This document shows positions 1 through 64,000 of a stretch of DNA of 64,000 bases, piece by piece (within the stretch, counting starts at the first letter, position 1; each line of letters starts with the position of its first letter). The notes beneath the pieces were generated by a model. That model did not search any database and had not been told where the DNA came from. It saw nothing but the letters and a program-made list of their open reading frames with translations. The DNA lies in the IMG/VR virus record IMGVR_UViG_3300037502_003770, positions 248,695 to 312,694 of that record. The stretch is one strand, 5' to 3'. Position numbers and translations under genes: made by a program.

Positions 1-2
1 TA

Positions 3-596
3 ATAAATTATATAGATACATCTGATAATAGATTTTTTGATAAGTCATTATTTTATAAAGAAAATGACGTTTTAAATGGAGAAGTTTATTTTTTTAATGA
101 AGATGATTATAGTTTTTCATTAGTTCAAGAACAATATTATTCAATAAAAAATAAAATACAAGATGATTTAATTAATGAAAATAAATATACAGCTTACACT
201 TATAATATAGTAAATAATAAAGTAGAAACTGAATTTGAATTTAAATATAAACCATTTTATCCAATAAATATTAGGAAGTTTTCAAATTATCTTGAAACAA
301 TTTATATATCAGGAATTAATAATACAATTATACCTGATTATAGTATTAAAAATGAAACATATTATCTATGGAGAGATTTATTGGATATTGGTTTTATTGA
401 ACAAGATGAAAATGATACTAACGGTGTAGATTACCCTTTTATAAATCAAAAACATTATTTATATAATAATATAAATATACAAGTACTACCTGATTTGTCA
501 GATAGAAATACAATAATTTTATTTAAAGATTTACTTAGTAATAAAACTATTACAAAAGAAATTAATGAACTTAACATAGGTAATTTTATATGTTAA
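3..596 (+). CDS. Virion structural protein, 5'-truncated by the window edge
   Basis: Frame is open from position 3 to the stop at 596; the track's 381 start is an internal TTG. Ends ...YLWRDLLDIGFIE...GVDYPFINQKHY, in a structural gene neighbourhood. Confidence 0.6.
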   Translation: MNYIDTSDNRFFDKSLFYKENDVLNGEVYFFNEDDYSFSLVQEQYYSIKNKIQDDLINENKYTAYTYNIVNNKVETEFEFKYKPFYPINIRKFSNYLETIYISGINNTIIPDYSIKNETYYLWRDLLDIGFIEQDENDTNGVDYPFINQKHYLYNNINIQVLPDLSDRNTIILFKDLLSNKTITKEINELNIGNFIC

Positions 597-1381
597 AATT
601 AAAAGATAAAAATAAAGTAATTAACTTTACATTAACTAAAAAAAATGAAAAAGTATCTTCTAAAGAAGATTATAATTCTTATATAAATAAAGTTTCAGAA
701 GAAAATATTATATTTCCAAAAGATGAAGAAATTACATTATTTTATCCTGAAGATAATTTTAATATTATACCATTTTATAAAACAAACAATAGTGATTTTT
801 TATCATTTAATACATACACTTCAATATTATATAATGAAAATGAATTAAAATATATTAATGATAATTTAAAGACTTCATATTATATTTTTTCAATATATGA
901 TAATTATGATAGTAATAACCAAAAATTATTAAATCAATTTAAAATTAATGCTGGTGAGAAAGGTACGTATAATATTGTTAATCAACTTATAACTCCTAGA
1001 TTAAAATATTTTAATAATCAAGGTTTAACTAAATCTTTTAATGTTTTACCTATACCAATAGATAAACTGAAAAATAACACTATTTATTTAAAAATAGTGT
1101 TTTTTAATTCAAAAAATGGTTTGTTTACTTATTTCAATAATAGTAGTCAAATTTTAACAACTGAGGAAAAAAATTATATAACAACAATAATTAATCCTAT
1201 AAATAAAACCTATACTTTTAATAGTAACACTATTGAAATTACCCAATCTTCTATTAAAGATAGTTTTATTTATGAAAATAATAAATTAAATACCAATAAG
1301 AATACTTTATCACCATTAAATGATTCTAATGATGATATTTCTTTTGGTATAGATAATATTTTAAAAAAATTCAAAATATGA
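590..1381 (+). CDS. Hypothetical protein, probably virion structural
   Basis: 263-aa ORF overlapping the previous stop; Asn/Thr-rich; structural context. Confidence 0.55.
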   Translation: MLKLKDKNKVINFTLTKKNEKVSSKEDYNSYINKVSEENIIFPKDEEITLFYPEDNFNIIPFYKTNNSDFLSFNTYTSILYNENELKYINDNLKTSYYIFSIYDNYDSNNQKLLNQFKINAGEKGTYNIVNQLITPRLKYFNNQGLTKSFNVLPIPIDKLKNNTIYLKIVFFNSKNGLFTYFNNSSQILTTEEKNYITTIINPINKTYTFNSNTIEITQSSIKDSFIYENNKLNTNKNTLSPLNDSNDDISFGIDNILKKFKI

Positions 1382-1554
1382 TAGAAGCATTAAGTCTATT
1401 TTTTTTATTTATGTCCATTGTTAAAGTTATAGGGACATTATACTATATAGTTTACTCATTTATAAAGAAAGAACCTATATTCTTTGAAAAAGAAGAAGAA
1501 AGGTTAATGAACTGGTTTAGTTTTGCTTATATTCTAACATATATATTTTTTTAA
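1378..1554 (+). CDS. Small two-TM membrane protein (58 aa, missed by the ORF track)
   Basis: ATGA overlap with the previous stop; hand translation MIEALSLFFLFMSIVKVIGTLYYIVYSFIKKEPIFFEKEEERLMNWFSFAYILTYIFF has two hydrophobic segments. Confidence 0.6.
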   Translation: MIEALSLFFLFMSIVKVIGTLYYIVYSFIKKEPIFFEKEEERLMNWFSFAYILTYIFF

Positions 1555-1557
1555 TGT

Positions 1558-2046
1558 ATGGATATAGTAATTATTTTAGAATATCTTGTTTATTATGAAT
1601 CTAGGTCTGGGATAAAACAAATGCAAATAAATTTTCGTTTATTTAATAAATATCTCTATGATTATAGATATAATCTTTTAATGATGGATTTTATTAAGGT
1701 ATATTATTCTTGTAATATAAATGAATGGTTTAGAAAGATTATATCTAGTGATGATGAATATTATCTTTTATTAAAAGATATATTAGAAAAAAATATAGAA
1801 GTATTTAATTATTTACCTTATATTACAATATTTAATAACGATAAATTAATATGTAAACTTTTTAAATATAATACAAACCCTTTCAAAGATTTAAAAAAAC
1901 GTTATATAGAACATTTTATAAATAAAAATTCATATTCAAAATTACAATTTTTAAGAAATAAAGAAAGAATTATAAAAATATATAATGAAGGCGATAAATC
2001 TATTAAAGATTATCTACCTGAAAATTTTAAATATATTTTAGATTAA
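1558..2046 (+). CDS. Hypothetical protein with a YxE-leader-like N-terminus
   Basis: 162-aa ORF starting MDIVIILEYLVYYE, which fits the array leader pattern. Confidence 0.55.
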   Translation: MDIVIILEYLVYYESRSGIKQMQINFRLFNKYLYDYRYNLLMMDFIKVYYSCNINEWFRKIISSDDEYYLLLKDILEKNIEVFNYLPYITIFNNDKLICKLFKYNTNPFKDLKKRYIEHFINKNSYSKLQFLRNKERIIKIYNEGDKSIKDYLPENFKYILD

Positions 2047-2048
2047 AA

Positions 2049-2058
2049 ACTATTTATA
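2049..2058 (+). promoter_or_regulatory. Putative phage promoter motif ACTATTTATA
   Basis: Motif ends 19 nt before the ATG at 2077 and recurs before many genes. Confidence 0.6.
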
Positions 2059-2076
2059 TTTATAAGTTAAATATAA

Positions 2077-3195
2077 ATGGAAATCTTAGATAGGGAAAAA
2101 TTATTTAGACAAATTAGAGTTGAATGTATAGCTACGGCTAGACCAGCAGTTAATAAAGATTTAACAGACGATGTTATATTAACTCAAATTGAAATAGCTA
2201 TGGAAGATTACATGGCTTATATACAAAACTGGTTAACATTACAACAATGGTCTTCTTTGTCTAATTTAGATATATCGCAAGCTGACTTAGTTAATGCTTT
2301 TACAACTAAAACATTAGATTTTGAAAAAGAATTCGCAGCAGCTTTTGGAAAACAAACTGGTATAGGTGTTATAGGTGATTGGGAATTAAAAAAGGATTTT
2401 GTAACAATATCCGCAAATACTCAAAGTTATTTAATACCAGCTAATAGAGAAATAAATCAAGTTTTATGGGAAACACCGCCACAATTGGCAGGAAATATTA
2501 TAGACCCATTTACACCTAATTCTTGGGCAGCAGCCCCTTATGGTTGGAATGTTGGGGGTGTACCAGCATCAGCTTTATTACCTGCATTTTCTTTAATGCT
2601 TACTTCGCAAGATAGGATGCAAAAGAAAAAACTTTTACAAAGTGAATTAACTTATAAAATAAGTCCTGGACCTAACGGTACGAAAAGATTATTTTTATAT
2701 CCGATGCCTGGCGGTAGAGATGAAATGACTGGACCTGGTTTTGCATCTTTGAAAAGATTTGAAGGTTCTCAAGTATGGTATTGGTATTATGATACTAATA
2801 CTTTGGGTAGAGATAAATGTTTAGAAGAAAATAATGATATTATAATATTACCAACAGATGTACCTTTTAGAATTTTAAAATGGGAAAGATTAAATTCACC
2901 TACACAAAATAAAGTTAGAAGATTAGCTGTATCTTATTGTAAAAAATATGTTGGTATGGTTATGGGTTTATATTCAGGTAAAATATCAGCACCTAATAAC
3001 GATGATTTACAATTAGATTATAATATGTTTATTGAACAATCAGAAAAAGAAAAGGAAAAAATATTTGAAGAACTTAAAGAAGAACTTAAAGAATTAGATT
3101 ATACTAATATAATAAAAAAGAAAGCTGAAATGGCTGACAGTTTAAATACTGTATTAAAATATTCACCACCTCAACAACCATTCTATTTCTTTTAA
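2077..3195 (+). CDS. Neck / head-tail adaptor protein (T4 gp13-like)
   Basis: 372 aa; RLFLYPMP core, helical C-terminal half and PPxxPFYFF terminus resemble gp13-type neck proteins; a gp14-like gene lies nearby. Confidence 0.55.
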   Translation: MEILDREKLFRQIRVECIATARPAVNKDLTDDVILTQIEIAMEDYMAYIQNWLTLQQWSSLSNLDISQADLVNAFTTKTLDFEKEFAAAFGKQTGIGVIGDWELKKDFVTISANTQSYLIPANREINQVLWETPPQLAGNIIDPFTPNSWAAAPYGWNVGGVPASALLPAFSLMLTSQDRMQKKKLLQSELTYKISPGPNGTKRLFLYPMPGGRDEMTGPGFASLKRFEGSQVWYWYYDTNTLGRDKCLEENNDIIILPTDVPFRILKWERLNSPTQNKVRRLAVSYCKKYVGMVMGLYSGKISAPNNDDLQLDYNMFIEQSEKEKEKIFEELKEELKELDYTNIIKKKAEMADSLNTVLKYSPPQQPFYFF

Positions 3196-3233
3196 AATAA
3201 AAAATCTACTTTTATTAAGTAGATTTTTTATTT
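3195..3233. terminator. Bidirectional intrinsic terminator
   Basis: Perfect 17-bp inverted repeat AAATAAAAAATCTACTT / AAGTAGATTTTTTATTT with a 5-nt loop, between convergent genes. Confidence 0.85.
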
Positions 3234-3598
3234 GGTTGCATTTGTTTAATACTTTCTTGAATTTTCTTTCTTAATTCATCATCTAAAACTTCTAATTTCT
3301 TATTATCCTCATCTATTTCTTTAGAACTTAATTTACCATTGTTAATAGCTGTTACATATTGAATATGTAGTTTCATTAAATCCATCTGAAATTTAAAAAA
3401 TTGTTCTAAACTCTTTTGAGCATTGTTTCTAACGGTTTCAAATTGTATAATATCCGAATCATCCACCATCTTATCAATAGCTCTCCTGTAGTCTCTCTGT
3501 GCGTTATCAATCAACATATCAAGATGTCTATTGATTTCATTAAACCTCTTTTTTAAAGATTCGTCATTAAATTCAATTTCACTCTTTCTTCTTTGCAT
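3215..3598 (-). CDS. Hypothetical coiled-coil protein
   Basis: 127-aa charged helical ORF. Confidence 0.6.
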   Translation of the reverse strand: MQRRKSEIEFNDESLKKRFNEINRHLDMLIDNAQRDYRRAIDKMVDDSDIIQFETVRNNAQKSLEQFFKFQMDLMKLHIQYVTAINNGKLSSKEIDEDNKKLEVLDDELRKKIQESIKQMQPNKKST

Positions 3599-3603
3599 TT
3601 TAT

Positions 3604-4134
3604 TTAAAATATTATTAAACCTAATAATAATAAAGTTAAAACATTAGTTGTACCTAATATTATTATTCTATTATTTCTAGTTTTTATTTTTTTATCTTTA
3701 TCTTCTATAAGTAGTAATTTTTCATTAATAATTTTATCTTTATTTTGTAAAGATTTATTCATATTAGATATTTCACTATTTTGAACAGTAATTATTTCAT
3801 GATAGTTTTCAATTATATCATCTTTTTCTTTTATAACCTCTTTATATTTAGCAATAATTTCCTTATTAACTTTAATAGATTCTTTAAGTTTACTAATTAT
3901 ACTATCTTTTTTTTCTAACCTTAATAATAAATATTCAGCATTTTTCTTATTAAATAAATTCTCATTTTTTAAAACAGCTAAATCTCTTATTTGTTTAGTA
4001 TTAAACAAAAATATAGTGTCCTTTAAAATAAAAGGTACTTTGCTTTCATATCTAATTTCAGGTTTAATGCTTTGAGATAAACATATAAATGGAATCAATA
4101 GAAGCGTTATTAAGATAATATATATTTTTTTCAT
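3604..4134 (-). CDS. Signal peptide + coiled coil + C-terminal TM protein (spanin-like candidate)
   Basis: MKKIYIILITLLLIPFICLS|Q signal, long heptad region, hydrophobic C-terminus IIILGTTNVLTLLLLGLIIF. Confidence 0.55.
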   Translation of the reverse strand: MKKIYIILITLLLIPFICLSQSIKPEIRYESKVPFILKDTIFLFNTKQIRDLAVLKNENLFNKKNAEYLLLRLEKKDSIISKLKESIKVNKEIIAKYKEVIKEKDDIIENYHEIITVQNSEISNMNKSLQNKDKIINEKLLLIEDKDKKIKTRNNRIIILGTTNVLTLLLLGLIIF

Positions 4135-4477
4135 TTTTTTCTTTTATATTATTATTGATTTTATTTTCTAATATTTTATCATTATAATTTAAAGTATCAA
4201 TATCTTTATTTATTAAAGAATCTTTATATTCTAAAAGAGATATTTTATTATTTAAATAAATAATGTTTTTATCTAAAGAATCTATTACGTTATTTAATGA
4301 ATCTATTTTATAAATATTTTTATCCGTAAAATTATCTTCTACAAATTGTTTATTATTACTAATAATAAAATATAAAACAAAGTATGATAAAACAACTAAT
4401 GAAATATATATTACATTTTTAGGTATTTTATTATATTTGTCCGATAGGGTTTGCATTATTTTCTTCATTCTCTTCAC
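4064..4477 (-). CDS. N-terminal TM + coiled-coil protein (i-spanin-like candidate)
   Basis: TM VIYISLVVLSYFVLYFII followed by IDSL/LDKN heptads; overlaps the downstream gene. Confidence 0.5.
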   Translation of the reverse strand: MKRMKKIMQTLSDKYNKIPKNVIYISLVVLSYFVLYFIISNNKQFVEDNFTDKNIYKIDSLNNVIDSLDKNIIYLNNKISLLEYKDSLINKDIDTLNYNDKILENKINNNIKEKNEKNIYYLNNASIDSIYMFISKH

Positions 4478-4829
4478 CGTTTAACCATAAATCATAATAA
4501 GTATATATTTTTTCTATAACTTCTAATGATTCGTCTGTTAATTTTAAATTATCAGTTGTTAAAGTACAACCATCCATAAAATTATACTTGAATAAAATTT
4601 TATTATTTGAATCAACTGGAACATAAGCTTCTATAAATTTATTATCTTCCGTTTCTTCATACTTTATAAATTTAATTCTAGTTGAAATAGCTTTTTTAAA
4701 TTTATCTTGTATATCTTGTTGTATATCTAAATCAGCAGAGCTAACTTCTTCTTTAAGAAGATTAGTCTTACTTTTAAAATTTCTCATCTTGCTAACTAAA
4801 TCTTTAGTTGATAAGTTTCTATCTTTCAT
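4431..4829 (-). CDS. Hypothetical protein, possibly head-internal
   Basis: 132 aa; LLKEE motif near the N-terminus; preceded by a minus-strand ACTATTTATA. Confidence 0.55.
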   Translation of the reverse strand: MKDRNLSTKDLVSKMRNFKSKTNLLKEEVSSADLDIQQDIQDKFKKAISTRIKFIKYEETEDNKFIEAYVPVDSNNKILFKYNFMDGCTLTTDNLKLTDESLEVIEKIYTYYDLWLNGEENEENNANPIGQI

Positions 4830-4843
4830 AATAAAATGTTTTA

Positions 4844-4870
4844 TATAAATAGTAATTGTGAACTATTTAA
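4844..4870. promoter_or_regulatory. Divergent pair of promoter motifs
   Basis: Minus-strand ACTATTTATA at 4844-4853 (15 nt before the 4829 start) and plus-strand ACTATTTAA at 4862-4870 (20 nt before the ATG at 4890). Confidence 0.6.
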
Positions 4871-4889
4871 TAATATATTACATAATATT

Positions 4890-5420
4890 ATGAATAATAA
4901 ACAGAAAAAAATAATATCAACACCTACAGACCCATATAGATATTATGGAAATGAAGATTTTGAACATGATTTAGGTTATATTCAAGAATATTATAGTAGA
5001 GATGTTAGTACAAAAATAATACTTTACCAAATAGATACTGTTAAAACAAAAGTTAATCAACTTTATGGTGAAGCTAAAGCATACGATAAAAAAATATTAC
5101 CACCAATAGAATTAACAGCTATGATTGAAATTGGTGATATAAATTCAAAAAATTTAACAAGTACTGGTATTGTAGATGAAACTTATGATAGTTTTAAATT
5201 CTCTGTGTTTATAAATGAACTTAATGAAAAAAATGTTTCTATAAAAAGAGGTGATTTTATATTATATAACGATGGTACAGTATCTAATTTCTTTGAAATA
5301 AATAAAGTATCAAATATATTATCAAAGAACACAATAGGAGGTTTAAAACCATATTTCTTCTCTTGTGAAGCTATACTTCAAACAAATAACGTATTACCTA
5401 AAGAATTAAAGATTGTTTAA
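4890..5420 (+). CDS. Neck / head-closure protein (T4 gp14-like)
   Basis: NQLYGEAKAYDKKILPPIEL and IKRGDFILY...FFEINKV patterns of gp14-type proteins. Start moved from 4836 to the ATG at 4890, downstream of the promoter motif. Confidence 0.55.
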   Translation: MNNKQKKIISTPTDPYRYYGNEDFEHDLGYIQEYYSRDVSTKIILYQIDTVKTKVNQLYGEAKAYDKKILPPIELTAMIEIGDINSKNLTSTGIVDETYDSFKFSVFINELNEKNVSIKRGDFILYNDGTVSNFFEINKVSNILSKNTIGGLKPYFFSCEAILQTNNVLPKELKIV

Positions 5421-5423
5421 TAA

Positions 5424-5666
5424 TTATAATAATCGATAATAAATAATTTTATAATTATTATTAGTATGTATTTTATTCTTACTATATAGAGTAACCCATT
5501 CATAATATATATCTTTTTTACTTCTATTTAAATCAGACTTTAAACAAAGACAAAAATCTACATGATTAAATATATTAGCAGGGTTGTCAGTACCATCCAT
5601 ATTATTATCAATAATATATAAACTTTCTCTATAATAAGTTGTATTTATTTGTATTTCTATTTTCAT
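5424..5666 (-). CDS. YxE-leader array member (80 aa)
   Basis: Leader MKIEIQINTTYYRE. Confidence 0.75.
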   Translation of the reverse strand: MKIEIQINTTYYRESLYIIDNNMDGTDNPANIFNHVDFCLCLKSDLNRSKKDIYYEWVTLYSKNKIHTNNNYKIIYYRLL

Positions 5667-5671
5667 ATTTT

Positions 5672-5857
5672 TTAGTAATAAGGTTTGTTTAATACATCTT
5701 CAAAACATACATGAGCTTCATTAATAAATGGAATGAAAATAGTAAATTGATAGTTTACAACATGTATACTTTTAATAATAACTAATGATTCGATACAACC
5801 ATTTAAAAATAAATATTCATAATAAAAATTATTATTAATTCTAATTAATATTTTCAT
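5672..5857 (-). CDS. YxE-leader array member (61 aa)
   Basis: Leader MKILIRINNNFYYE. Confidence 0.75.
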   Translation of the reverse strand: MKILIRINNNFYYEYLFLNGCIESLVIIKSIHVVNYQFTIFIPFINEAHVCFEDVLNKPYY

Positions 5858-5863
5858 AATTTT

Positions 5864-6064
5864 TTATTTACCATAATCACGATAGTATTTTACTATATTA
5901 TATTTACCAGGAAAAAAACAAAATTTATTTTCAAAATACTGATAAAATAACCAATCAATAAATTTAAGAAACCTACAATTATATCTTATATCAAAAGAAA
6001 ATTCTAAAACAGAATAAAGAAATTCACGATATATAATATGTGTTAAAGTAATATTTATATTCAT
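5864..6064 (-). CDS. YxE-leader array member (66 aa)
   Basis: Leader MNINITLTHIIYRE. Confidence 0.75.
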   Translation of the reverse strand: MNINITLTHIIYREFLYSVLEFSFDIRYNCRFLKFIDWLFYQYFENKFCFFPGKYNIVKYYRDYGK

Positions 6065-6070
6065 AATTTT

Positions 6071-6274
6071 TTATTCGTGATAAGAATAATAAGTATTAAC
6101 AACTATTCTATCTTTTAAGGTAGAATTTTTAAATAATAAAATACTATGATATTTGTTTGTTTTGTTATAAAAATGAATTTTTATATATGAACCAATAAAT
6201 GAATTTATAATATCGTTGTCAATATATATTTCTTTATATTCAAGAAAATAATCAATGTAAATAAATATTTCCAT
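6071..6274 (-). CDS. YxE-leader array member (67 aa)
   Basis: Leader MEIFIYIDYFLEYKE. Confidence 0.75.
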   Translation of the reverse strand: MEIFIYIDYFLEYKEIYIDNDIINSFIGSYIKIHFYNKTNKYHSILLFKNSTLKDRIVVNTYYSYHE

Positions 6275-6276
6275 AA

Positions 6277-6462
6277 TTAGAAACTATAATATTTATTACG
6301 ATTTTTACTAGGATATTTAATCATATAAGAATAAATTAAAGAAAATTCATTTAAAATTTTATTATCACTTTTTATTTCACATATAATATATGATATATTA
6401 GTATAATAATAACATTCAAAATATTTTACATGTATATTATATAAATCAATTAATATTCGCAT
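6277..6462 (-). CDS. YxE-leader array member (61 aa)
   Basis: Leader MRILIDLYNIHVKYFE. Confidence 0.7.
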   Translation of the reverse strand: MRILIDLYNIHVKYFECYYYTNISYIICEIKSDNKILNEFSLIYSYMIKYPSKNRNKYYSF

Positions 6463-6685
6463 AAATATTATAATATTTACTGTGGTAACGTAAAAATATA
6501 AAATAACTAAAATAATAGTTATCTGATAGTAAATCAGGGAATTCTAATTCATCTTTAATAAGAAAGAAATCATCTATAGTATTTATTTTTAATAAATTGA
6601 TAATTACTATAATTTGATTATCATTTCCATTAAATAAATTTTCAAAATAAGTTATAATATTTTCTATTTTAATTAATATTTCCAT
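6446..6685 (-). CDS. YxE-leader array member (79 aa)
   Basis: Leader MEILIKIENIITYFE. Confidence 0.75.
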   Translation of the reverse strand: MEILIKIENIITYFENLFNGNDNQIIVIINLLKINTIDDFFLIKDELEFPDLLSDNYYFSYFIFLRYHSKYYNIYANIN

Positions 6686-6688
6686 AGT

Positions 6689-6886
6689 TTAATAAAATTT
6701 ATACTGTTCATCATGTAAACTAAAATATATTTTATTATCGTTTTCCCAATTATATATTATATAGTTAATATAATATTCTTTTCTTAGACGAGTTAAAGGA
6801 TATAATATTAAATTAGAATTAAATAGAAATCCTGTATCAGAGTTCTCCCTATAATAAGAATTATACGTTTCTATTTCTATTTCCAT
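6689..6886 (-). CDS. YxE-leader array member (65 aa)
   Basis: Leader MEIEIETYNSYYRE; paralog of the adjacent gene. Confidence 0.8.
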   Translation of the reverse strand: MEIEIETYNSYYRENSDTGFLFNSNLILYPLTRLRKEYYINYIIYNWENDNKIYFSLHDEQYKFY

Positions 6887-7073
6887 AGTTTAATAGTATT
6901 TATATTCTTTATTATGAGTCGAAAAATATATCTTACCATCATTTCTCCAATTATTATATATGATATATTTCTTTAATATTAAAGATAATTTTAAAATAGA
7001 TTTAAATTTATATTCTTTGTCAGAGCTATATTCCTTATAATAAGAATTATACGTTTCTATTTCTATTTCCATA
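6850..7073. repeat. 38-bp direct repeat covering two array gene starts
   Basis: TATAATAAGAATTATACGTTTCTATTTCTATTTCCATA is identical at 6850-6887 and 7036-7073 (186-bp period). Confidence 0.9.
6890..7072 (-). CDS. YxE-leader array member (60 aa)
   Basis: Leader MEIEIETYNSYYKE. Confidence 0.8.
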   Translation of the reverse strand: MEIEIETYNSYYKEYSSDKEYKFKSILKLSLILKKYIIYNNWRNDGKIYFSTHNKEYKYY

Positions 7074-7847
7074 ATTACTAAAATACTGATATATTTCCAC
7101 TTTTGTTAAATAAGGACTTGTAATAAATGATTTTCCTTTAGTAAGGTCTTCATTTTCAAATACATCTTTTATATAAGAAAGATTATTTTTATCAAAAACT
7201 AAGACTTTATAAATCATATTATGTTTATCAGGTGTAGTTATTTTACCAACATTGCTTCCACGTCTAATAATAGAAAAATCGTATTCTAAAGAATCATAAT
7301 TTTTATCACGTTTATCAAATAATTTAAATAAATCACTTTTATTAGAAGTATTGCTTTTGTTTAATAAACCGTTCTTTGGTCTAATATAAATATTAAAACA
7401 ACAATGAAGTTTTCTACTATCAGAAAAATTTACTATTCCTAAATCAATACTTTCAACTAAATCAAAATCAAATAAAGTATTTGTATTATTTAATTGAGTG
7501 ATTGGTAAAATAAAACCTACTACATCAGATATTTTAACTGATTTTTTAAAAAAACTTCTAGCTAAATTATTTCTTTCACCAAAAGGAGGGTTTCCTATAA
7601 TTAATCTACCTTTTTGATAATCAATACCTAATTTAAGAAAATCAGCTTTTATAATAGAATCATCTTCAGGTTCAATATCGTAACCAATACAATCAGGTAT
7701 TAATTTTAGAAAAGAACCATTTCCAGCAGAAGGTTCTATTACTTGAGAAATTTCAATATTATGTAAATTACATATTTCATATATTTTATTTATACAAAAT
7801 TGAGCTGTTTCTTGAGGAGTATAGTACTTGTCGTTTTCTATTTTCAT
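7047..7847 (-). CDS. Amino (N6-A/N4-C) DNA methyltransferase
   Basis: DKYYTP, SAM-binding VIEPSAGNGSF and catalytic IGNPPF motifs. Confidence 0.85.
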   Translation of the reverse strand: MKIENDKYYTPQETAQFCINKIYEICNLHNIEISQVIEPSAGNGSFLKLIPDCIGYDIEPEDDSIIKADFLKLGIDYQKGRLIIGNPPFGERNNLARSFFKKSVKISDVVGFILPITQLNNTNTLFDFDLVESIDLGIVNFSDSRKLHCCFNIYIRPKNGLLNKSNTSNKSDLFKLFDKRDKNYDSLEYDFSIIRRGSNVGKITTPDKHNMIYKVLVFDKNNLSYIKDVFENEDLTKGKSFITSPYLTKVEIYQYFSNYGNRNRNV

Positions 7848-8053
7848 AATATTTGTGAATTAATGAATCTACTGTATTTTGCAATTTTGTTTATAATAAA
7901 ATTAATATTTCTATAAAATTTAATATTTGTTTCACTATGATATAATCTATTATATTGAATAAGCATTGTAAATGAAAATCTATAATTTTTAAAGATACTT
8001 AAATTATCTATTTCAAAATAAGTAAAGTTTTCAGTTTTAATACTTAAAATCAT
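7844..8053 (-). CDS. YxE-leader array member (69 aa)
   Basis: Leader MILSIKTENFTYFE. Confidence 0.75.
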   Translation of the reverse strand: MILSIKTENFTYFEIDNLSIFKNYRFSFTMLIQYNRLYHSETNIKFYRNINFIINKIAKYSRFINSQIL

Positions 8054-8304
8054 TTTATTTTATATGAACGAAGTGTTTTTAATATTTCATCATCTATTAA
8101 TTTAGTAGTTTCATATGATATGAGTTTTGACATGAAAGTTTCTATATTATTAGTTTCATAATAAAAAGTTTTAGAATCAATATGATTTATACTATTTTCT
8201 TCAATATAAACAGTATATTCTAAATCTAATTTTATTAAAGTAATACTAATTTCAAAAGAATTTTCTTTATAAGAAAAATTATTTGTTTTGATTAAAATTT
8301 TCAT
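8050..8304 (-). CDS. YxE-leader array member (84 aa)
   Basis: Leader MKILIKTNNFSYKE. Confidence 0.8.
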   Translation of the reverse strand: MKILIKTNNFSYKENSFEISITLIKLDLEYTVYIEENSINHIDSKTFYYETNNIETFMSKLISYETTKLIDDEILKTLRSYKIK

Positions 8305-8569
8305 TTGTTAACATATTTAAATTAAAATTTAAAGGTACTTCACTAATAAATGAAGGTACTTTTATATTTATTGTACATAGGTGAAAATGGCTTTCATAAT
8401 AAGTTGTTTTTTTAGAAAAACTAACAACATTATAGTAATAATTATTATCAAAATATAATCTTATTATTAAACTAGGTAAATGAATAAAAGCACCAATATC
8501 ATAATTAGAATTTTCATAATCAAAATTTTCTATATAAGAAAAATTATTTATTTTAATTTGTAATTTCAT
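8279..8569 (-). CDS. YxE-leader array member (96 aa)
   Basis: Leader MKLQIKINNFSYIE. Confidence 0.8.
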   Translation of the reverse strand: MKLQIKINNFSYIENFDYENSNYDIGAFIHLPSLIIRLYFDNNYYYNVVSFSKKTTYYESHFHLCTINIKVPSFISEVPLNFNLNMLTNENFNQNK

Positions 8570-8741
8570 GATTTAAATAATATTTATTTTTTCTATTATT
8601 ATGTAATAAAGTATCCTTTTCATAATATAATCTTATATAATCATATTCAGGTAAAAATATAATTCTACAATAAATGTAATAATATTTAAAATCATAATCT
8701 TCACTATATTCAAAATTTTCTAAAGTAATTAAAATCAACAT
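8553..8741 (-). CDS. YxE-leader array member (62 aa)
   Basis: Leader MLILITLENFEYSE. Confidence 0.75.
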   Translation of the reverse strand: MLILITLENFEYSEDYDFKYYYIYCRIIFLPEYDYIRLYYEKDTLLHNNRKNKYYLNHEITN

Positions 8742-8745
8742 AATT

Positions 8746-8937
8746 CTAAAGTTTATAATATTTTATATTTTGTAAATCAAATATTAGTTTAGATTTAAAA
8801 ATATTATAATAAGATTTATCATCAATAAAATTTAATAAATTTATAGTAAATTTTATAATTGTAGAACTACCATGTACTAGACGTTCACAATAAAATTTAT
8901 AATTATCAAACATTACTCTAATATTAATATTTTCCAT
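8746..8937 (-). CDS. YxE-leader array member, divergent
   Basis: The internal ATG at 8937 gives MENINIRVMFDNYKFYCE; the track start at 8973 lies deeper inside the ATP-grasp gene. Confidence 0.6.
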   Translation of the reverse strand: MENINIRVMFDNYKFYCERLVHGSSTIIKFTINLLNFIDDKSYYNIFKSKLIFDLQNIKYYKL

Positions 8938-9706
8938 CAATAACTTGTTTAAATCTTTTATAATAGTTTTCAAAAAAATTCATATTATCAAAACCATAAG
9001 TACCTGTACCAAAAATATCATTTATTTCAATTAAAGATGTTTTACCATTTTTAAGTACTGCAAAATCTAATGTATATAATTCAGGAGTTTTATTATAAGT
9101 AATATTACTAAAATCTTGAATACATTCCATAACTAATTTTTTATCAAGAAAATAATTATTATCATTTAATGTATCACCAAGATATAATTTAACTGATAAA
9201 ATTTCATTCTTATGAATCCATAATCTATATTCTGATAATATATCAATATGTGTTGAATATAAAAACGGTACTGAAGATTCGATATTACTATCAACTAGTA
9301 AATTAAATTGTCTTTCATTTTCAATAAATGAACCATTAAATAATTTAGTCATGTTTAAAGGTTTTACAAAAATACCTTCATTATGTTCTTTGATTAATTT
9401 ATCAAAACTGTTTATATTTCCAAGAATTAATTTTCTTTCAAAAAACTTCTCATTCATATAAATCATTTGATTTGTTAAAGAATAAGTTTCTTCAATATTA
9501 TAATATTCTTTAAGTTTTTGAAAACAATATTCAACGCTACCAGAAAAAATATCACCTTCTTGAAAGGAAGATTCATCTGTTGTGTATTCAATATTTGTTT
9601 TGTTCCACCAATTATATTTTTTAATTGAGGAAATTAAATCAAAAGTATGTTGATAGAGCGGTAATCCGTCTTCATCTTTTTGATATATAAGTTTAATATT
9701 TTTCAT
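8924..9706 (-). CDS. ATP-grasp domain protein (DUF4343 / R2K-like)
   Basis: IFVKP, SEYRLWI and YTLDFAV...LIEIND..GTGTYG motifs typical of this ATP-grasp family. Confidence 0.8.
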   Translation of the reverse strand: MKNIKLIYQKDEDGLPLYQHTFDLISSIKKYNWWNKTNIEYTTDESSFQEGDIFSGSVEYCFQKLKEYYNIEETYSLTNQMIYMNEKFFERKLILGNINSFDKLIKEHNEGIFVKPLNMTKLFNGSFIENERQFNLLVDSNIESSVPFLYSTHIDILSEYRLWIHKNEILSVKLYLGDTLNDNNYFLDKKLVMECIQDFSNITYNKTPELYTLDFAVLKNGKTSLIEINDIFGTGTYGFDNMNFFENYYKRFKQVIDGKY

Positions 9707-9914
9707 TAAATATATTAGGATTAAGTTTTAGTTGTAAATTAAACAACCTCCACATATCATATTCTTCATAATAATTATATTCGGACCAAATATGTGAAAT
9801 AGTACCATCAGTAAAATAAAAATCTAATTTTAACGGTAAAAATCTACCTTCTAATTTAATTGTAAAATCTATTTCTGAATAAGTGATGTGATTTGTTTTA
9901 ATTATTATATTCAT
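9693..9914 (-). CDS. YxE-leader array member (73 aa)
   Basis: Leader MNIIIKTNHITYSE. Confidence 0.8.
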   Translation of the reverse strand: MNIIIKTNHITYSEIDFTIKLEGRFLPLKLDFYFTDGTISHIWSEYNYYEEYDMWRLFNLQLKLNPNIFNEKY

Positions 9915-10189
9915 TAGAAACTGTTTTTATTATAAAAATTACAAGTATGAAAATTTTTAGAACTAAATATTAGTACAATATCATTAAATATATCCATATA
10001 TATAAACATTGTATTATATTTATAAAGAAAATCATTATCTTTAATATTAAATCCTATACAAGTAAGAAATTTACCATACGAAGTACTATAACTTTCAAGA
10101 TAATTTACAGATTCTTCATATAGTATATTATTAATTGTAATTTGTAAAATAATATATCTACCTGTTTTTTTATTAAAAATACCAGCCAT
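9914..10189 (-). CDS. YxE-leader array member with N-terminal extension (91 aa)
   Basis: MAGIFNKKTGRY followed by IILQITINNILYEE. Confidence 0.7.
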   Translation of the reverse strand: MAGIFNKKTGRYIILQITINNILYEESVNYLESYSTSYGKFLTCIGFNIKDNDFLYKYNTMFIYMDIFNDIVLIFSSKNFHTCNFYNKNSF

Positions 10190-10201
10190 AAAAAAATTTT
10201 A

Positions 10202-10471
10202 TTAAGTTAGTTGATTATAGTTGTAGTAATAATTATTTCCGTAATCTAAATAATAGTAAAATTGATTAAATCTAATAATTATATCTAATTCAATATATTC
10301 TCTATTTTTATCAATAGTTTTATTATTAAGATTATAAATATGATTATTATGATAATAATCAGATGGAAAAGTAAATAATTCTTTATAAAAGTCGATTTTA
10401 TAAAGAAAGAAATAAGAATCTACTAATTCTTTATATTCAAAAAAATCATTTGCTATATATAAGTTATTCAT
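10202..10471 (-). CDS. YxE-leader array member (89 aa)
   Basis: Leader MNNLYIANDFFEYKE. Confidence 0.7.
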   Translation of the reverse strand: MNNLYIANDFFEYKELVDSYFFLYKIDFYKELFTFPSDYYHNNHIYNLNNKTIDKNREYIELDIIIRFNQFYYYLDYGNNYYYNYNQLT

Positions 10472-10688
10472 AATATTTAAATTTTAAAATTTTATAACCA
10501 AAAGTACTAATATTAAGAATATCATGATTATCTGATATAGTTGAATTATCTATATCAAATGCTAATCTATTTTTATATTGTAAATCATTTACTGATAATA
10601 AAATACCAGCATGTATAAATCTATTAAAAATTATACCTGTAGTTTCCTTATAAAGAAAGTTATCAGATAGTTTAATTATTATTTCCAT
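10464..10688 (-). CDS. YxE-leader array member (74 aa)
   Basis: Leader MEIIIKLSDNFLYKE. Confidence 0.75.
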   Translation of the reverse strand: MEIIIKLSDNFLYKETTGIIFNRFIHAGILLSVNDLQYKNRLAFDIDNSTISDNHDILNISTFGYKILKFKYYE

Positions 10689-10945
10689 AAAAAATCAATT
10701 TTATCTTTAAAAGTAACATATTCAGAATTGTAATAATCATAAGATTTATGCTGTGTAATTAAATAATTATATTCATAAATAAAATTATGTTCATTTAAAA
10801 TATTACAAGTAATACCCTTATCAACACATTCAATAAAATTAAAATTGAAATATTCTTGTACTTCATACTTATTTAAGTAAACAAGATTAAAAGAATCACG
10901 TCTTTCAACATAGTTTATTTTATTTAAATAAAGTTTTATTTCCAT
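10679..10945 (-). CDS. YxE-leader array member (88 aa)
   Basis: Leader MEIKLYLNKINYVE. Confidence 0.75.
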   Translation of the reverse strand: MEIKLYLNKINYVERRDSFNLVYLNKYEVQEYFNFNFIECVDKGITCNILNEHNFIYEYNYLITQHKSYDYYNSEYVTFKDKIDFLWK

Positions 10946-10953
10946 AAAATATT

Positions 10954-11142
10954 TTAGTTATAATAATTAAACTTTTCATAATCGAATAAATCAAATTTTA
11001 TACAATTATAAGACCTTGATTTAAATACGAACTTTTCGGTGGTATCAAATGATAATAAGTATATTATTTTGTAATGTAAAAAAATACCAATACTTGAATT
11101 TTCAGTATAATTGATTTCTAAAAGTTCAATTGAAATTAACAT
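10954..11142 (-). CDS. YxE-leader array member (62 aa)
   Basis: Leader MLISIELLEINYTE. Confidence 0.75.
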   Translation of the reverse strand: MLISIELLEINYTENSSIGIFLHYKIIYLLSFDTTEKFVFKSRSYNCIKFDLFDYEKFNYYN

Positions 11143-11387
11143 AATTGATAAAAATTAAATTGAATATCTTTACGACCATCATAATCACCATCTTTAATTA
11201 CAGAATCAATATAAGATTGAATATAATAAGATTGATTAAAACTATTATAATCAAAAACAAAAATATATTCTTCTGTGATAATAGACCTTGATATTTTAAA
11301 AGATAAATAAAGTCGAGATTCTATTCTATATTTAGAACAACGTTCAATATATTCATAATTATTTGTTTTTATATCTATTTCTAACAT
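11136..11387 (-). CDS. YxE-leader array member (83 aa)
   Basis: Leader MLEIDIKTNNYEYIE. Confidence 0.8.
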   Translation of the reverse strand: MLEIDIKTNNYEYIERCSKYRIESRLYLSFKISRSIITEEYIFVFDYNSFNQSYYIQSYIDSVIKDGDYDGRKDIQFNFYQLC

Positions 11388-11388
11388 A

Positions 11389-13233
11389 TTACTTTTTATA
11401 AATTTCTTTAAATTTATTAATTACTTCAGCAAGTACACTACTATTAGAATTATCTATATAATCAATATTATCTACAACTTTGTTAATAACTTTAAGTTTA
11501 TTATTAATAATTTCATAAATTGTCTCATCAATTGTTTCACTAAACAAAAATATAAATACATTTGTATGTTCTTTTTGTCCAGACCTATGTATTCTAGCAT
11601 AACATTGTTCATTTTCGGCAGGAACATAGCTTTGTGATAACATAAACATATTCTTTGCTTTAGTTAAAGTAATACCTGCGTTACCAGCCCCAACTGTTAA
11701 TAATAAATTTTGTATAGTATTATTATCTCCTTGAAAAATATCAACAATATCTTGTCTTGTATCGGACTTTATATCACCAGTATATAATTCACTATTATTA
11801 AGAATGGTTTTAAGTTCTTTTAATGAAGATTTATAACAATCAAATATTAAAACTTTTTCATTTTCTTCATTTAAACGTTCAATATATTCTACTAAATATT
11901 TAGATTTTAATTTTGATGTATATTGTCTTAATTCGGTTAAGATTGTTAACGGTGTTTTTTGTTTTTCATTTAAAGAAATATTCATATTACCATTTTTATC
12001 TTCTTTATAATCACTTAAATTATCCCAATTAGCATCTTTAAATCCACTTTCTATTCTTTTATATTCAGCTTCTTCTGAAGGTGTTAATTCTAAATAAATC
12101 TTATTTATTGTTAAAGGAGGTAATTCTTTAAGAACATCTTCTTTTTTTACACGAAACATTATCTTTGATAATTTTTCATATATCATATCAAATTTAATAT
12201 TATCATTTATTTGTACGTATGTATTAATCTTATTATTAAAGAACATACCACAATATTCAGTATAGAATTTATTTTTACTTTTAAATTCTATCGGTCTTAA
12301 TAATTTAAGTAAATTATATAATTCTTGTACTCTATTTGGAACTGGAGTACCTGTTAATAACATAAGATTTGTATTACTTAAAGATTTCTTAAAACTTTTA
12401 GTAAAATTCTTAAACATTTGTGTTTTAGAATTCTTTAATTTATGTGCTTCATCAAAAATAATACTATCAACATTAGATAAACCTAAACTTGTTATTTTTT
12501 TATTAACATCAAAATTTCTTGAAAAATACTCATAGTTAGTAATAATATATTTACTTTCTTCTAAAGAATAACAATTTAACTTAGATTTTGAATTTAAAAC
12601 AAAAGCTTTTGAATTTGTAAAGTGATGTATTTCTTTAAGCCAATTAAGTTTTAAAGAACTAGGTACTATAACTAAAACTTTTTTACTTTGATTGATTTCT
12701 GATGCTAATATAGCTAATAATGTTTTACCAGTACCTAAATCGGCAGCTATTAAACTATTTTTTAAATGATTAGCAAATAATGCACCTTTTATTTGGTGAT
12801 TATATGGTTTCACACCTTCTTTTAAATATTTAGAATAATCAAACTTTTCCGAAACTTCATCTAATGATTGTAAAAACGTATTTAGATTAGAATCTATTGT
12901 TGCAATAATTTCTTTGTTTTTATCTTCCTTAATTTTTTTTCTCTTATAGAAATCTAATTTTGAAGAAAAAACTTCTTTATCTTCACTATTTACAAAAGAA
13001 AAAAATATATCTTTCCTTGATTTATATTCAGATATTAAACAATATAAATTATATCCGTTAAGATGCCAAGTCTTATCAGAAGGGTTATATTTTTTATCAT
13101 CAAGTTTTTTTATATTAAAAACAAGCTCTTCATTATAAAATGACTTTAATGAAAAGGTCTTTTTATCCGAAAGGAGAGTTATGTTTACTTTAAAAATTTC
13201 AGTTGCCGTATGTATATTTGTATTTTCAAACAT
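11389..13233 (-). CDS. SNF2-family helicase/translocase
   Basis: ADLGTGKT (motif I), IIFDEAHKLKN (DEAH), LLTGTP and QCYARIHRSGQ (motif VI). Confidence 0.92.
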   Translation of the reverse strand: MFENTNIHTATEIFKVNITLLSDKKTFSLKSFYNEELVFNIKKLDDKKYNPSDKTWHLNGYNLYCLISEYKSRKDIFFSFVNSEDKEVFSSKLDFYKRKKIKEDKNKEIIATIDSNLNTFLQSLDEVSEKFDYSKYLKEGVKPYNHQIKGALFANHLKNSLIAADLGTGKTLLAILASEINQSKKVLVIVPSSLKLNWLKEIHHFTNSKAFVLNSKSKLNCYSLEESKYIITNYEYFSRNFDVNKKITSLGLSNVDSIIFDEAHKLKNSKTQMFKNFTKSFKKSLSNTNLMLLTGTPVPNRVQELYNLLKLLRPIEFKSKNKFYTEYCGMFFNNKINTYVQINDNIKFDMIYEKLSKIMFRVKKEDVLKELPPLTINKIYLELTPSEEAEYKRIESGFKDANWDNLSDYKEDKNGNMNISLNEKQKTPLTILTELRQYTSKLKSKYLVEYIERLNEENEKVLIFDCYKSSLKELKTILNNSELYTGDIKSDTRQDIVDIFQGDNNTIQNLLLTVGAGNAGITLTKAKNMFMLSQSYVPAENEQCYARIHRSGQKEHTNVFIFLFSETIDETIYEIINNKLKVINKVVDNIDYIDNSNSSVLAEVINKFKEIYKK

Positions 13234-13343
13234 ATAAATATAGATTGTTAATGTGGTATATATTTTTATAATTCTTTTTTGTTAAAAAATTTTAACATTT
13301 TAAATATTAAGTTTTACTAGCAGTAAATTAAGAAGAAAATAGT

Positions 13344-14339
13344 ATGATTAAGCCGATTAGGGTTAAAAATATTGAAAGAGCGGTTATATATGAACATAGA
13401 AGAATACTCTATGTTCCGTTACAACTTGCACATACTATTTTAAATACTGGTGTAGCCGAACTAAACATGTTCCGTTGTTATTTAGGTTTATCTTTTTATA
13501 GTTCAGGAAATATTAAATATACTAATGAATTATTAGAAAAAGTAGCCGAAACAACCGCTATGGATAAAAAATCAGTTAGAAATCATATCAAAACTTTATT
13601 AGATAAAAAATATATTGGTTTTAATCCTAAGACCAATACTATTTTTGTTAATGGTTTAGATAAATTAAGAAAAATGTTTAATATTTCTTCAAGAAAAGCA
13701 TTTCTTCTTAATATAGAGGATATTTTTGATAAAAACCGATTTAAAGCTCTAATATTTTCTTCTTTTTCAGAAAACACTCTTTCTTTTCAAAAAAGAGTTA
13801 AATCTGAAAAGTTCATTAAAGAACAAATCCTGTCGTCAGCACTGGATTCAAAAAAAGACGTTGAATCTTATATAAAGCATCTTAACCTTTCAAAACCATC
13901 TTTAAGAAAAAGATATATTAAATCAATTTTAAACAGTACAAATGTATTTACCGAAGGGCGAGAACTTATACAGCGTGTTCCTGAAAATCCTAAAAATAAA
14001 TATGTAGAAAATGTTGAGAGTTATTTAGGTATATCTTGTTCAATTTATTCAGATAATTTTAAACGTAGTAAATCTTGGGCTTCCAAGATGAAAAAAAAAT
14101 CTGTTGATTATAACTTTACAAGTTATCAACATATGTATAAACCTGTATTTCAAGTATGGGAAAAGAATATTGAATTTACAAGAAAAGCTATTCTTGAATT
14201 TGATGATGTTAAATTTAATAGATATGCCGTTCATAGAGTAGGAAACAGACTTATGGTTTGTGAACAACTATATGATAGTATTGTTATTAATAAAGAATCT
14301 ATTAAGTTAGTTAATAGAAAGCCATTCTCTAAGATATAA
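13344..14339 (+). CDS. Basic protein with a predicted winged-helix N-terminal region (replication-initiator/regulator candidate)
   Basis: LEKVAETTAMDKKSVRNHIKTLLDKKYIGF looks like wHTH; Lys/Arg-rich; divergently transcribed from the SNF2 operon. Confidence 0.45.
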   Translation: MIKPIRVKNIERAVIYEHRRILYVPLQLAHTILNTGVAELNMFRCYLGLSFYSSGNIKYTNELLEKVAETTAMDKKSVRNHIKTLLDKKYIGFNPKTNTIFVNGLDKLRKMFNISSRKAFLLNIEDIFDKNRFKALIFSSFSENTLSFQKRVKSEKFIKEQILSSALDSKKDVESYIKHLNLSKPSLRKRYIKSILNSTNVFTEGRELIQRVPENPKNKYVENVESYLGISCSIYSDNFKRSKSWASKMKKKSVDYNFTSYQHMYKPVFQVWEKNIEFTRKAILEFDDVKFNRYAVHRVGNRLMVCEQLYDSIVINKESIKLVNRKPFSKI

Positions 14340-14367
14340 AACTTTTGGGAAAATACGGAAACCATAC

Positions 14368-14408
14368 TATACAGCGTAGCTGTATATAATATATAGACTG
14401 CAAGTCTA
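14368..14408. other. Two tandem GNA-triloop hairpins
   Basis: TATACAGC-GTA-GCTGTATA (14368-14386) and TAGACT-GCA-AGTCTA (14394-14408). Confidence 0.75.
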
Positions 14409-14505
14409 ACCGATAGGAAAGAGAAAAAGAATATTTACTAAGAATAGCTGTCTTTTAAGAATAATTATATATATTCTATAGTAGAAATCTATTTATTATA
14501 AAATA

Positions 14506-14515
14506 ACTATTTATT
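14506..14515 (+). promoter_or_regulatory. Promoter motif variant ACTATTTATT
   Basis: 25 nt before the ATG of the baseplate operon. Confidence 0.5.
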
Positions 14516-14539
14516 AAAGAATAGATTATTTATACAGTA

Positions 14540-17233
14540 ATGGGACTACTAAAGGACAGTACTAAACTTAGAGAACAGCTTTTATCTAAAAATTTATATA
14601 ATTATAAAGATGCTTATGATTTATCAAGGGATGAGTTTACTTCTATTCTTAATAAATCTTTAAGTTTAGGTATAGAGTTAAGAAGGAATCTTTTTATTGA
14701 CACAATAGAAAGACTTTCAGATAACACTTCTTTAGTAAACATAGGTTATCAACAATTAGCTAAATCTTTACAAAATAGAATAGCTGATAGGTTTTTATCT
14801 AATAATTTAGAAGTTACTCCAACAACTATTTCTTTTAAAGGTAAAAGTTCTTTTAAAAGTAAAGATTTTAAAATAACCCCTTATGTTAATCAGAATGTAT
14901 CTGAAGTATTTATAAATGAATTTCTAGGATATAATTCTGATGATAATTTACCTAGACTTACTTTAGAAAATGATTTATTTAATAATTTAGGGGATTTTCA
15001 AAAAAGAACGCTTATTAGTAATATTTCTAAGAATAGATTTTATAATCCAATATTTGATTCTTCTATAACAGAAAAACCTAAACAAAAAGAAAACTTTGTT
15101 TATTCTAATAGATATTTATCTCAAGATAATACGACTTACCAAAGTAACATAGAACCTAATTTAAATATAGATATTCAAAAACCTTCTGATACAGTATTAC
15201 AAGTATTAGATAATTATGATATTGAATTTGATATGGGTTTTGGTAACACTAAAAAACCTTATTTAAATAATTTATCTGATGAAGAAAAATATTTATACTA
15301 TAGTAATTTATCTGATGATGATTTAAATAATAAATTTAACATTAAAAGAGGATTATTGTATTATACAAATAAAATTATTACAGATAAAAGTATTGATAAT
15401 AAAATATCTAAAACCTTAGATGCTCTAAATATAGAGTATGGTGTTGATGAAAATACTGGTAATAGAGTATATAGAGGTGCTTCTGAATGTAGGTCTTTTA
15501 CAATTGCCGACCAATATGATAGATTTGAAAGATTAATAAGAAGCAATGGTAATGATAATTCAAAAAGCGTATTAAGAGATTCACCTTCACCTAAAATATT
15601 TTTTAAGAATAGTGATTCTTTGGATGAAAAGAAAAGAGTTTCTTTTTCAATAGAAAATCTAGCTGTTAATAAAAAGGGTATTCCTGATTGTGAGATTGGT
15701 CCTAATGGTGGTAGATTACTTTGGTTTGTTCCTTATGATTTAAAGATTTCGGATAATAATAGTATTAACTGGGAAAGTAAAGATATTGTTGGTAGAATAG
15801 AAAAATTATATTCTTATACCAATACAGAAAGAAGACTTTCTTTAACATTTAAATTATTAATGGATTTTCCTCCTCAATTTAAAGAGTATTTTGAACAAGA
15901 TACTACTAATTATACTAATTTAGTTTCTTATATACAAGGTTGTTTAAATACAAATAATAATTCAACTCCACAGGTAAATCAAACACAAGTTATAACCACA
16001 CCTACTATTAATCAACCTAAAACTAAAATACCTTCTATTACAGTAAAACCAATAGTTTATTTTGATAATGATATTGATATAATTGATAGTAGTTACGAAT
16101 TTACAAATTTAAATAAAGAATATGATAAAGATATTGATTTATTAGTTGAAAAATTAATAGAAAATATAAATGTTAATAGAAAAAAAATACAGATAAAAAT
16201 ATTGGGTCAAGCTAGTTCATTATATTTAAGTGATTATAATGCAGCCTTATCATTTAGAAGGTCTAAAGCTATTATGTTAGATATAATAGAAAGATATAAT
16301 AATTCTCAATTAGATAAATCAATATTACCAAATATTGTTTTAGAAAACTTTAACCCTAATGAAAGATTTAATTATATTAAAAAAGAAGATGTTTTAAGAG
16401 GTGTAAATAATTTAATAAATGAATCAAAGGGATATGTTAAATTTTTATTAGGTGGTTTTGGTGAAGAACCTTCTAATAGTACACAGGTAATTCCTGTAGA
16501 TGCTACTGATTTTGAGAAAAATAAAATTATTAACGATATTAAAGCTAAAAAAGAAAGAAATTCAAGAGTTACTGATGTTGAATTTATTGGTGATATAAAT
16601 ATTTCAGATAATACAACAACTTCAAGTAATATTACTCAAAATACTGATTCTACTGTTACTTTAGGAAATGATAATAATATAAATATAGTTAATATTCCTT
16701 GCGATGATGATTATTTAGATTTTCAAGCTAGAAATATAACTGATAGAATAAAAAGTTCTTTTGATAATTTTAAATATCTTACACCTATATTTCATTCTCA
16801 AACTCCTTATGATTTTGTTAAAAGATATTTATTTTTACAACAATTAACTAGACCAGGTTCTACTGAGGATAGAATTAATCAAATTGGAGGAAATTCAGTT
16901 TTTGGTAAAATGCCTGTTATTGTAATAAAATTATATGATTTTATTTATTCAAAAGCTATTTGTAATAGTATAAACTTTTCATTTGATGATGCTACATGGG
17001 ATTTTAATCCTGAAGGTATGGGTGCTATTCCAATGAGTTGTACTGTAACAATGGATATGGTTTTAATTGGTGGTCAATCATTATCAGGACCAATTGATAA
17101 AATACAAACAGCAGATGATTTTAATTTCTTATCAACTTCAACTTTTGAAAGTAATTATTATCAATCATATTCTATTGATAAAGCTAAACAACAGGAAATA
17201 AATCAGGAAAAATTAAATCAAAATAAAAAATAA
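14540..17233 (+). CDS. Baseplate / tail-tube-initiator-like protein with an OmpA-like insertion
   Basis: C-terminal FHSQTP...FGKMPVIVIKLYD...SINFSFDDATWDFNPEG region typical of myophage tube-initiator genes; central VYFDND...ILGQASS...YNAALSFRRS resembles the OmpA C-terminal domain; a gpX-like gene follows. Confidence 0.6.
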   Translation: MGLLKDSTKLREQLLSKNLYNYKDAYDLSRDEFTSILNKSLSLGIELRRNLFIDTIERLSDNTSLVNIGYQQLAKSLQNRIADRFLSNNLEVTPTTISFKGKSSFKSKDFKITPYVNQNVSEVFINEFLGYNSDDNLPRLTLENDLFNNLGDFQKRTLISNISKNRFYNPIFDSSITEKPKQKENFVYSNRYLSQDNTTYQSNIEPNLNIDIQKPSDTVLQVLDNYDIEFDMGFGNTKKPYLNNLSDEEKYLYYSNLSDDDLNNKFNIKRGLLYYTNKIITDKSIDNKISKTLDALNIEYGVDENTGNRVYRGASECRSFTIADQYDRFERLIRSNGNDNSKSVLRDSPSPKIFFKNSDSLDEKKRVSFSIENLAVNKKGIPDCEIGPNGGRLLWFVPYDLKISDNNSINWESKDIVGRIEKLYSYTNTERRLSLTFKLLMDFPPQFKEYFEQDTTNYTNLVSYIQGCLNTNNNSTPQVNQTQVITTPTINQPKTKIPSITVKPIVYFDNDIDIIDSSYEFTNLNKEYDKDIDLLVEKLIENINVNRKKIQIKILGQASSLYLSDYNAALSFRRSKAIMLDIIERYNNSQLDKSILPNIVLENFNPNERFNYIKKEDVLRGVNNLINESKGYVKFLLGGFGEEPSNSTQVIPVDATDFEKNKIINDIKAKKERNSRVTDVEFIGDINISDNTTTSSNITQNTDSTVTLGNDNNINIVNIPCDDDYLDFQARNITDRIKSSFDNFKYLTPIFHSQTPYDFVKRYLFLQQLTRPGSTEDRINQIGGNSVFGKMPVIVIKLYDFIYSKAICNSINFSFDDATWDFNPEGMGAIPMSCTVTMDMVLIGGQSLSGPIDKIQTADDFNFLSTSTFESNYYQSYSIDKAKQQEINQEKLNQNKK

Positions 17234-17234
17234 T

Positions 17235-17534
17235 ATGAGTTTAAATAGATATATAAATATAAGTAAAGAACCTTTAATAGATTTTATTAAAATTCCTGTA
17301 TTACCAACTGATGAATATATACAATATAAAGTAGGTGTTACTGTTTTTGATAATTTATCTTTTGAATATTATGGTAATAGTGAATACTCATATTTAATAA
17401 AAAACGCTAATCCTCAAAAAATATTTGAATTTGATTTTGAAAATGGTGATATAATAAGAATACCTTTACCATTACAGTCAGCTATTGATAGATATAACAT
17501 TTCTAAAAATAAACTATATACTTTAAATAATTAA
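17235..17534 (+). CDS. LysM-like / P2 gpX-like baseplate protein
   Basis: DNLSFEYYGNSEYSYLIKNANP...GDIIRIP pattern. Confidence 0.75.
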   Translation: MSLNRYINISKEPLIDFIKIPVLPTDEYIQYKVGVTVFDNLSFEYYGNSEYSYLIKNANPQKIFEFDFENGDIIRIPLPLQSAIDRYNISKNKLYTLNN

Positions 17535-17541
17535 AAATTAT

Positions 17542-20500
17542 ATGGTAAATAAAATACTATCAAATAAATACAATAATGTTTTATTTGTAGACCCTAATGC
17601 TGTTGCTGCTAATGATACTGTAGATATTTATAATATTTCAACAAGTCCTGAAAATATAAGACCTCACTTAGAGTTTTATTGTATTCCTAGAATTGGTAAT
17701 AATATAACACTAGATAAAAATAATAAAGCTATTTTATCTGATAATAATTCTATTAATAATATAAAAGTTAATTTTTTAGGTTTTGATAGTAACACTGGTC
17801 ATTATACAAATAAATATTTAACTGATATATATAATCAAGAAAGAACTGATAATTTTGAAGGTTTTGGTATTACTAATATAAATATTAAAATATCAGCAAA
17901 TTATGTCCCTGAAGTAAATATAGAATTTATTGATATTAAAGGTAGAAGTATAAGTGATATTAATTCACCATATAGAAGATTATTTGATGTACCACCTCCT
18001 TTATTTAAATTAATAGTTAAAGGTGGTTATGGTTTATTTACTGAATTTGATTTATATATTACAAAACATGAAATAAGTTCTGATGAATCTCAAAATTTAA
18101 TTATAAAAGCTGATTTTATTGGTGATAGATATGGTGTTTTAACCGATGTATTATTAGGTTATTTAAATTCAGTTTATTTCATGGAAAGTAATTCTACTGG
18201 AATAGATATTAGTTCACAAACAAAAGCTACAAGTTTTTATGAATTTATGTCTAGGTCTAAAGTTCTTTATTCAAATGTAGATAAATTTAAAAAGAATAGC
18301 TCTTTATTTAAAAAACAAGAAGCTATTCAAGAAAAAATAAACAAAATAAAAGAAGTAGATGATAATATAAAAAATCTATTATCAATAGATGAATTACTTT
18401 CTCAAATAAAAAGTCTTTATGAAACAAATAGTACTAAATATACTTTAGTAAATAATAATTTAATTTCATCACCTAATATTATTAATATTGGTGATAATGA
18501 ATTTTCTATTGAGTTAGATAAAATTTTTGTATCAGATTATATTAAAACAGTAAAAAAACAATTTTCAGATTTATTATTTAATATAAATTCTAGTTTTCCT
18601 GAATTTGGTCTAAATTATAATATTGATGAAGATATTGAAATTCTTACGTTTACAAACCAAAATAATTCTTTAGGTTTAAGATTTACTAAAATAATAGAAA
18701 AAAACAAAAATTATTTATCTACTTTAGAAAAAGAGTTAAAATCAACAAATGAATTATTAGCAAAAGAAGCTGAAGATATAGTATTTCAAACAATTTCATC
18801 AAAACCTACTATTGGTAATATATTTTCTTTTATTCTAAAAGATACTGATAAATTTTTAAAATTATTAAAACAATCAGGAGATGAAGGTGGTAAACGTACT
18901 TTACGAATAAATAATAATATTAAAACAAGAGGCGGTTATCCTACTGTAATTAATAATAGTGGTAAAGTTATATATCCTGGTATTTTAGATGAGTTTAAAG
19001 ATTTTCCTGAAGTAAAATTTGTTGAAAAATATTTAAATGCTTTAATTAATAAAAAACTAACTGATTCTGAAATAGATAGACAATTTATTTCACAAGGTAC
19101 TAATACAACACAAACTGGTAATGAAAGTTATATACCTATTTCTGTTGACGAATCATTTTCAATAAGGAAAAGTTTAGGTGTAGAAAATTATTATTATAAT
19201 ATAAATAATGATTTTAGAAAAATATTTACTAATGTATTTTTACGTTATGTAGTTTTAAGGGATAGTATTTATTATAATCAATTTAATAATGAAAATATTT
19301 TAACTTTTTATGCAAAAGCTGAAGCTAGAAACATAGTTTATTCTATGATAGCTAATAAAAAAATGTTAGATATTTTAACAAAAAAAGGTTTTGATACTTT
19401 AAATAAAAGTAATTATTATGAAGATTTAGTTAGAACTATATTTAATAATCAATTACCTGAAGAGATTATTAAAATTAATAAAGGTAAAGAAGAAAAAATA
19501 CCATTTGAAATTGGTTTAATTAAAGAAAAAATAGATTATTTATCAACATCTAATAAAGATTATAATTCATTAAAAATAATTAAAGCAGATGAAAATTATA
19601 CATTTTCACCTAGTCAAGTTACTATTTCATCAACAAATGATATTATTTCAGAATACATAAATGGTCAGAAAAATTTTATTGATAATATATTAGATTCTTT
19701 TGTATTTGATGATTTAAATAAATTGGAATTTAATCAAAATTTTTTCTTTAATAAAGATAAGAATTATAATAATGAATTAGGTAATTCAAATAGTGATTTT
19801 TTAAATTTAAAAGATAATAATATATTAACTAAAATTTTTAATTATATAGTTGGTATTGAAACAAAAAATAATTTATATTCGTTTTTTCAAACAGCTACAA
19901 TAAAAGAATATAATTTTTCTAAAGATTCAATTGATACTACCAATGGTATATCTATTGATGTATTATTTAATAGTTTATCTTATTCTTCCGATGCTTCTTA
20001 TTTTCGTGATTTTATTACCAAAATGACTTTTAAATTATCAACACCATCTTTAGTTGAAATACCATATTTATTCATTTTATATTTTGGTTATATATTAAAA
20101 GAAATGAATAAATCTAATAGTACTTTTATTAATGATATTGGTCGTAGTATTGATTTTCAAGGTTTAAATTCTAATATTGACGAACAGTTTTTTATTGATG
20201 AATATAATTCTTTTTTAAATAATAGTAACTTATTTGAATATAAAATTTTACCTGAATCAACTGATGAGAATGAAAAATTCTTTTTGGATAATTTTTTAAT
20301 TAAAAGATATATTTTAGTTAAAAATAATAATTGTTTTAGAATATTGAAACAAGAAAGTAAAAGAACTTTTTCTCAAGTAAATGATAATAAAATAAATACT
20401 TATTTAAAACACTTAATAAGTGAAATGCTTAATGTTGCAAAATCTTATTTATCTGATTTAAATAAAGAAGAACAAAAAATTCGTTCCGAAATAAATGATA

Positions 20501-22152
20501 ATGATTTAAAAGAACAGGTTTATTATAATTTTAAAACAATATATGAAAGATATTTATATAATAAAGAATATAAACCTTTTGCCGATAATAATGGTATTCC
20601 GTTAGAACAAAGTTTTCAATTTGTTGATAGAGTATATAAAGATATTTCTCAAGACGTAATATTGACTTATGATAAACTTGTTCAAGATTCAAAAACCGAT
20701 GATATAAGTATTTATACATCTATTTCAAATTTATTATCACATAATAATTTTATATTTTTCCCTTTTCAAAATTTTATAGCATCAGGTGATGGTAATTTAG
20801 AAGAGTGGATAAAATGTTTTCAAGTAAGTAATACTAATATAAGAGAAAATCAATCAAAACCTAGTTTTGTTTGTATGTTTACAGGTGGTTATTCTAATTA
20901 TTTAAATATTGATAATAATTCTCCATCATATCCTGATGATGGTGTTAAAATATATAATTTTGATGAAAACAGTAATTATGTTATAAATAATAATTTACCA
21001 CAAGATTTTTTATCTGGTAATACAATATATTGTTTTAGATATAATTATGGTCAACAAAATGAAGCTGTTTTTAATGGTATTAATTTAAGTACAACCCAAT
21101 TTAATAATACTGATGCTTCTTTAAAAATACAAGATTCCGTAATTAATCAACAATATAATTCAAACCCTATTTCTAAAGGACAGAGTTTATTAAATATTTA
21201 TAGAAATTTATCATATACTCTATCTTCAGGTATATATTATGGTAATGTATGTATTCAACCTACACAATATATACAATTAGATAATGTACCTTTATTTAAT
21301 GGTTTATATATGATATATGAAGTTGAACATAAAATGTCTACTAATAATAGATTAGAAACATCTTTTAAGGCTTACCGTATTAATAAATATGTTATTCGTT
21401 TAGTAACAGATATTGCTTTAGATATATTTGGTATTGATACAGGTGTTAATAGTTCACAAAATGAAATTAATACTACTAATACAAATAATTCTAACGATAC
21501 ACTATTTTTACAAAGTAAAGTAAAAGAAAATTCAACTCAATTTGTTCAGAAAGCACAAGATATAGCTACTAAATTTAATATTAATCCAGATTGGTTAATG
21601 TTAGTTATTGATACTGAAACAGGTTTTAATGATAATGTAATTAGAGGTAGAGTAAATAATAATGTTGGTTTAACTCAATTATTACCGATTACAATTCAAG
21701 AATTAATTAACCAATATAAATTAAATATTTCAGTAGAAACATTAAGAAATAGAATTATAAATGCACCTTATGTAAATATTAATTCAAATGGTTTAGATAA
21801 AACTAAAGGTTTCTTTTATACAGGTAATCATGATAATAATGACCAATTAGATTATTTTTATATGTACTATAATATAGCTTCAATAAAAAACAGAAACATT
21901 AAAGATATTTATCCAAGTTTTTATCATATGAAAGCTTTTGGTTTTGAACCTTATGGGGTATATGTCAAATATCTTAAAAGTAATTCTTCTGATTCTGAAT
22001 TTAGAAAAGATTCTTTATCTTATAATCCAGAAGTTTTAAAATATAATTCTGATGTTATTGGTAAAGAAGGTATTATTGAAAATATGATTCAATTCTTTAA
22101 CAATAAAATGAAAAAAGAGTACAAGTATCCTATCGAAAATCTTGTTTCTTAA
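17542..22152 (+). CDS. Baseplate hub protein with a C-terminal lytic transglycosylase-like domain
   Basis: 1536 aa; N-terminal FGITNINIK...PEVNIEFIDIKGR hub region, late GNVCIQPTQYIQLDNVPLFNGLYMIYEVEH, and C-terminal INPDWLMLVIDTETG...VGLTQLLP...DQLDY. Confidence 0.7.
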   Translation: MVNKILSNKYNNVLFVDPNAVAANDTVDIYNISTSPENIRPHLEFYCIPRIGNNITLDKNNKAILSDNNSINNIKVNFLGFDSNTGHYTNKYLTDIYNQERTDNFEGFGITNINIKISANYVPEVNIEFIDIKGRSISDINSPYRRLFDVPPPLFKLIVKGGYGLFTEFDLYITKHEISSDESQNLIIKADFIGDRYGVLTDVLLGYLNSVYFMESNSTGIDISSQTKATSFYEFMSRSKVLYSNVDKFKKNSSLFKKQEAIQEKINKIKEVDDNIKNLLSIDELLSQIKSLYETNSTKYTLVNNNLISSPNIINIGDNEFSIELDKIFVSDYIKTVKKQFSDLLFNINSSFPEFGLNYNIDEDIEILTFTNQNNSLGLRFTKIIEKNKNYLSTLEKELKSTNELLAKEAEDIVFQTISSKPTIGNIFSFILKDTDKFLKLLKQSGDEGGKRTLRINNNIKTRGGYPTVINNSGKVIYPGILDEFKDFPEVKFVEKYLNALINKKLTDSEIDRQFISQGTNTTQTGNESYIPISVDESFSIRKSLGVENYYYNINNDFRKIFTNVFLRYVVLRDSIYYNQFNNENILTFYAKAEARNIVYSMIANKKMLDILTKKGFDTLNKSNYYEDLVRTIFNNQLPEEIIKINKGKEEKIPFEIGLIKEKIDYLSTSNKDYNSLKIIKADENYTFSPSQVTISSTNDIISEYINGQKNFIDNILDSFVFDDLNKLEFNQNFFFNKDKNYNNELGNSNSDFLNLKDNNILTKIFNYIVGIETKNNLYSFFQTATIKEYNFSKDSIDTTNGISIDVLFNSLSYSSDASYFRDFITKMTFKLSTPSLVEIPYLFILYFGYILKEMNKSNSTFINDIGRSIDFQGLNSNIDEQFFIDEYNSFLNNSNLFEYKILPESTDENEKFFLDNFLIKRYILVKNNNCFRILKQESKRTFSQVNDNKINTYLKHLISEMLNVAKSYLSDLNKEEQKIRSEINDNDLKEQVYYNFKTIYERYLYNKEYKPFADNNGIPLEQSFQFVDRVYKDISQDVILTYDKLVQDSKTDDISIYTSISNLLSHNNFIFFPFQNFIASGDGNLEEWIKCFQVSNTNIRENQSKPSFVCMFTGGYSNYLNIDNNSPSYPDDGVKIYNFDENSNYVINNNLPQDFLSGNTIYCFRYNYGQQNEAVFNGINLSTTQFNNTDASLKIQDSVINQQYNSNPISKGQSLLNIYRNLSYTLSSGIYYGNVCIQPTQYIQLDNVPLFNGLYMIYEVEHKMSTNNRLETSFKAYRINKYVIRLVTDIALDIFGIDTGVNSSQNEINTTNTNNSNDTLFLQSKVKENSTQFVQKAQDIATKFNINPDWLMLVIDTETGFNDNVIRGRVNNNVGLTQLLPITIQELINQYKLNISVETLRNRIINAPYVNINSNGLDKTKGFFYTGNHDNNDQLDYFYMYYNIASIKNRNIKDIYPSFYHMKAFGFEPYGVYVKYLKSNSSDSEFRKDSLSYNPEVLKYNSDVIGKEGIIENMIQFFNNKMKKEYKYPIENLVS

Positions 22153-22155
22153 TTT

Positions 22156-22764
22156 ATGCCGTTATTTAATTTTCTTATTGAAGATAAAAAGATTATCACA
22201 AATCAAAATAATTCTGAAATATATAATTATTGTTCTTATTCAGATAATATATTTGAAAATGAAGTCAATATTATATATGGTTATGAAAAAGCTAAACAAA
22301 TTTTAAATAAAAAAATAGATGTTTCTACATACAAAATAACTGATAACATATATTGGTTAGCTAAAAAAGATGAAAGTAGTAAATATTTTATTGATGGATT
22401 AAATTATATTACTGATAATATATATGATATACTAACAAAAAATATTCATATTAAAAAAATAGATATTTCTTTTGAAGAAGATTATTTTAGTAAATTAGAT
22501 AATATTATTAAAGATGAAAGTATTATATATACAAATAATAAAATTGACTATTATCTTTATTTAGATAATATTATTTATATTTTTGATTTAAGGTATTTAT
22601 ATTATTTTGAAATGAATAAAGAAATATCATTATTATATAATAAACTCAATAAAGGTGTATATGATAAAACTAATGAAAAATATAATATATACAAGAGTTT
22701 ATTTTATAAAGAAAATGATATTTTAAAATATATACCATTCTTTTTGAAAAAGCACTATTTATAA
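22156..22764 (+). CDS. Hypothetical protein
   Basis: 202-aa ORF tightly coupled to the hub gene. Confidence 0.6.
   Translation: MPLFNFLIEDKKIITNQNNSEIYNYCSYSDNIFENEVNIIYGYEKAKQILNKKIDVSTYKITDNIYWLAKKDESSKYFIDGLNYITDNIYDILTKNIHIKKIDISFEEDYFSKLDNIIKDESIIYTNNKIDYYLYLDNIIYIFDLRYLYYFEMNKEISLLYNKLNKGVYDKTNEKYNIYKSLFYKENDILKYIPFFLKKHYL
22754..22763 (+). promoter_or_regulatory. Promoter motif ACTATTTATA
   Basis: 12 nt before the ATG at 22775. Confidence 0.6.
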
Positions 22765-22774
22765 TAAAAATATT

Positions 22775-22960
22775 ATGGAAAATAATAAAATAACAAATAA
22801 AGTAGAAAAGTTTTTAAATAAAACTTCTAAAGAAGAAACAAAAGAAACTGTTAAAGTTATCAATAATAATGATGGTTTAATTGATTTGAATGAAGTAATA
22901 AACAAAACAGTTAAGAGTTCAGACGGTAGAACTTTATTACGTGAAGTTACAAATTACTAA
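22775..22960 (+). CDS. Small hypothetical protein
   Basis: 61 aa, DGLIDL...SSDGRTLLRE; has its own promoter motif. Confidence 0.65.
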   Translation: MENNKITNKVEKFLNKTSKEETKETVKVINNNDGLIDLNEVINKTVKSSDGRTLLREVTNY

Positions 22961-22961
22961 A

Positions 22962-22983
22962 AAATACTATTTATAAATAAATA
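22962..22983 (+). promoter_or_regulatory. Extended promoter motif AAATACTATTTATAAATAAATA
   Basis: 22 bp identical to 46202-46223; both copies sit about 10 nt before an ATG. Confidence 0.7.
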
Positions 22984-22992
22984 ATATTTATA

Positions 22993-23604
22993 ATGGAATA
23001 TAAATCTAAATTTAAACATTTACTTGAATTTAATATTAAAGGTACTAAAGATTTATCTTTAAAAGAAATAGATGGTGATAACAATACGGATTCTACTGGT
23101 TTAGAATTACCAGATTTAGGTTTAGATGAACCTAATCAAAATAATGAATTACCTTCATTACCACCTACTAATAATGAAACACCTCCTGAAATGGAGAGTA
23201 ATATTGATACAAATGAAAATCCTTTAAGCGGTGATGTTGATGTTTTAGGTTCTATTGCTAAAGTACATGCTCAAAAATTAGATAAAGTTTTAGATTTTAT
23301 CAATGATTTAAATGATAAAATGAAAAATTTAGATAAAACAATTGAAACACAAACTGAAACAATATCCAAACAACAAGAAGAAATAAAAAAATTAAAACCT
23401 CCTACTCCATTAGAAAATTTATATAGAATGGTAGATATAACTGGTGGTAAAACAATAGACCAATATTGGAATAGTTATTCTCAAGATAAAGGTTTAGATA
23501 AAAGCTTTACTCCAGATGAAGAAGGTTTTTATAGTATAGATATTAAAGATATTAATACTAAATCTAGTACATCAGTTAAAGATTCTCTTTTTAATAATAA
23601 ATAA
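22993..23604 (+). CDS. Putative head-internal/scaffold-like protein
   Basis: Acidic Pro-rich linker, coiled coil and LKPPTPLE motif; structural context. Confidence 0.5.
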   Translation: MEYKSKFKHLLEFNIKGTKDLSLKEIDGDNNTDSTGLELPDLGLDEPNQNNELPSLPPTNNETPPEMESNIDTNENPLSGDVDVLGSIAKVHAQKLDKVLDFINDLNDKMKNLDKTIETQTETISKQQEEIKKLKPPTPLENLYRMVDITGGKTIDQYWNSYSQDKGLDKSFTPDEEGFYSIDIKDINTKSSTSVKDSLFNNK

Positions 23605-23606
23605 AA

Positions 23607-25004
23607 ATGTCAATTTTTAGAAGTTATATCAATAAACAATCTACATTAATAAACAGTAATGCTAGTACAAACACGACTAATAATTCATTAAATCCTATTA
23701 TAGAAATAGGTTATGGTAATAGTAGTATGAGTTTTACAGGGACAACTGTACCTATAACAGCTACAACTTCTAGTAGATATATTTTTGATATTGATTTAAC
23801 TCCTTTAAGAAATAAAATAAATTATTATGAATATAATTCATCTCTTTTTGAAAAACATACTTTAAATTTTACAAATGTTATTTCTTTTAGTAAAGATGAA
23901 ATAATGTATGATTTTTTAGAAAATAAAAGAGCAAATGATATTACTTTAGTTTTATATAAACTAAATGAAAGTTTTATACAAGGTAATGGATATGATTATG
24001 TTTATAATACAAATACTGTAATTAATCAAAATCAATTAAATACAGCTTCTAATTGGATAAAAAGAGATAATACGAATAATTGGACAGAAGAAGGTTCTTT
24101 TACTACATTAGACCCATCTGATATTATTGATACACAATATATTGAATATGGTTATGAAGATTTAAATTTTGATGTTACAAACTATATTAATAGTGTTTTA
24201 TTTAGTGGAACAACTCATTATGGTTTTGGGATATGTTTATCATCTAGTACTGAAACTTTAAAAAGTGAAAAGTATAATGTAATAACTTTTTATTCAAGAA
24301 CAACTAATACTTTTTATAAACCTTATTTACAAAGTAAATATAATGATTTTGTTTATGAGAACAGGAATAAATTTTATTTAGATAATGTAAACACTTTATG
24401 TTTTAGTACATCTAAACCTTTAAACTCATCTCCTACCGTATCTATTAAAGATTATAATAATCTATCTTTTTCAAGTTTTACACCTATTAAAATAAGTAAG
24501 TTTTTATATAAAATAGATTTTTCCGTAAGTTCATCATCTTACCCTGATTTAGTTAATTTTTATGATGAATGGTCTTATAATAATAAAACTAGAATACAAG
24601 AATTTACTCTTTATGATAGTGAATCATTATATGAAATGGATAGTCATATAAATAATTATGAATTATGGTATGGTGTACATGGTATTAAAAACAATCAAAC
24701 CATTTCAAATAGTACAGGTACTAAAAGAATAAATTTAAATATTAAACAATTAAAAGATTCAAGAATAACAAACGAACCTGAAATTTTTAATTTACAATAT
24801 AGAGTTTACACAACACAAGGTAAGAATGAAATAGAAATCATTCCTTATACAAATATAAATAAAATTGAAAGTAATTATTACTTTGATATAGATTTTTCTT
24901 GGTTTATACCTCAATTCTATTATTTACAAATAAGAGTTGCCAATAATGATATAGAATATAAAAACAACCAATTAATAAAGTTTAGAATTGTGGAGAATTT
25001 TTAA
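23607..25004 (+). CDS. Beta-rich virion structural protein
   Basis: 465 aa, Thr/Asn/Ser-rich, SRYIFDIDL...ASNWIKRD...W motifs; structural context. Confidence 0.55.
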   Translation: MSIFRSYINKQSTLINSNASTNTTNNSLNPIIEIGYGNSSMSFTGTTVPITATTSSRYIFDIDLTPLRNKINYYEYNSSLFEKHTLNFTNVISFSKDEIMYDFLENKRANDITLVLYKLNESFIQGNGYDYVYNTNTVINQNQLNTASNWIKRDNTNNWTEEGSFTTLDPSDIIDTQYIEYGYEDLNFDVTNYINSVLFSGTTHYGFGICLSSSTETLKSEKYNVITFYSRTTNTFYKPYLQSKYNDFVYENRNKFYLDNVNTLCFSTSKPLNSSPTVSIKDYNNLSFSSFTPIKISKFLYKIDFSVSSSSYPDLVNFYDEWSYNNKTRIQEFTLYDSESLYEMDSHINNYELWYGVHGIKNNQTISNSTGTKRINLNIKQLKDSRITNEPEIFNLQYRVYTTQGKNEIEIIPYTNINKIESNYYFDIDFSWFIPQFYYLQIRVANNDIEYKNNQLIKFRIVENF

Positions 25005-25017
25005 AAAATATTTTTCT

Positions 25018-25027
25018 ACTATTTATA
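25018..25027 (+). promoter_or_regulatory. Promoter motif ACTATTTATA
   Basis: Intergenic, 81 nt before the SSB-like gene. Confidence 0.5.
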
Positions 25028-25107
25028 TAAAACTATTAACAATTTTAAACTACAATAGTATATTAAACAAATTAAATAATTTTAAACAAACAAAAACATT
25101 TTAACTT

Positions 25108-25938
25108 ATGGGATTTCAATCAAAATCTAATGCCCCACAAAAAAACGTTCATTTTATCCAAATCAAATCTGAACAAGACGAAAACAAAGTAATTACTGGT
25201 AAATTTTTTCAAGTAACAACTAAAGACCCTGAAACTAACGGTTATAAAACCGAACTAATGAAATCAGGTGCTAATCCAAAACCATTTTTCGGTTATCTAA
25301 TTAGAATAGATAGAAAATTAGATGCAACAATTAAGAAAAAAGATGGTACAATTATTTTAGACCCACATTTAGTATTTGTATTTAACGATGGTCCGAAAGA
25401 CCCGAATGAATATCATTTAAAAATGCGTTGGACAACCGATAAAGGTCAAGTAGAAATTAATACTGGTACTTTATTAAATAGTTTAGCTGGTTGTAAGAAG
25501 TTTGGTTATTTTAAACTTTCAATTGTAGAAAGCGAAGATAAAGAAACTAACAAAAAAAGACACAATATCTATCTTAGAAATGATATTAACTTTAAAGGTG
25601 ATGTAGCATCTTTCTATCCTCCAAAAGACGGTTCAGAAGATAAAACAAAAACCAGATGGATGTATGACTACAAAGATATTCCAGCTTTTTCTATTAAAGA
25701 AAATATTAAAGGTAAACTTAGAGATGTAGATAATAAGGAAGAACATCAAGAATTTTATTTAAATTTGATTGATAATCATATTCAACATAAAATTGATAAG
25801 TACTTGGAATCAATATCTGTAACAAAATCTGATGAATTTCCTTTAGATGTAGAAGACTATGAAGAAGATGATATTATTTCAGATGTAGAAGAAACGGAAA
25901 CAAATGAAGTTTTAGAAGACGATGATTTACCGTTTTAA
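25108..25938 (+). CDS. Single-stranded DNA-binding protein-like
   Basis: Acidic tail ending EDDDLPF (SSB-type C-terminal tip); immediately upstream of RecA. Confidence 0.6.
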   Translation: MGFQSKSNAPQKNVHFIQIKSEQDENKVITGKFFQVTTKDPETNGYKTELMKSGANPKPFFGYLIRIDRKLDATIKKKDGTIILDPHLVFVFNDGPKDPNEYHLKMRWTTDKGQVEINTGTLLNSLAGCKKFGYFKLSIVESEDKETNKKRHNIYLRNDINFKGDVASFYPPKDGSEDKTKTRWMYDYKDIPAFSIKENIKGKLRDVDNKEEHQEFYLNLIDNHIQHKIDKYLESISVTKSDEFPLDVEDYEEDDIISDVEETETNEVLEDDDLPF

Positions 25939-25956
25939 TTAATTTTTATTATTAAG

Positions 25957-25995
25957 TTAACAAGCGTTATTGATATTTTCTTTAACGCTTGTTAA
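25957..25995. terminator. 13-bp stem-loop between the SSB-like gene and recA
   Basis: TTAACAAGCGTTA / TAACGCTTGTTAA. Confidence 0.55.
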
Positions 25996-26038
25996 TTATA
26001 TTCATATTTTTATCAATATTAAATCCAAATTTATACAC

Positions 26039-27166
26039 ATGTCAAGAATTAAAGAAAAAGAAGAGAAAAAAAGTATTACAAAAAAAGTTTTTTCATTATC
26101 AGATTATAAAGAAAATAATGATTTAAACGAATCATCAAAAGACAAAGAAATGTCTTTTTATGAATTAAGTCCAGCTTTTAAAGAAGCTACTGGGTTGCCT
26201 GGTTTTGCAAAAGGTTATGTCCATGTTGTAAGGGGGTTTTCAGATACAGGTAAAAGTACAGCAGCATTTGAGGCAGCTGTAGCAGCACAAAAATGTGGTG
26301 ATATTCCTGTGATTATGGATATGGAAAACAACTTAGATTGGAAACACTTAGAAAATATGGGTTTTGAGTATACTGAAATTGTTGACCCAGATACAGGTGA
26401 AGTAACAGGTTATGATGGTAATTTTATTTATGCTGATACATCTTATATTGTAAGACATATTTCTAAAAAAAGAGATAAAGCTGCGACAGAAGCAACAATT
26501 GAAGATAGTGCCAAGTTTATACATAAACTTTTAGACGACCAAGCATCAGGAAAACTACCATTTAATTTATGTTTTATTTATGATTCAGTTGGTGTACTTA
26601 ATAGTATTCAAACTGTAAAATCATTAGATAATGAAACATCTAATAATAATCAATGGAACGCAGGTGCTTATGAATCATCTTTTAAAAGTATTTTAAATCA
26701 ATTAATTCCAAATTCAAGAAAAGAAATTTCTGAATATATTAATACTTTAATTGTAGTAAATAGAGTTTGGGAGAAAAGTGTAGCTGGAAAACCTGTTATT
26801 GAAAATAAAGGTGGTAAATCTTTTTATTCAGCTTGTAGAACACTTATTCATTGTGGTGGTGTAATGTCTCATGGTATTAAGAAAATTAATGCTGTTAAGA
26901 ATGGTAATACTGTTTTATTAGGTAATGTTACTAAATTATCAGTTGTTAAAAATCAATTAGGTGGTGGTTACGGAGGTATTTCACTAGAAGGTGATATTAT
27001 TTCAACTCCACATGGTTATATTTCAAATACACCTGAAGCTATTAAAAAATACAAACAAGATTATTTAGAGTATTTTGCTAAATTATTAGGTGATAATGAT
27101 TTTGAATTAAAAGAAGATATTAAATATACAAAAGAATTTTTAGATGAAGAAGGAAGTATTGAGTAG
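26039..27166 (+). CDS. recA: RecA/UvsX recombinase
   Basis: Walker A GFSDTGKS, MDMEN, IYDSVG and GGKSFYSACR motifs. Start moved from 25970 to the ATG at 26039. Confidence 0.9.
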   Translation: MSRIKEKEEKKSITKKVFSLSDYKENNDLNESSKDKEMSFYELSPAFKEATGLPGFAKGYVHVVRGFSDTGKSTAAFEAAVAAQKCGDIPVIMDMENNLDWKHLENMGFEYTEIVDPDTGEVTGYDGNFIYADTSYIVRHISKKRDKAATEATIEDSAKFIHKLLDDQASGKLPFNLCFIYDSVGVLNSIQTVKSLDNETSNNNQWNAGAYESSFKSILNQLIPNSRKEISEYINTLIVVNRVWEKSVAGKPVIENKGGKSFYSACRTLIHCGGVMSHGIKKINAVKNGNTVLLGNVTKLSVVKNQLGGGYGGISLEGDIISTPHGYISNTPEAIKKYKQDYLEYFAKLLGDNDFELKEDIKYTKEFLDEEGSIE

Positions 27167-28283
27167 AACTGTTAAACCAATACCTAAATTAAATACACTA
27201 CCATTAACCAATACTATAACTTTATTAGTTGATGGTAGTTATTTAATTAAAAAATCATTTTTAGGTGCTGATAGTTTAAACAATTCTCAAGGCACACATA
27301 TTGGTGCATTATATTCATTTATAATGACAATTAGAAAAATTATAAAAGAAACTAATGCTAATAAATGTGTTGTATTTTTTGATGGTGATAATTCAGGTAA
27401 ATATAGATATACTTTATATGAAGATTATAAAGCTAATAGAACAAGTAAAGATTGGTATAAAAAAATATCTCTTTCAGAAAAAGAAGTTTTAAATGAAGAG
27501 ATAAAACAAAAATCACTTCTTTCCCAAAAAGTAAAAATTCAAAACTATTTAGAAAACTTGTATATTAGACAAATAGAATGTGAATATATAGAATCTGATG
27601 ATTTAATAGCTCAATATTGTAAAAATTATCATAAAGAAGAAAAAATACACATATATACTAATGATAGAGATATGTGCCAATTAATAGAATATGATAATGT
27701 ATCAATTTATTTAGCTAATCAGAAGAAACTTTTTAACAAAGATAATTATTTTTTGTTATTTAAACATTCTTATAAAAATCTTAAATTGATAAAAACTATT
27801 TGCGGTGATTCATCTGATAATATAAAAGGTATTAAAGGTTGTGGTGAAACTGTTTTATTAAAACATTTTCCTGAATTAAACGATAATACTACATACGATT
27901 TTTATTATATTATAAATAAAGCAAAAGAAATAAATGAAGAAAGAATTAAAAACAAACAAAAACCTTTAGCTTTTTTAGATAATATAGTAGATGGTATTTT
28001 TTCAGGTGATTTAAAAGTAAAATCAGCTATTAATCAATTTAAGATTTATGATGAAATCATTGACTTACTAAACCCAATATTAAACCATGAAGCAATACAC
28101 GAATTAAAGATTATATCTGAATATCCATTGGATATTGAAAATAGGACAAGCAAACATTTACTTGAAATGATGAACCAAGATAGTTTTTTTGAAAATTATA
28201 AAGGTAGTCTATCAAGTTTTACCGAACCGTTTCATCCTTTAATTTTAAAGGAAAAACAACTTTATAAAGAAAACAATAATTAA
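27144..28283 (+). CDS. 5'-3' exonuclease / phage RNase H (FEN/PolI N-terminal family)
   Basis: LLVDGS, VFFDG, ESDDLI, TNDRD and GDSSDNIKGIKGCG motifs. Confidence 0.92.
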   Translation: MKKEVLSRTVKPIPKLNTLPLTNTITLLVDGSYLIKKSFLGADSLNNSQGTHIGALYSFIMTIRKIIKETNANKCVVFFDGDNSGKYRYTLYEDYKANRTSKDWYKKISLSEKEVLNEEIKQKSLLSQKVKIQNYLENLYIRQIECEYIESDDLIAQYCKNYHKEEKIHIYTNDRDMCQLIEYDNVSIYLANQKKLFNKDNYFLLFKHSYKNLKLIKTICGDSSDNIKGIKGCGETVLLKHFPELNDNTTYDFYYIINKAKEINEERIKNKQKPLAFLDNIVDGIFSGDLKVKSAINQFKIYDEIIDLLNPILNHEAIHELKIISEYPLDIENRTSKHLLEMMNQDSFFENYKGSLSSFTEPFHPLILKEKQLYKENNN

Positions 28284-28299
28284 TTAAATTCAAATTTAT

Positions 28300-28836
28300 A
28301 TGGAAAATAATAAATCAGATTACATTTTTACTTTAAAAATCAATAATCATAATATTTCTCAAAGATGCTTCCCAGCTGATATTTTTAATCATGATGTTAG
28401 ATATAATGTTGATATTAAAGATATTAGTAAAAATTTTATTCACAGATTACAAACTATTCTTAGTAAAAAAACTAATGAATTAACATTTTTTGATACTGAA
28501 GTAAAGGGTCTTTCTAAAAGAAAACCAGATTTTATAGTACCAGAAGATTTAACAGAAGCTTTCAGTTATTCATTATCTTATGATAATAATACAATTATTG
28601 AAAGAAAGTTTACAGTTAAAAACTTTAATATTAAATCAACATATAGTAATGAACTATATGAAGAAATTTTAAATATTACTAGAGATATTTCTGATAAGCT
28701 TTTAGCTGCTGATAAAAAACAACAAATCGAAGAATATTTATTAACAAATTATTATAATTATCAAATTTCTGATATTAGAGTAATGGAACCTTCTAAGAAA
28801 AAAGCTCTTTTACAAAAAGTAAATCATTTAATTTAA
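28300..28836 (+). CDS. Hypothetical protein
   Basis: 178-aa ORF in the replication operon. Confidence 0.65.
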   Translation: MENNKSDYIFTLKINNHNISQRCFPADIFNHDVRYNVDIKDISKNFIHRLQTILSKKTNELTFFDTEVKGLSKRKPDFIVPEDLTEAFSYSLSYDNNTIIERKFTVKNFNIKSTYSNELYEEILNITRDISDKLLAADKKQQIEEYLLTNYYNYQISDIRVMEPSKKKALLQKVNHLI

Positions 28837-28879
28837 TAAAACTAATTTTAAACAAAACTAAAACATTTTAAACAACTTT

Positions 28880-31234
28880 ATGTCAACAAAGTATCTTAAA
28901 CTTAAAGAAAACTATTTTTTAATCAAACAAGAAATAGAAAAAAAAGAAACGGTTTTAAAGAAACCAAATATTAACCATATTATTGTTATTGATTGCTCAG
29001 GTTCAATGTATTACGAACTTGAGTCAATCAGAAAGCAATTAAAAAATAAATTACCTAACTTAGTAAATATAAACGATACTGTTAGTATAATTTATTTTTC
29101 AGGTAAAAACCAATATGGTATTTTAAAAGAATCTGTAGAGATTAAATCTCCTCAACAATTAACAGATTTAAATAAAGCAATTGATAAATGGTTAGTCCCT
29201 ATGGGATTAACAGGTTTTAAACAACCTTTAGAAGAAGTAAAATCTTTAATAGAAAGAATTAAATCTTCTAAAAATGATGGTTCTTTATTTAGTATGTTGT
29301 TTTTAACTGATGGATATGATAATCAATGGTCTGAAAAAGAAATATTAAATGTTATTTCTGATTTAGATAGAGATTTATCAAACGCTACTTTTGTAGAATA
29401 TGGTAACTATTGTAATCATAATCTTTTAGTTAAAATGGCTGAAGGCTGTGGTGGTAAATTAATATATTCAGATAATTTTGATGAATATGATATTATTTTT
29501 GAGAAAGAAATTTCTTTAGAAAGTATCTACCCTAAAACATATGTTAAATTATCACATGTTTCTAATAGCGATATTTATTTCTCTTTTGATAATGTTACTA
29601 AAAATGTATTAACATTTACACCAAATCAAAATAATGAAATCGCTATTAATGATAATTTAGAATATATTTGTTATATTTCTAACACTAAACCTGAAAATTC
29701 TTCATTAATTGAAATAGGTGATACTAGAGATGATATAAATTATTCATTTTTATATCTTCTTTCAATGAAAATGAAGAGTAAAGAAATTTATTATCTTTTA
29801 GAAAACGAACTTAACGATTCTTATTTGTATAATATATACAAAAATTGTATAGGTAAACAAAAGTATAATAGTTTTCAAAATGATATTTTATCATGTTTAA
29901 GTGATAAATCATTAAGATATAGAACTGGTAGAAATTTAGATTTATCAGAATCAAAAGTTTCAGTATTAGATTTAATTTCATTTTTATCTGAGTATCGAAT
30001 AATTACTCATAAAGATTATTTTAAATATAATAAAATTGGTAGAGCTAAAAAATCAGCTTCTTTAGTATTAAATCAAGATGATAAAAATCAAATTTTATCC
30101 TTACTTGAAGATAACTCTAATATAAGTTCTATTGAAAGTTTATTAGAAAGTATCAAAAGTAGTAAACCAAAAGATTTGACTTTTGAATATAAAGAATCTT
30201 TATATGAAAACAACTTTCCTTTTTTGAAAGATATTGTTTATAATACTGATAGAGCTAATTTATCGTTTAGAGTTAAATATGAAGGTCATGTAAATATTAA
30301 AGAAACGTTGCAAAATACTGATGAGTTCATTAAACTTTCAGAAAATAATGTTCCTTTTGATTTCCCAACTTTTATATATAGAACTTTTACTATTATTAAA
30401 GATGGTATTTTAAATATTAGTAAATTACCGATATTTGTACCTTCAGATATAGAAAGTGCTAATAAATTGTTTGATTATTTAAATGATAATAAAATTAAAT
30501 ATGAATTAGAAGTATTTAATGATGATTTTTTAAATGAATCATGTGTTGTTTTAATAGATTTAAATTCTTTACCAATTATCAAACGTTCAGATATTGCTGA
30601 TATTAAAGCAGTTAATACTTTCACTAATTTTGCTAAATTACAAGTATTAAAAGCTAAACAAAAGGTATATAAATACTTTGAAAATGAACACTTCCCTAAA
30701 GTAAGTAAAGGTTTTATTGAATTTTACGGTGAAGAATGTACTAATATTTTAAAGAATTTAGGTTTAACAGAAAGTAATGGTTTTGCACCTAAGACTGTTA
30801 ATGATGAAGTTTCTGATGTGTATATTGCAACTGAAATTAAATTATCAGCTAAAGGGTTAAGTTCTTTCCCTAAAGTTACAGATGTTATAACTAAATTCCA
30901 ATCTGGAAAGAAAATGACTATTTCTGAAAGTTTAATGTATCCTCCAATTAAAGAATATCAAGATTTAGTTAATAGTGAATATTATTTAAATTCTCCTGAT
31001 AAAGATAAGACTAATATTTTATCTAAATTCTTTAAAGAAAGAACAAAAGAAACTATTAATGAAACTAGATATGTTAACAGTTTAATTGCAAAGGATGTAT
31101 TTTCTTTAGTATTATCTCAAACTTGGTTTGAAGAGTTTCAAGAAAATATTGATAATTCAAAAATGAGTATTACTTTAGATAATAATGTTTTTGAAATATC
31201 AGCTGCAATGAAAGAAGTTGAGGTTGCTATATAA
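28880..31234 (+). CDS. vWA-domain protein (784 aa)
   Basis: MIDAS HIIVIDCSGSM, conserved Thr and FLTDG; long C-terminal region of unknown fold. Confidence 0.85.
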   Translation: MSTKYLKLKENYFLIKQEIEKKETVLKKPNINHIIVIDCSGSMYYELESIRKQLKNKLPNLVNINDTVSIIYFSGKNQYGILKESVEIKSPQQLTDLNKAIDKWLVPMGLTGFKQPLEEVKSLIERIKSSKNDGSLFSMLFLTDGYDNQWSEKEILNVISDLDRDLSNATFVEYGNYCNHNLLVKMAEGCGGKLIYSDNFDEYDIIFEKEISLESIYPKTYVKLSHVSNSDIYFSFDNVTKNVLTFTPNQNNEIAINDNLEYICYISNTKPENSSLIEIGDTRDDINYSFLYLLSMKMKSKEIYYLLENELNDSYLYNIYKNCIGKQKYNSFQNDILSCLSDKSLRYRTGRNLDLSESKVSVLDLISFLSEYRIITHKDYFKYNKIGRAKKSASLVLNQDDKNQILSLLEDNSNISSIESLLESIKSSKPKDLTFEYKESLYENNFPFLKDIVYNTDRANLSFRVKYEGHVNIKETLQNTDEFIKLSENNVPFDFPTFIYRTFTIIKDGILNISKLPIFVPSDIESANKLFDYLNDNKIKYELEVFNDDFLNESCVVLIDLNSLPIIKRSDIADIKAVNTFTNFAKLQVLKAKQKVYKYFENEHFPKVSKGFIEFYGEECTNILKNLGLTESNGFAPKTVNDEVSDVYIATEIKLSAKGLSSFPKVTDVITKFQSGKKMTISESLMYPPIKEYQDLVNSEYYLNSPDKDKTNILSKFFKERTKETINETRYVNSLIAKDVFSLVLSQTWFEEFQENIDNSKMSITLDNNVFEISAAMKEVEVAI

Positions 31235-31275
31235 TTTAGCAACTTCAAACTTTATATATTAACAATTTTCAACTT

Positions 31276-31311
31276 GTATTGGTAGTATTTACATATTTAT
31301 ATTACCAATAC
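31276..31311. terminator. Stem-loop upstream of dnaB
   Basis: GTATTGGTA (31276-31284) / TACCAATAC (31303-31311), followed by a short T-run. Confidence 0.45.
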
Positions 31312-31331
31312 TTTTAATCTATATAATAAAA

Positions 31332-32789
31332 ATGTCAAATAATATAGTACTACCACCTTTAACAGAAGAGTTTCAAAGAAAACTTTTATACCATTTATTT
31401 TTTAATTCCACACATTTTACTAAGGATGTTATTACTGAATTAACTCCTCAACACTTCACTAAAGATTCTCATAAAGTAATTTATTCTTTGATAAAGAATT
31501 ATTTTGAAACATATAATGTTTTTCCTAATATTTCTAATATTAAAGAAGAAATCAATACTAATTATGGTAATGAAATAGAAAAAGCTACATACAAAAATGA
31601 ACTTTTAAACATCTTTAATTTAAAGAAAGAAAATAATGATGTTAAGTTTATTGAACAAAATCTTGTAAGATTTATTAAAATACAAATGGTTTCTAACTTT
31701 CAGGAAGAATTATCTGAAATGTTACAATCAGGTGATTTAAGTAAAATAGATATTATACAAGATATTTATAAAAAAATATCACATATTGGTGATAAAGAAG
31801 ATTATGGTGTCAATGTATTTGATGCTGATAATAAAAATGTATTCTCTACTGTACAAAGAGACCCTATTCCAACAGGATTTAAAAATTTAGATAAAGTAAT
31901 TACAGGTTTAGGTAAAGGTAAATTAGGATTGATATTAGCACCTCAAGGTGTTGGTAAAACTACTATTTTAACAGCTATGGCTACCAATGCTTATGAATCT
32001 GGTAAAAAAGTTTTACATGTTATTTTTGATGAAAATGAAGAATCTGAAATTAGAAGGTTAGCCTATGCTAAATGGAGTAAAGTTTCTATTAAAGAATTTT
32101 CTAAACAAAAAGAATTAATTGAAAAAAGAGTAGATGAATTTAAAAAGAAACATTTTAAAACTATATCTTTAGGGTATTATTGTATTAAAAGGTTTTGTAG
32201 TGATGGTATGACAGTTTCTAAATTAAAAAACTGGATTATTAAACACGAAGAAACTATGGGTATTAAATTTGAAATAATTTTTGTTGATTATTTAGATGAA
32301 ATTGAACCTACTAAAAATAAAACAGGTGATATTTATAATGGACAAGTAGAAGTTGTAAAATCATTCCGTTCAATGTTAGTTGATTTAGATATTCCTGGTT
32401 GGAGTGCTATTCAAGCGAAAAAAGAATCTAATACTAAAGCTGTTTTAGATTTAAATGATGTAGGTGGTTCAGCTTCTCGTATTAAAAAAGCACAACTTAT
32501 TGTAGGTATAGCAAGAGATAATGATATGAGAAAACAAGGTACTGCAACTTTTAATATATTAAAATCAAATATATCAGGTTCAGGTCATGTATTCCCTAAT
32601 TCAACTTTTGATACTGAAACATTAAATATTGTTTTAAATAAACCTGAAGGCGGTTCTTGGGATATTAACGAAGATGAAGATGAAAGAGTAGACCAATATG
32701 TTTCTCAAGAAGAGAAAAAAGCCCTTTCTTCAAATAATATTGTTAAAGACGATATAGAAGAACTTATTCATGAAATAGATTTTAATTAA
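31332..32789 (+). CDS. dnaB: DnaB-like replicative helicase
   Basis: LAPQGVGKTT Walker A, IFVDYLD Walker B, AIQ, and an N-terminal DnaB-like helical domain. Confidence 0.9.
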   Translation: MSNNIVLPPLTEEFQRKLLYHLFFNSTHFTKDVITELTPQHFTKDSHKVIYSLIKNYFETYNVFPNISNIKEEINTNYGNEIEKATYKNELLNIFNLKKENNDVKFIEQNLVRFIKIQMVSNFQEELSEMLQSGDLSKIDIIQDIYKKISHIGDKEDYGVNVFDADNKNVFSTVQRDPIPTGFKNLDKVITGLGKGKLGLILAPQGVGKTTILTAMATNAYESGKKVLHVIFDENEESEIRRLAYAKWSKVSIKEFSKQKELIEKRVDEFKKKHFKTISLGYYCIKRFCSDGMTVSKLKNWIIKHEETMGIKFEIIFVDYLDEIEPTKNKTGDIYNGQVEVVKSFRSMLVDLDIPGWSAIQAKKESNTKAVLDLNDVGGSASRIKKAQLIVGIARDNDMRKQGTATFNILKSNISGSGHVFPNSTFDTETLNIVLNKPEGGSWDINEDEDERVDQYVSQEEKKALSSNNIVKDDIEELIHEIDFN

Positions 32790-32799
32790 AAAATAAAAT

Positions 32800-33870
32800 A
32801 TGAAAGACATAAAATTTGATTTTAACGATATAACATTATTTCCTGATACTTTATCAGAAATAGAATCAAGAAAAGAATGTATATCATTATATAATGATGG
32901 TAATTTACCAATTATTTCATCACCAATGTATAGTATAATTCCTCATAATATTAACTATACAGACCTCTCTAAGACGTTGGAACTATTCAAACATAATAGT
33001 ATAGTTCCAACTATTCCTAGAGGCATTACAGTACCTTTATGTTCAAAATACTTTACTTCTTTTTCATTACAAGAATTTAAAGAAAAGTTTTTATCTAAAA
33101 AAATAGATAATAACCCACATAAAGATAAACAACCATATAAAGTATTAATTGATATGGCAAATGGTCATATGAAATCTTTATTAGATGCTGTAATTGAATT
33201 TAGAAAATTATATAATAGAGATGAAATTTTACTTATGGTTGGAAATATTGCAAATCCAAATACATATAGAGAATTATCTCAAGCTGGAGCTGATTATATT
33301 AGAATAGGTATTGGTGGTGGATTTAATTGTTTAACATCTACTCAAACATCAGTACATTATCCTTTAGCTTCTTTAATTATTAGTTGTTACGAACAAAAGA
33401 AATTTTTATTTAATCCAGCTAAAATTGTTGTAGATGGTGGTATTAGAAATTATTCTGATATAATAAAATCCCTTAATTTAGGTGCGGATTATGTTATGTT
33501 AGGTAGTCTAATATCAAAATCATATGATTTACCTAAAGAAAATTATATTAAAATATTTAATAAATATTATAAGATTAATTCTTATTTAAGTAATTATATT
33601 TATTCTAAAACAAAAATTCCTTTATATAGAAAAACAGAAGGAATGTCAAGTAAATCAGTACAAAAACTATGGGGTAAAAAATTAACAACTTCAGAAGGAA
33701 ATGTTACTTATCAAAAAGTAACTCATACAGTAAATAGTTTTGTTAATAATTTAAATGATTATTTAAAATCAGCTATGAGTTATAGTAATTGTAAAACCCT
33801 AGAAGAATTTATAGGTAATCAAAACTTTATTTTTATTACAGAAAACTCTTTTAAACGAATAAATAAATAA
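32800..33870 (+). CDS. guaC: GMP reductase / IMPDH-family enzyme
   Basis: IDMANGH, GNIAN, IRIGIGGGFNCLT (catalytic Cys), VDGGIRNYSDIIKSLNLGADYVMLG; no CBS domains. Confidence 0.75.
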   Translation: MKDIKFDFNDITLFPDTLSEIESRKECISLYNDGNLPIISSPMYSIIPHNINYTDLSKTLELFKHNSIVPTIPRGITVPLCSKYFTSFSLQEFKEKFLSKKIDNNPHKDKQPYKVLIDMANGHMKSLLDAVIEFRKLYNRDEILLMVGNIANPNTYRELSQAGADYIRIGIGGGFNCLTSTQTSVHYPLASLIISCYEQKKFLFNPAKIVVDGGIRNYSDIIKSLNLGADYVMLGSLISKSYDLPKENYIKIFNKYYKINSYLSNYIYSKTKIPLYRKTEGMSSKSVQKLWGKKLTTSEGNVTYQKVTHTVNSFVNNLNDYLKSAMSYSNCKTLEEFIGNQNFIFITENSFKRINK

Positions 33871-33871
33871 T

Positions 33872-34120
33872 ATGTTATATACTGATGGAATACATTTAAT
33901 TACTGATGAAGTATCTATGAATGAATTACATGAATTCGCTGAAAGTATTGGTGTTAAAAGATGTTGGTTTCACAACCCTCGTGGAAAAAATAAACCACAC
34001 TATGATTTAACAAAACCTGAATTAATTGAAAAAGCTATTGAAAATGGAGTAAAATTAGTTTCTTCTAAAGAAATAGTTTTAATATTAAAAGATAGACTAT
34101 CTAAAAAAAACTTTAAATAA
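33872..34120 (+). CDS. DUF4031-family protein
   Basis: ELHEFAESIGVKRCWFH...PHYDLT. Confidence 0.8.
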   Translation: MLYTDGIHLITDEVSMNELHEFAESIGVKRCWFHNPRGKNKPHYDLTKPELIEKAIENGVKLVSSKEIVLILKDRLSKKNFK

Positions 34121-34124
34121 AAAT

Positions 34125-35090
34125 ATGTTAGAAATAAATAAAACACACTTAGATGATTGTTTAAATGTGTTAAAAACAACTGATGAAAATTCAATTGATT
34201 CATTAGTAACAGACCCACCATACGGTATATCATATCAAAATAATGAATGGGACAAATTATTACCTAATAAAGAAATTTGGTCTGAAACTTTAAGGATTTT
34301 AAAGCCAGGTGCTTTTGGTGCTGTATTTTCATCTGTTAGATTAATGCACAGATTAATGGTTGATATTGAAGATAGTGGTTTTATAATAAAAGATGTATTA
34401 TTTTGGGCATACCTGAATGGTATGCCCAAAAATAGAGATATATCATTGGATATAGATAAAGAATTAAATATTGAAAGTAACATTATAGGTGAATATAAAT
34501 ACAAACAGGGGTATGTTAAAGGTGGTTCTGATACATATAAAGCTGATAGTAAATTAAAAAAAGAAGCTAATTCTGAATTAGGAAAGAAATATAAAGGTTC
34601 AGGGTTAGGATTAAAACCAGCATACGAACCTATAATATTGATACAAAAACCTATTGAGTGTGAGAACGTAGCACAAAATATTATAAAATATAGTACAGGT
34701 GTTTTAAATTTAGAAGAATGTAGAATACCTTATTTAAAAAATGAAAAAAAAGTAGGGCATAATCCTCACGATTTAGGTAGAGTTCCTTCTAATATTATTA
34801 GAATAGATGAGTTTGAAGATGATTTAGATAAATTCTTTTTAATACCTAAAGTTCGTCAAAAAGCTGATAAGTTTAATAATCACCCAACAATAAAACCTAT
34901 TGAATTAATAGGACATTTAGTTAATCTAACAAGTTTTAAAAACCAAACAGTATTAGACCCATTTGCAGGTTCAGGCACAACAGGCGTAGCCTGTATAAAT
35001 ACAAATAGAAATTATATTATGATAGAAAAAGAAAAAGAATATTATGATATAATAAATAAAAGAATTGAACAAACTTTAACAAATAAATAA
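34125..35090 (+). CDS. DNA methyltransferase, beta class (N4-C/N6-A)
   Basis: VTDPPY, HPTIKP and VLDPFAGSGTTG motifs. Confidence 0.92.
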   Translation: MLEINKTHLDDCLNVLKTTDENSIDSLVTDPPYGISYQNNEWDKLLPNKEIWSETLRILKPGAFGAVFSSVRLMHRLMVDIEDSGFIIKDVLFWAYLNGMPKNRDISLDIDKELNIESNIIGEYKYKQGYVKGGSDTYKADSKLKKEANSELGKKYKGSGLGLKPAYEPIILIQKPIECENVAQNIIKYSTGVLNLEECRIPYLKNEKKVGHNPHDLGRVPSNIIRIDEFEDDLDKFFLIPKVRQKADKFNNHPTIKPIELIGHLVNLTSFKNQTVLDPFAGSGTTGVACINTNRNYIMIEKEKEYYDIINKRIEQTLTNK

Positions 35091-35095
35091 TTTTT

Positions 35096-35653
35096 ATGAA
35101 TAAAAATCAATTTTTTCTAGCTGCTTTATTAGAATACCTTAAATTAGGTTATATTTATATTAATGATGAAATTTATATTGGTGATATTAAAGAAGCTAGA
35201 AAATCTCATAAACTTTCTTATAATCTTTTTAAAGAAAATTCTATTATAGAATTAGGTGATTTTATAGAACAATTTTATAAAAAACCTATACATAGATTTG
35301 AATTTTTAAGTAAAAATTCTATTATAGATAAAGATACAAATATTCATTATTATTTTACATTTTCATACGATATGAAAAATAATATCAATACTACAACTCT
35401 TAAAGAATTAGCTAAAGAAAAGATTTTAGATGATGTTGAAAATGACTTAGATTATGAATATCATAAGTATTTTGATTTTGATTGGTATGTTAAAGACCAA
35501 CTTAAATATTTCGATTATAATGAATTAGATTATAAAGAAATAGAAGTTAAATGGTTTAATATTCTTGGTACAGATGTTTTTATTAGTGAAAATAAAGATG
35601 CTTTTCAAGAAGAAAAATTTATTGTTAGTAAAAATCAACTTAAACTATTTTAA
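35096..35653 (+). CDS. Hypothetical protein
   Basis: 185-aa ORF. Confidence 0.6.
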   Translation: MNKNQFFLAALLEYLKLGYIYINDEIYIGDIKEARKSHKLSYNLFKENSIIELGDFIEQFYKKPIHRFEFLSKNSIIDKDTNIHYYFTFSYDMKNNINTTTLKELAKEKILDDVENDLDYEYHKYFDFDWYVKDQLKYFDYNELDYKEIEVKWFNILGTDVFISENKDAFQEEKFIVSKNQLKLF

Positions 35654-35706
35654 CAAACAATAAATTTAATAATATTATTAGTAATTTTAAACTAACTAAA
35701 ATTCTA

Positions 35707-36279
35707 ATGAAAAAACAAACGTTTTTTATAAAACCTACTAAAGAAACAATCCTTTCAGAATTAGATAAGTTCAAACAAGTCTTATCTAATTCTGTTGATA
35801 AAAATATTTTTAAAATAAATGAAGATTATAGTAAATATGATTTTTCTTCTTTAAAGAAGAATATTACTAAAAAAGTAGATAATTTATTAAAGGATTTTAA
35901 TAAAATTCATATATGTACTAAATTTAATCATGACCAATCTATGTTTATTCATCATAATTGGAAGTTTTTTTCTAATAAGAAAGAATTACTTTCTTTTATA
36001 AAAAATAATATTATATTAGACTCTAATAATAATGAAATATCTTTTAAGGAATTTTGTAAAAGAAATAACTTAAATTCTAAATTAGAATATACTATTGAGG
36101 AAGAAAACAATGCTTATAAAATATTTTATAACAATTATGATTTTAATATTATGAATAATACTTATAATAATATAAGTAAAGATATTACAATTGAAGAATT
36201 TTATAATGAAGAATTTAAAACAAAGTTTCCACATATATCTTTTGATTTCTATTTAGAAGGATTAAGATTTTTAAATTAA
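35707..36279 (+). CDS. Hypothetical protein
   Basis: 190-aa ORF. Confidence 0.6.
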   Translation: MKKQTFFIKPTKETILSELDKFKQVLSNSVDKNIFKINEDYSKYDFSSLKKNITKKVDNLLKDFNKIHICTKFNHDQSMFIHHNWKFFSNKKELLSFIKNNIILDSNNNEISFKEFCKRNNLNSKLEYTIEEENNAYKIFYNNYDFNIMNNTYNNISKDITIEEFYNEEFKTKFPHISFDFYLEGLRFLN

Positions 36280-36286
36280 TTGTATA

Positions 36287-36868
36287 ATGAATACAAGTCC
36301 TTATAATTTAGGTGATATTACAGCACCAACAAAAAAATATCATATGTTGACTTTTACTGGCAAACATATTAATCCTTTTGAAATTGAACCTGACGATATT
36401 GATATTATTGATATAGGTCAAGCTTTATCAAAGATTTGTCGTTTTGGTGGTCATATAAAACATTTTTATAGTGTTGCTCAACATAGTATTTATGTTTCAC
36501 TTTTTTGTAATCCTGAACATGCTTTATATGGTTTACTACATGATGCAACAGAAGCATATTGTGGTGATGTAATTAGACCAATAAAATATAGAGATGAATT
36601 TAAATTTTATAGAGAAGCTGAAGATATTTTATTCAAAAAAGTATTACTTAAATTTGGTTTAGACCCAAATAAAGAAATTCCTGATGTTTGGAACATTGAT
36701 AATAGTATTCTAATTAATGAAAAGAAAGCTCTTAGCAATACACCTGATTTTGAATGGGATGCTGCTTATAATTTTGAGCCTGTTAATGGTTTAAAAATAA
36801 CAGAATTTCACTCACCAGAAATAGCATTTACTAATTTTATGTCAAGATTTAATGATTTAACAAAATAA
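36287..36868 (+). CDS. HD-domain 5'-deoxynucleotidase (YfbR/YfdR-like)
   Basis: ALSKICRFGGH, YSVAQHS and LLHDATEAYCGD motifs. Confidence 0.88.
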   Translation: MNTSPYNLGDITAPTKKYHMLTFTGKHINPFEIEPDDIDIIDIGQALSKICRFGGHIKHFYSVAQHSIYVSLFCNPEHALYGLLHDATEAYCGDVIRPIKYRDEFKFYREAEDILFKKVLLKFGLDPNKEIPDVWNIDNSILINEKKALSNTPDFEWDAAYNFEPVNGLKITEFHSPEIAFTNFMSRFNDLTK

Positions 36869-36873
36869 TTATT

Positions 36874-37098
36874 ATGTATCTTATTGTAAAATATAAAGAT
36901 AGCGCAATACCAATACCAGATACATTAAATTTAAAAAATTATAGAATGACACTACATTATAGTGATGGTAAAAGTGAAAACTTTTTTCCTGATATGAAAA
37001 ATAATATTTGGGAAAGTGAAATAACTGATAAAATTTATAAATCTGGTGAGGGTGTTAATAATGTTGAACAAATATTATTAATTAAAATGAATAAATGA
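36874..37098 (+). CDS. Hypothetical protein
   Basis: 74-aa coupled ORF. Confidence 0.55.
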   Translation: MYLIVKYKDSAIPIPDTLNLKNYRMTLHYSDGKSENFFPDMKNNIWESEITDKIYKSGEGVNNVEQILLIKMNK

Positions 37099-37511
37099 AA
37101 AAATTAGAGATTGAAATTTTTATTGATGATAAAGATGAATTTACATGCTTTCAATATTTAAAACAAATTTCTTTATTTGAAGATAAATTATCTATTAGAA
37201 AAACAGATATTCCTAATATATATCAATCATTTATTAATGGTGAACATATTTTAGTAATAGAAGTTGATAAACATTTAGATTGTTTTGAATTTGAAATTCA
37301 TCATCGTGATTATTATCCTCATACAGACCAATATGAAATATCAGCTTATAATCTTATAACAAATGAAAGTGTTACTATTATTGATAGCTCTGATTTAGAA
37401 GATATTTTAAATATTGATATGAATGATTTAACAATAATAAATGTTTTCGATACTTTAGAAGGATTAGAAATAAAAGATAAAAAATTTTTACTATTAAAAT
37501 ATGAAAGATAA
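37095..37511 (+). CDS. Hypothetical protein
   Basis: 138-aa coupled ORF. Confidence 0.6.
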   Translation: MKKLEIEIFIDDKDEFTCFQYLKQISLFEDKLSIRKTDIPNIYQSFINGEHILVIEVDKHLDCFEFEIHHRDYYPHTDQYEISAYNLITNESVTIIDSSDLEDILNIDMNDLTIINVFDTLEGLEIKDKKFLLLKYER

Positions 37512-38109
37512 TAAAATTAAATTTATTGGAATAAGTGGAAAAATTGGTTCAGGTAAAGATACCTCCGCTTTAGAATTAAGAACTATTATTAATAATCATT
37601 TTAAAAATGAGGTGATTAAACCTGAAATATATATTAGATATTTTGCAGATACTTTAAAAGAAATAACTTCTATTTTATCAGGTGTAGAAATAAACAAACT
37701 TTATACTCAAGAAGGTAAAAATATTTACGTAGATTCATTTGAAATGACAACAGGTGAGATGTTACAAAAATTAGGTACTGATGTAATGAGAAATCATTTT
37801 GATACTGATGTTTGGATAAAAGCATTATTAAATAATTATTATACATATCCAAAAAATACAATATTTATTTTACCTGATGTAAGGTTTGAAAATGAATATA
37901 ATCTAGTAAATGAAAATGGTATTATGATTAGAATTAATGGAGACCCTGCATTAGTTAGAGCAAATTCTAATAGAGATTTAAATCACATATCTGAAACAGC
38001 ATTGGATAACGCTGATTTTGAATATGTTATTAATAATAATGGTACTCTTACTGAATTAAGAGAAAAACTTGAACAAATTTTTTCTGAAATAAAAAGCGAT
38101 TTAATATAA
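37501..38109 (+). CDS. Deoxynucleoside monophosphate kinase
   Basis: IGISGKIGSGKDT P-loop, LQKLGTDVMR and DVRFENE motifs. Confidence 0.9.
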   Translation: MKDNKIKFIGISGKIGSGKDTSALELRTIINNHFKNEVIKPEIYIRYFADTLKEITSILSGVEINKLYTQEGKNIYVDSFEMTTGEMLQKLGTDVMRNHFDTDVWIKALLNNYYTYPKNTIFILPDVRFENEYNLVNENGIMIRINGDPALVRANSNRDLNHISETALDNADFEYVINNNGTLTELREKLEQIFSEIKSDLI

Positions 38110-38154
38110 GTTATATAACTTTTAATAAATCAAAAACTTTATAACTAATACAAT

Positions 38155-38334
38155 ATGAAAACAGTAAATATTTTAATTCAAGCAAAAGAAAAATTTGAAT
38201 CTATCGAAAAAATTAATGAATATCTTAATAATAATATAGATGAGGTTAATAAGTTTAATGAAACTAAAAAACAAATTAATCTTTTAACCAAAAAATATAA
38301 ACGTAAATTAAAAGAATTAACTGATAAAATTTAA
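38155..38334 (+). CDS. Small hypothetical protein (59 aa, missed by the ORF track)
   Basis: Hand translation MKTVNILIQAKEKFESIEKINEYL...KLKELTDKI fills the intergenic gap. Confidence 0.55.
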   Translation: MKTVNILIQAKEKFESIEKINEYLNNNIDEVNKFNETKKQINLLTKKYKRKLKELTDKI

Positions 38335-38361
38335 TCTTTTATAAAGAAATATTTAATATTT

Positions 38362-39120
38362 ATGTTAGAAATAAATAAAACATATCTTGGTGATTGTTTA
38401 GAAATAATGAAAGATATTGATAATAAATCAATAGATTTAATATTATGTGATTTGCCATATGGTACAACGCAATGTAAATGGGATGTGATAGTTCCTTTTG
38501 ATAAACTTTGGCAACAATATGAAAGAATAATAAAAGATAATGGTGCGATTCTTCTTTTCGCCCAAACACCTTTTGATAAAGTTTTAGGTTGTTCAAATTT
38601 ACCTTTACTTAGATATGAGTGGATATATGAAAAGGGAACGGCTACAGGTTCTTTAAATTCTAAAAAGATGCCAATGAAAGCACATGAAAATATTTTAGTA
38701 TTTTATAAAAATCTTCCTACTTATAATCCTCAAAAAACATACAATCATAAACCTGTTAATAGTAATTTTAAAACAGCTGCGGTTTATAATAAATCACCGA
38801 TTTATGGTAAAGTAAATAAAGATATTAAAGGTGGAGGCAATACTGATAGGTTACCAAGAAGCGTAATTAAATTTTCAACAGACACTCAAAAGAATAGAAA
38901 AAAAGAATTTAATTTCCCAACTCAAAAACCTGTCGCTTTATGTGAATATTTAATAAAAACATATTCTAATGAAGGGAATTTAGTTTTGGATAATTGTGCA
39001 GGTTCAGGAACAACTGGTATTGCTGCAATTAATACAAATAGAAATTATATTATGATTGAAAATAATGAAAATCATTTTAATTTAATAAATAAAAGAATCG
39101 AAGAAACTTTAACAAAATAA
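38362..39120 (+). CDS. DNA methyltransferase, beta class; paralog of 34125
   Basis: LCDLPY, FPTQKP and VLDNCAGSGTTG motifs. Confidence 0.92.
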   Translation: MLEINKTYLGDCLEIMKDIDNKSIDLILCDLPYGTTQCKWDVIVPFDKLWQQYERIIKDNGAILLFAQTPFDKVLGCSNLPLLRYEWIYEKGTATGSLNSKKMPMKAHENILVFYKNLPTYNPQKTYNHKPVNSNFKTAAVYNKSPIYGKVNKDIKGGGNTDRLPRSVIKFSTDTQKNRKKEFNFPTQKPVALCEYLIKTYSNEGNLVLDNCAGSGTTGIAAINTNRNYIMIENNENHFNLINKRIEETLTK

Positions 39121-39154
39121 AAATAGTTTAATAGTAACAAAAAATTTAAATAAT

Positions 39155-39409
39155 ATGAAAAAAACTACATTAGAAAATTTAATAGAACTTAAAGAAAAAC
39201 TACCTTCATTTCATAGTAGACGTAATTTTGTAAAATTACAAGAATTCAATTTATATATTAAATACCATACTTATCAACAGGACCAAAAACTTATTGATGA
39301 AAAATATAATCAATACCTTGATTGTTTAGAATATTATTTTAATGATGTTTTTAGTTTTTATAATCATAATTATGATAATGAAAAAATTTTTAATAGATAC
39401 ATTTATTGA
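39155..39409 (+). CDS. Hypothetical protein
   Basis: 84-aa ORF. Confidence 0.5.
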   Translation: MKKTTLENLIELKEKLPSFHSRRNFVKLQEFNLYIKYHTYQQDQKLIDEKYNQYLDCLEYYFNDVFSFYNHNYDNEKIFNRYIY

Positions 39410-39752
39410 GAATGAAACTTTTTTAGAAGAAAAAAAACATAAAGTAAAAAATGCTATTTCTGAAAAAGTAAAACCTTTAGAAGAAAATTTATCTGATTTA
39501 AATAAGTCTATTACAACAAATCAATCTGATTCAGAAGAAATAAAATCTTTTAAAGAAAAAGTTTCTTCTTTAGAAGAAAGGATTAAAAAATTAGAAAATA
39601 AAATTTCTATAAATGATTATTTAGGACCTAATCGTATTGGCGGTAAACCTTATCTCCCATATCCTTTACCTCAACCAACAATACCATACACACCAGTAAC
39701 ACCGTATTATATTATTTGTACTACTAGTACTGGCGAAATCAATAAAAAATAA
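39378..39752 (+). CDS. Hypothetical coiled-coil protein with a Pro-rich tail
   Basis: Likely start MKKFLIDT; PYLPYPLPQPTIPYTP tail. Confidence 0.55.
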   Translation: MKKFLIDTFIENETFLEEKKHKVKNAISEKVKPLEENLSDLNKSITTNQSDSEEIKSFKEKVSSLEERIKKLENKISINDYLGPNRIGGKPYLPYPLPQPTIPYTPVTPYYIICTTSTGEINKK

Positions 39753-39782
39753 AATTAATTTAGAATAAATTTATATATAAAA

Positions 39783-40649
39783 ATGAATAAAATATCAGCA
39801 AGAATTATTGCAGACTCTTTAAATCCTATTGGTATTAGATTAACAACTATGGTTGTAGTCTTTCCTAGAATGATTTTAAGTGAATTTAATACTCATAGAG
39901 TGTTTTCAAGAAACTCAGCTTCTTCAAGAGCAATTCCATTTAATAAAATGATTAAACTTGTAAATGAAGAACCATTTATCCCTATATCTTTTATGAAAGA
40001 ACATAAAGGTATGCAAGGAAATGAATATTTTACTGAAGAAAAAGATATTCAAGAATTAACAAAAAATTGGTTATTAGCTAGAGATAAAGCTGTAGAATCA
40101 GCAAAAATTTTATCAGAACAAGGATTAACAAAACAATTATGTAATAGAATTCTTGAACCTTTTATGTATCATACTGTAATTGTAACAGCAACAGAATGGA
40201 ATAATTTCTTAAATTTAAGAATGGATTCTGGAGCTGAAATACATATACAAGAATTGGCAAGACAAATGTATACAGCTTTACAAGAATCTACACCAAAACA
40301 ATTACAAGATAATGAATGGCATATTCCTTTTGGTGAAATGATGGATATTAACAGAATTAATGATACAGCATTAAAAATGTTAAGTACAGAAGAAGAAATG
40401 AGATTAAAAATTGCAACAGCAAGATGTGCAAGAGTATCATATTTGAATTTTGAAGGAAAAGATGATTATACAGCTGATTATATTTTACATGATACTTTAG
40501 CTTCATCAGGTCATTTTTCTCCTATGGAACATTGTGCTTTAGCAATAGATAGTGATGAATTAATATTAGAAAATGGAAATCTAAGAGGTTTTATACAATA
40601 TAGAAAAACCTTTGAAAACGAAAACAGAACTCAAGAGGTAAAAATATAA
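39783..40649 (+). CDS. thyX: Flavin-dependent thymidylate synthase
   Basis: EFNTHRVFSRNSASSRAIP ThyX signature. Confidence 0.88.
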   Translation: MNKISARIIADSLNPIGIRLTTMVVVFPRMILSEFNTHRVFSRNSASSRAIPFNKMIKLVNEEPFIPISFMKEHKGMQGNEYFTEEKDIQELTKNWLLARDKAVESAKILSEQGLTKQLCNRILEPFMYHTVIVTATEWNNFLNLRMDSGAEIHIQELARQMYTALQESTPKQLQDNEWHIPFGEMMDINRINDTALKMLSTEEEMRLKIATARCARVSYLNFEGKDDYTADYILHDTLASSGHFSPMEHCALAIDSDELILENGNLRGFIQYRKTFENENRTQEVKI

Positions 40650-40703
40650 TATTTTTTAACAAAATCATATTTAAAAAAATATATTAAGTCTATTTAAAGG
40701 AAC

Positions 40704-40738
40704 AAGCTTAACTTTGATATTAAATCATTGTTAAGCTT
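40704..40738. promoter_or_regulatory. Stem-loop upstream of nrdA
   Basis: AAGCTTAAC / GTTAAGCTT with a 17-nt loop; preceded by a TCTATTTAAA motif variant. Confidence 0.45.
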
Positions 40739-40779
40739 TTGTCATCTAAAATAAAAAATATTTATAACAAACAAAACAA

Positions 40780-43065
40780 ATGCAAGTCAAAAAACGAAAC
40801 GGACAACTAGAAGAATTACATTACGAAAAAATTAACAAAGTATTAAATTGGGCTGTTATGGATATATCTGACGTAAATAGTTCAGATGTAGCTATGAACG
40901 CTAAACTACAATTATATGATGGGATTTCAACAGACTCTATTCATGAGGTATTAATTAATTCAGCTGTAGAATTAATTTCAGAAGAAAATCCAAACTATCA
41001 ATATGTTGCTTCTTCATTATTAAATTATCTTATCAGAAAAAGATTATTTAATTCACAAAATGATTTACCTTCATTATATGAATTAGTTAAGAAAAATATT
41101 AAACTAGGTTTTTATAACTCAGAATTTTTAGATTTATATACAGAAGAAGAATTTAATACTATCAACGGTTATATTAAACATGATAGAGATTATCTTTTAA
41201 CTTATAGTGGATTACAACAAGTAATAGACAAATATTTAGTAAAGGATAGGTTTAATAATCAAATATTTGAAACACCACAATATATGTGGATATTAATTTC
41301 AATGTATTTATTTAAACATTATCCAAAAGACAAAAGATTAAAACAAGTTAAATCTTTTTATGATGATATTTCTAAATTAAAATTAAATTTATCTACACCA
41401 ATATTGTCAGGCGTTAGAACACCTATGACGCAATTTAGTTCTTGTGTATTAGTTGAAGTAGGTGATAATTTAGATTCTATTTTTGCCTCCGTACAGGCTG
41501 TTGGTAAGTACACAGCAAGAAAAGCTGGTATAGGTCTTCATTTAGGAAACATTCGTGCATTAGGTGATAAAATTAGGAATGGTGAAGTAATTCATACAGG
41601 TGTAGTACCTTTTGCAAAAGTTTTTGAATCAACTGTTAAATCTTGTCAACAAGCAGGTTTAAGAGGAGGTGGTGCAACTACTTATTTCCCTATTTGGCAT
41701 AAAGAAATTGAAAATATTGTAGTATTAAAAAATAATAGAGGAACAGAAGATAATAGAGTTAGAAAACTTGATTATGGTATACAAATTAATAAATTATTCT
41801 ACAATAGGTTAATTAAAAAACAAAATATTACTTTATTTTCTCCTCATGATGTTCCTTCTTTAAAAGAAGCTTTTTATTCAGGAAATAATGAAGTTTTTGA
41901 AAAAATATATACTGAATTAGAGAATGACCCATCTATTTCAAAAAAGAGTATTCCTGCAACAGAATTATTTAATTCAATAGCAAAAGAAAGATTGGAAACA
42001 GGTCGTATTTACATTATGAATGTGGATAATGTAAATAATAATGGTTCTTTTAATGTACAAACTCGTATGTCGAATTTGTGTGCTGAAATCACGTTACCAA
42101 CAAAACCTATCCAACATATTGATGACCCTGATGGTGAAATAGCTTTATGTGTACTTTCAAATATTAATTTAGCACATATTAAAGATTTTACTGATTTAAG
42201 AGAACTATGTCATAACACAGTAAGAGCTTTAGATAGTATTATAGATATTCAGGATTACCCAATTGAGGCTGCAAAGAAAATGTTAAAAAGAAGAAGTATT
42301 GGTGTTGGTGTAACTAATTTAGCATATTTTTTAGCTAAAAGAAATTTAAAATATGGTTCTGATGAAAGTTTAGTTTTATTAGATGAACTATTTGAACATT
42401 TTGCTTATTATTTAACAGAAGCTACAGTACAATTAGCAAAAGAATTTGGTAAATGTGAATATTTTGAAGAAAGTAAATATTCTAAAGGTTTATTAAATAT
42501 TGATAGATATAATAAAAAAGTAGATTCTTTAACTCAAAATAGACCACTTTCTTTAGATTGGGATTCTTTAAGAAAAGATGTTTTAACTTACGGTGTAAGA
42601 AACTCTTGCATTTCAGCATTTCCACCAAATGAGTCCAGCTCGTTGGTGTCGAATTCTACTAATGGTATTGAACCTATTAGGTCATTAATTACCGCAAAGA
42701 AGTCTAAGCAAGGCGTTTTAAAAGTTGTCGCTCCTGAAAGTAATAAACTTAAAAACAAATATGAATTAGCTTTTGATATTAGTAATTCAGCAATAAATAA
42801 AACAGTTGCAGTAATACAGAAATATACAGACCAAGCAATATCAGTAAATCATTATTACTCACCAAAGAAATATGATAATGGAAATATTCCTATTTCTGTA
42901 ATTATAAAAGATATATTAGAATTTTATAATTATGGTGGAAAATGTTTATATTATGCAAATACTGATAATAATAAAAACTCAGCTGAAAATGAAGTAAATA
43001 AAGAATTAGAATATATTGTTTCTAATGATGATACTTCTTGCGAAAGTGGTGCTTGTTCACTTTAA
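40780..43065 (+). CDS. nrdA: Class Ia ribonucleotide reductase alpha subunit
   Basis: N-terminal ATP cone, STPILSG, QFSSC, NLCAE (thiyl Cys), LYY and C-terminal CESGAC. Confidence 0.96.
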   Translation: MQVKKRNGQLEELHYEKINKVLNWAVMDISDVNSSDVAMNAKLQLYDGISTDSIHEVLINSAVELISEENPNYQYVASSLLNYLIRKRLFNSQNDLPSLYELVKKNIKLGFYNSEFLDLYTEEEFNTINGYIKHDRDYLLTYSGLQQVIDKYLVKDRFNNQIFETPQYMWILISMYLFKHYPKDKRLKQVKSFYDDISKLKLNLSTPILSGVRTPMTQFSSCVLVEVGDNLDSIFASVQAVGKYTARKAGIGLHLGNIRALGDKIRNGEVIHTGVVPFAKVFESTVKSCQQAGLRGGGATTYFPIWHKEIENIVVLKNNRGTEDNRVRKLDYGIQINKLFYNRLIKKQNITLFSPHDVPSLKEAFYSGNNEVFEKIYTELENDPSISKKSIPATELFNSIAKERLETGRIYIMNVDNVNNNGSFNVQTRMSNLCAEITLPTKPIQHIDDPDGEIALCVLSNINLAHIKDFTDLRELCHNTVRALDSIIDIQDYPIEAAKKMLKRRSIGVGVTNLAYFLAKRNLKYGSDESLVLLDELFEHFAYYLTEATVQLAKEFGKCEYFEESKYSKGLLNIDRYNKKVDSLTQNRPLSLDWDSLRKDVLTYGVRNSCISAFPPNESSSLVSNSTNGIEPIRSLITAKKSKQGVLKVVAPESNKLKNKYELAFDISNSAINKTVAVIQKYTDQAISVNHYYSPKKYDNGNIPISVIIKDILEFYNYGGKCLYYANTDNNKNSAENEVNKELEYIVSNDDTSCESGACSL

Positions 43066-43086
43066 ACAATCTTTTTAATAAAACAT

Positions 43087-43128
43087 AAATCAACCATATA
43101 ATAATATTTTGTATGGTTGATTTTTTTT
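43087..43128 (+). terminator. Intrinsic terminator after nrdA
   Basis: AAATCAACCATA / TATGGTTGATTT stem followed by a T-run. Confidence 0.75.
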
Positions 43129-43185
43129 AACAAAAAGATAAACTTTATATACTATTAAAAAATAAAAACCCTTTATAAAAAAAAT

Positions 43186-43512
43186 ATGTTTACAAAAATA
43201 ATAAATTTCTTTAAAAGAAAACCTAAACAAGAAAATAAACCTACTAAAAAAACTAGTTATACTAGCAGTAGAATGATATCAGAAAGTAATTATTCATCTA
43301 ATATAGATAATACTTATTCAGATATTACAGCGCAACATATCATATTTAATAATATGTTTAATTCTTCAAATGATTCTACTTCTGATTCAAGCGATAATTC
43401 ATCAAGTAGTTATATTCCTGATTCTTGGTCTTCTTCTGATAGTTATTCTAGTTCAGATTCTTCATATTCAAGCGATAGTTCAAGTTGTGATTCATCAAGT
43501 TCTTCAGATTAA
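43186..43512 (+). CDS. Ser/Asp low-complexity-tail protein
   Basis: C-terminus SSSDSYSSSDSSYSSDSSSCDSSSSD. Confidence 0.7.
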   Translation: MFTKIINFFKRKPKQENKPTKKTSYTSSRMISESNYSSNIDNTYSDITAQHIIFNNMFNSSNDSTSDSSDNSSSSYIPDSWSSSDSYSSSDSSYSSDSSSCDSSSSSD

Positions 43513-43517
43513 TAATT

Positions 43518-43868
43518 ATGATTTTATCATTTCCTTTACATCTTCATAAAAATGATAGGGTTTTACAAGAAATTAAAATTCATACTTATAAATTATATAA
43601 AAAGTATCAAAATATATTAAGACTAGTTATAAACCATATTTATAAAATAAATAATAGATTTGAGTTACATCTATCTGAAATAGATAAAAAACTTAGATTA
43701 TCACTATTTATAGATAAAGATACTACTTTAAATTACATTCTTGATTTAACTAGTAAAACCTTTAATTATTCTTTATCTAATAAAGAAAATATTATAGTAG
43801 AATATACTTTCTCTTTAAAAGAGTTTTTTATTCATAGTAAATTATTATCAGAGTACAAAAAAATATAA
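43518..43868 (+). CDS. Hypothetical protein
   Basis: 116-aa ORF. Confidence 0.5.
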   Translation: MILSFPLHLHKNDRVLQEIKIHTYKLYKKYQNILRLVINHIYKINNRFELHLSEIDKKLRLSLFIDKDTTLNYILDLTSKTFNYSLSNKENIIVEYTFSLKEFFIHSKLLSEYKKI

Positions 43869-43874
43869 AAAAAT

Positions 43875-44960
43875 ATGACAAATAATACAATTATTAATTT
43901 AAATAAAAATATTGATTTCTCAAAAGAACCTATTTTCTTTGGTGAAAAATTAAATATACAAAGATACGATAACCCTAAACATGGTGTATTTTTAAAATTT
44001 TTTAATGAACAGGTTTCAGCTTTTTGGAGACCTGAAGAAGTAACTATATCTAATGATAGGTTAGATTATGAAAAAATGGAAGACTTTGAGAAATTCATTT
44101 TTACAAAAAATCTAGGATATCAAATTCTTTTAGATTCAGTACAAAGTAGGGGTATCCATAATTTACTTGAGAATTGTTCTTCTCCAGAAGTTGAAGTTTT
44201 TTGTAAGAGTTGGGAGTTTTTTGAAACAATACATAGTTATTCATATACATATATTATTCAAAATATTTATCCTAATGCTAAGGAAATATTGGATAATATA
44301 ATGCTTGATGAAGAAATCTTAAAAAGAACAACATCTGTTACAAAATATTATGATAGTTTAATTAATAATATTGGCGATGAAAGTTTAGAAGAATTAAAGA
44401 AAAAATTATATCTTACTTTAGTAAGTATTAATATTTTAGAAGGTATTAGATTTTATATTTCATTTGCTTGTTCTTTTTCTTTTGCTCAAAATAAGAAAAT
44501 GGAAGGTAACGCTAAAATTATTTCTTTAATTGCTGGTGATGAAAATAAACATTTAGGTTTTACACAAAAATTAATTAATATATTAAAAACAGAAGAAAGC
44601 GAAGGTTTTGTTGAAATAGCAAAAGAATGTGAACCTTTAGTTGAACAAATGTTTAAAGATGCTGCTGAAGAAGAAATGAGATGGGCTGAATATTTATTTA
44701 AAGATGGTAAACATATGCTTGGTTTAAATAAAGATATTCTTGTTCAGTACATGAAGTTTTTAACAAATCAAAGAATGGCTGCTATTAAAAGTAAACCATG
44801 TTTTGAAAAAACTAAAAATCCTATTACTTGGATGAATCATTGGTTAGACAATAAATCTTTACAAGTAGCACCTCAAGAAACAGAAATTGAATCTTATGTA
44901 ATATCTTCAACTAAAAATGATTTAGAAAGTATAGATTTTGATGGTTTTGATTTAGATTAA
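43875..44960 (+). CDS. nrdB: Class Ia ribonucleotide reductase beta subunit
   Basis: FWRPEE, LLDSVQ, ETIHSYSY, LEGIRFY and DENKH di-iron ligands. Confidence 0.96.
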   Translation: MTNNTIINLNKNIDFSKEPIFFGEKLNIQRYDNPKHGVFLKFFNEQVSAFWRPEEVTISNDRLDYEKMEDFEKFIFTKNLGYQILLDSVQSRGIHNLLENCSSPEVEVFCKSWEFFETIHSYSYTYIIQNIYPNAKEILDNIMLDEEILKRTTSVTKYYDSLINNIGDESLEELKKKLYLTLVSINILEGIRFYISFACSFSFAQNKKMEGNAKIISLIAGDENKHLGFTQKLINILKTEESEGFVEIAKECEPLVEQMFKDAAEEEMRWAEYLFKDGKHMLGLNKDILVQYMKFLTNQRMAAIKSKPCFEKTKNPITWMNHWLDNKSLQVAPQETEIESYVISSTKNDLESIDFDGFDLD

Positions 44961-44962
44961 TA

Positions 44963-45250
44963 ATGGAAATATCAATTAAAACTAATAATATTACTTATTT
45001 TGAATCAAATAATGTTCATAATATTATTAAATGTTATTTTAGTAATCTTTATCTGATTTATGAATTAGAAATTCTTAAAGATAAGGATTACTTTTTAAGA
45101 ATAAAATTTGAAGATTATGATTGTTTCCTTTCTATTAAAAGAAATTTATTAGAATATAGATATATTAGTATTAAAGATTTTAATATATTATCTATTGGTA
45201 CATACTTAAAAAATCCTCAGCACACAAAATACGAAAAACTTATTAAATAA
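44963..45250 (+). CDS. Orphan YxE-leader family member (95 aa)
   Basis: Leader MEISIKTNNITYFE, a near-consensus match, 33 kb from the array. Confidence 0.75.
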   Translation: MEISIKTNNITYFESNNVHNIIKCYFSNLYLIYELEILKDKDYFLRIKFEDYDCFLSIKRNLLEYRYISIKDFNILSIGTYLKNPQHTKYEKLIK

Positions 45251-45255
45251 TTCTT

Positions 45256-45567
45256 ATGAAAGAAATAAAAAATCAAGAAGAAATAATCTCTTTATTAGAA
45301 AATAAAGAATCTTTTATGTTGTATTGTTCAACACAAACTTGCATGCCTTGCAAAATATTAAAACCTGAAATAGAAAGTAATTTATCAGAATTTAATGATA
45401 AAATGAATTATGTTTCTTTAGAAAACACAGAAGATTTACCAGCAAGATTTAATTTTAAATCTGTTCCTACAATTTTATTTTTTAGAGAAGGTCAATTAGT
45501 AAACAAAGGTACTGGTACTAAAGAATTAACTTTAGATTTTATTAAAAATAATTTACTTACTTTATAA
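45256..45567 (+). CDS. Thioredoxin
   Basis: CMPC active site and cis-Pro SVPT; lies next to nrdB. Confidence 0.88.
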   Translation: MKEIKNQEEIISLLENKESFMLYCSTQTCMPCKILKPEIESNLSEFNDKMNYVSLENTEDLPARFNFKSVPTILFFREGQLVNKGTGTKELTLDFIKNNLLTL

Positions 45568-45818
45568 TGGAAAATTTAGTATTACGATATTTTGAATCTG
45601 AAGAATTTGTTGGGAATTGGGAACATATAAAACCTTTTAAATATTCTTCAAAAGAAGATTTCTTTTTACATATTATGTATCAACCTATAATTTTAAAAGA
45701 ATTTAATTTATGGGATGAAACAGATTTAACTACATCTGAAAGAATAGAAGAAATACTTGACAATATAGAAGTTTTTACTTTAGAAGAATGGTTTTCACAA
45801 AATGAAATTAAACTATGA
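45567..45818 (+). CDS. Hypothetical protein
   Basis: 83-aa coupled ORF. Confidence 0.55.
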   Translation: MENLVLRYFESEEFVGNWEHIKPFKYSSKEDFFLHIMYQPIILKEFNLWDETDLTTSERIEEILDNIEVFTLEEWFSQNEIKL

Positions 45819-46186
45819 TAAAAGTGAGGTTTAATTTAGCTAGAGGTAAAAATTATAAAAAATGGAAAATTGATTATGGTAATAATAATGTTACATATCA
45901 TTCTATTGATGAAGTTTTTTTAATTATGAAAAATTGTTTTCTTAAAAATAATACTAAAATAGCTAATAAAATATTTAACGGTGCTAATAAAAATGTTTGT
46001 GCTTTTATCATATGTGAAAATATCGAAATAATATTAAAAACAGAATCTATCTTAGAAAAAAATGATTTAGAATTAAAATATAATCCTAAAGTAAATCCAT
46101 ATTGGGTTTTTAATGATGTTAATTATGATAATAAGACTATTAGTGAATTATATACAGTAAGTAACAAAATATATATTAAAAATTAA
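45815..46186 (+). CDS. Hypothetical protein
   Basis: 123 aa, KVRFNLARGKNYKKWKI...YNPKVNPYW. Confidence 0.65.
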   Translation: MIKVRFNLARGKNYKKWKIDYGNNNVTYHSIDEVFLIMKNCFLKNNTKIANKIFNGANKNVCAFIICENIEIILKTESILEKNDLELKYNPKVNPYWVFNDVNYDNKTISELYTVSNKIYIKN

Positions 46187-46201
46187 CATCATATATAAAA
46201 T

Positions 46202-46223
46202 AAATACTATTTATAAATAAATA
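46202..46223 (+). promoter_or_regulatory. Extended promoter motif
   Basis: Identical 22-mer to 22962-22983. Confidence 0.7.
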
Positions 46224-46232
46224 TTTAATAGA

Positions 46233-47207
46233 ATGGAAAATACTTCCTTTAAAAATAAAAAATTAGTACAGGTTGATAATAATTTAAAAGAATATTTATT
46301 AAAAGAATTAATAAATACAGGTTTAATTCAAGAAGATTTTAACAAACCAACAGCTTATAAACCTTTACAGGATAAAGTTTCTAAAAATAGTGTTACTTAT
46401 TTTAAAAATAAAATAGATAATGATGAACATATTGATGAACCCATTGTAGATATTAATAATAATATTTTAGATGGTCATCACAGAATGAAAGCCTTTAGTT
46501 TAGACCCTTTAATTTCACAAGTTAAAACATTAAAAATAATGTTAAGTGGTGAGGATGCTATTAAACTATTAAATAAAATTAAAGATAGATATGATTTCTT
46601 TTCTAAGGATGTAGAGTTTATTGAATATAATCCTTTTCATACTGAAAGAGAAGAAAGTATTTCACAAGAAGATATCACCAATTATAATACATCTAATTTA
46701 GGTATTGATAATTCACAATTTTATCAAAATTATAAACCTCAAGCACCAGCTGATTTTTTTGGTCAAGGTACAATGGATTCATTTTTTCCTGAAAACGATA
46801 ATATTTATAATCAAGATACCAATCAACAAAATATAACTGACATAAACAATTTAACATCTTCAGATAGTAGTGAAATAATAGATTATGAAAATGATTACAC
46901 AGTTTATTCAATGAAACCTATTGATAAAAATGATAGAACAGGTTTTGTTGTTTCATTGATTAATAATAATCATAAATTTGAATATACTTTATCTTTTGAT
47001 AATTTAATTGAATTTGAAGATATGGCTTATTTAGATTTTTTAAAATATTTTGTTTCATTAAATGATGAGAATAATTTTTATAATAAATTTAAATCAGAAA
47101 ACCCAACAGAAAGTTTAGCTTTACAAAAAACAGTTAATCATATTTGTAAAATAAATAATGTTGACGGTGTGAAAATTGGTGAAAAATTTATTTTTATTGT
47201 AAATTAA
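46233..47207 (+). CDS. ParB/Srx-like domain protein
   Basis: PIVDINNNILDGHHRMKA motif. Confidence 0.7.
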   Translation: MENTSFKNKKLVQVDNNLKEYLLKELINTGLIQEDFNKPTAYKPLQDKVSKNSVTYFKNKIDNDEHIDEPIVDINNNILDGHHRMKAFSLDPLISQVKTLKIMLSGEDAIKLLNKIKDRYDFFSKDVEFIEYNPFHTEREESISQEDITNYNTSNLGIDNSQFYQNYKPQAPADFFGQGTMDSFFPENDNIYNQDTNQQNITDINNLTSSDSSEIIDYENDYTVYSMKPIDKNDRTGFVVSLINNNHKFEYTLSFDNLIEFEDMAYLDFLKYFVSLNDENNFYNKFKSENPTESLALQKTVNHICKINNVDGVKIGEKFIFIVN

Positions 47208-47234
47208 TTCTAAAATACACTTAATAATTTTAAC

Positions 47235-47268
47235 AATTGTCCAATAGATTATTTACTATTGGACAATT
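47235..47268. terminator. 13-bp stem-loop / probable terminator
   Basis: AATTGTCCAATAG / CTATTGGACAATT followed by ACTTTTT. Confidence 0.6.
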
Positions 47269-47290
47269 ACTTTTTAATATAAATTTAAAT

Positions 47291-48700
47291 ATGAATAAAT
47301 ATAAAATTTTAGTATACAATCAAGATACTCATGGTGTTGGATTTTATCGGATGACACAACCAGCTTTACAATTAAATAAAGATTATTCAGATATTTTTGA
47401 TATTGAAATAAATCCTTTAGCTGATGTTAATAATGATGATTATATTAAACAATTTTCTATGATATGGTGTCACAGAACAATAGTTGATTATAATAATATG
47501 GAATCATATATGAAAAAAATGAGGTCTTTTGGAATAAAAGTTGTATTAGATATAGATGATTATTGGTCTGTACCTGAAACCCACTATTTATATCATGACC
47601 TTAAAGCTAGTGGGTTAGCTAAAATGATTATTAATAATATTAAATTAGTTGATGCTGTTACTACAACAAACCCATATTTTGCTTCTTTAATTAGACCTTT
47701 TAATAAAAATGTTTTTGTTATTGAAAATGGTATCGATACTTCATTAGACCAATACAATGAAGAAAAAAATAATTCTAAATTTACTAGAATTGGTTATTTA
47801 GGTGGTTCTTCTCACTATGAAGATTTATCTTTATTAAAAGATGGTTTTGAAATAATGTTAAATGATTCTTCAATTGAAAATAAATATCAATTTAATTTGG
47901 TTGGTTGGGATTTAAGAGGTACAATGACTGAAAATAAAGTTAACGATGAATTATATAGAGAATTTGTTGAAGAAATGCAAAATGTATATAAAATTCAATA
48001 TACAAGAGAATTAGCTAATCTTTTAGCTAAAGCTGGACAAGATTTATCAAGAATTAATAATTTTCCACAACCTTTAGTTGAAAAATATAATAATAAACTA
48101 GTTACTAGAACTCAAAGAGCAATTAAACCTACTGAAAGTATTTGGTATAAATATGAAAAAGATATTTTTACTTCAAATTATAAATTAATTAAAGATAAAA
48201 ATTATTATGAATATTTAATGGAATTCAATCTAAATGATAGGTTTGGAAATGAATTAGAAGAACAACCATATGTAAGACATAAAACAGATGGTATTTATGA
48301 ATTTGCTAAAAACTATAAACATATTGATGTTGCTTTAGCTCCTTTAAAAGTTACAGGTAAAGTAAAAAATGGTATTTTACTAATGAATGATAATAATAAT
48401 TTTCAATTATGTAAATCTAATTTAAAAATATTAGAATCAGCTTTTTATAAAACACCTATCATTTGTTCAGAAATATCTACTTATACTTATGATAAGGATT
48501 TTCAACATGGTAAAAATATTTTATTTGTATCACCTGAAAGACAAGAAAAAGATTGGTATAAGAATATTAAAAGATTAATTAATAATCCTAATGAAAGAAT
48601 AGACATGGGATTACTTGCTTATGAAACAGTAAAAGATAAGTATAATCTAAAAACATTAACTGAAAAAAGAAAAGATATTTATTTATCAATTCTAAAATAA
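47291..48700 (+). CDS. GT-B fold glycosyltransferase (GT4-like)
   Basis: GVGFYR, DIDDYW, IGYLGGSSH and DVALAPL...KSNLKILE motifs. Start moved from TTG 47237 to ATG 47291. Confidence 0.82.
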   Translation: MNKYKILVYNQDTHGVGFYRMTQPALQLNKDYSDIFDIEINPLADVNNDDYIKQFSMIWCHRTIVDYNNMESYMKKMRSFGIKVVLDIDDYWSVPETHYLYHDLKASGLAKMIINNIKLVDAVTTTNPYFASLIRPFNKNVFVIENGIDTSLDQYNEEKNNSKFTRIGYLGGSSHYEDLSLLKDGFEIMLNDSSIENKYQFNLVGWDLRGTMTENKVNDELYREFVEEMQNVYKIQYTRELANLLAKAGQDLSRINNFPQPLVEKYNNKLVTRTQRAIKPTESIWYKYEKDIFTSNYKLIKDKNYYEYLMEFNLNDRFGNELEEQPYVRHKTDGIYEFAKNYKHIDVALAPLKVTGKVKNGILLMNDNNNFQLCKSNLKILESAFYKTPIICSEISTYTYDKDFQHGKNILFVSPERQEKDWYKNIKRLINNPNERIDMGLLAYETVKDKYNLKTLTEKRKDIYLSILK

Positions 48701-48719
48701 TAAAATATATTAAATTAAT

Positions 48720-49568
48720 ATGGAAGAAAATAACAATATAGATAGTTTTTTTGATTTATTAAAAAATCTACCTGAAAATATTAAAAATAAACTAGCCTCC
48801 ACAATAATAAGTGGAGGTATAGCTTTAAGTAATGTTGAAAAGAATACTTTAAATGATTCTAATAAAACAGAAATTTCTCAAGCAATGGGTCTTGAACAAG
48901 GAAATTTTTTAGCTGATTTACTTGCAGGTAGAAAAACTAAAGCTTCTCAAGAATATGTTAAGAAATATTATGAAATTTTAAATAGAAGTGTTCTTTTAGA
49001 ACAAAAACATCGTGATATAGAATCTAAAAAAGATGGTTTATATAATAGAATGGCTAATGCTTTTCTTGATGAAGGAAATGTCAATCAATATCAAAAATAT
49101 AATTTTAGACAAAACGCTTCTCATGAAGAAAATAAAGAACTTTTAAATGAACAATTTAATAGACAATTATCAAATAATCCAAATTATAAATTCTTATTTA
49201 ATGTACAACCTAAATTAGAAAGTTATTCACCTGATTATAGTAACCCTTCTTTAATAAGTCATAATTATAATGTTATTATAAATAATAATGCTGATATACA
49301 ATATTTAAAATTCATCTATGCTTTGATTAATAGTATTTATGTATATGAAAATAAATCAAACAAAAATGATGTTTTAATTGAAATAAAACTTATTTCAGAT
49401 AATGGATTTAATACTTTTGTAAAAAATATTATGACAGTTACAAGTCTTGATATTTTAATTAAATCAATTGTTAATGAAGGCGATAAAGAATATTCTTTTA
49501 ATATGTACTCTCAAGAAAATATTCAATCTGAAAGAAAAATTATTTTAAAAGGTGATGTTATTTTTTAA
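48720..49568 (+). CDS. Hypothetical protein
   Basis: 282-aa ORF. Confidence 0.6.
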   Translation: MEENNNIDSFFDLLKNLPENIKNKLASTIISGGIALSNVEKNTLNDSNKTEISQAMGLEQGNFLADLLAGRKTKASQEYVKKYYEILNRSVLLEQKHRDIESKKDGLYNRMANAFLDEGNVNQYQKYNFRQNASHEENKELLNEQFNRQLSNNPNYKFLFNVQPKLESYSPDYSNPSLISHNYNVIINNNADIQYLKFIYALINSIYVYENKSNKNDVLIEIKLISDNGFNTFVKNIMTVTSLDILIKSIVNEGDKEYSFNMYSQENIQSERKIILKGDVIF

Positions 49569-49607
49569 CAAAATATATTTCTAAAAGTATTATCTATATC
49601 AAACAAG

Positions 49608-49679
49608 ACGATTGTAGTTCAGCAGGTAGAACGAAGGTCAGAAAACCTTGAGTCGACAGTTCAAGTCTGTCCTTTCGTT
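49608..49679 (+). ncRNA. tRNA-like element with a 6-nt anticodon loop (Phe-like, non-canonical)
   Basis: D stem GTTC/GAAC, anticodon stem AAGGT/ACCTT, loop CAGAAA, T arm GACAG-TTCAAGT-CTGTC; two U-U mismatches in the acceptor; flanked by an 11-bp inverted repeat. Confidence 0.7.
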
Positions 49680-49698
49680 TGTTTGATATTTTAATTTT

Positions 49699-49771
49699 GG
49701 TGTTGTAGCTCAGTTGGTAGAGCGATTGACTGTTAATCAATTGGTCGTAGGTTCAATCCCTACCATCACCG
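49699..49771 (+). tRNA. tRNA-Asn(GTT)
   Basis: Cloverleaf: GGTGTTG/CATCACC acceptor, ATTGA-CT GTT AA-TCAAT; CCA not encoded. Confidence 0.93.
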
Positions 49772-49802
49772 CTTTATTTTAAAAATATAATCTTTCTTTA
49801 AT

Positions 49803-50408
49803 ATGAATTATTCTAAACATTTATTTATTTCTATTGGTACTGAAATTAACTTTGATTTTCATTCTATTTCTGATGAATATGAATTAAAATTAGTTAATGA
49901 TTCTAAAAATAACAATGAATATGCTAGTTTAGTTTATTTAGGTGAATTTTCTGAATTAAAACAATTTACTTTAGGTTATGTAGATTCAACAACAAATGAA
50001 TTTAAAAGTAGTACATTTAAAATAGATGATAAATATACAACAGAAAAAGAATTATTAACGATTTTAGTTAAATGTTTAAAACAATTTTATCAAAAATATC
50101 CTGTTTTAAACGGTTATATGTTATTTGATTATATAACTCCTTTTTTAATAAAAAGATTAATTGTTAATGGTTTTTTATTAAATGAATTACCAGCTCATTT
50201 AACAGATTATACAAAAAAGCCTTGGGAAAAAATAAACTTTTGTTTATATGATTTCTGGAAGTTTGGTAGTTATAATAAATCTGCAACAATGTATATTCTA
50301 TGTAAACTATTTAATGTTGAATTTGATATACATAATATAAATAGTGAGACCTTTCTAAAAAGTTATTTTTCTTTAATTGAGAAAATCTTTAAGAAGAATA
50401 CTATTTAA
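49803..50408 (+). CDS. PolB-like 3'-5' exonuclease-fold protein, probably inactive
   Basis: ITPFLIKRLIVNG...KKPWE...DFWKFG matches the stand-alone DNA_pol_B_exo2 family, but the ExoI and ExoIII acidic residues are not evident. Confidence 0.65.
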   Translation: MNYSKHLFISIGTEINFDFHSISDEYELKLVNDSKNNNEYASLVYLGEFSELKQFTLGYVDSTTNEFKSSTFKIDDKYTTEKELLTILVKCLKQFYQKYPVLNGYMLFDYITPFLIKRLIVNGFLLNELPAHLTDYTKKPWEKINFCLYDFWKFGSYNKSATMYILCKLFNVEFDIHNINSETFLKSYFSLIEKIFKKNTI

Positions 50409-50423
50409 ATAAAATATAAACAA

Positions 50424-50497
50424 CGCAGGGTAGAGCAGTGGTCAGCTCGCAAGGCTCATAACCTTTGAGGTCGTTGGTTCGAATCCAATCCCTGCTA
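50424..50497 (+). tRNA. tRNA-Met(CAT), initiator-like
   Basis: CGCAGGG/CCCTGCT acceptor with unpaired C1:U72, GAGC/GCTC D stem, loop CT CAT AA; preceded by ACTATTTAA at 50400-50408. Confidence 0.9.
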
Positions 50498-50515
50498 CTA
50501 ATTTAAATTAATTTT

Positions 50516-50525
50516 ACTATTTATA
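50516..50525 (+). promoter_or_regulatory. Promoter motif ACTATTTATA directly before tnpB
   Basis: 13 nt before the ATG at 50538. Confidence 0.6.
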
Positions 50526-50537
50526 TAATATATATTT

Positions 50538-51791
50538 ATGTACTCTATTAAAATAAGACTTTATTTAAATAAAAAACAACAAGAAAAATTAGAATCAATT
50601 TTTAATTCTTGTCGTTTTATTTATAATAAATGTCTTTCTTATAAAATAGATACATATAATAATGAAAAAAGAATTTTAAGTGAATTTGATTTAGTAAATT
50701 ATTATGGGCAAGTTTTAAGAAAAGACCCTAATTATAGTTTTTTATTAAATACAAATTCTAAACTACATAATTCTACAATTCTTCATGTTAATTCATCATT
50801 TGTCAATTTTATTAAACATAATAAAGGTTTTCCTAAGTTTAAAAGTAAAAGAGAAAAAGAAAAAAGTTGTAAATTTCCTAATAAAGCTATTTCTGTTAAC
50901 TTTTTATCAGAAGGAAAGTATTTAAATTTTATAACTGATTTTAATAGAGTAAGGTTTAGAACTTCAAAAAAATATTTAGAAATATTAAAATCTATTAAAA
51001 GAGATGATATACAAAACATAACTGTTACTAAGAAAAGAAGTGGTATTTATGAAGCTTCCATTTGTTTAAATAAATCAAAACCAAAGGGAAAAAAGTTAAA
51101 AGATACCAATTCTATTATAGGAATAGATTTAGGTGTTAAACAACTATTAACCCTTTCTGATAATACCTCCTTTCAAAATAAAAAGTTTTATAAGAAAGAG
51201 GATATTAAATTAAAGAAATTACAAAGAAAGCTTTCTAAAAGTATAAAGTGTTTTAAAGAGAGTAAAAATGAAGATAGTAAGTATTTTGGAAAAAATAAAG
51301 GTAAAAATTTAGAAAAGAACAGATTAAAAGTAGCAAGACTTAATGAAAAAATAACAAACCAAAAAGATACTTATATTCATGAAATAACTTCTAAAATTAT
51401 AAACGAAAACCAAGTTATAATAATGGAAGATTTGAATGTACAAGGAATGTTAAAAAATCATAAACTTGCAAGGTCAATTCAAAATGTCTCTTTTTATGAA
51501 ATAAAGAGGCAGTTAGAATATAAATCGTCTTTTTATGGAAGAGAATTAATCCTTGTAGATAGGTTTTTTCCATCAAGTAAGACTTGTTCTTGCTGCGGAA
51601 GTAAAAAGAAAGATTTAAAATTAAGTGACCGAGTATACAAATGTAATAACCCTTCATGCGGAGTAGAAATCGATAGAGATTTAAATGCAGCGATTAATAT
51701 TCGCAACGAAGGAATAAAAATAAAAAATAACCTTCACTTAAATGTGAAGGTTATTAAAAAGAAAAGTAGGGGTCCGTTGCTCCGAACATAA
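50538..51791 (+). mobile_element. tnpB: TnpB RNA-guided endonuclease (IS200/IS605/IS607 family), solo, no tnpA nearby
   Basis: N-terminal HTH (SIKIRLYLN...CRFIYN), RuvC-I GIDLG, RuvC-II MEDL, zinc finger CSCCG...CNNPSC, RuvC-III DRDLNAAINI. Confidence 0.92.
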
Positions 51792-51865
51792 CGCTTGCGG
51801 ACTATCCACTATCGGGGTTATAATTGCAATATATTATAATTAGATATGATAGGTTGAAACAAGAA
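51765..51865 (+). ncRNA. Putative TnpB reRNA/omegaRNA scaffold and element right end
   Basis: Relatively GC-rich segment overlapping the tnpB stop; CTATC/GATAG stem enclosing the GGTTATAAT/ATTATAATT hairpin; ends GTTGAAACAAGAA. Boundaries are approximate. Confidence 0.55.
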
Positions 51866-51902
51866 AAATATAAAACGATGTCTCTCAGGTAACATTTAAT
51901 AT

Positions 51903-51974
51903 GCTCGGTTGGTCTAACGGTCATGACGACTCACTTTCTATGAGTAAATAAGAGTTCGATTCTCTTATCGAGTA
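51903..51974 (+). tRNA. tRNA-Glu(TTC)
   Basis: GCTCGGT/ATCGAGT acceptor, ACTCA-CT TTC TA-TGAGT, T arm AAGAG-TTCGATT-CTCTT. Confidence 0.88.
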
Positions 51975-51985
51975 CAATAAAATAC

Positions 51986-52060
51986 GGAGTATTGGTATAA
52001 TGGTTATTACGCTTCACTGTCTATGAAGTAATACGAGTTCGATTCTCGTATACTCCGCCA
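51986..52060 (+). tRNA. tRNA-Asp(GTC)
   Basis: GGAGTAT/ATACTCC acceptor, CTTCA-CT GTC TA-TGAAG, encoded CCA. Confidence 0.92.
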
Positions 52061-52079
52061 AATTAAATTAATATATAAT

Positions 52080-52295
52080 ATGACAACAGAACAAGGAAAA
52101 TTTTTTACAGTAAAAGTAAAATACGAAGAAACTACTGAAAAGGGTGGTACAAAATTAAAAACAGAATATAAAATTGTAAGAGCAGATTCTACAACAGAAG
52201 CTACCGAAAAGGTTTATAAATTATTCGATAACACAATGCTTATTTTTGAAGTTACTGATGTAAATTCAATGAAAGCTAATGAATATGTTAACTAA
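52080..52295 (+). CDS. DUF4494-like protein
   Basis: FFTVKVKYEETTEKGGTKLKTEYKIVRADSTTEA resembles the Bacteroidota DUF4494 N-terminus. Confidence 0.65.
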   Translation: MTTEQGKFFTVKVKYEETTEKGGTKLKTEYKIVRADSTTEATEKVYKLFDNTMLIFEVTDVNSMKANEYVN

Positions 52296-52310
52296 AAATA
52301 ATTATTTTTT

Positions 52311-52676
52311 ATGATTTCTATTAATTTAGAAGAAACTAAAAATCAAATAAAAGAACTTTTATTTAAAAAAGGAAATCTTTATTTTGAAAGTAAAGATACT
52401 GAAATAAATAAAACTTTTGATGAAGTATATGATATTAATTTATTTCATAATGGAAGTCAGTTTATTTTAACTTTTTTATATAAAAGTTTTTATATTGATG
52501 AAGATAGATTTTTCTTTTTTAAAACCCTTTCTTCAGATAAAGTATTTTTTAATCAAGATGAAAATCTTGATGATGTTATTAATAAAGCTATTGATAACCT
52601 AAATATGAATAAAATAAATAAAACAATCTTTAATAAAGAATATAGGTCTTTTTTAAAGAAAATTAAAGAATTATAA
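52311..52676 (+). CDS. Hypothetical protein
   Basis: 121-aa ORF. Confidence 0.55.
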   Translation: MISINLEETKNQIKELLFKKGNLYFESKDTEINKTFDEVYDINLFHNGSQFILTFLYKSFYIDEDRFFFFKTLSSDKVFFNQDENLDDVINKAIDNLNMNKINKTIFNKEYRSFLKKIKEL

Positions 52677-52680
52677 AAAT

Positions 52681-52890
52681 ATGTTTTTAGATGTAAGGGA
52701 CCAAGATTATTTAGATAGTAAAGAAAAAAATTCTATTAAAGAAATCATGACAAGTATTATTAATAGAACTGAAAAAACTTTAGAAGAAAGTAGGAAAATA
52801 TCTAATAAAGTACCAGGATTAAATGAAAATTTAAATGATATTGAAAAAATACTTTTAAAAATAAAAGAAAATTTACAAAAATTAAATTAA
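52681..52890 (+). CDS. Hypothetical protein
   Basis: 69-aa ORF. Confidence 0.55.
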   Translation: MFLDVRDQDYLDSKEKNSIKEIMTSIINRTEKTLEESRKISNKVPGLNENLNDIEKILLKIKENLQKLN

Positions 52891-52891
52891 A

Positions 52892-53653
52892 ATGGATAAT
52901 ACAGAACAACAAATAGAAGAATCAAAAGTAATAGTTACTTATGATGAAAATGGTTTTGCTACGATTCTTTTAAAAGAATTTAATGATATTAAAAATGTTA
53001 ATATACCATCTTGTACAATTAAAGAAATTAAATTATTATCTAATGCTTTATCTGATACCGATAGTAAATATATTACTAAATTAATATATATTGAAAATAA
53101 ATTAAAAGATATAGAAAAAGTAGTTAATAAACTACCAACCAAATCAAATTTTGATACATTATATAATAAAGTATCAAGAATTAATGATTATATTTATGAA
53201 TTAAAAAATCCTAAAATAGAAGATAGTGAAGAAACTAAAAAGTTTTTAGCTGAACAAAAGGTTTTAAATGATAAAAAGAAAGAAGAATTATTAAAACAAT
53301 TACTTGAAGATGAAATTAATGACAATGAGTATAATACAACAAATTATACAAATAAAAATACTCATAAAGTTCATATTAAAGATAATTGCATTATACATAA
53401 ACATGATTTAGAATATACTAAAGATAATTTTTACAATGAAGCAACCAAGTTTCATGGTGAAGATATATTAAAAACAGTAGTTGATATGGATTATAGTTGG
53501 TATAAGAAAAAGTTTTCTATTATAAAAGAAGTTCCAATTATACATGAATATACTGATAATGCAATTTGTATTTTTTTAAAAGATTATTCTGATTTAAAAG
53601 ATATTGAAGAACAAATAAAAGATAAAACAATAAAAGAAATTAAATTAATATAA
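52892..53653 (+). CDS. Hypothetical protein
   Basis: 253-aa ORF. Confidence 0.6.
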   Translation: MDNTEQQIEESKVIVTYDENGFATILLKEFNDIKNVNIPSCTIKEIKLLSNALSDTDSKYITKLIYIENKLKDIEKVVNKLPTKSNFDTLYNKVSRINDYIYELKNPKIEDSEETKKFLAEQKVLNDKKKEELLKQLLEDEINDNEYNTTNYTNKNTHKVHIKDNCIIHKHDLEYTKDNFYNEATKFHGEDILKTVVDMDYSWYKKKFSIIKEVPIIHEYTDNAICIFLKDYSDLKDIEEQIKDKTIKEIKLI

Positions 53654-53656
53654 ATT

Positions 53657-54172
53657 ATGGACATGCAACCTTTCATAGAAAGTACAACAGATAAATTAAA
53701 TCTTATCTTAGAAAAAATTTCTTCTTTAGAAGAAAGAGTAAATAAAACATCTAACTTAGAAAATTTTCCAAAAGAAAATAAACTTACAAGTAAAGAGAAT
53801 AATTCTTTAAATTTAAAATTTTTTAAAGATGGTACATTAAATATTGAAACAATTGATTTAATTGATTTGTATTATCAAAAAACGTATATTTCTTTGTATA
53901 GTTCAAGATTTTTAGATAAATTAATTTTTAATGATAAAGATAATTTTTTATTATTTTTAAGTGAAGTTAATTCAGATTTTATAAATAATCCTAGAAAACA
54001 AGAAAAATTAATTAAACTTGGTTATAATAATATAACTAGTGTACCTATTATTTTTTATCATAAATATTTAGGTAATGAAAAATTAAATATTTATTTAAAA
54101 CAATATTCTGATATTAGTTTAATATCAGAAGAAATAAAAAATAAAGATATAAATGGTATATTTTTATATTAA
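53657..54172 (+). CDS. Hypothetical protein
   Basis: 171-aa ORF. Confidence 0.55.
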   Translation: MDMQPFIESTTDKLNLILEKISSLEERVNKTSNLENFPKENKLTSKENNSLNLKFFKDGTLNIETIDLIDLYYQKTYISLYSSRFLDKLIFNDKDNFLLFLSEVNSDFINNPRKQEKLIKLGYNNITSVPIIFYHKYLGNEKLNIYLKQYSDISLISEEIKNKDINGIFLY

Positions 54173-54176
54173 AATT

Positions 54177-54395
54177 ATGGCAATAACAAATGAAAAATTT
54201 GATACTGATGAAGAATATTATTCTTATATTAAAAATCAACCTTTAACAAAAGAAGATTTTAATACAATTAAAAATTCTATAATTAAAACAGAAACAAATT
54301 CTGATTATTTAATATCAAAATTAAATAATCTTGAAAATGAATTAAATTATAAAAGAATATCAACATCTATTAGAATAAACGAAAAAGAAGATTAA
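54177..54395 (+). CDS. Hypothetical protein
   Basis: Likely start MAITNEK at 54177. Confidence 0.55.
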   Translation: MAITNEKFDTDEEYYSYIKNQPLTKEDFNTIKNSIIKTETNSDYLISKLNNLENELNYKRISTSIRINEKED

Positions 54396-54412
54396 TTTTT
54401 AAAATAAAAAAT

Positions 54413-54571
54413 ATGTTTTCAGAAGACTACGCATCCCCACCACAACCTTCAGCTGAAGTGAGATTACTAATTGATATTAGTAAATCTTTAAAAGAAATTC
54501 TTGCAATATTAAAAGAATCACAAAATTCTAATAATTATCAATATAATTTTAATAATAAAATACGTAAATGA
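54413..54571 (+). CDS. Small hypothetical protein (52 aa, missed by the ORF track)
   Basis: MFSEDYASPPQPSAEVRLLIDISKSLKEIL...KIRK; ATGA overlap with the next gene. Confidence 0.55.
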   Translation: MFSEDYASPPQPSAEVRLLIDISKSLKEILAILKESQNSNNYQYNFNNKIRK

Positions 54572-56100
54572 TTTCAATAGTAGTATCATCACATCTTTCA
54601 GATAATGAAGATGAACTTTTTAGAAAACATATTTTATCTACCGTAGGATTAAAACCTTCTATGGTAGATATTCACATCTATAAAAATTACAAACAGTATT
54701 CTTTATCAGAAATATATAATAAAGGATTAAAAGATTCTATCTTTGATAAAGTTATTTTTTGTCATAATGATATTATTTTTAATACTCAAAACTGGGGGAA
54801 AAGATTGTTATCTAATTTTGAAAATAATCCTAAATATGGTATATTAGGTCTTGCAGGTACAACTGATTTATCAGCTCAATCACAAGGTATGTGGTGGCAT
54901 CACAGCGAAAGAATGATAGGTCAAGTATCTCATTCTCATAATGGCAGAACTACTGAAAGTAAATACTCTTCAAATTTTGGTGATACTATTTTAGATGTTG
55001 TATGTATTGATGGATTATTTATTGCTGTAGATAAAACTAAATTAAAAAAAGGTTTTAATCAAGAGTTTGAAGGGTTTCACTTTTATGATATTTCTTTTTG
55101 TTGTGATAATTTTTTAGAAGGTGTAAATATTGGTGTTATATTTAATATTAAATTAACACATAAATCTATTGGTATGGTAAATGATGAATGGCATGCTAAT
55201 AGACAAAAATTTGTTTTTAATTATTGGAATGAATTATCTGAAAATAAGTTTACTTTAAAACCTGATATTCTTTTCACAAAAGAAGTTAAAGTAAATATAA
55301 AGAAAGCACCAAAGGTTGCAATTATTATACCAAATAAATCTAATAATAAAATATTATTTGATTGTATAAATTCTTTTATTCAAAATAATAAATATACAAA
55401 CTATACTTTCTTTATTGCTGATACTGGTTCTAGTGAAGATGAACTTTCTGAAATTGAATCTTTTCTAAAAGAAAATAGTGTTCAATCAAAATTAATTAAG
55501 TACAATTATTATAATTACGCAAAGATTAATAATGATGTTGTTAAAAATCATGTTACAGATGAATATGAACTTCTATTGTTCTGCAATAACGATATAAAGC
55601 TTCTAAATAATGTTTTGGACCAAATGGTTCAAGAATATAATTCAAACCCTCACGTTGGTACTATTGGTGCAAGATTACACTATATCGATAATAGTATTCA
55701 ACATTCAGGAATAGAATGTTTTTTAAGTAATAAAAATAAACAAGTATATTTAACCCATCATGGTTTAAGGTCTTATTATAATTATTATAATCAAAATACT
55801 AATGTAATAGGAAATACTGCTGCATTAATGATGATTAATAAAAAATTATTTAATACATTTAATATGTTTAATGAAGAATATAATGAATGTTTTGAAGATG
55901 TTGAACTTAATGTAAAATGTATTCTTTCTAAAAGAAGTAATATTTTTTTAAGTAACGCTGTTGCTTATCATTATGAATCTATAACAAGAAATCAAGATTT
56001 AAATAAAATAGAAAGACAAAATCAAGATTATCCAAAAATAATTAATTTTATTTTAACAAATTTTAATAAACTATCTACTTATATAAAACAAGTAAACTAA
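54568..56100 (+). CDS. Two-domain GT2-family glycosyltransferase
   Basis: N-terminal FCHNDI...VCIDGLF...FHFYD domain and C-terminal AIIIPN...FCNNDI...GNTAA...FEDVEL domain. Confidence 0.9.
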   Translation: MISIVVSSHLSDNEDELFRKHILSTVGLKPSMVDIHIYKNYKQYSLSEIYNKGLKDSIFDKVIFCHNDIIFNTQNWGKRLLSNFENNPKYGILGLAGTTDLSAQSQGMWWHHSERMIGQVSHSHNGRTTESKYSSNFGDTILDVVCIDGLFIAVDKTKLKKGFNQEFEGFHFYDISFCCDNFLEGVNIGVIFNIKLTHKSIGMVNDEWHANRQKFVFNYWNELSENKFTLKPDILFTKEVKVNIKKAPKVAIIIPNKSNNKILFDCINSFIQNNKYTNYTFFIADTGSSEDELSEIESFLKENSVQSKLIKYNYYNYAKINNDVVKNHVTDEYELLLFCNNDIKLLNNVLDQMVQEYNSNPHVGTIGARLHYIDNSIQHSGIECFLSNKNKQVYLTHHGLRSYYNYYNQNTNVIGNTAALMMINKKLFNTFNMFNEEYNECFEDVELNVKCILSKRSNIFLSNAVAYHYESITRNQDLNKIERQNQDYPKIINFILTNFNKLSTYIKQVN

Positions 56101-56106
56101 AATAAT

Positions 56107-56259
56107 ATGGAAGAAAATACTATACCAGAAGAAACATTACCAATGGCAGATTGTATCGATTGCGATGAATGTACATGTGGTAAAAAACCACAAGAAGAAA
56201 AAATAACAACTACACAAGAAGAATGTTTTTGTGGTAAAGCAAATTGTGATTGTGAATAA
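56107..56259 (+). CDS. Cys-rich metallothionein-like peptide (50 aa, missed by the ORF track)
   Basis: MEENTIPEETLPMADCIDCDECTCGKKPQEEKITTTQEECFCGKANCDCE; 8 Cys; TAATG coupling to the next gene. Confidence 0.7.
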   Translation: MEENTIPEETLPMADCIDCDECTCGKKPQEEKITTTQEECFCGKANCDCE

Positions 56260-57032
56260 TGAAGTTAGGTGTTTCTTATAATCTTTTTGATGGTGAAGAA
56301 CTATTAGAAAAATCCATTCTCTCAATTCGAGAGAATGTTGATTATATATCAGTTGTTTTTCAGATGGTTTCTAATTTAGGTGATATTTGTAATCCTGAAA
56401 TTAAAAATCAATTAATAGAACTTAAATCTAAAGGTTTAATTAATGATTTTTATTTATATATTCCTGATTTACATAATTCTCCACATTATAATGAAATTAC
56501 AAAAAGAAATATTGGTTTAGACTTATCTAAATTAAATAATTGTACTCATCATATGTCAATGGATACTGATGAGTTTTATTTAGATAAAGAATTTAAGTTC
56601 TTAAAAGAAGAAATGATTACTAATGATTATGATTCATCTTGTTGTCAAATGCAAACTTATTATAAAGAACCAATATATCAAATTTTTCCTCCTGAAGAAT
56701 ATTATGTTTCTTTAATATTTAAAATAAGAGAAGGAATTAATTTTGAATTTAATACTTCTTTTCCAACACTAGTTGACCCAACAAGAAGAATGCTTCCTGA
56801 AAATTGTAGAATTTTTAATAGAGAAGAAATTCAAATGCACCATTTTTCTTATGTTAGAAATGATATTAGAAAGAAATTAAGTAATTCTTCAGCTATTTCT
56901 AATATAAAAAATAATATTGAGACAGTAATTAATCATTTTGAAAATTACATATATCCACAGAAAGCTTTATGGGGTGGTGTAGGTATAACGGAATATGAAA
57001 TTAATAAAGTAGAAAATATATTTAATATATGA
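56259..57032 (+). CDS. GT-A fold glycosyltransferase-like protein
   Basis: SYNLFDGEELLEKSI...SMDTDEFY (DxD) and MHHFSYVR motifs. Confidence 0.7.
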   Translation: MKLGVSYNLFDGEELLEKSILSIRENVDYISVVFQMVSNLGDICNPEIKNQLIELKSKGLINDFYLYIPDLHNSPHYNEITKRNIGLDLSKLNNCTHHMSMDTDEFYLDKEFKFLKEEMITNDYDSSCCQMQTYYKEPIYQIFPPEEYYVSLIFKIREGINFEFNTSFPTLVDPTRRMLPENCRIFNREEIQMHHFSYVRNDIRKKLSNSSAISNIKNNIETVINHFENYIYPQKALWGGVGITEYEINKVENIFNI

Positions 57033-57673
57033 AAATAACAGATTTTTTTGATAAGATTTATTGTATAAATTTAGAACATAGAACTGATAGATGGGAACTT
57101 GCTTTAAAAGAATTTAAAAAAATTGGAATAGAAAACGATGTTTTTAGATTTAATGGTGTTTATAATAAAGAAAATGGTAATTTAGGTTGTACTCACAGTC
57201 ACTATAATGTAATTAAACATGCTAAAGATAATAATTATGAAAGAATTTTAATTTTTGAGGATGATGTTTTATTTTTAGATGAAAATATTTCTTTAATTGA
57301 AAATATTTTAGAACAATTAAAAAATATTGAGTATGATATTTTTTATTTTGGTGCTACTGTTGACCCAAATGTTGGTTTCTTATATAAAGAAACTGAAAAT
57401 ATAGTCAGAACAAATTTTGCTTATGCTCTTCAATCATATTCTGTTACAAATAAAGTTTATGACTTCATTTTAAAAAATGCAATAAATTATGAAATAATGG
57501 ATGTATTTTTAAATCAATTTTTAGTTCCTTTAAATAAAGCTTACATATCTAATCCAATGTTAACTATTCAACAATCTAATAATTTTTCAGATATTCAGAA
57601 GAATAATTCAGATTCTTATGAATGGATGATAGATTTTTTTAATAAAATTAAATTAAAATCAAATATTAACTAA
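57029..57673 (+). CDS. GT25-family glycosyltransferase
   Basis: YCINLEHRTDRW, GCTHSH and IFEDDV motifs. Confidence 0.88.
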   Translation: MKITDFFDKIYCINLEHRTDRWELALKEFKKIGIENDVFRFNGVYNKENGNLGCTHSHYNVIKHAKDNNYERILIFEDDVLFLDENISLIENILEQLKNIEYDIFYFGATVDPNVGFLYKETENIVRTNFAYALQSYSVTNKVYDFILKNAINYEIMDVFLNQFLVPLNKAYISNPMLTIQQSNNFSDIQKNNSDSYEWMIDFFNKIKLKSNIN

Positions 57674-57675
57674 AA

Positions 57676-58461
57676 ATGACTTCTATAAATTTATGTGGTG
57701 GTTTAGGTAATCAGTTATTTCAGATAGCAACTTGTTATAATCATGCTGTATCAAACAATGGTACAGCTATTTTTGATTTAGATTCATGTTACACACCAAA
57801 TCAAGGTAATACTTCTTCTAAATATAAAGATAATATTTTTTCAAGATTAAATATTGGTAAAATTACTAATATAGAAAATACTTATAATGAGATAAATCAT
57901 TATTATAATGAAATTCCTTATAAAGAAAATCAAATTTTAAATGGATATTTTCAATCATATAAATATTTTAATAAAGAAGTAATTAACTATATATTTTTAT
58001 TTACTGATGAATATATTATTAATGATTATATTAAACAGTATGAAAATTATTATTTATGTACAATTCATATAAGACGAGGTGATTATCTTTCATTTAATCA
58101 TGTACATAATACATTAGATATCGAATATTATAAAGAGGCAATTTCTTTAATAAAAAATAATTATTCTGCTGTTAAATTCTTTATTATTAGTGATGATATC
58201 TCTTTTTGTAAAGAACATTTTTTTGAAGAAGAATATATTTATCCAGAATTTAATAATGAAGTGTTAGATTTTTTACTTATAAAAAATAGTCATTTAAATA
58301 TTAATGCAAACTCAAGTTTTAGTTTATTTGCTTCTTATTTAAATAATTATAATAATATAAAAATATATCCTTCTAAATGGTTTCAAGATAATACACTAGA
58401 ATACAAAGTAGAAGATAAAATAAATTTAGAAAATAAGAATAATATAATTATCACATGTTAA
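57676..58461 (+). CDS. GT11 alpha-1,2-fucosyltransferase-like
   Basis: GGLGNQLFQ, GYFQSYKYF, IHIRRGDY and NSSFSLFASYL motifs. Confidence 0.92.
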   Translation: MTSINLCGGLGNQLFQIATCYNHAVSNNGTAIFDLDSCYTPNQGNTSSKYKDNIFSRLNIGKITNIENTYNEINHYYNEIPYKENQILNGYFQSYKYFNKEVINYIFLFTDEYIINDYIKQYENYYLCTIHIRRGDYLSFNHVHNTLDIEYYKEAISLIKNNYSAVKFFIISDDISFCKEHFFEEEYIYPEFNNEVLDFLLIKNSHLNINANSSFSLFASYLNNYNNIKIYPSKWFQDNTLEYKVEDKINLENKNNIIITC

Positions 58462-59066
58462 TAGACTTAACTACATTAGTACAAAAATATAATTTAAAAA
58501 TTAAAGGAATAATACATGTAGGTTCACATGAATTAGAAGAATTACCTAAATATAAAGAAAATAATGTTGATAATATTATTTGGATAGATGGTAATCCTGA
58601 CTTAGTTAATAACGCTAGAAATAATTTTCCTGATGAAAAAATATTTCATTATCTAATATCTGATTCAGATGATAAAGAAGTTACATTTAATATCTCTAAT
58701 AATGGACAATCAAGCTCTATATTAGAGATGGGAACTCATAAGAATTATTATCCTTCAATTCATTACATAGATACAAAAGTATTAAAAACTAATAAATTAT
58801 CAAGTATAATTATTAATGAAAATATAGATATTAATTCATTTAATTTTTTAAACCTTGATATACAAGGGGTTGAATACGAAGCTTTAGTTGGTTTAGAGAA
58901 GTATATAGATAATATAGATTATATTTATACTGAAGTTAACTTTCAGGAAGTATATATCAATTGTAAAAAAGTTGAAGAAATAGATAATCTACTTAATAAT
59001 TTTACAAGAGTCGAAACAGCTGATAGTGGAGCTGGCTGGGGAGATTCTTTCTATATTAGGAAATAA
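58455..59066 (+). CDS. FkbM-family methyltransferase
   Basis: IIHVGSH and FLNLDIQGVEYEAL motifs. Confidence 0.88.
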   Translation: MLIDLTTLVQKYNLKIKGIIHVGSHELEELPKYKENNVDNIIWIDGNPDLVNNARNNFPDEKIFHYLISDSDDKEVTFNISNNGQSSSILEMGTHKNYYPSIHYIDTKVLKTNKLSSIIINENIDINSFNFLNLDIQGVEYEALVGLEKYIDNIDYIYTEVNFQEVYINCKKVEEIDNLLNNFTRVETADSGAGWGDSFYIRK

Positions 59067-59072
59067 AATTTT

Positions 59073-59693
59073 ATGAAAAAAAGAGTTTGTGTTGCCCATT
59101 ATAATGAAGACTTAGATTGGTTAAAAAAGATTAATAATGATATAGATATTTTTGTATATCATAAAAAGGATAATAATCTTGATTATAATCAAAAAGTAAT
59201 TTTAGATAAAAATAATTTTGAATTAAGAAATGTTGGTCGAGAATCACATACTTATTTAAAACATATTATTGATAATTATGATAATTTATGCAATATTGAA
59301 TATTTTTCACAAGGCTATCCATATGAGTATGATTTTGTAAATATTATCAATAATGATAATGTATCAGAATATAAACAATATAGTAATTATCATTGTACTT
59401 TTTTTTCTAAAAACGGTTATATAACCGAACATATGAAAAACGAGAATTATCCTGATACAATTGATATATGGAATAATTTATTTAATTATCCACCACCAGA
59501 ATTAACAACAATCATACCACATGCTTTTATTAAACTTAATAAAGAAACAATATTAATACATGATAAAAGTGTTTATATTAAATGTTTAGAATATTTTAAA
59601 GATAATGAAAAAAATAATTTATATGGATGGTCTTTTGAATATTTTTGGGCTTTACTTTTTAATGAACATCATATAATAAAACAAGATGTATAA
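59073..59693 (+). CDS. DUF3431-family protein
   Basis: VAHYNEDLDW and NVGRESHTYLKHIIDNYDNL motifs. Confidence 0.85.
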   Translation: MKKRVCVAHYNEDLDWLKKINNDIDIFVYHKKDNNLDYNQKVILDKNNFELRNVGRESHTYLKHIIDNYDNLCNIEYFSQGYPYEYDFVNIINNDNVSEYKQYSNYHCTFFSKNGYITEHMKNENYPDTIDIWNNLFNYPPPELTTIIPHAFIKLNKETILIHDKSVYIKCLEYFKDNEKNNLYGWSFEYFWALLFNEHHIIKQDV

Positions 59694-60774
59694 CTATATT
59701 ATAGTAGGTTCAGGTTTTTTTGGTTCTATTTGTGCTAGAGAATTAACAGACAAAGGTTATAAATGTCTAGTTTTAGAAAAAAGAAATCATATTGGTGGAA
59801 ATTGTTTTACTGAAAAAAAAGATAATATTCATATACATACTTACGGTCCACATATTTTTCATACATCTAATGAAAATGTATGGTCTTGGATAAATAAGTA
59901 TGTTTCTTTTAACAATTTTACTTTAAGACCAGTTGCTAATTATAAAGGTGAAATATATTCTTTACCTTTTAATATGTTTACATTTTCAAAATTATGGAAT
60001 ATAACTAAACCCGAAGAAGCATTTGAAATAATTAAAAAACAAAGCCAATATATCGGTGAACCAACTAATTTAGAAGAACAAGCTATTAAATTAGTTGGTT
60101 CAGATGTTTATGAAAAACTAATAAAAGGTTATACAACTAAACAATGGAAAAAAGAACCTAAATACTTACCTAAAGAAATTATTAAAAGATTACCAGTAAG
60201 ATTTACTTATGATAATAATTATTTTAATGATAAATATCAGGGTATTCCTATTGGTGGTTATACACAAATATTTGAAAAACTTTTAGAAGGAATTGAAGTT
60301 AGATTAAATATTGATTTTTTTGAAGATAAACAATATTGGTTAGAAAATACTGAAAAAATCATATATACTGGTCCAATTGATAAATTTTATAATTATAAAT
60401 TTGGTTATTTAGAATATAAAACAACCAGATTTGAAACTTATAGAAAAGAAATTGATAATTATCAAGGTACTGCAATGATGAATTTTACTGATATTGAAAC
60501 TAATTATACTAGAATAATAGAACATAAACATTTTGATTATATCAACAATGATATTACTTGGATAAGCTACGAATACCCTAATGAATATATTCCCAATAAA
60601 ACTGAACCCTATTATCCTGTTAATGATTTAAATAATAATAGTTTATATAATAAATATTTTGAATTAAGTAAAAATGAAAAAAATATTTATTTTGGTGGAA
60701 GATTAGCTGAATATAAATACTATGACATGCACCAAGTTATAGAATCAGCTTTAAACTTTGTTACTAATTTATAA
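59686..60774 (+). CDS. glf: UDP-galactopyranose mutase
   Basis: IVGSGFFG, HIGGNC, YGPHIFHT, TRIIEHKHF, EPYYP and GRLAEYKYYDMHQ motifs. Confidence 0.96.
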   Translation: MYNYIIVGSGFFGSICARELTDKGYKCLVLEKRNHIGGNCFTEKKDNIHIHTYGPHIFHTSNENVWSWINKYVSFNNFTLRPVANYKGEIYSLPFNMFTFSKLWNITKPEEAFEIIKKQSQYIGEPTNLEEQAIKLVGSDVYEKLIKGYTTKQWKKEPKYLPKEIIKRLPVRFTYDNNYFNDKYQGIPIGGYTQIFEKLLEGIEVRLNIDFFEDKQYWLENTEKIIYTGPIDKFYNYKFGYLEYKTTRFETYRKEIDNYQGTAMMNFTDIETNYTRIIEHKHFDYINNDITWISYEYPNEYIPNKTEPYYPVNDLNNNSLYNKYFELSKNEKNIYFGGRLAEYKYYDMHQVIESALNFVTNL

Positions 60775-60792
60775 GAAAACTCAAATAAAAAT

Positions 60793-60801
60793 ACTATTTA
60801 A
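60793..60801 (+). promoter_or_regulatory. Promoter motif variant ACTATTTAA
   Basis: 19 nt before the ATG at 60820. Confidence 0.5.
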
Positions 60802-60819
60802 TCATAAAGATTTTCCTTT

Positions 60820-61122
60820 ATGATTTTTTTATATCTAATTAAAAATATTGATAATAGTACATACAAAATAGGTGTTTCTAAAAACCCTTCTCTTAGAATA
60901 AAGCAACTTCAAACAGGTAACGCTTCTAAATTAGAATTAATTCATAGTTTTAAAACTACTTTTCCTTATAAAATAGAATCTTCTTTACATAGGAAATATT
61001 CTTTACAAAATATTCATAATGAATGGTTTCAGATGTCTTCAATTGATATAGAAGATTTCTTAAATGAATGTAAAAGATTAGACAAAGTTTTTCATGTCTT
61101 AAATGAAAAAATTACTATTTAA
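60820..61122 (+). CDS. GIY-YIG-like (T5orf172/MUG113) domain protein
   Basis: YLIK...YKIGVSKNPSLRIKQLQTGN...EWF. Confidence 0.85.
   Translation: MIFLYLIKNIDNSTYKIGVSKNPSLRIKQLQTGNASKLELIHSFKTTFPYKIESSLHRKYSLQNIHNEWFQMSSIDIEDFLNECKRLDKVFHVLNEKITI
61114..61122 (+). promoter_or_regulatory. Promoter motif variant ACTATTTAA
   Basis: 16 nt before the GTG at 61138. Confidence 0.5.
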
Positions 61123-61137
61123 TTAAAAATATTTAAA

Positions 61138-62661
61138 GTGGATAGTAATACTAAAGATTTTTTAAAACAACTTAATGAAACAAAATCTTTTAAAAAGAAA
61201 ATAGATTTATGTAATCAAAATTTACAAAAGTTAGGTGTAGGTTCTTCAAGAATTGTGTACGATTTAGGTGATAATAAGGTTTTAAAATTAGCAAAAAATG
61301 CTAAAGGTCTTGCTCAAAATTCAGTAGAATGGGATATGTATAAATATAGTGGTGAGATTGAATTATTAAATATTACATATGAATGTGCTGATGATGATAG
61401 TTACGTTATAGCTGAAAAGGCTAATAAAATTACTAAAAATAAATTTGTACAATTAACACATATTCCTAATATAAAAGATATATATGAATTAAGAGATGTA
61501 CTAAATAATTGTCTTAGAGTATATTTTTATCCAAGAAATTCATATCCTAATTTAACAGATGAACAAGTTGCTTATTACAATGATTTATTAGAAAATAACG
61601 ATTTTATTTCTTCTTTAGTTACTTTAATTAATGATTTTAGAATACAACTTAATGATTTATTAAGACCAGCTAATTTAGGTATAATAAATGAAAATGGAAA
61701 AGAAAAACTTGTAATAATAGATTATGGTTTTAATGATGATGTGGCTAGGAATAGTTATGGTTATAAAAACGTTGGTATGTATGAAAATTTAAATGAATCA
61801 AATATTGTCTCTGAGGTTTCTCTTTCTTTAATAAATGAAATTCCTAAAGGAAATACATTTCATGATAAATATACTCCTTCTTATTATAATGAATTAAAAA
61901 AAGATATACAAGCTAATGGAATTAAAGAACCGATTACATTAAAATATTATTATGAAACTAATACTTTAGAATTAGGTGAAGGTCATCATAGACTACAAAT
62001 AGCAAATGAACTTAATTTAAAAACAATACCTGTTCAAATAAAAGTTATATATAAAGGAAAAATAAATACAACTTCTTTAAAATCTTTTGATAAAAATAAA
62101 ATTTTTCAAGCACCAATAAAATTAGATATTGAAAAGTATGAGAAAAGAAATTATTTTCCAACATATATAAATCCCTCAGAAATAGGGTTAATACAAAATT
62201 TAAACGAAAATAAATATATGAATACAAATAAACAAAAACTAAGTCAACTGATAGAATCAGTTGTAAAAGAAGAACTAAAAAAAGTTCTTAAAGAACAGCA
62301 AGAAGAACAATTATCTTCTCAATTAGAAGATGATTTTCTTTCTTTAATAAGTAATTTAAATGAAGAATATGAATCTGAACTTGATTATAAAGATATTGCA
62401 GAAGATATTAAAATTATAAAAGAACCTAAACAAATTCTAAATTTTATATCAAAACATATCAAAGGTTCTTATAATTTAATTAAATCTTATATGTCAAAAG
62501 GAATGTCAGTTGCTTTAATTGCAAGTATTTTAGGTGGAACAATTCAATCATGCGCTGTTTCAGGTGGTTGCAAACAAAGAGGAAGTTTTTCTAATTTTCA
62601 AAAATCAAAACCAGGAAAAAAGATGTCTAATAAAAGACATACTAGACCTCAAGGTTGGTAA
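61138..62661 (+). CDS. Protein-kinase-like + ParB/Srx-like fusion protein
   Basis: LGVGSSRIVY (Gly loop), VLKLAK, DLLRPANLG and IIDYG, followed by IKEPITL...GEGHHRL; many [LI]-x-E motifs. Confidence 0.72.
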   Translation: MDSNTKDFLKQLNETKSFKKKIDLCNQNLQKLGVGSSRIVYDLGDNKVLKLAKNAKGLAQNSVEWDMYKYSGEIELLNITYECADDDSYVIAEKANKITKNKFVQLTHIPNIKDIYELRDVLNNCLRVYFYPRNSYPNLTDEQVAYYNDLLENNDFISSLVTLINDFRIQLNDLLRPANLGIINENGKEKLVIIDYGFNDDVARNSYGYKNVGMYENLNESNIVSEVSLSLINEIPKGNTFHDKYTPSYYNELKKDIQANGIKEPITLKYYYETNTLELGEGHHRLQIANELNLKTIPVQIKVIYKGKINTTSLKSFDKNKIFQAPIKLDIEKYEKRNYFPTYINPSEIGLIQNLNENKYMNTNKQKLSQLIESVVKEELKKVLKEQQEEQLSSQLEDDFLSLISNLNEEYESELDYKDIAEDIKIIKEPKQILNFISKHIKGSYNLIKSYMSKGMSVALIASILGGTIQSCAVSGGCKQRGSFSNFQKSKPGKKMSNKRHTRPQGW

Positions 62662-62724
62662 TTTATTAACAAATTTATTAAAAAATTATAATATAGCTTC
62701 TAATAAACAGAAGCTATATTTTTT

Positions 62725-63279
62725 ATGAATGAACAAAACGAATCAAACAAACTAAACGAAGAATTTGTAACCATACCAAAATCTTTAGAATTAAAATTTC
62801 CATCAGCTTTACATACTGTTGATATGACATTAATTTATAATCATTTTAATTGGAAAAAATTTAAGTTTGAAACTTATTTTCTTTTATGTAAAAAACATTC
62901 TGAATTAGATAAACCTTATTGGAGGTTTTCAGGTGGTTTTTATGATGTATATAAAGATAAAACTTTAGAAGAAACCGTTATAAGAGAATTTAAAGAAGAA
63001 ACAGGTATTGATATTTCAGGTTGTGAAATTGAATATATTTCTTCTCACTTAATAGATGATGAAAGATATAAAAAATCTCAACATAAAATTGTAACCAGTT
63101 TTTATGGAATTGAATTATATGATAGAGAAATCTTTAATAAAGATTTAACTTTACAAGGTTTCGATGATGTTGCTTTAGTAAAATGGTTTGACTTAAATTC
63201 ACCAGATATTGAAGAAATAATAAATCCAATACATTTAGATTTGTTTAATGATTTAAAAAGTATTTACGCAAGAAGATAA
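62725..63279 (+). CDS. NUDIX hydrolase
   Basis: SGGFYD...TLEETVIREFKEETGI Nudix box; TVD and DDVA motifs of ADP-ribose-type NUDIX enzymes. Confidence 0.88.
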   Translation: MNEQNESNKLNEEFVTIPKSLELKFPSALHTVDMTLIYNHFNWKKFKFETYFLLCKKHSELDKPYWRFSGGFYDVYKDKTLEETVIREFKEETGIDISGCEIEYISSHLIDDERYKKSQHKIVTSFYGIELYDREIFNKDLTLQGFDDVALVKWFDLNSPDIEEIINPIHLDLFNDLKSIYARR

Positions 63280-64000
63280 TGAATAACGCACAATATAATA
63301 ACCCAGTTAATTACAGAATTCAAGAATTAGTAAAGAATATTAATGATTCTGATATATATGGTATCTTTTCAGAAAGTGGTATTGGTTTAGGGCAAGCGTT
63401 CTTTAATTATAAAGATGCTTCTAAAACAATTTATTTTTCAGAAACACCATATTCTAAAGATTATAATATTTCTAAATATAATAATCATAACATGAGATTA
63501 GTTTCTCGTGAAGCAACTGAAAACACTATTAAAGTTCTTGAAGAACAATACAAAGATGAAGATAAAATAAACTTTTATTTATCAGCAAGTTTTCAAGTAG
63601 GTGAAGATTGTATTAATCATGGTTGGGTTTCTTTTAAATATAAAAATCAGTTATTTTCTTTTCATTTGAGTAGTCATTTTTTTAGTAAAATAACTTCTAA
63701 TCATGAATTTACTTTAGCTATTTTAATATTAATTAATAATTATTGTCTTTATAAAAAAGAAAAATCAATATTTAATAATACTAATGTTGATAAAGTATTT
63801 AAAAACAATAAAGAAGTTGCATCTGTTGAAATGTTAACAGATTTATATGAAGCAAATCTTAATACATATTTATTTTTTAATCAAAATAATGAAAATGTTC
63901 AATATGAACAATATCTAAGAAGTTTATCAAATAAAGAATATTATGTTTTTAAAGGTTCATTTAATCCTTTACATAATGGTCATCTTGAAATGATAAATAC
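63279..64000 (+). CDS. HxGH nucleotidyltransferase (NadD/NMNAT-like), 3'-truncated, missed by the ORF track
   Basis: Hand translation is open from ATG 63279 to the window end; contains ASKTIYFSETPYS and ends FKGSFNPLHNGHLEMIN. Confidence 0.78.
   Translation, partial: MNNAQYNNPVNYRIQELVKNINDSDIYGIFSESGIGLGQAFFNYKDASKTIYFSETPYSKDYNISKYNNHNMRLVSREATENTIKVLEEQYKDEDKINFYLSASFQVGEDCINHGWVSFKYKNQLFSFHLSSHFFSKITSNHEFTLAILILINNYCLYKKEKSIFNNTNVDKVFKNNKEVASVEMLTDLYEANLNTYLFFNQNNENVQYEQYLRSLSNKEYYVFKGSFNPLHNGHLEMIN

What the first reader, a model, noticed from the sequence alone, without database searches (positions are those of the whole stretch)
6689..7073. Array caught expanding: recent tandem duplication with an identical 38-bp leader and diverging body
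Seen: adjacent members 6689-6886 and 6890-7072 share an identical 38-bp block over the start codon and leader (6850-6887 = 7036-7073). Their C-termini are still alignable (YIIYNWENDNKIYFSLHDEQYKFY vs YIIYNNWRNDGKIYFSTHNKEYKYY) while the middles differ. A second pair shares TATAAGAAAAATTATTT over the leader (8268-8284 and 8533-8549). Inference: the array grows by duplication, and leader-encoding DNA provides microhomology for recombination that swaps or deletes payloads (an accordion-like cassette system).
Basis: partly seen in the sequence, partly recalled or inferred. Interest (0 to 1): 0.6.

Follow-up and report, generated by a model that had tools for sequence, protein, structure and literature searches.

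The report
Old paralogue pair in phage gene array
The two neighbouring mini-genes are real but old duplicates in a fast-changing array of a small-protein family that makes up about a fifth of the genes of a T4-like giant phage. Close relatives differ by whole members, and the changes start and end at the conserved gene ends.

Summary
Window 6850-6887 equals 7036-7073 (38 nt; chance gives about 15). The two minus-strand ORFs, A (6890-7072) and B (6689-6886), are tandem paralogues.

The claim of a recent duplication, caught expanding, fails. Behind the leader A and B differ at 42% of synonymous sites, against about 10% between this phage and a sister phage (L007/L008) that lacks B. So B predates that split. 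It was most likely lost in the sister by unequal crossover in the 18-nt stop/start junction repeat.

The leader's identity comes from protein-level constraint: pN is 0.03 in the leader and 0.29 in the body.

The pair belongs to an ORFan family of about 89 proteins (19% of ORFs) in a 313-kb T4-like jumbo phage. Members share an N-terminal M-x-I-x-I..Y-x-E motif, modelled as a beta hairpin, and a C-terminal YY. Their middles are hypervariable.

Array content varies among relatives:
- B is present or absent.
- The terminal member is replaced.
- One allele diverges right behind its leader.
- A 613-bp stretch is missing in another population.
- A more distant relative shares only the motif.

Turnover at the conserved gene ends is supported. 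Function is unknown; a repertoire of host-interaction proteins is inferred.

The parts
6890..7072 (-). Copy A, a 60-aa family member. It has an orthologue in the sister phage (L007 3205-3387, 92% aa identity).
6689..6886 (-). Copy B, a 65-aa family member and tandem paralogue of A. It is absent from the sister phage contigs L007 and L008.
7036..7073 (-). 38-nt block identical to 6850-6887 (leader of A, codons 1-12). Positions 7047-7072 also encode the 3' end of the methyltransferase-like gene in another frame.
6850..6887 (-). 38-nt block identical to 7036-7073 (leader of B).
6878..6895 (-). 18-nt junction repeat (last codon, stop, 3-nt spacer, ATG, two codons) between A and B. It is one arm of the inferred unequal crossover.
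6677..6694 (-). The same 18-nt junction repeat between B and the next member; the other arm.
5424..11387 (-). Array of 20 tightly packed small ORFs (60-96 aa) of the N-motif/YY family, interrupted by two enzyme genes. Spacers range from overlaps to about 10 nt. There are no terminator-like sites.
5424..5666 (-). Terminal member (80 aa). The sister phage has a different 64-aa member here (29% aa identity) between near-identical flanks.
8050..8304 (-). Member with a hyper-divergent allele in the sister phage (61% aa identity, pS 0.24). There is 1 difference in the first 64 nt, then about 22% divergence almost to the stop.
10341..10953 (-). 613 bp (two members and the first 44 codons of a third) absent from a contig of run X2, where 15 other letters stand instead.
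   Evidence: record 3, joint 10340/10954, side 255
7047..7847 (-). DNA methyltransferase-like gene (266 aa) inside the array. The more distant relative R2 has a 122-aa ORF at this place and no 266-aa ORF.
   Evidence: (phrog_5172 2e-33, phrog_799 5e-14)
8924..9706 (-). ATP-grasp enzyme of the R2K clade (260 aa) inside the array. It is conserved at 98% (sister) and 75% (R2) aa identity.
   Evidence: (PF18299 5e-26)
11389..13233 (-). SNF2-type helicase, the first gene of the leftward gene string that holds the array.
1558..2046 (+). 162-aa protein with the same N-terminal motif, one of about 22 longer motif carriers in the genome.
44963..45250 (+). Solitary 95-aa family member elsewhere in the window.

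Best explanation
A and B are the youngest surviving pair of tandem duplicates in a birth-and-death array of a lineage-specific small-protein family of a T4-like jumbo phage.

Shown:
- The window is the last 64 kb of a 312,694-bp virus record (22% GC) with a T4 gp21-type prohead protease and a gp23-type capsid protein.
- About 89 of about 457 ORFs begin with M-x-I-x-I-(3-5 residues)-Y-x-E. Most of the small ones end with YY within a few residues of the C-terminus.
- The small ORFs are under purifying selection.
- Once the first 16 residues are removed, most members have no detectable similarity to each other. Those that do are mostly neighbours.
- Close relatives differ by whole members, and these changes begin or end at the conserved gene ends.

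Inferred:
- Arrays grow by tandem duplication. The middle of the protein then diverges quickly (pN/pS about 1.4 in the middle of A versus B), while the N-terminal hairpin and the C-terminal strand are held by selection.
- The conserved tail, stop, ATG and leader make a quasi-repeat of about 45-70 nt at every junction. Homologous recombination, including recombination between co-infecting relatives, misaligns there and deletes, duplicates or swaps members.
- B was lost from the sister phage this way. B was not newly made in this phage.
- The proteins are most likely a variable repertoire of early host-interaction or anti-defence binders. The conserved ends form the scaffold and the middle forms the variable surface. 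This last point is the weakest step.
For: Identity of the genome: PF03420, 96.8 bits; PF07068, 197.8 bits.

Family and census:
- HMM of the 20 array members.
- 67 of 278 small ORFs carry the motif, against 6.7 +/- 2.4 in shuffles; 26 of 266 larger ORFs, against 4.9.
- 89 curated members, 19% of ORFs and 8.3% of the genome; Y in 85 of 89.
- Y and E are invariant in the alignments.

Real genes: summed over 12 small orthologue pairs, pS is 0.077 and pN 0.025, ratio 0.33, binomial P 2e-6.

Tandem origin: only 30 of 89 bodies have a paralogue above the 99th percentile of shuffled controls; of all 89 members, 17 have an adjacent gene as best hit.

Age of A and B: pS 0.42 against about 0.10 for orthologues.

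B is absent in two independent contigs, which keep an A-type body with a B-type last codon pair. The indel lies where divergence from the sister phage changes from about 1% (6431-6688) to about 3.5% (6890-10280), P 0.02.

Other turnover.

Structure: AlphaFold2 with 56 paralogues gives an all-beta meander, with pLDDT 85-90 for residues 1-20 as the first hairpin.
Against: - Polarity of the B indel rests on divergence levels and flank patterns, not on an outgroup. The DNA of the more distant relative R2 could not be fetched.
- Only four structural differences were seen, and their ends are known only to within 10-30 nt.
- The structure model is of middling confidence (mean pLDDT 70) and matches no known fold.
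- There is no expression or function data. The family has no relatives outside this phage group among 1.84 billion representatives, so the functional inference rests on context and analogy.
Confidence: 0.68

Rival explanations
1. One reading: B is a fresh tandem duplicate of A made in this phage's lineage after it split from the sister phage. The leader is still identical because too little time has passed.
For: B is present here and absent in the sister phage. A is B's best and only detectable paralogue. The 38-nt identity is the longest repeat in the region.
Against: - Synonymous divergence behind the leader is 0.42, against 0.10-0.14 between orthologues (P 0.0005-0.004).
- Three indels separate A and B.
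- Where A differs from its orthologue, B agrees sometimes with one and sometimes with the other. That is expected of an older split.
- The sister's copy carries B's last codons.
Confidence: 0.07
2. B, or the A-B unit, was imported into this phage from another related phage by recombination at the conserved junctions, so the sister phage shows the older state.
For: The region is a recombination mosaic. There are blocks of 0%, about 1%, 3.5%, 7.6% and 22% divergence within 5 kb, and one whole member is swapped.
Against: - The sister's single copy ends with B-type letters, which a deletion by unequal crossover explains directly.
- No other source of B was found in the protein searches.
- R2 lists eight small ORFs behind the place of the methyltransferase, as here, against seven in the sister. 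Only their lengths are known.
Confidence: 0.17
3. The 38-nt identity is kept by gene conversion between the leaders of A and B (concerted evolution), which would make the leader an active recombination site.
For: - A and B are identical over 38 nt, while A differs from its own orthologue at 2 of these sites.
- Zero synonymous change has P about 0.05.
- The leader match is the best among tandem pairs: 40 of 42, against 30-37 of 42 in most other pairs and 16-24 of 42 in four pairs with offset leaders.
Against: - Both differences in the sister are G to A, the direction of the AT mutation pressure, so they are simply derived there.
- Synonymous rates of leader and body do not differ significantly (P 0.37).
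- A's leader is also constrained by the overlapping methyltransferase frame.
Confidence: 0.15
4. The N-terminal motif is a detachable signal, not a fold element. It would be a T4-like capsid targeting sequence cut after the invariant Glu by the gp21-type prohead protease, so the family would be a large set of packaged, ejected proteins.
For: - The phage has a gp21-type protease.
- In T-even phages the diverse internal proteins share only a conserved N-terminal targeting sequence (PMC3012670).
- The motif ends in an invariant Glu and heads proteins of 56-266 aa with unrelated bodies.
Against: - The model puts the motif into the sheet, with the highest confidence of the chain.
- The conserved C-terminal YY is not explained.
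- The P3 residue is an invariant Tyr, while the likely capsid-protein site of this phage reads L-x-E (inference).
- The bodies are aromatic-rich with mixed charge.
- 89 cargo species would be without precedent.
Confidence: 0.1
5. The small proteins are leader-bearing precursor peptides modified by the ATP-grasp enzyme in the array (RiPP-like).
For: An ATP-grasp gene sits in the array in all three relatives.
Against: - The enzyme is of the R2K clade (PF18299/PF14243), not a graspetide ligase.
- There is one enzyme for 89 dispersed genes.
- Behind the leader there is no conserved core with Ser/Thr/Lys and Asp/Glu.
- Members are predicted to be folded beta proteins.
Confidence: 0.03

Closest known systems
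Hyperplastic regions of T4-type phages, with modular shuffling at PeSL cassettes (Arbiol et al. 2010, PMC2839356; Comeau et al. 2014, PMC4122927)
   Same: - A T4-like phage.
- Blocks of small non-essential ORFans.
- Near-identical relatives differ by insertion, deletion and replacement of single ORFs.
- These events are bounded by short conserved repeats between the ORFs.
   Different: - There are no promoter/stem-loop cassettes here. No terminator-like sites were found, promoter-like sites are at chance level, and spacers range from overlaps to about 10 nt.
- The repeat is the coding tail and leader of the genes themselves.
- The ORFs belong to one family instead of being unrelated.
T-even internal proteins with a shared capsid targeting sequence (review PMC3012670)
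   Same: A short conserved N-terminal stretch ending in Glu heads otherwise very diverse small proteins, in a phage with a gp21-type protease. The internal proteins are counter-defence proteins.
   Different: - The motif here is 14-15 residues, predicted as a beta hairpin packed into the fold.
- P3 is Tyr.
- There is a second conserved motif at the C-terminus.
- There are about 89 carriers.
- Neither packaging nor cleavage has been tested.
Segmental amplification ('accordion') in T4 and T6 through short homologies (Srikant et al. 2022, doi 10.1101/2022.04.14.488369; PMC13096335)
   Same: Tandem copy-number change of small accessory genes through recombination at short flanking homologies in T4-like phages.
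   Different: Those amplifications are fresh arrays of identical units under acute selection. Here the copies are old and diverged (pS 0.42), and no copy-number variation of identical units was seen.

Membership tests
Genomic accordion (fresh segmental amplification) | Tandem units that are identical or nearly so over their whole length | tested here: not met
   A and B are identical over only 38 nt. Behind that, pS is 0.42 and pN 0.29, and there are three indels.
Genomic accordion (fresh segmental amplification) | Copy number varies among close relatives or within a population | tested here: met
   B is absent in L007 and L008. 613 bp are absent in a contig of run X2. Only contigs were available, not reads.
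PeSL-mediated modular shuffling (T4-type hyperplastic regions) | Promoter plus stem-loop terminator cassettes between the ORFs | tested here: not met
   0 terminator-like sites. 124 promoter-like sites against 105 +/- 9 in shuffles. Spacers range from overlaps to about 10 nt.
PeSL-mediated modular shuffling (T4-type hyperplastic regions) | Indels and replacements between close relatives are bounded by the repeated element | tested here: met
   The ends of the four events lie mostly in the tail/stop/start/leader zone. The repeat here is coding.
T4-type CTS-bearing internal proteins | A conserved N-terminal stretch of about 10 residues ending in Glu on otherwise unrelated proteins | tested here: met
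   The motif is found in 89 proteins. 59 of 89 bodies have no detectable paralogue.
T4-type CTS-bearing internal proteins | Cleavage at (L/I)-x-E by a gp21-type protease | tested here: inconclusive
   The protease gene is present, but the motif reads Y-x-E. Cleavage cannot be tested with these tools.
T4-type CTS-bearing internal proteins | Packaged in the head and ejected with the DNA | not testable with these tools
   This needs virion proteomics.
Graspetide-type RiPP precursors | A dedicated graspetide ATP-grasp ligase and a conserved core with ester- or amide-forming residues | tested here: not met
   The ATP-grasp is of the R2K clade. No conserved core follows the leader.
Any described protein family (Pfam, PHROGs, solved or predicted folds) | A significant sequence or fold match | tested here: not met
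   - Pfam and PHROGs: nothing below E 0.006.
- Word search and 1.84-billion-protein profile search: only own and sister-phage proteins.
- Foldseek PDB and BFVD: best E 0.3 or worse.
- VIA-align: top Z 5.9.
- ESM Atlas: 0.86.

The most novel reading that the evidence does not exclude
The invariant N-terminal M-x-I-x-I..Y-x-E stretch is a transferable address tag. It would be a beta-hairpin counterpart of the T4 capsid targeting sequence, recognised by the scaffold and cut by the gp21-type protease. This jumbo phage would then load its head with dozens of hypervariable small effector proteins. The DNA encoding the tag would double as the recombination site that shuffles them.
Probability: 0.1. 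Interest if true: 0.8.

Novelty: new variant of a known kind. Interest (0 to 1): 0.5.

Why it matters
Single-gene turnover in the accessory regions of T4-like phages is known, but it has been tied to regulatory cassettes between unrelated ORFans. Here one family supplies both the genes and the recombination substrate. Its conserved coding ends form the junction repeats, and it has grown to about a fifth of the gene count of a 313-kb phage.

The locus allows a test on natural variation: do conserved protein termini guide cassette exchange? It also offers a set of about 89 small proteins with a fixed frame and a free middle. These are candidates for a phage-encoded repertoire of binders against host defences.

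For the scan itself, a perfect repeat over a start codon in very AT-rich DNA can be the mark of a constrained N-terminus and need not mark a recent event.

Tried and rejected
- Megablast of the array against 50,697 phage records: no match.
- Pattern and protein scans found nothing usable: viral contigs for the ATP-grasp, its R2 homologue and the 38-nt leader; metagenome contigs for the R2 homologue and the leader. The family alignment was too variable to make patterns.
- DNA of the 14-kb contig of the more distant relative R2 could not be fetched. The R1 record is not held for the genome search. The outgroup test was therefore not possible.
- Read laying returned only Logan contigs. All joints except 10340/10954 have sides of about 21 nt in low-complexity DNA and were discarded as noise. 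Coverage of the A/B place in runs X2-X5 could not be read from the pieces listed.
- Complex prediction of the gp21-type protease with a family member: no verdict (score 0.01). This is not evidence either way.
- Fold searches and the ESM Atlas gave only generic beta sheets or chance-level scores. A weak Pfam Glyoxalase_2 hit (E 0.03) and weak PHROG hits (E 0.006 and weaker) were rejected as noise.
- The idea that the ORFs are not genes was rejected by pN/pS.
- A script that held two typed protein strings came back unrun. I repeated it with the stored ids P0016 and P0017.
- No alternative genetic code was needed; the frames are open under table 11.

Full report
**Where the window lies.** The window is bases 248,695-312,694 of a 312,694-bp virus record (IMG/VR; CheckV completeness 96%; GC 22%). 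It comes from JGI metagenome 3300037502. The run most likely to be its source is labelled a subsurface metagenome. The genome encodes a T4 gp21-type prohead protease (PF03420, 96.8 bits), a gp23-type major capsid protein (PF07068, 197.8 bits) and an acidic scaffold-like protein between them. It is therefore a distant T4-like jumbo phage.

**The observation.**
- The 38-nt identity (6850-6887 = 7036-7073) is real. It is far longer than chance allows in this AT-rich DNA: the longest exact repeat in Markov simulations was 15.5 +/- 1.2 nt, maximum 19.
- The block covers the base before the ATG, codons 1-12 and the first base of codon 13 of two adjacent minus-strand ORFs, A (6890-7072, 60 aa) and B (6689-6886, 65 aa).
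- Their C-terminal thirds align and their middles do not.
- The 17-nt match of the second pair is present too. It is of chance length and is meaningful only because of its position.
- An 18-nt block spans the last codon, stop, spacer, ATG and two codons. It is repeated at the A/B junction (6878-6895) and the B/next junction (6677-6694).

**What the pair belongs to.**
- From 5424 to 11387 the minus strand carries 20 tightly packed ORFs of 60-96 aa. They are interrupted by a DNA-methyltransferase-like gene (7047-7847) and an R2K-clade ATP-grasp gene (8924-9706). An SNF2 helicase gene (11389-13233) precedes them.
- All 20 start with a variant of M-x-I-x-I, then 3-5 residues, then Y-x-E. Most end with YY close to the C-terminus. 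Y and E are invariant in the alignments.
- An HMM and a motif census find the same signature across the genome. It occurs in 67 of 278 ORFs of 45-110 aa (shuffles give 6.7 +/- 2.4) and in 26 of 266 longer ORFs (shuffles give 4.9).
- After curation there are 89 carriers. That is 19% of about 457 non-overlapping ORFs and 8.3% of the DNA. They lie in arrays at about 20-38, 64-76, 86-90, 99-104, 121-122, 208-211 and 254-260 kb.
- With the first 16 residues removed, only 30 of 89 have a paralogue scoring above the 99th percentile of shuffled controls; of all 89 members, 17 have an adjacent gene as best hit. A/B is the only such pair in the window's array.
- The bodies are rich in Tyr and Phe (21% aromatic, against 12% in other ORFs) and have mixed charge.

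**The ORFs are genes.** A sister phage was found through a 62%-identical homologue of ORF 8050-8304. Two independent contigs, L007 (ENA, 51 kb) and L008 (JGI, 11 kb), are identical to each other over the array. They are colinear with the window at 92.5-99% DNA identity over the aligned stretches. Summed over 12 small orthologue pairs, pS is 0.077 and pN 0.025. The ratio is 0.33, with binomial P 2e-6 against neutrality.

**The age of the pair.**
- Behind codon 14, A and B differ at pS 0.42 and pN 0.29, with three indels. Orthologues of the window and the sister phage differ at pS 0.10-0.14.
- Nine or more synonymous differences in 22 sites since that split has P 0.0005-0.004. The A/B split is therefore several times older than the split of the two phages.
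- Split by region: the leader has pN 0.03. The middle has pN 0.39 against pS 0.27, a ratio of about 1.4. The C-terminal third has pN 0.21 against pS 0.60.
- Non-synonymous divergence differs strongly between leader and body (Fisher P 0.0005). Synonymous divergence does not (P 0.37). With only about 5.5 synonymous sites in 12 codons, zero change has P about 0.05.
- Other tandem pairs in the genome have leader identities of 30-37 of 42 nt, and four with offset leaders only 16-24 of 42; A/B has 40 of 42.
- The identical block is thus mainly the footprint of a constrained N-terminus in the youngest surviving pair. It is helped by the AT-biased codon choice. For A it is also helped by the overlap with the methyltransferase frame (7047-7072).

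**Copy B is polymorphic.**
- Both sister contigs carry a single copy. It is orthologous to A over its body (92% aa identity) but ends with B's last codon pair. It is followed directly by the next member.
- The indel lies where divergence between the two phages changes. Divergence is about 1% in 6431-6688 and zero in 5739-6285, against about 3.5% in 6890-10280 (P 0.02).
- The simplest reading is one unequal crossover between the two 18-nt junction repeats and the similar tails before them, during exchange between related genomes. It removed B from the sister's ancestor and brought in a right flank like the window's.
- Import of B into this lineage is the main alternative. The outgroup that would decide could not be fetched.

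**Other turnover.**
1. The terminal member 5424-5666 is replaced in the sister phage by another family member (29% aa identity). The flanks are near-identical, and homology ends at the start codon and near the stop.
2. Member 8050-8304 has 1 difference in its first 64 nt. It then shows about 22% divergence, with raised pS (0.24), until about 25 nt before the stop. This looks like a body exchanged with a more distant allele, with the ends of the exchange behind the leader and before the tail.
3. A 2,236-nt contig of run X2 (aquatic metagenome, about 96% identical) runs from 8529 to 10340 and continues at 10954, with 15 other letters between. It therefore lacks two members and the first 44 codons of a third. 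One end is the stop codon of 10954-11142. The 15 letters supply a new ATG in frame with codon 45 of 10202-10471, whose first half itself looks like a complete member.
4. A more distant relative, R2, has an ATP-grasp 75% identical to the window's. It keeps the synteny but lists other ORF lengths and has a 122-aa ORF in place of the 266-aa methyltransferase. Its two small ORFs that could be read (P0016, P0017) keep the motif and the YY tail but have no detectable orthologue in this genome.

By my reading, 6 to 7 of the 8 ends of events fall within about 30 nt of a start codon, a zone that is about 29% of the array (P about 0.01). This rests on few events with imprecise ends and is only suggestive.

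**What the proteins are.**
- No Pfam or PHROG family matches.
- The word-based search and a profile search of 1.84 billion representatives return only proteins of this phage and its sister.
- AlphaFold2 with 56 paralogues gives an all-beta meander for member 10464-10688, with mean pLDDT 70. Residues 1-20 score 85-90 and form the first hairpin. A first model made with 20 sequences agrees.
- Foldseek, VIA-align and the ESM Atlas give no specific match.
- I read the family as small beta proteins whose first hairpin and last strand are the fixed frame and whose middle is free to vary.
- Three things fit an accessory host-interaction or counter-defence repertoire: the methyltransferase, an R2K ATP-grasp and an SNF2 helicase stand in the same gene string, there is no internal terminator, and turnover is very fast. 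This is inference by analogy with the T4 hyperplastic regions and internal proteins (PMC2839356, PMC3012670).

**Comparison with known systems.** The dynamics resemble the modular shuffling of T4-type hyperplastic regions (PMC2839356, PMC4122927). The defining promoter/terminator cassettes are absent, however, and the repeat is the coding end of the genes. The locus is not a fresh accordion of the kind selected in T4 (doi 10.1101/2022.04.14.488369), because the units are old and diverged. The pattern of a conserved N-terminus with a diverse body recalls the T-even capsid targeting sequence, and a gp21-type protease is present. Against that reading:
- the motif is modelled as part of the fold;
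- P3 is Tyr, whereas the likely capsid-protein site reads L-x-E;
- the C-terminal motix is left unexplained.

I keep the targeting-tag reading as the novel case, at about 10%.

**Verdict.** The sequence observation is confirmed. It is wrong on timing and on which repeat recombined. The wider finding is a very large ORFan family with fixed ends in a T4-like jumbo phage. I rate it a new variant of a known kind and of moderate interest.

Noticed in passing
window 10202-10471 (-): The 89-aa ORF looks like a fusion of two family members. Residues 1-44 have the N-motif and end in a tail-like DYY stretch. In run X2's contig the second half starts its own ORF behind 15 other letters.
   Followed up: partly
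window 7047-7072: The methyltransferase-like gene overlaps copy A's leader by 26 nt in another frame, so this leader is dual-coding. Several other array members overlap their neighbours by 4-26 nt.
   Followed up: partly
window 49607-52060 (+): A cluster of five tRNA genes (Asn, Met, Glu, Asp and one with an odd anticodon call by ARAGORN). Rfam confirms all five as tRNA.
   Followed up: no
L012 2352-2856, 5803-6758, 8939-9759: A distant phage whose ATP-grasp is 36% identical carries another tandem family of small proteins. They have a conserved C-terminal YYRE-(Q/E)-KLKELLD stretch and a K-G-D-R-like N-terminus. Two members directly follow the ATP-grasp gene.
   Followed up: no
L007 position 1 (about window 10280); L008 position 4 (about window 9824): Both sister-phage contigs end inside the array, close to the joint at 10340 in run X2. 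Assemblies break in the most variable part, which hints at heterogeneity within populations.
   Followed up: no
window 5400-11400, upstream of all array start codons: There is no purine-rich Shine-Dalgarno-like stretch before any of the 19 start codons. The 30 nt upstream are A/T only, ending mostly in AATT or AAAT. The host may start translation without Shine-Dalgarno pairing.
   Followed up: no
window 17542-22152 (+): A 1,536-aa ORF with a lytic transglycosylase (SLT) domain near residue 1,340. Most other large ORFs in window 1-17,233 have no Pfam match.
   Followed up: no
window 5739-6285 versus L007: 547 nt with no difference from the sister phage lie next to a 145-nt patch with 11 differences (6286-6430). 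This is a recombination mosaic at the scale of single genes.
   Followed up: partly
genome 64153-66327, 99370-100741, 102005-104457, 208026-210709 (outside the window): There are arrays of longer motif carriers (84-189 aa) with a sharper form of the motif (M-x-I-x-I-F-N-x-N-F-x-Y-x-E). Within these arrays neighbours are still recognisably similar.
   Followed up: partly
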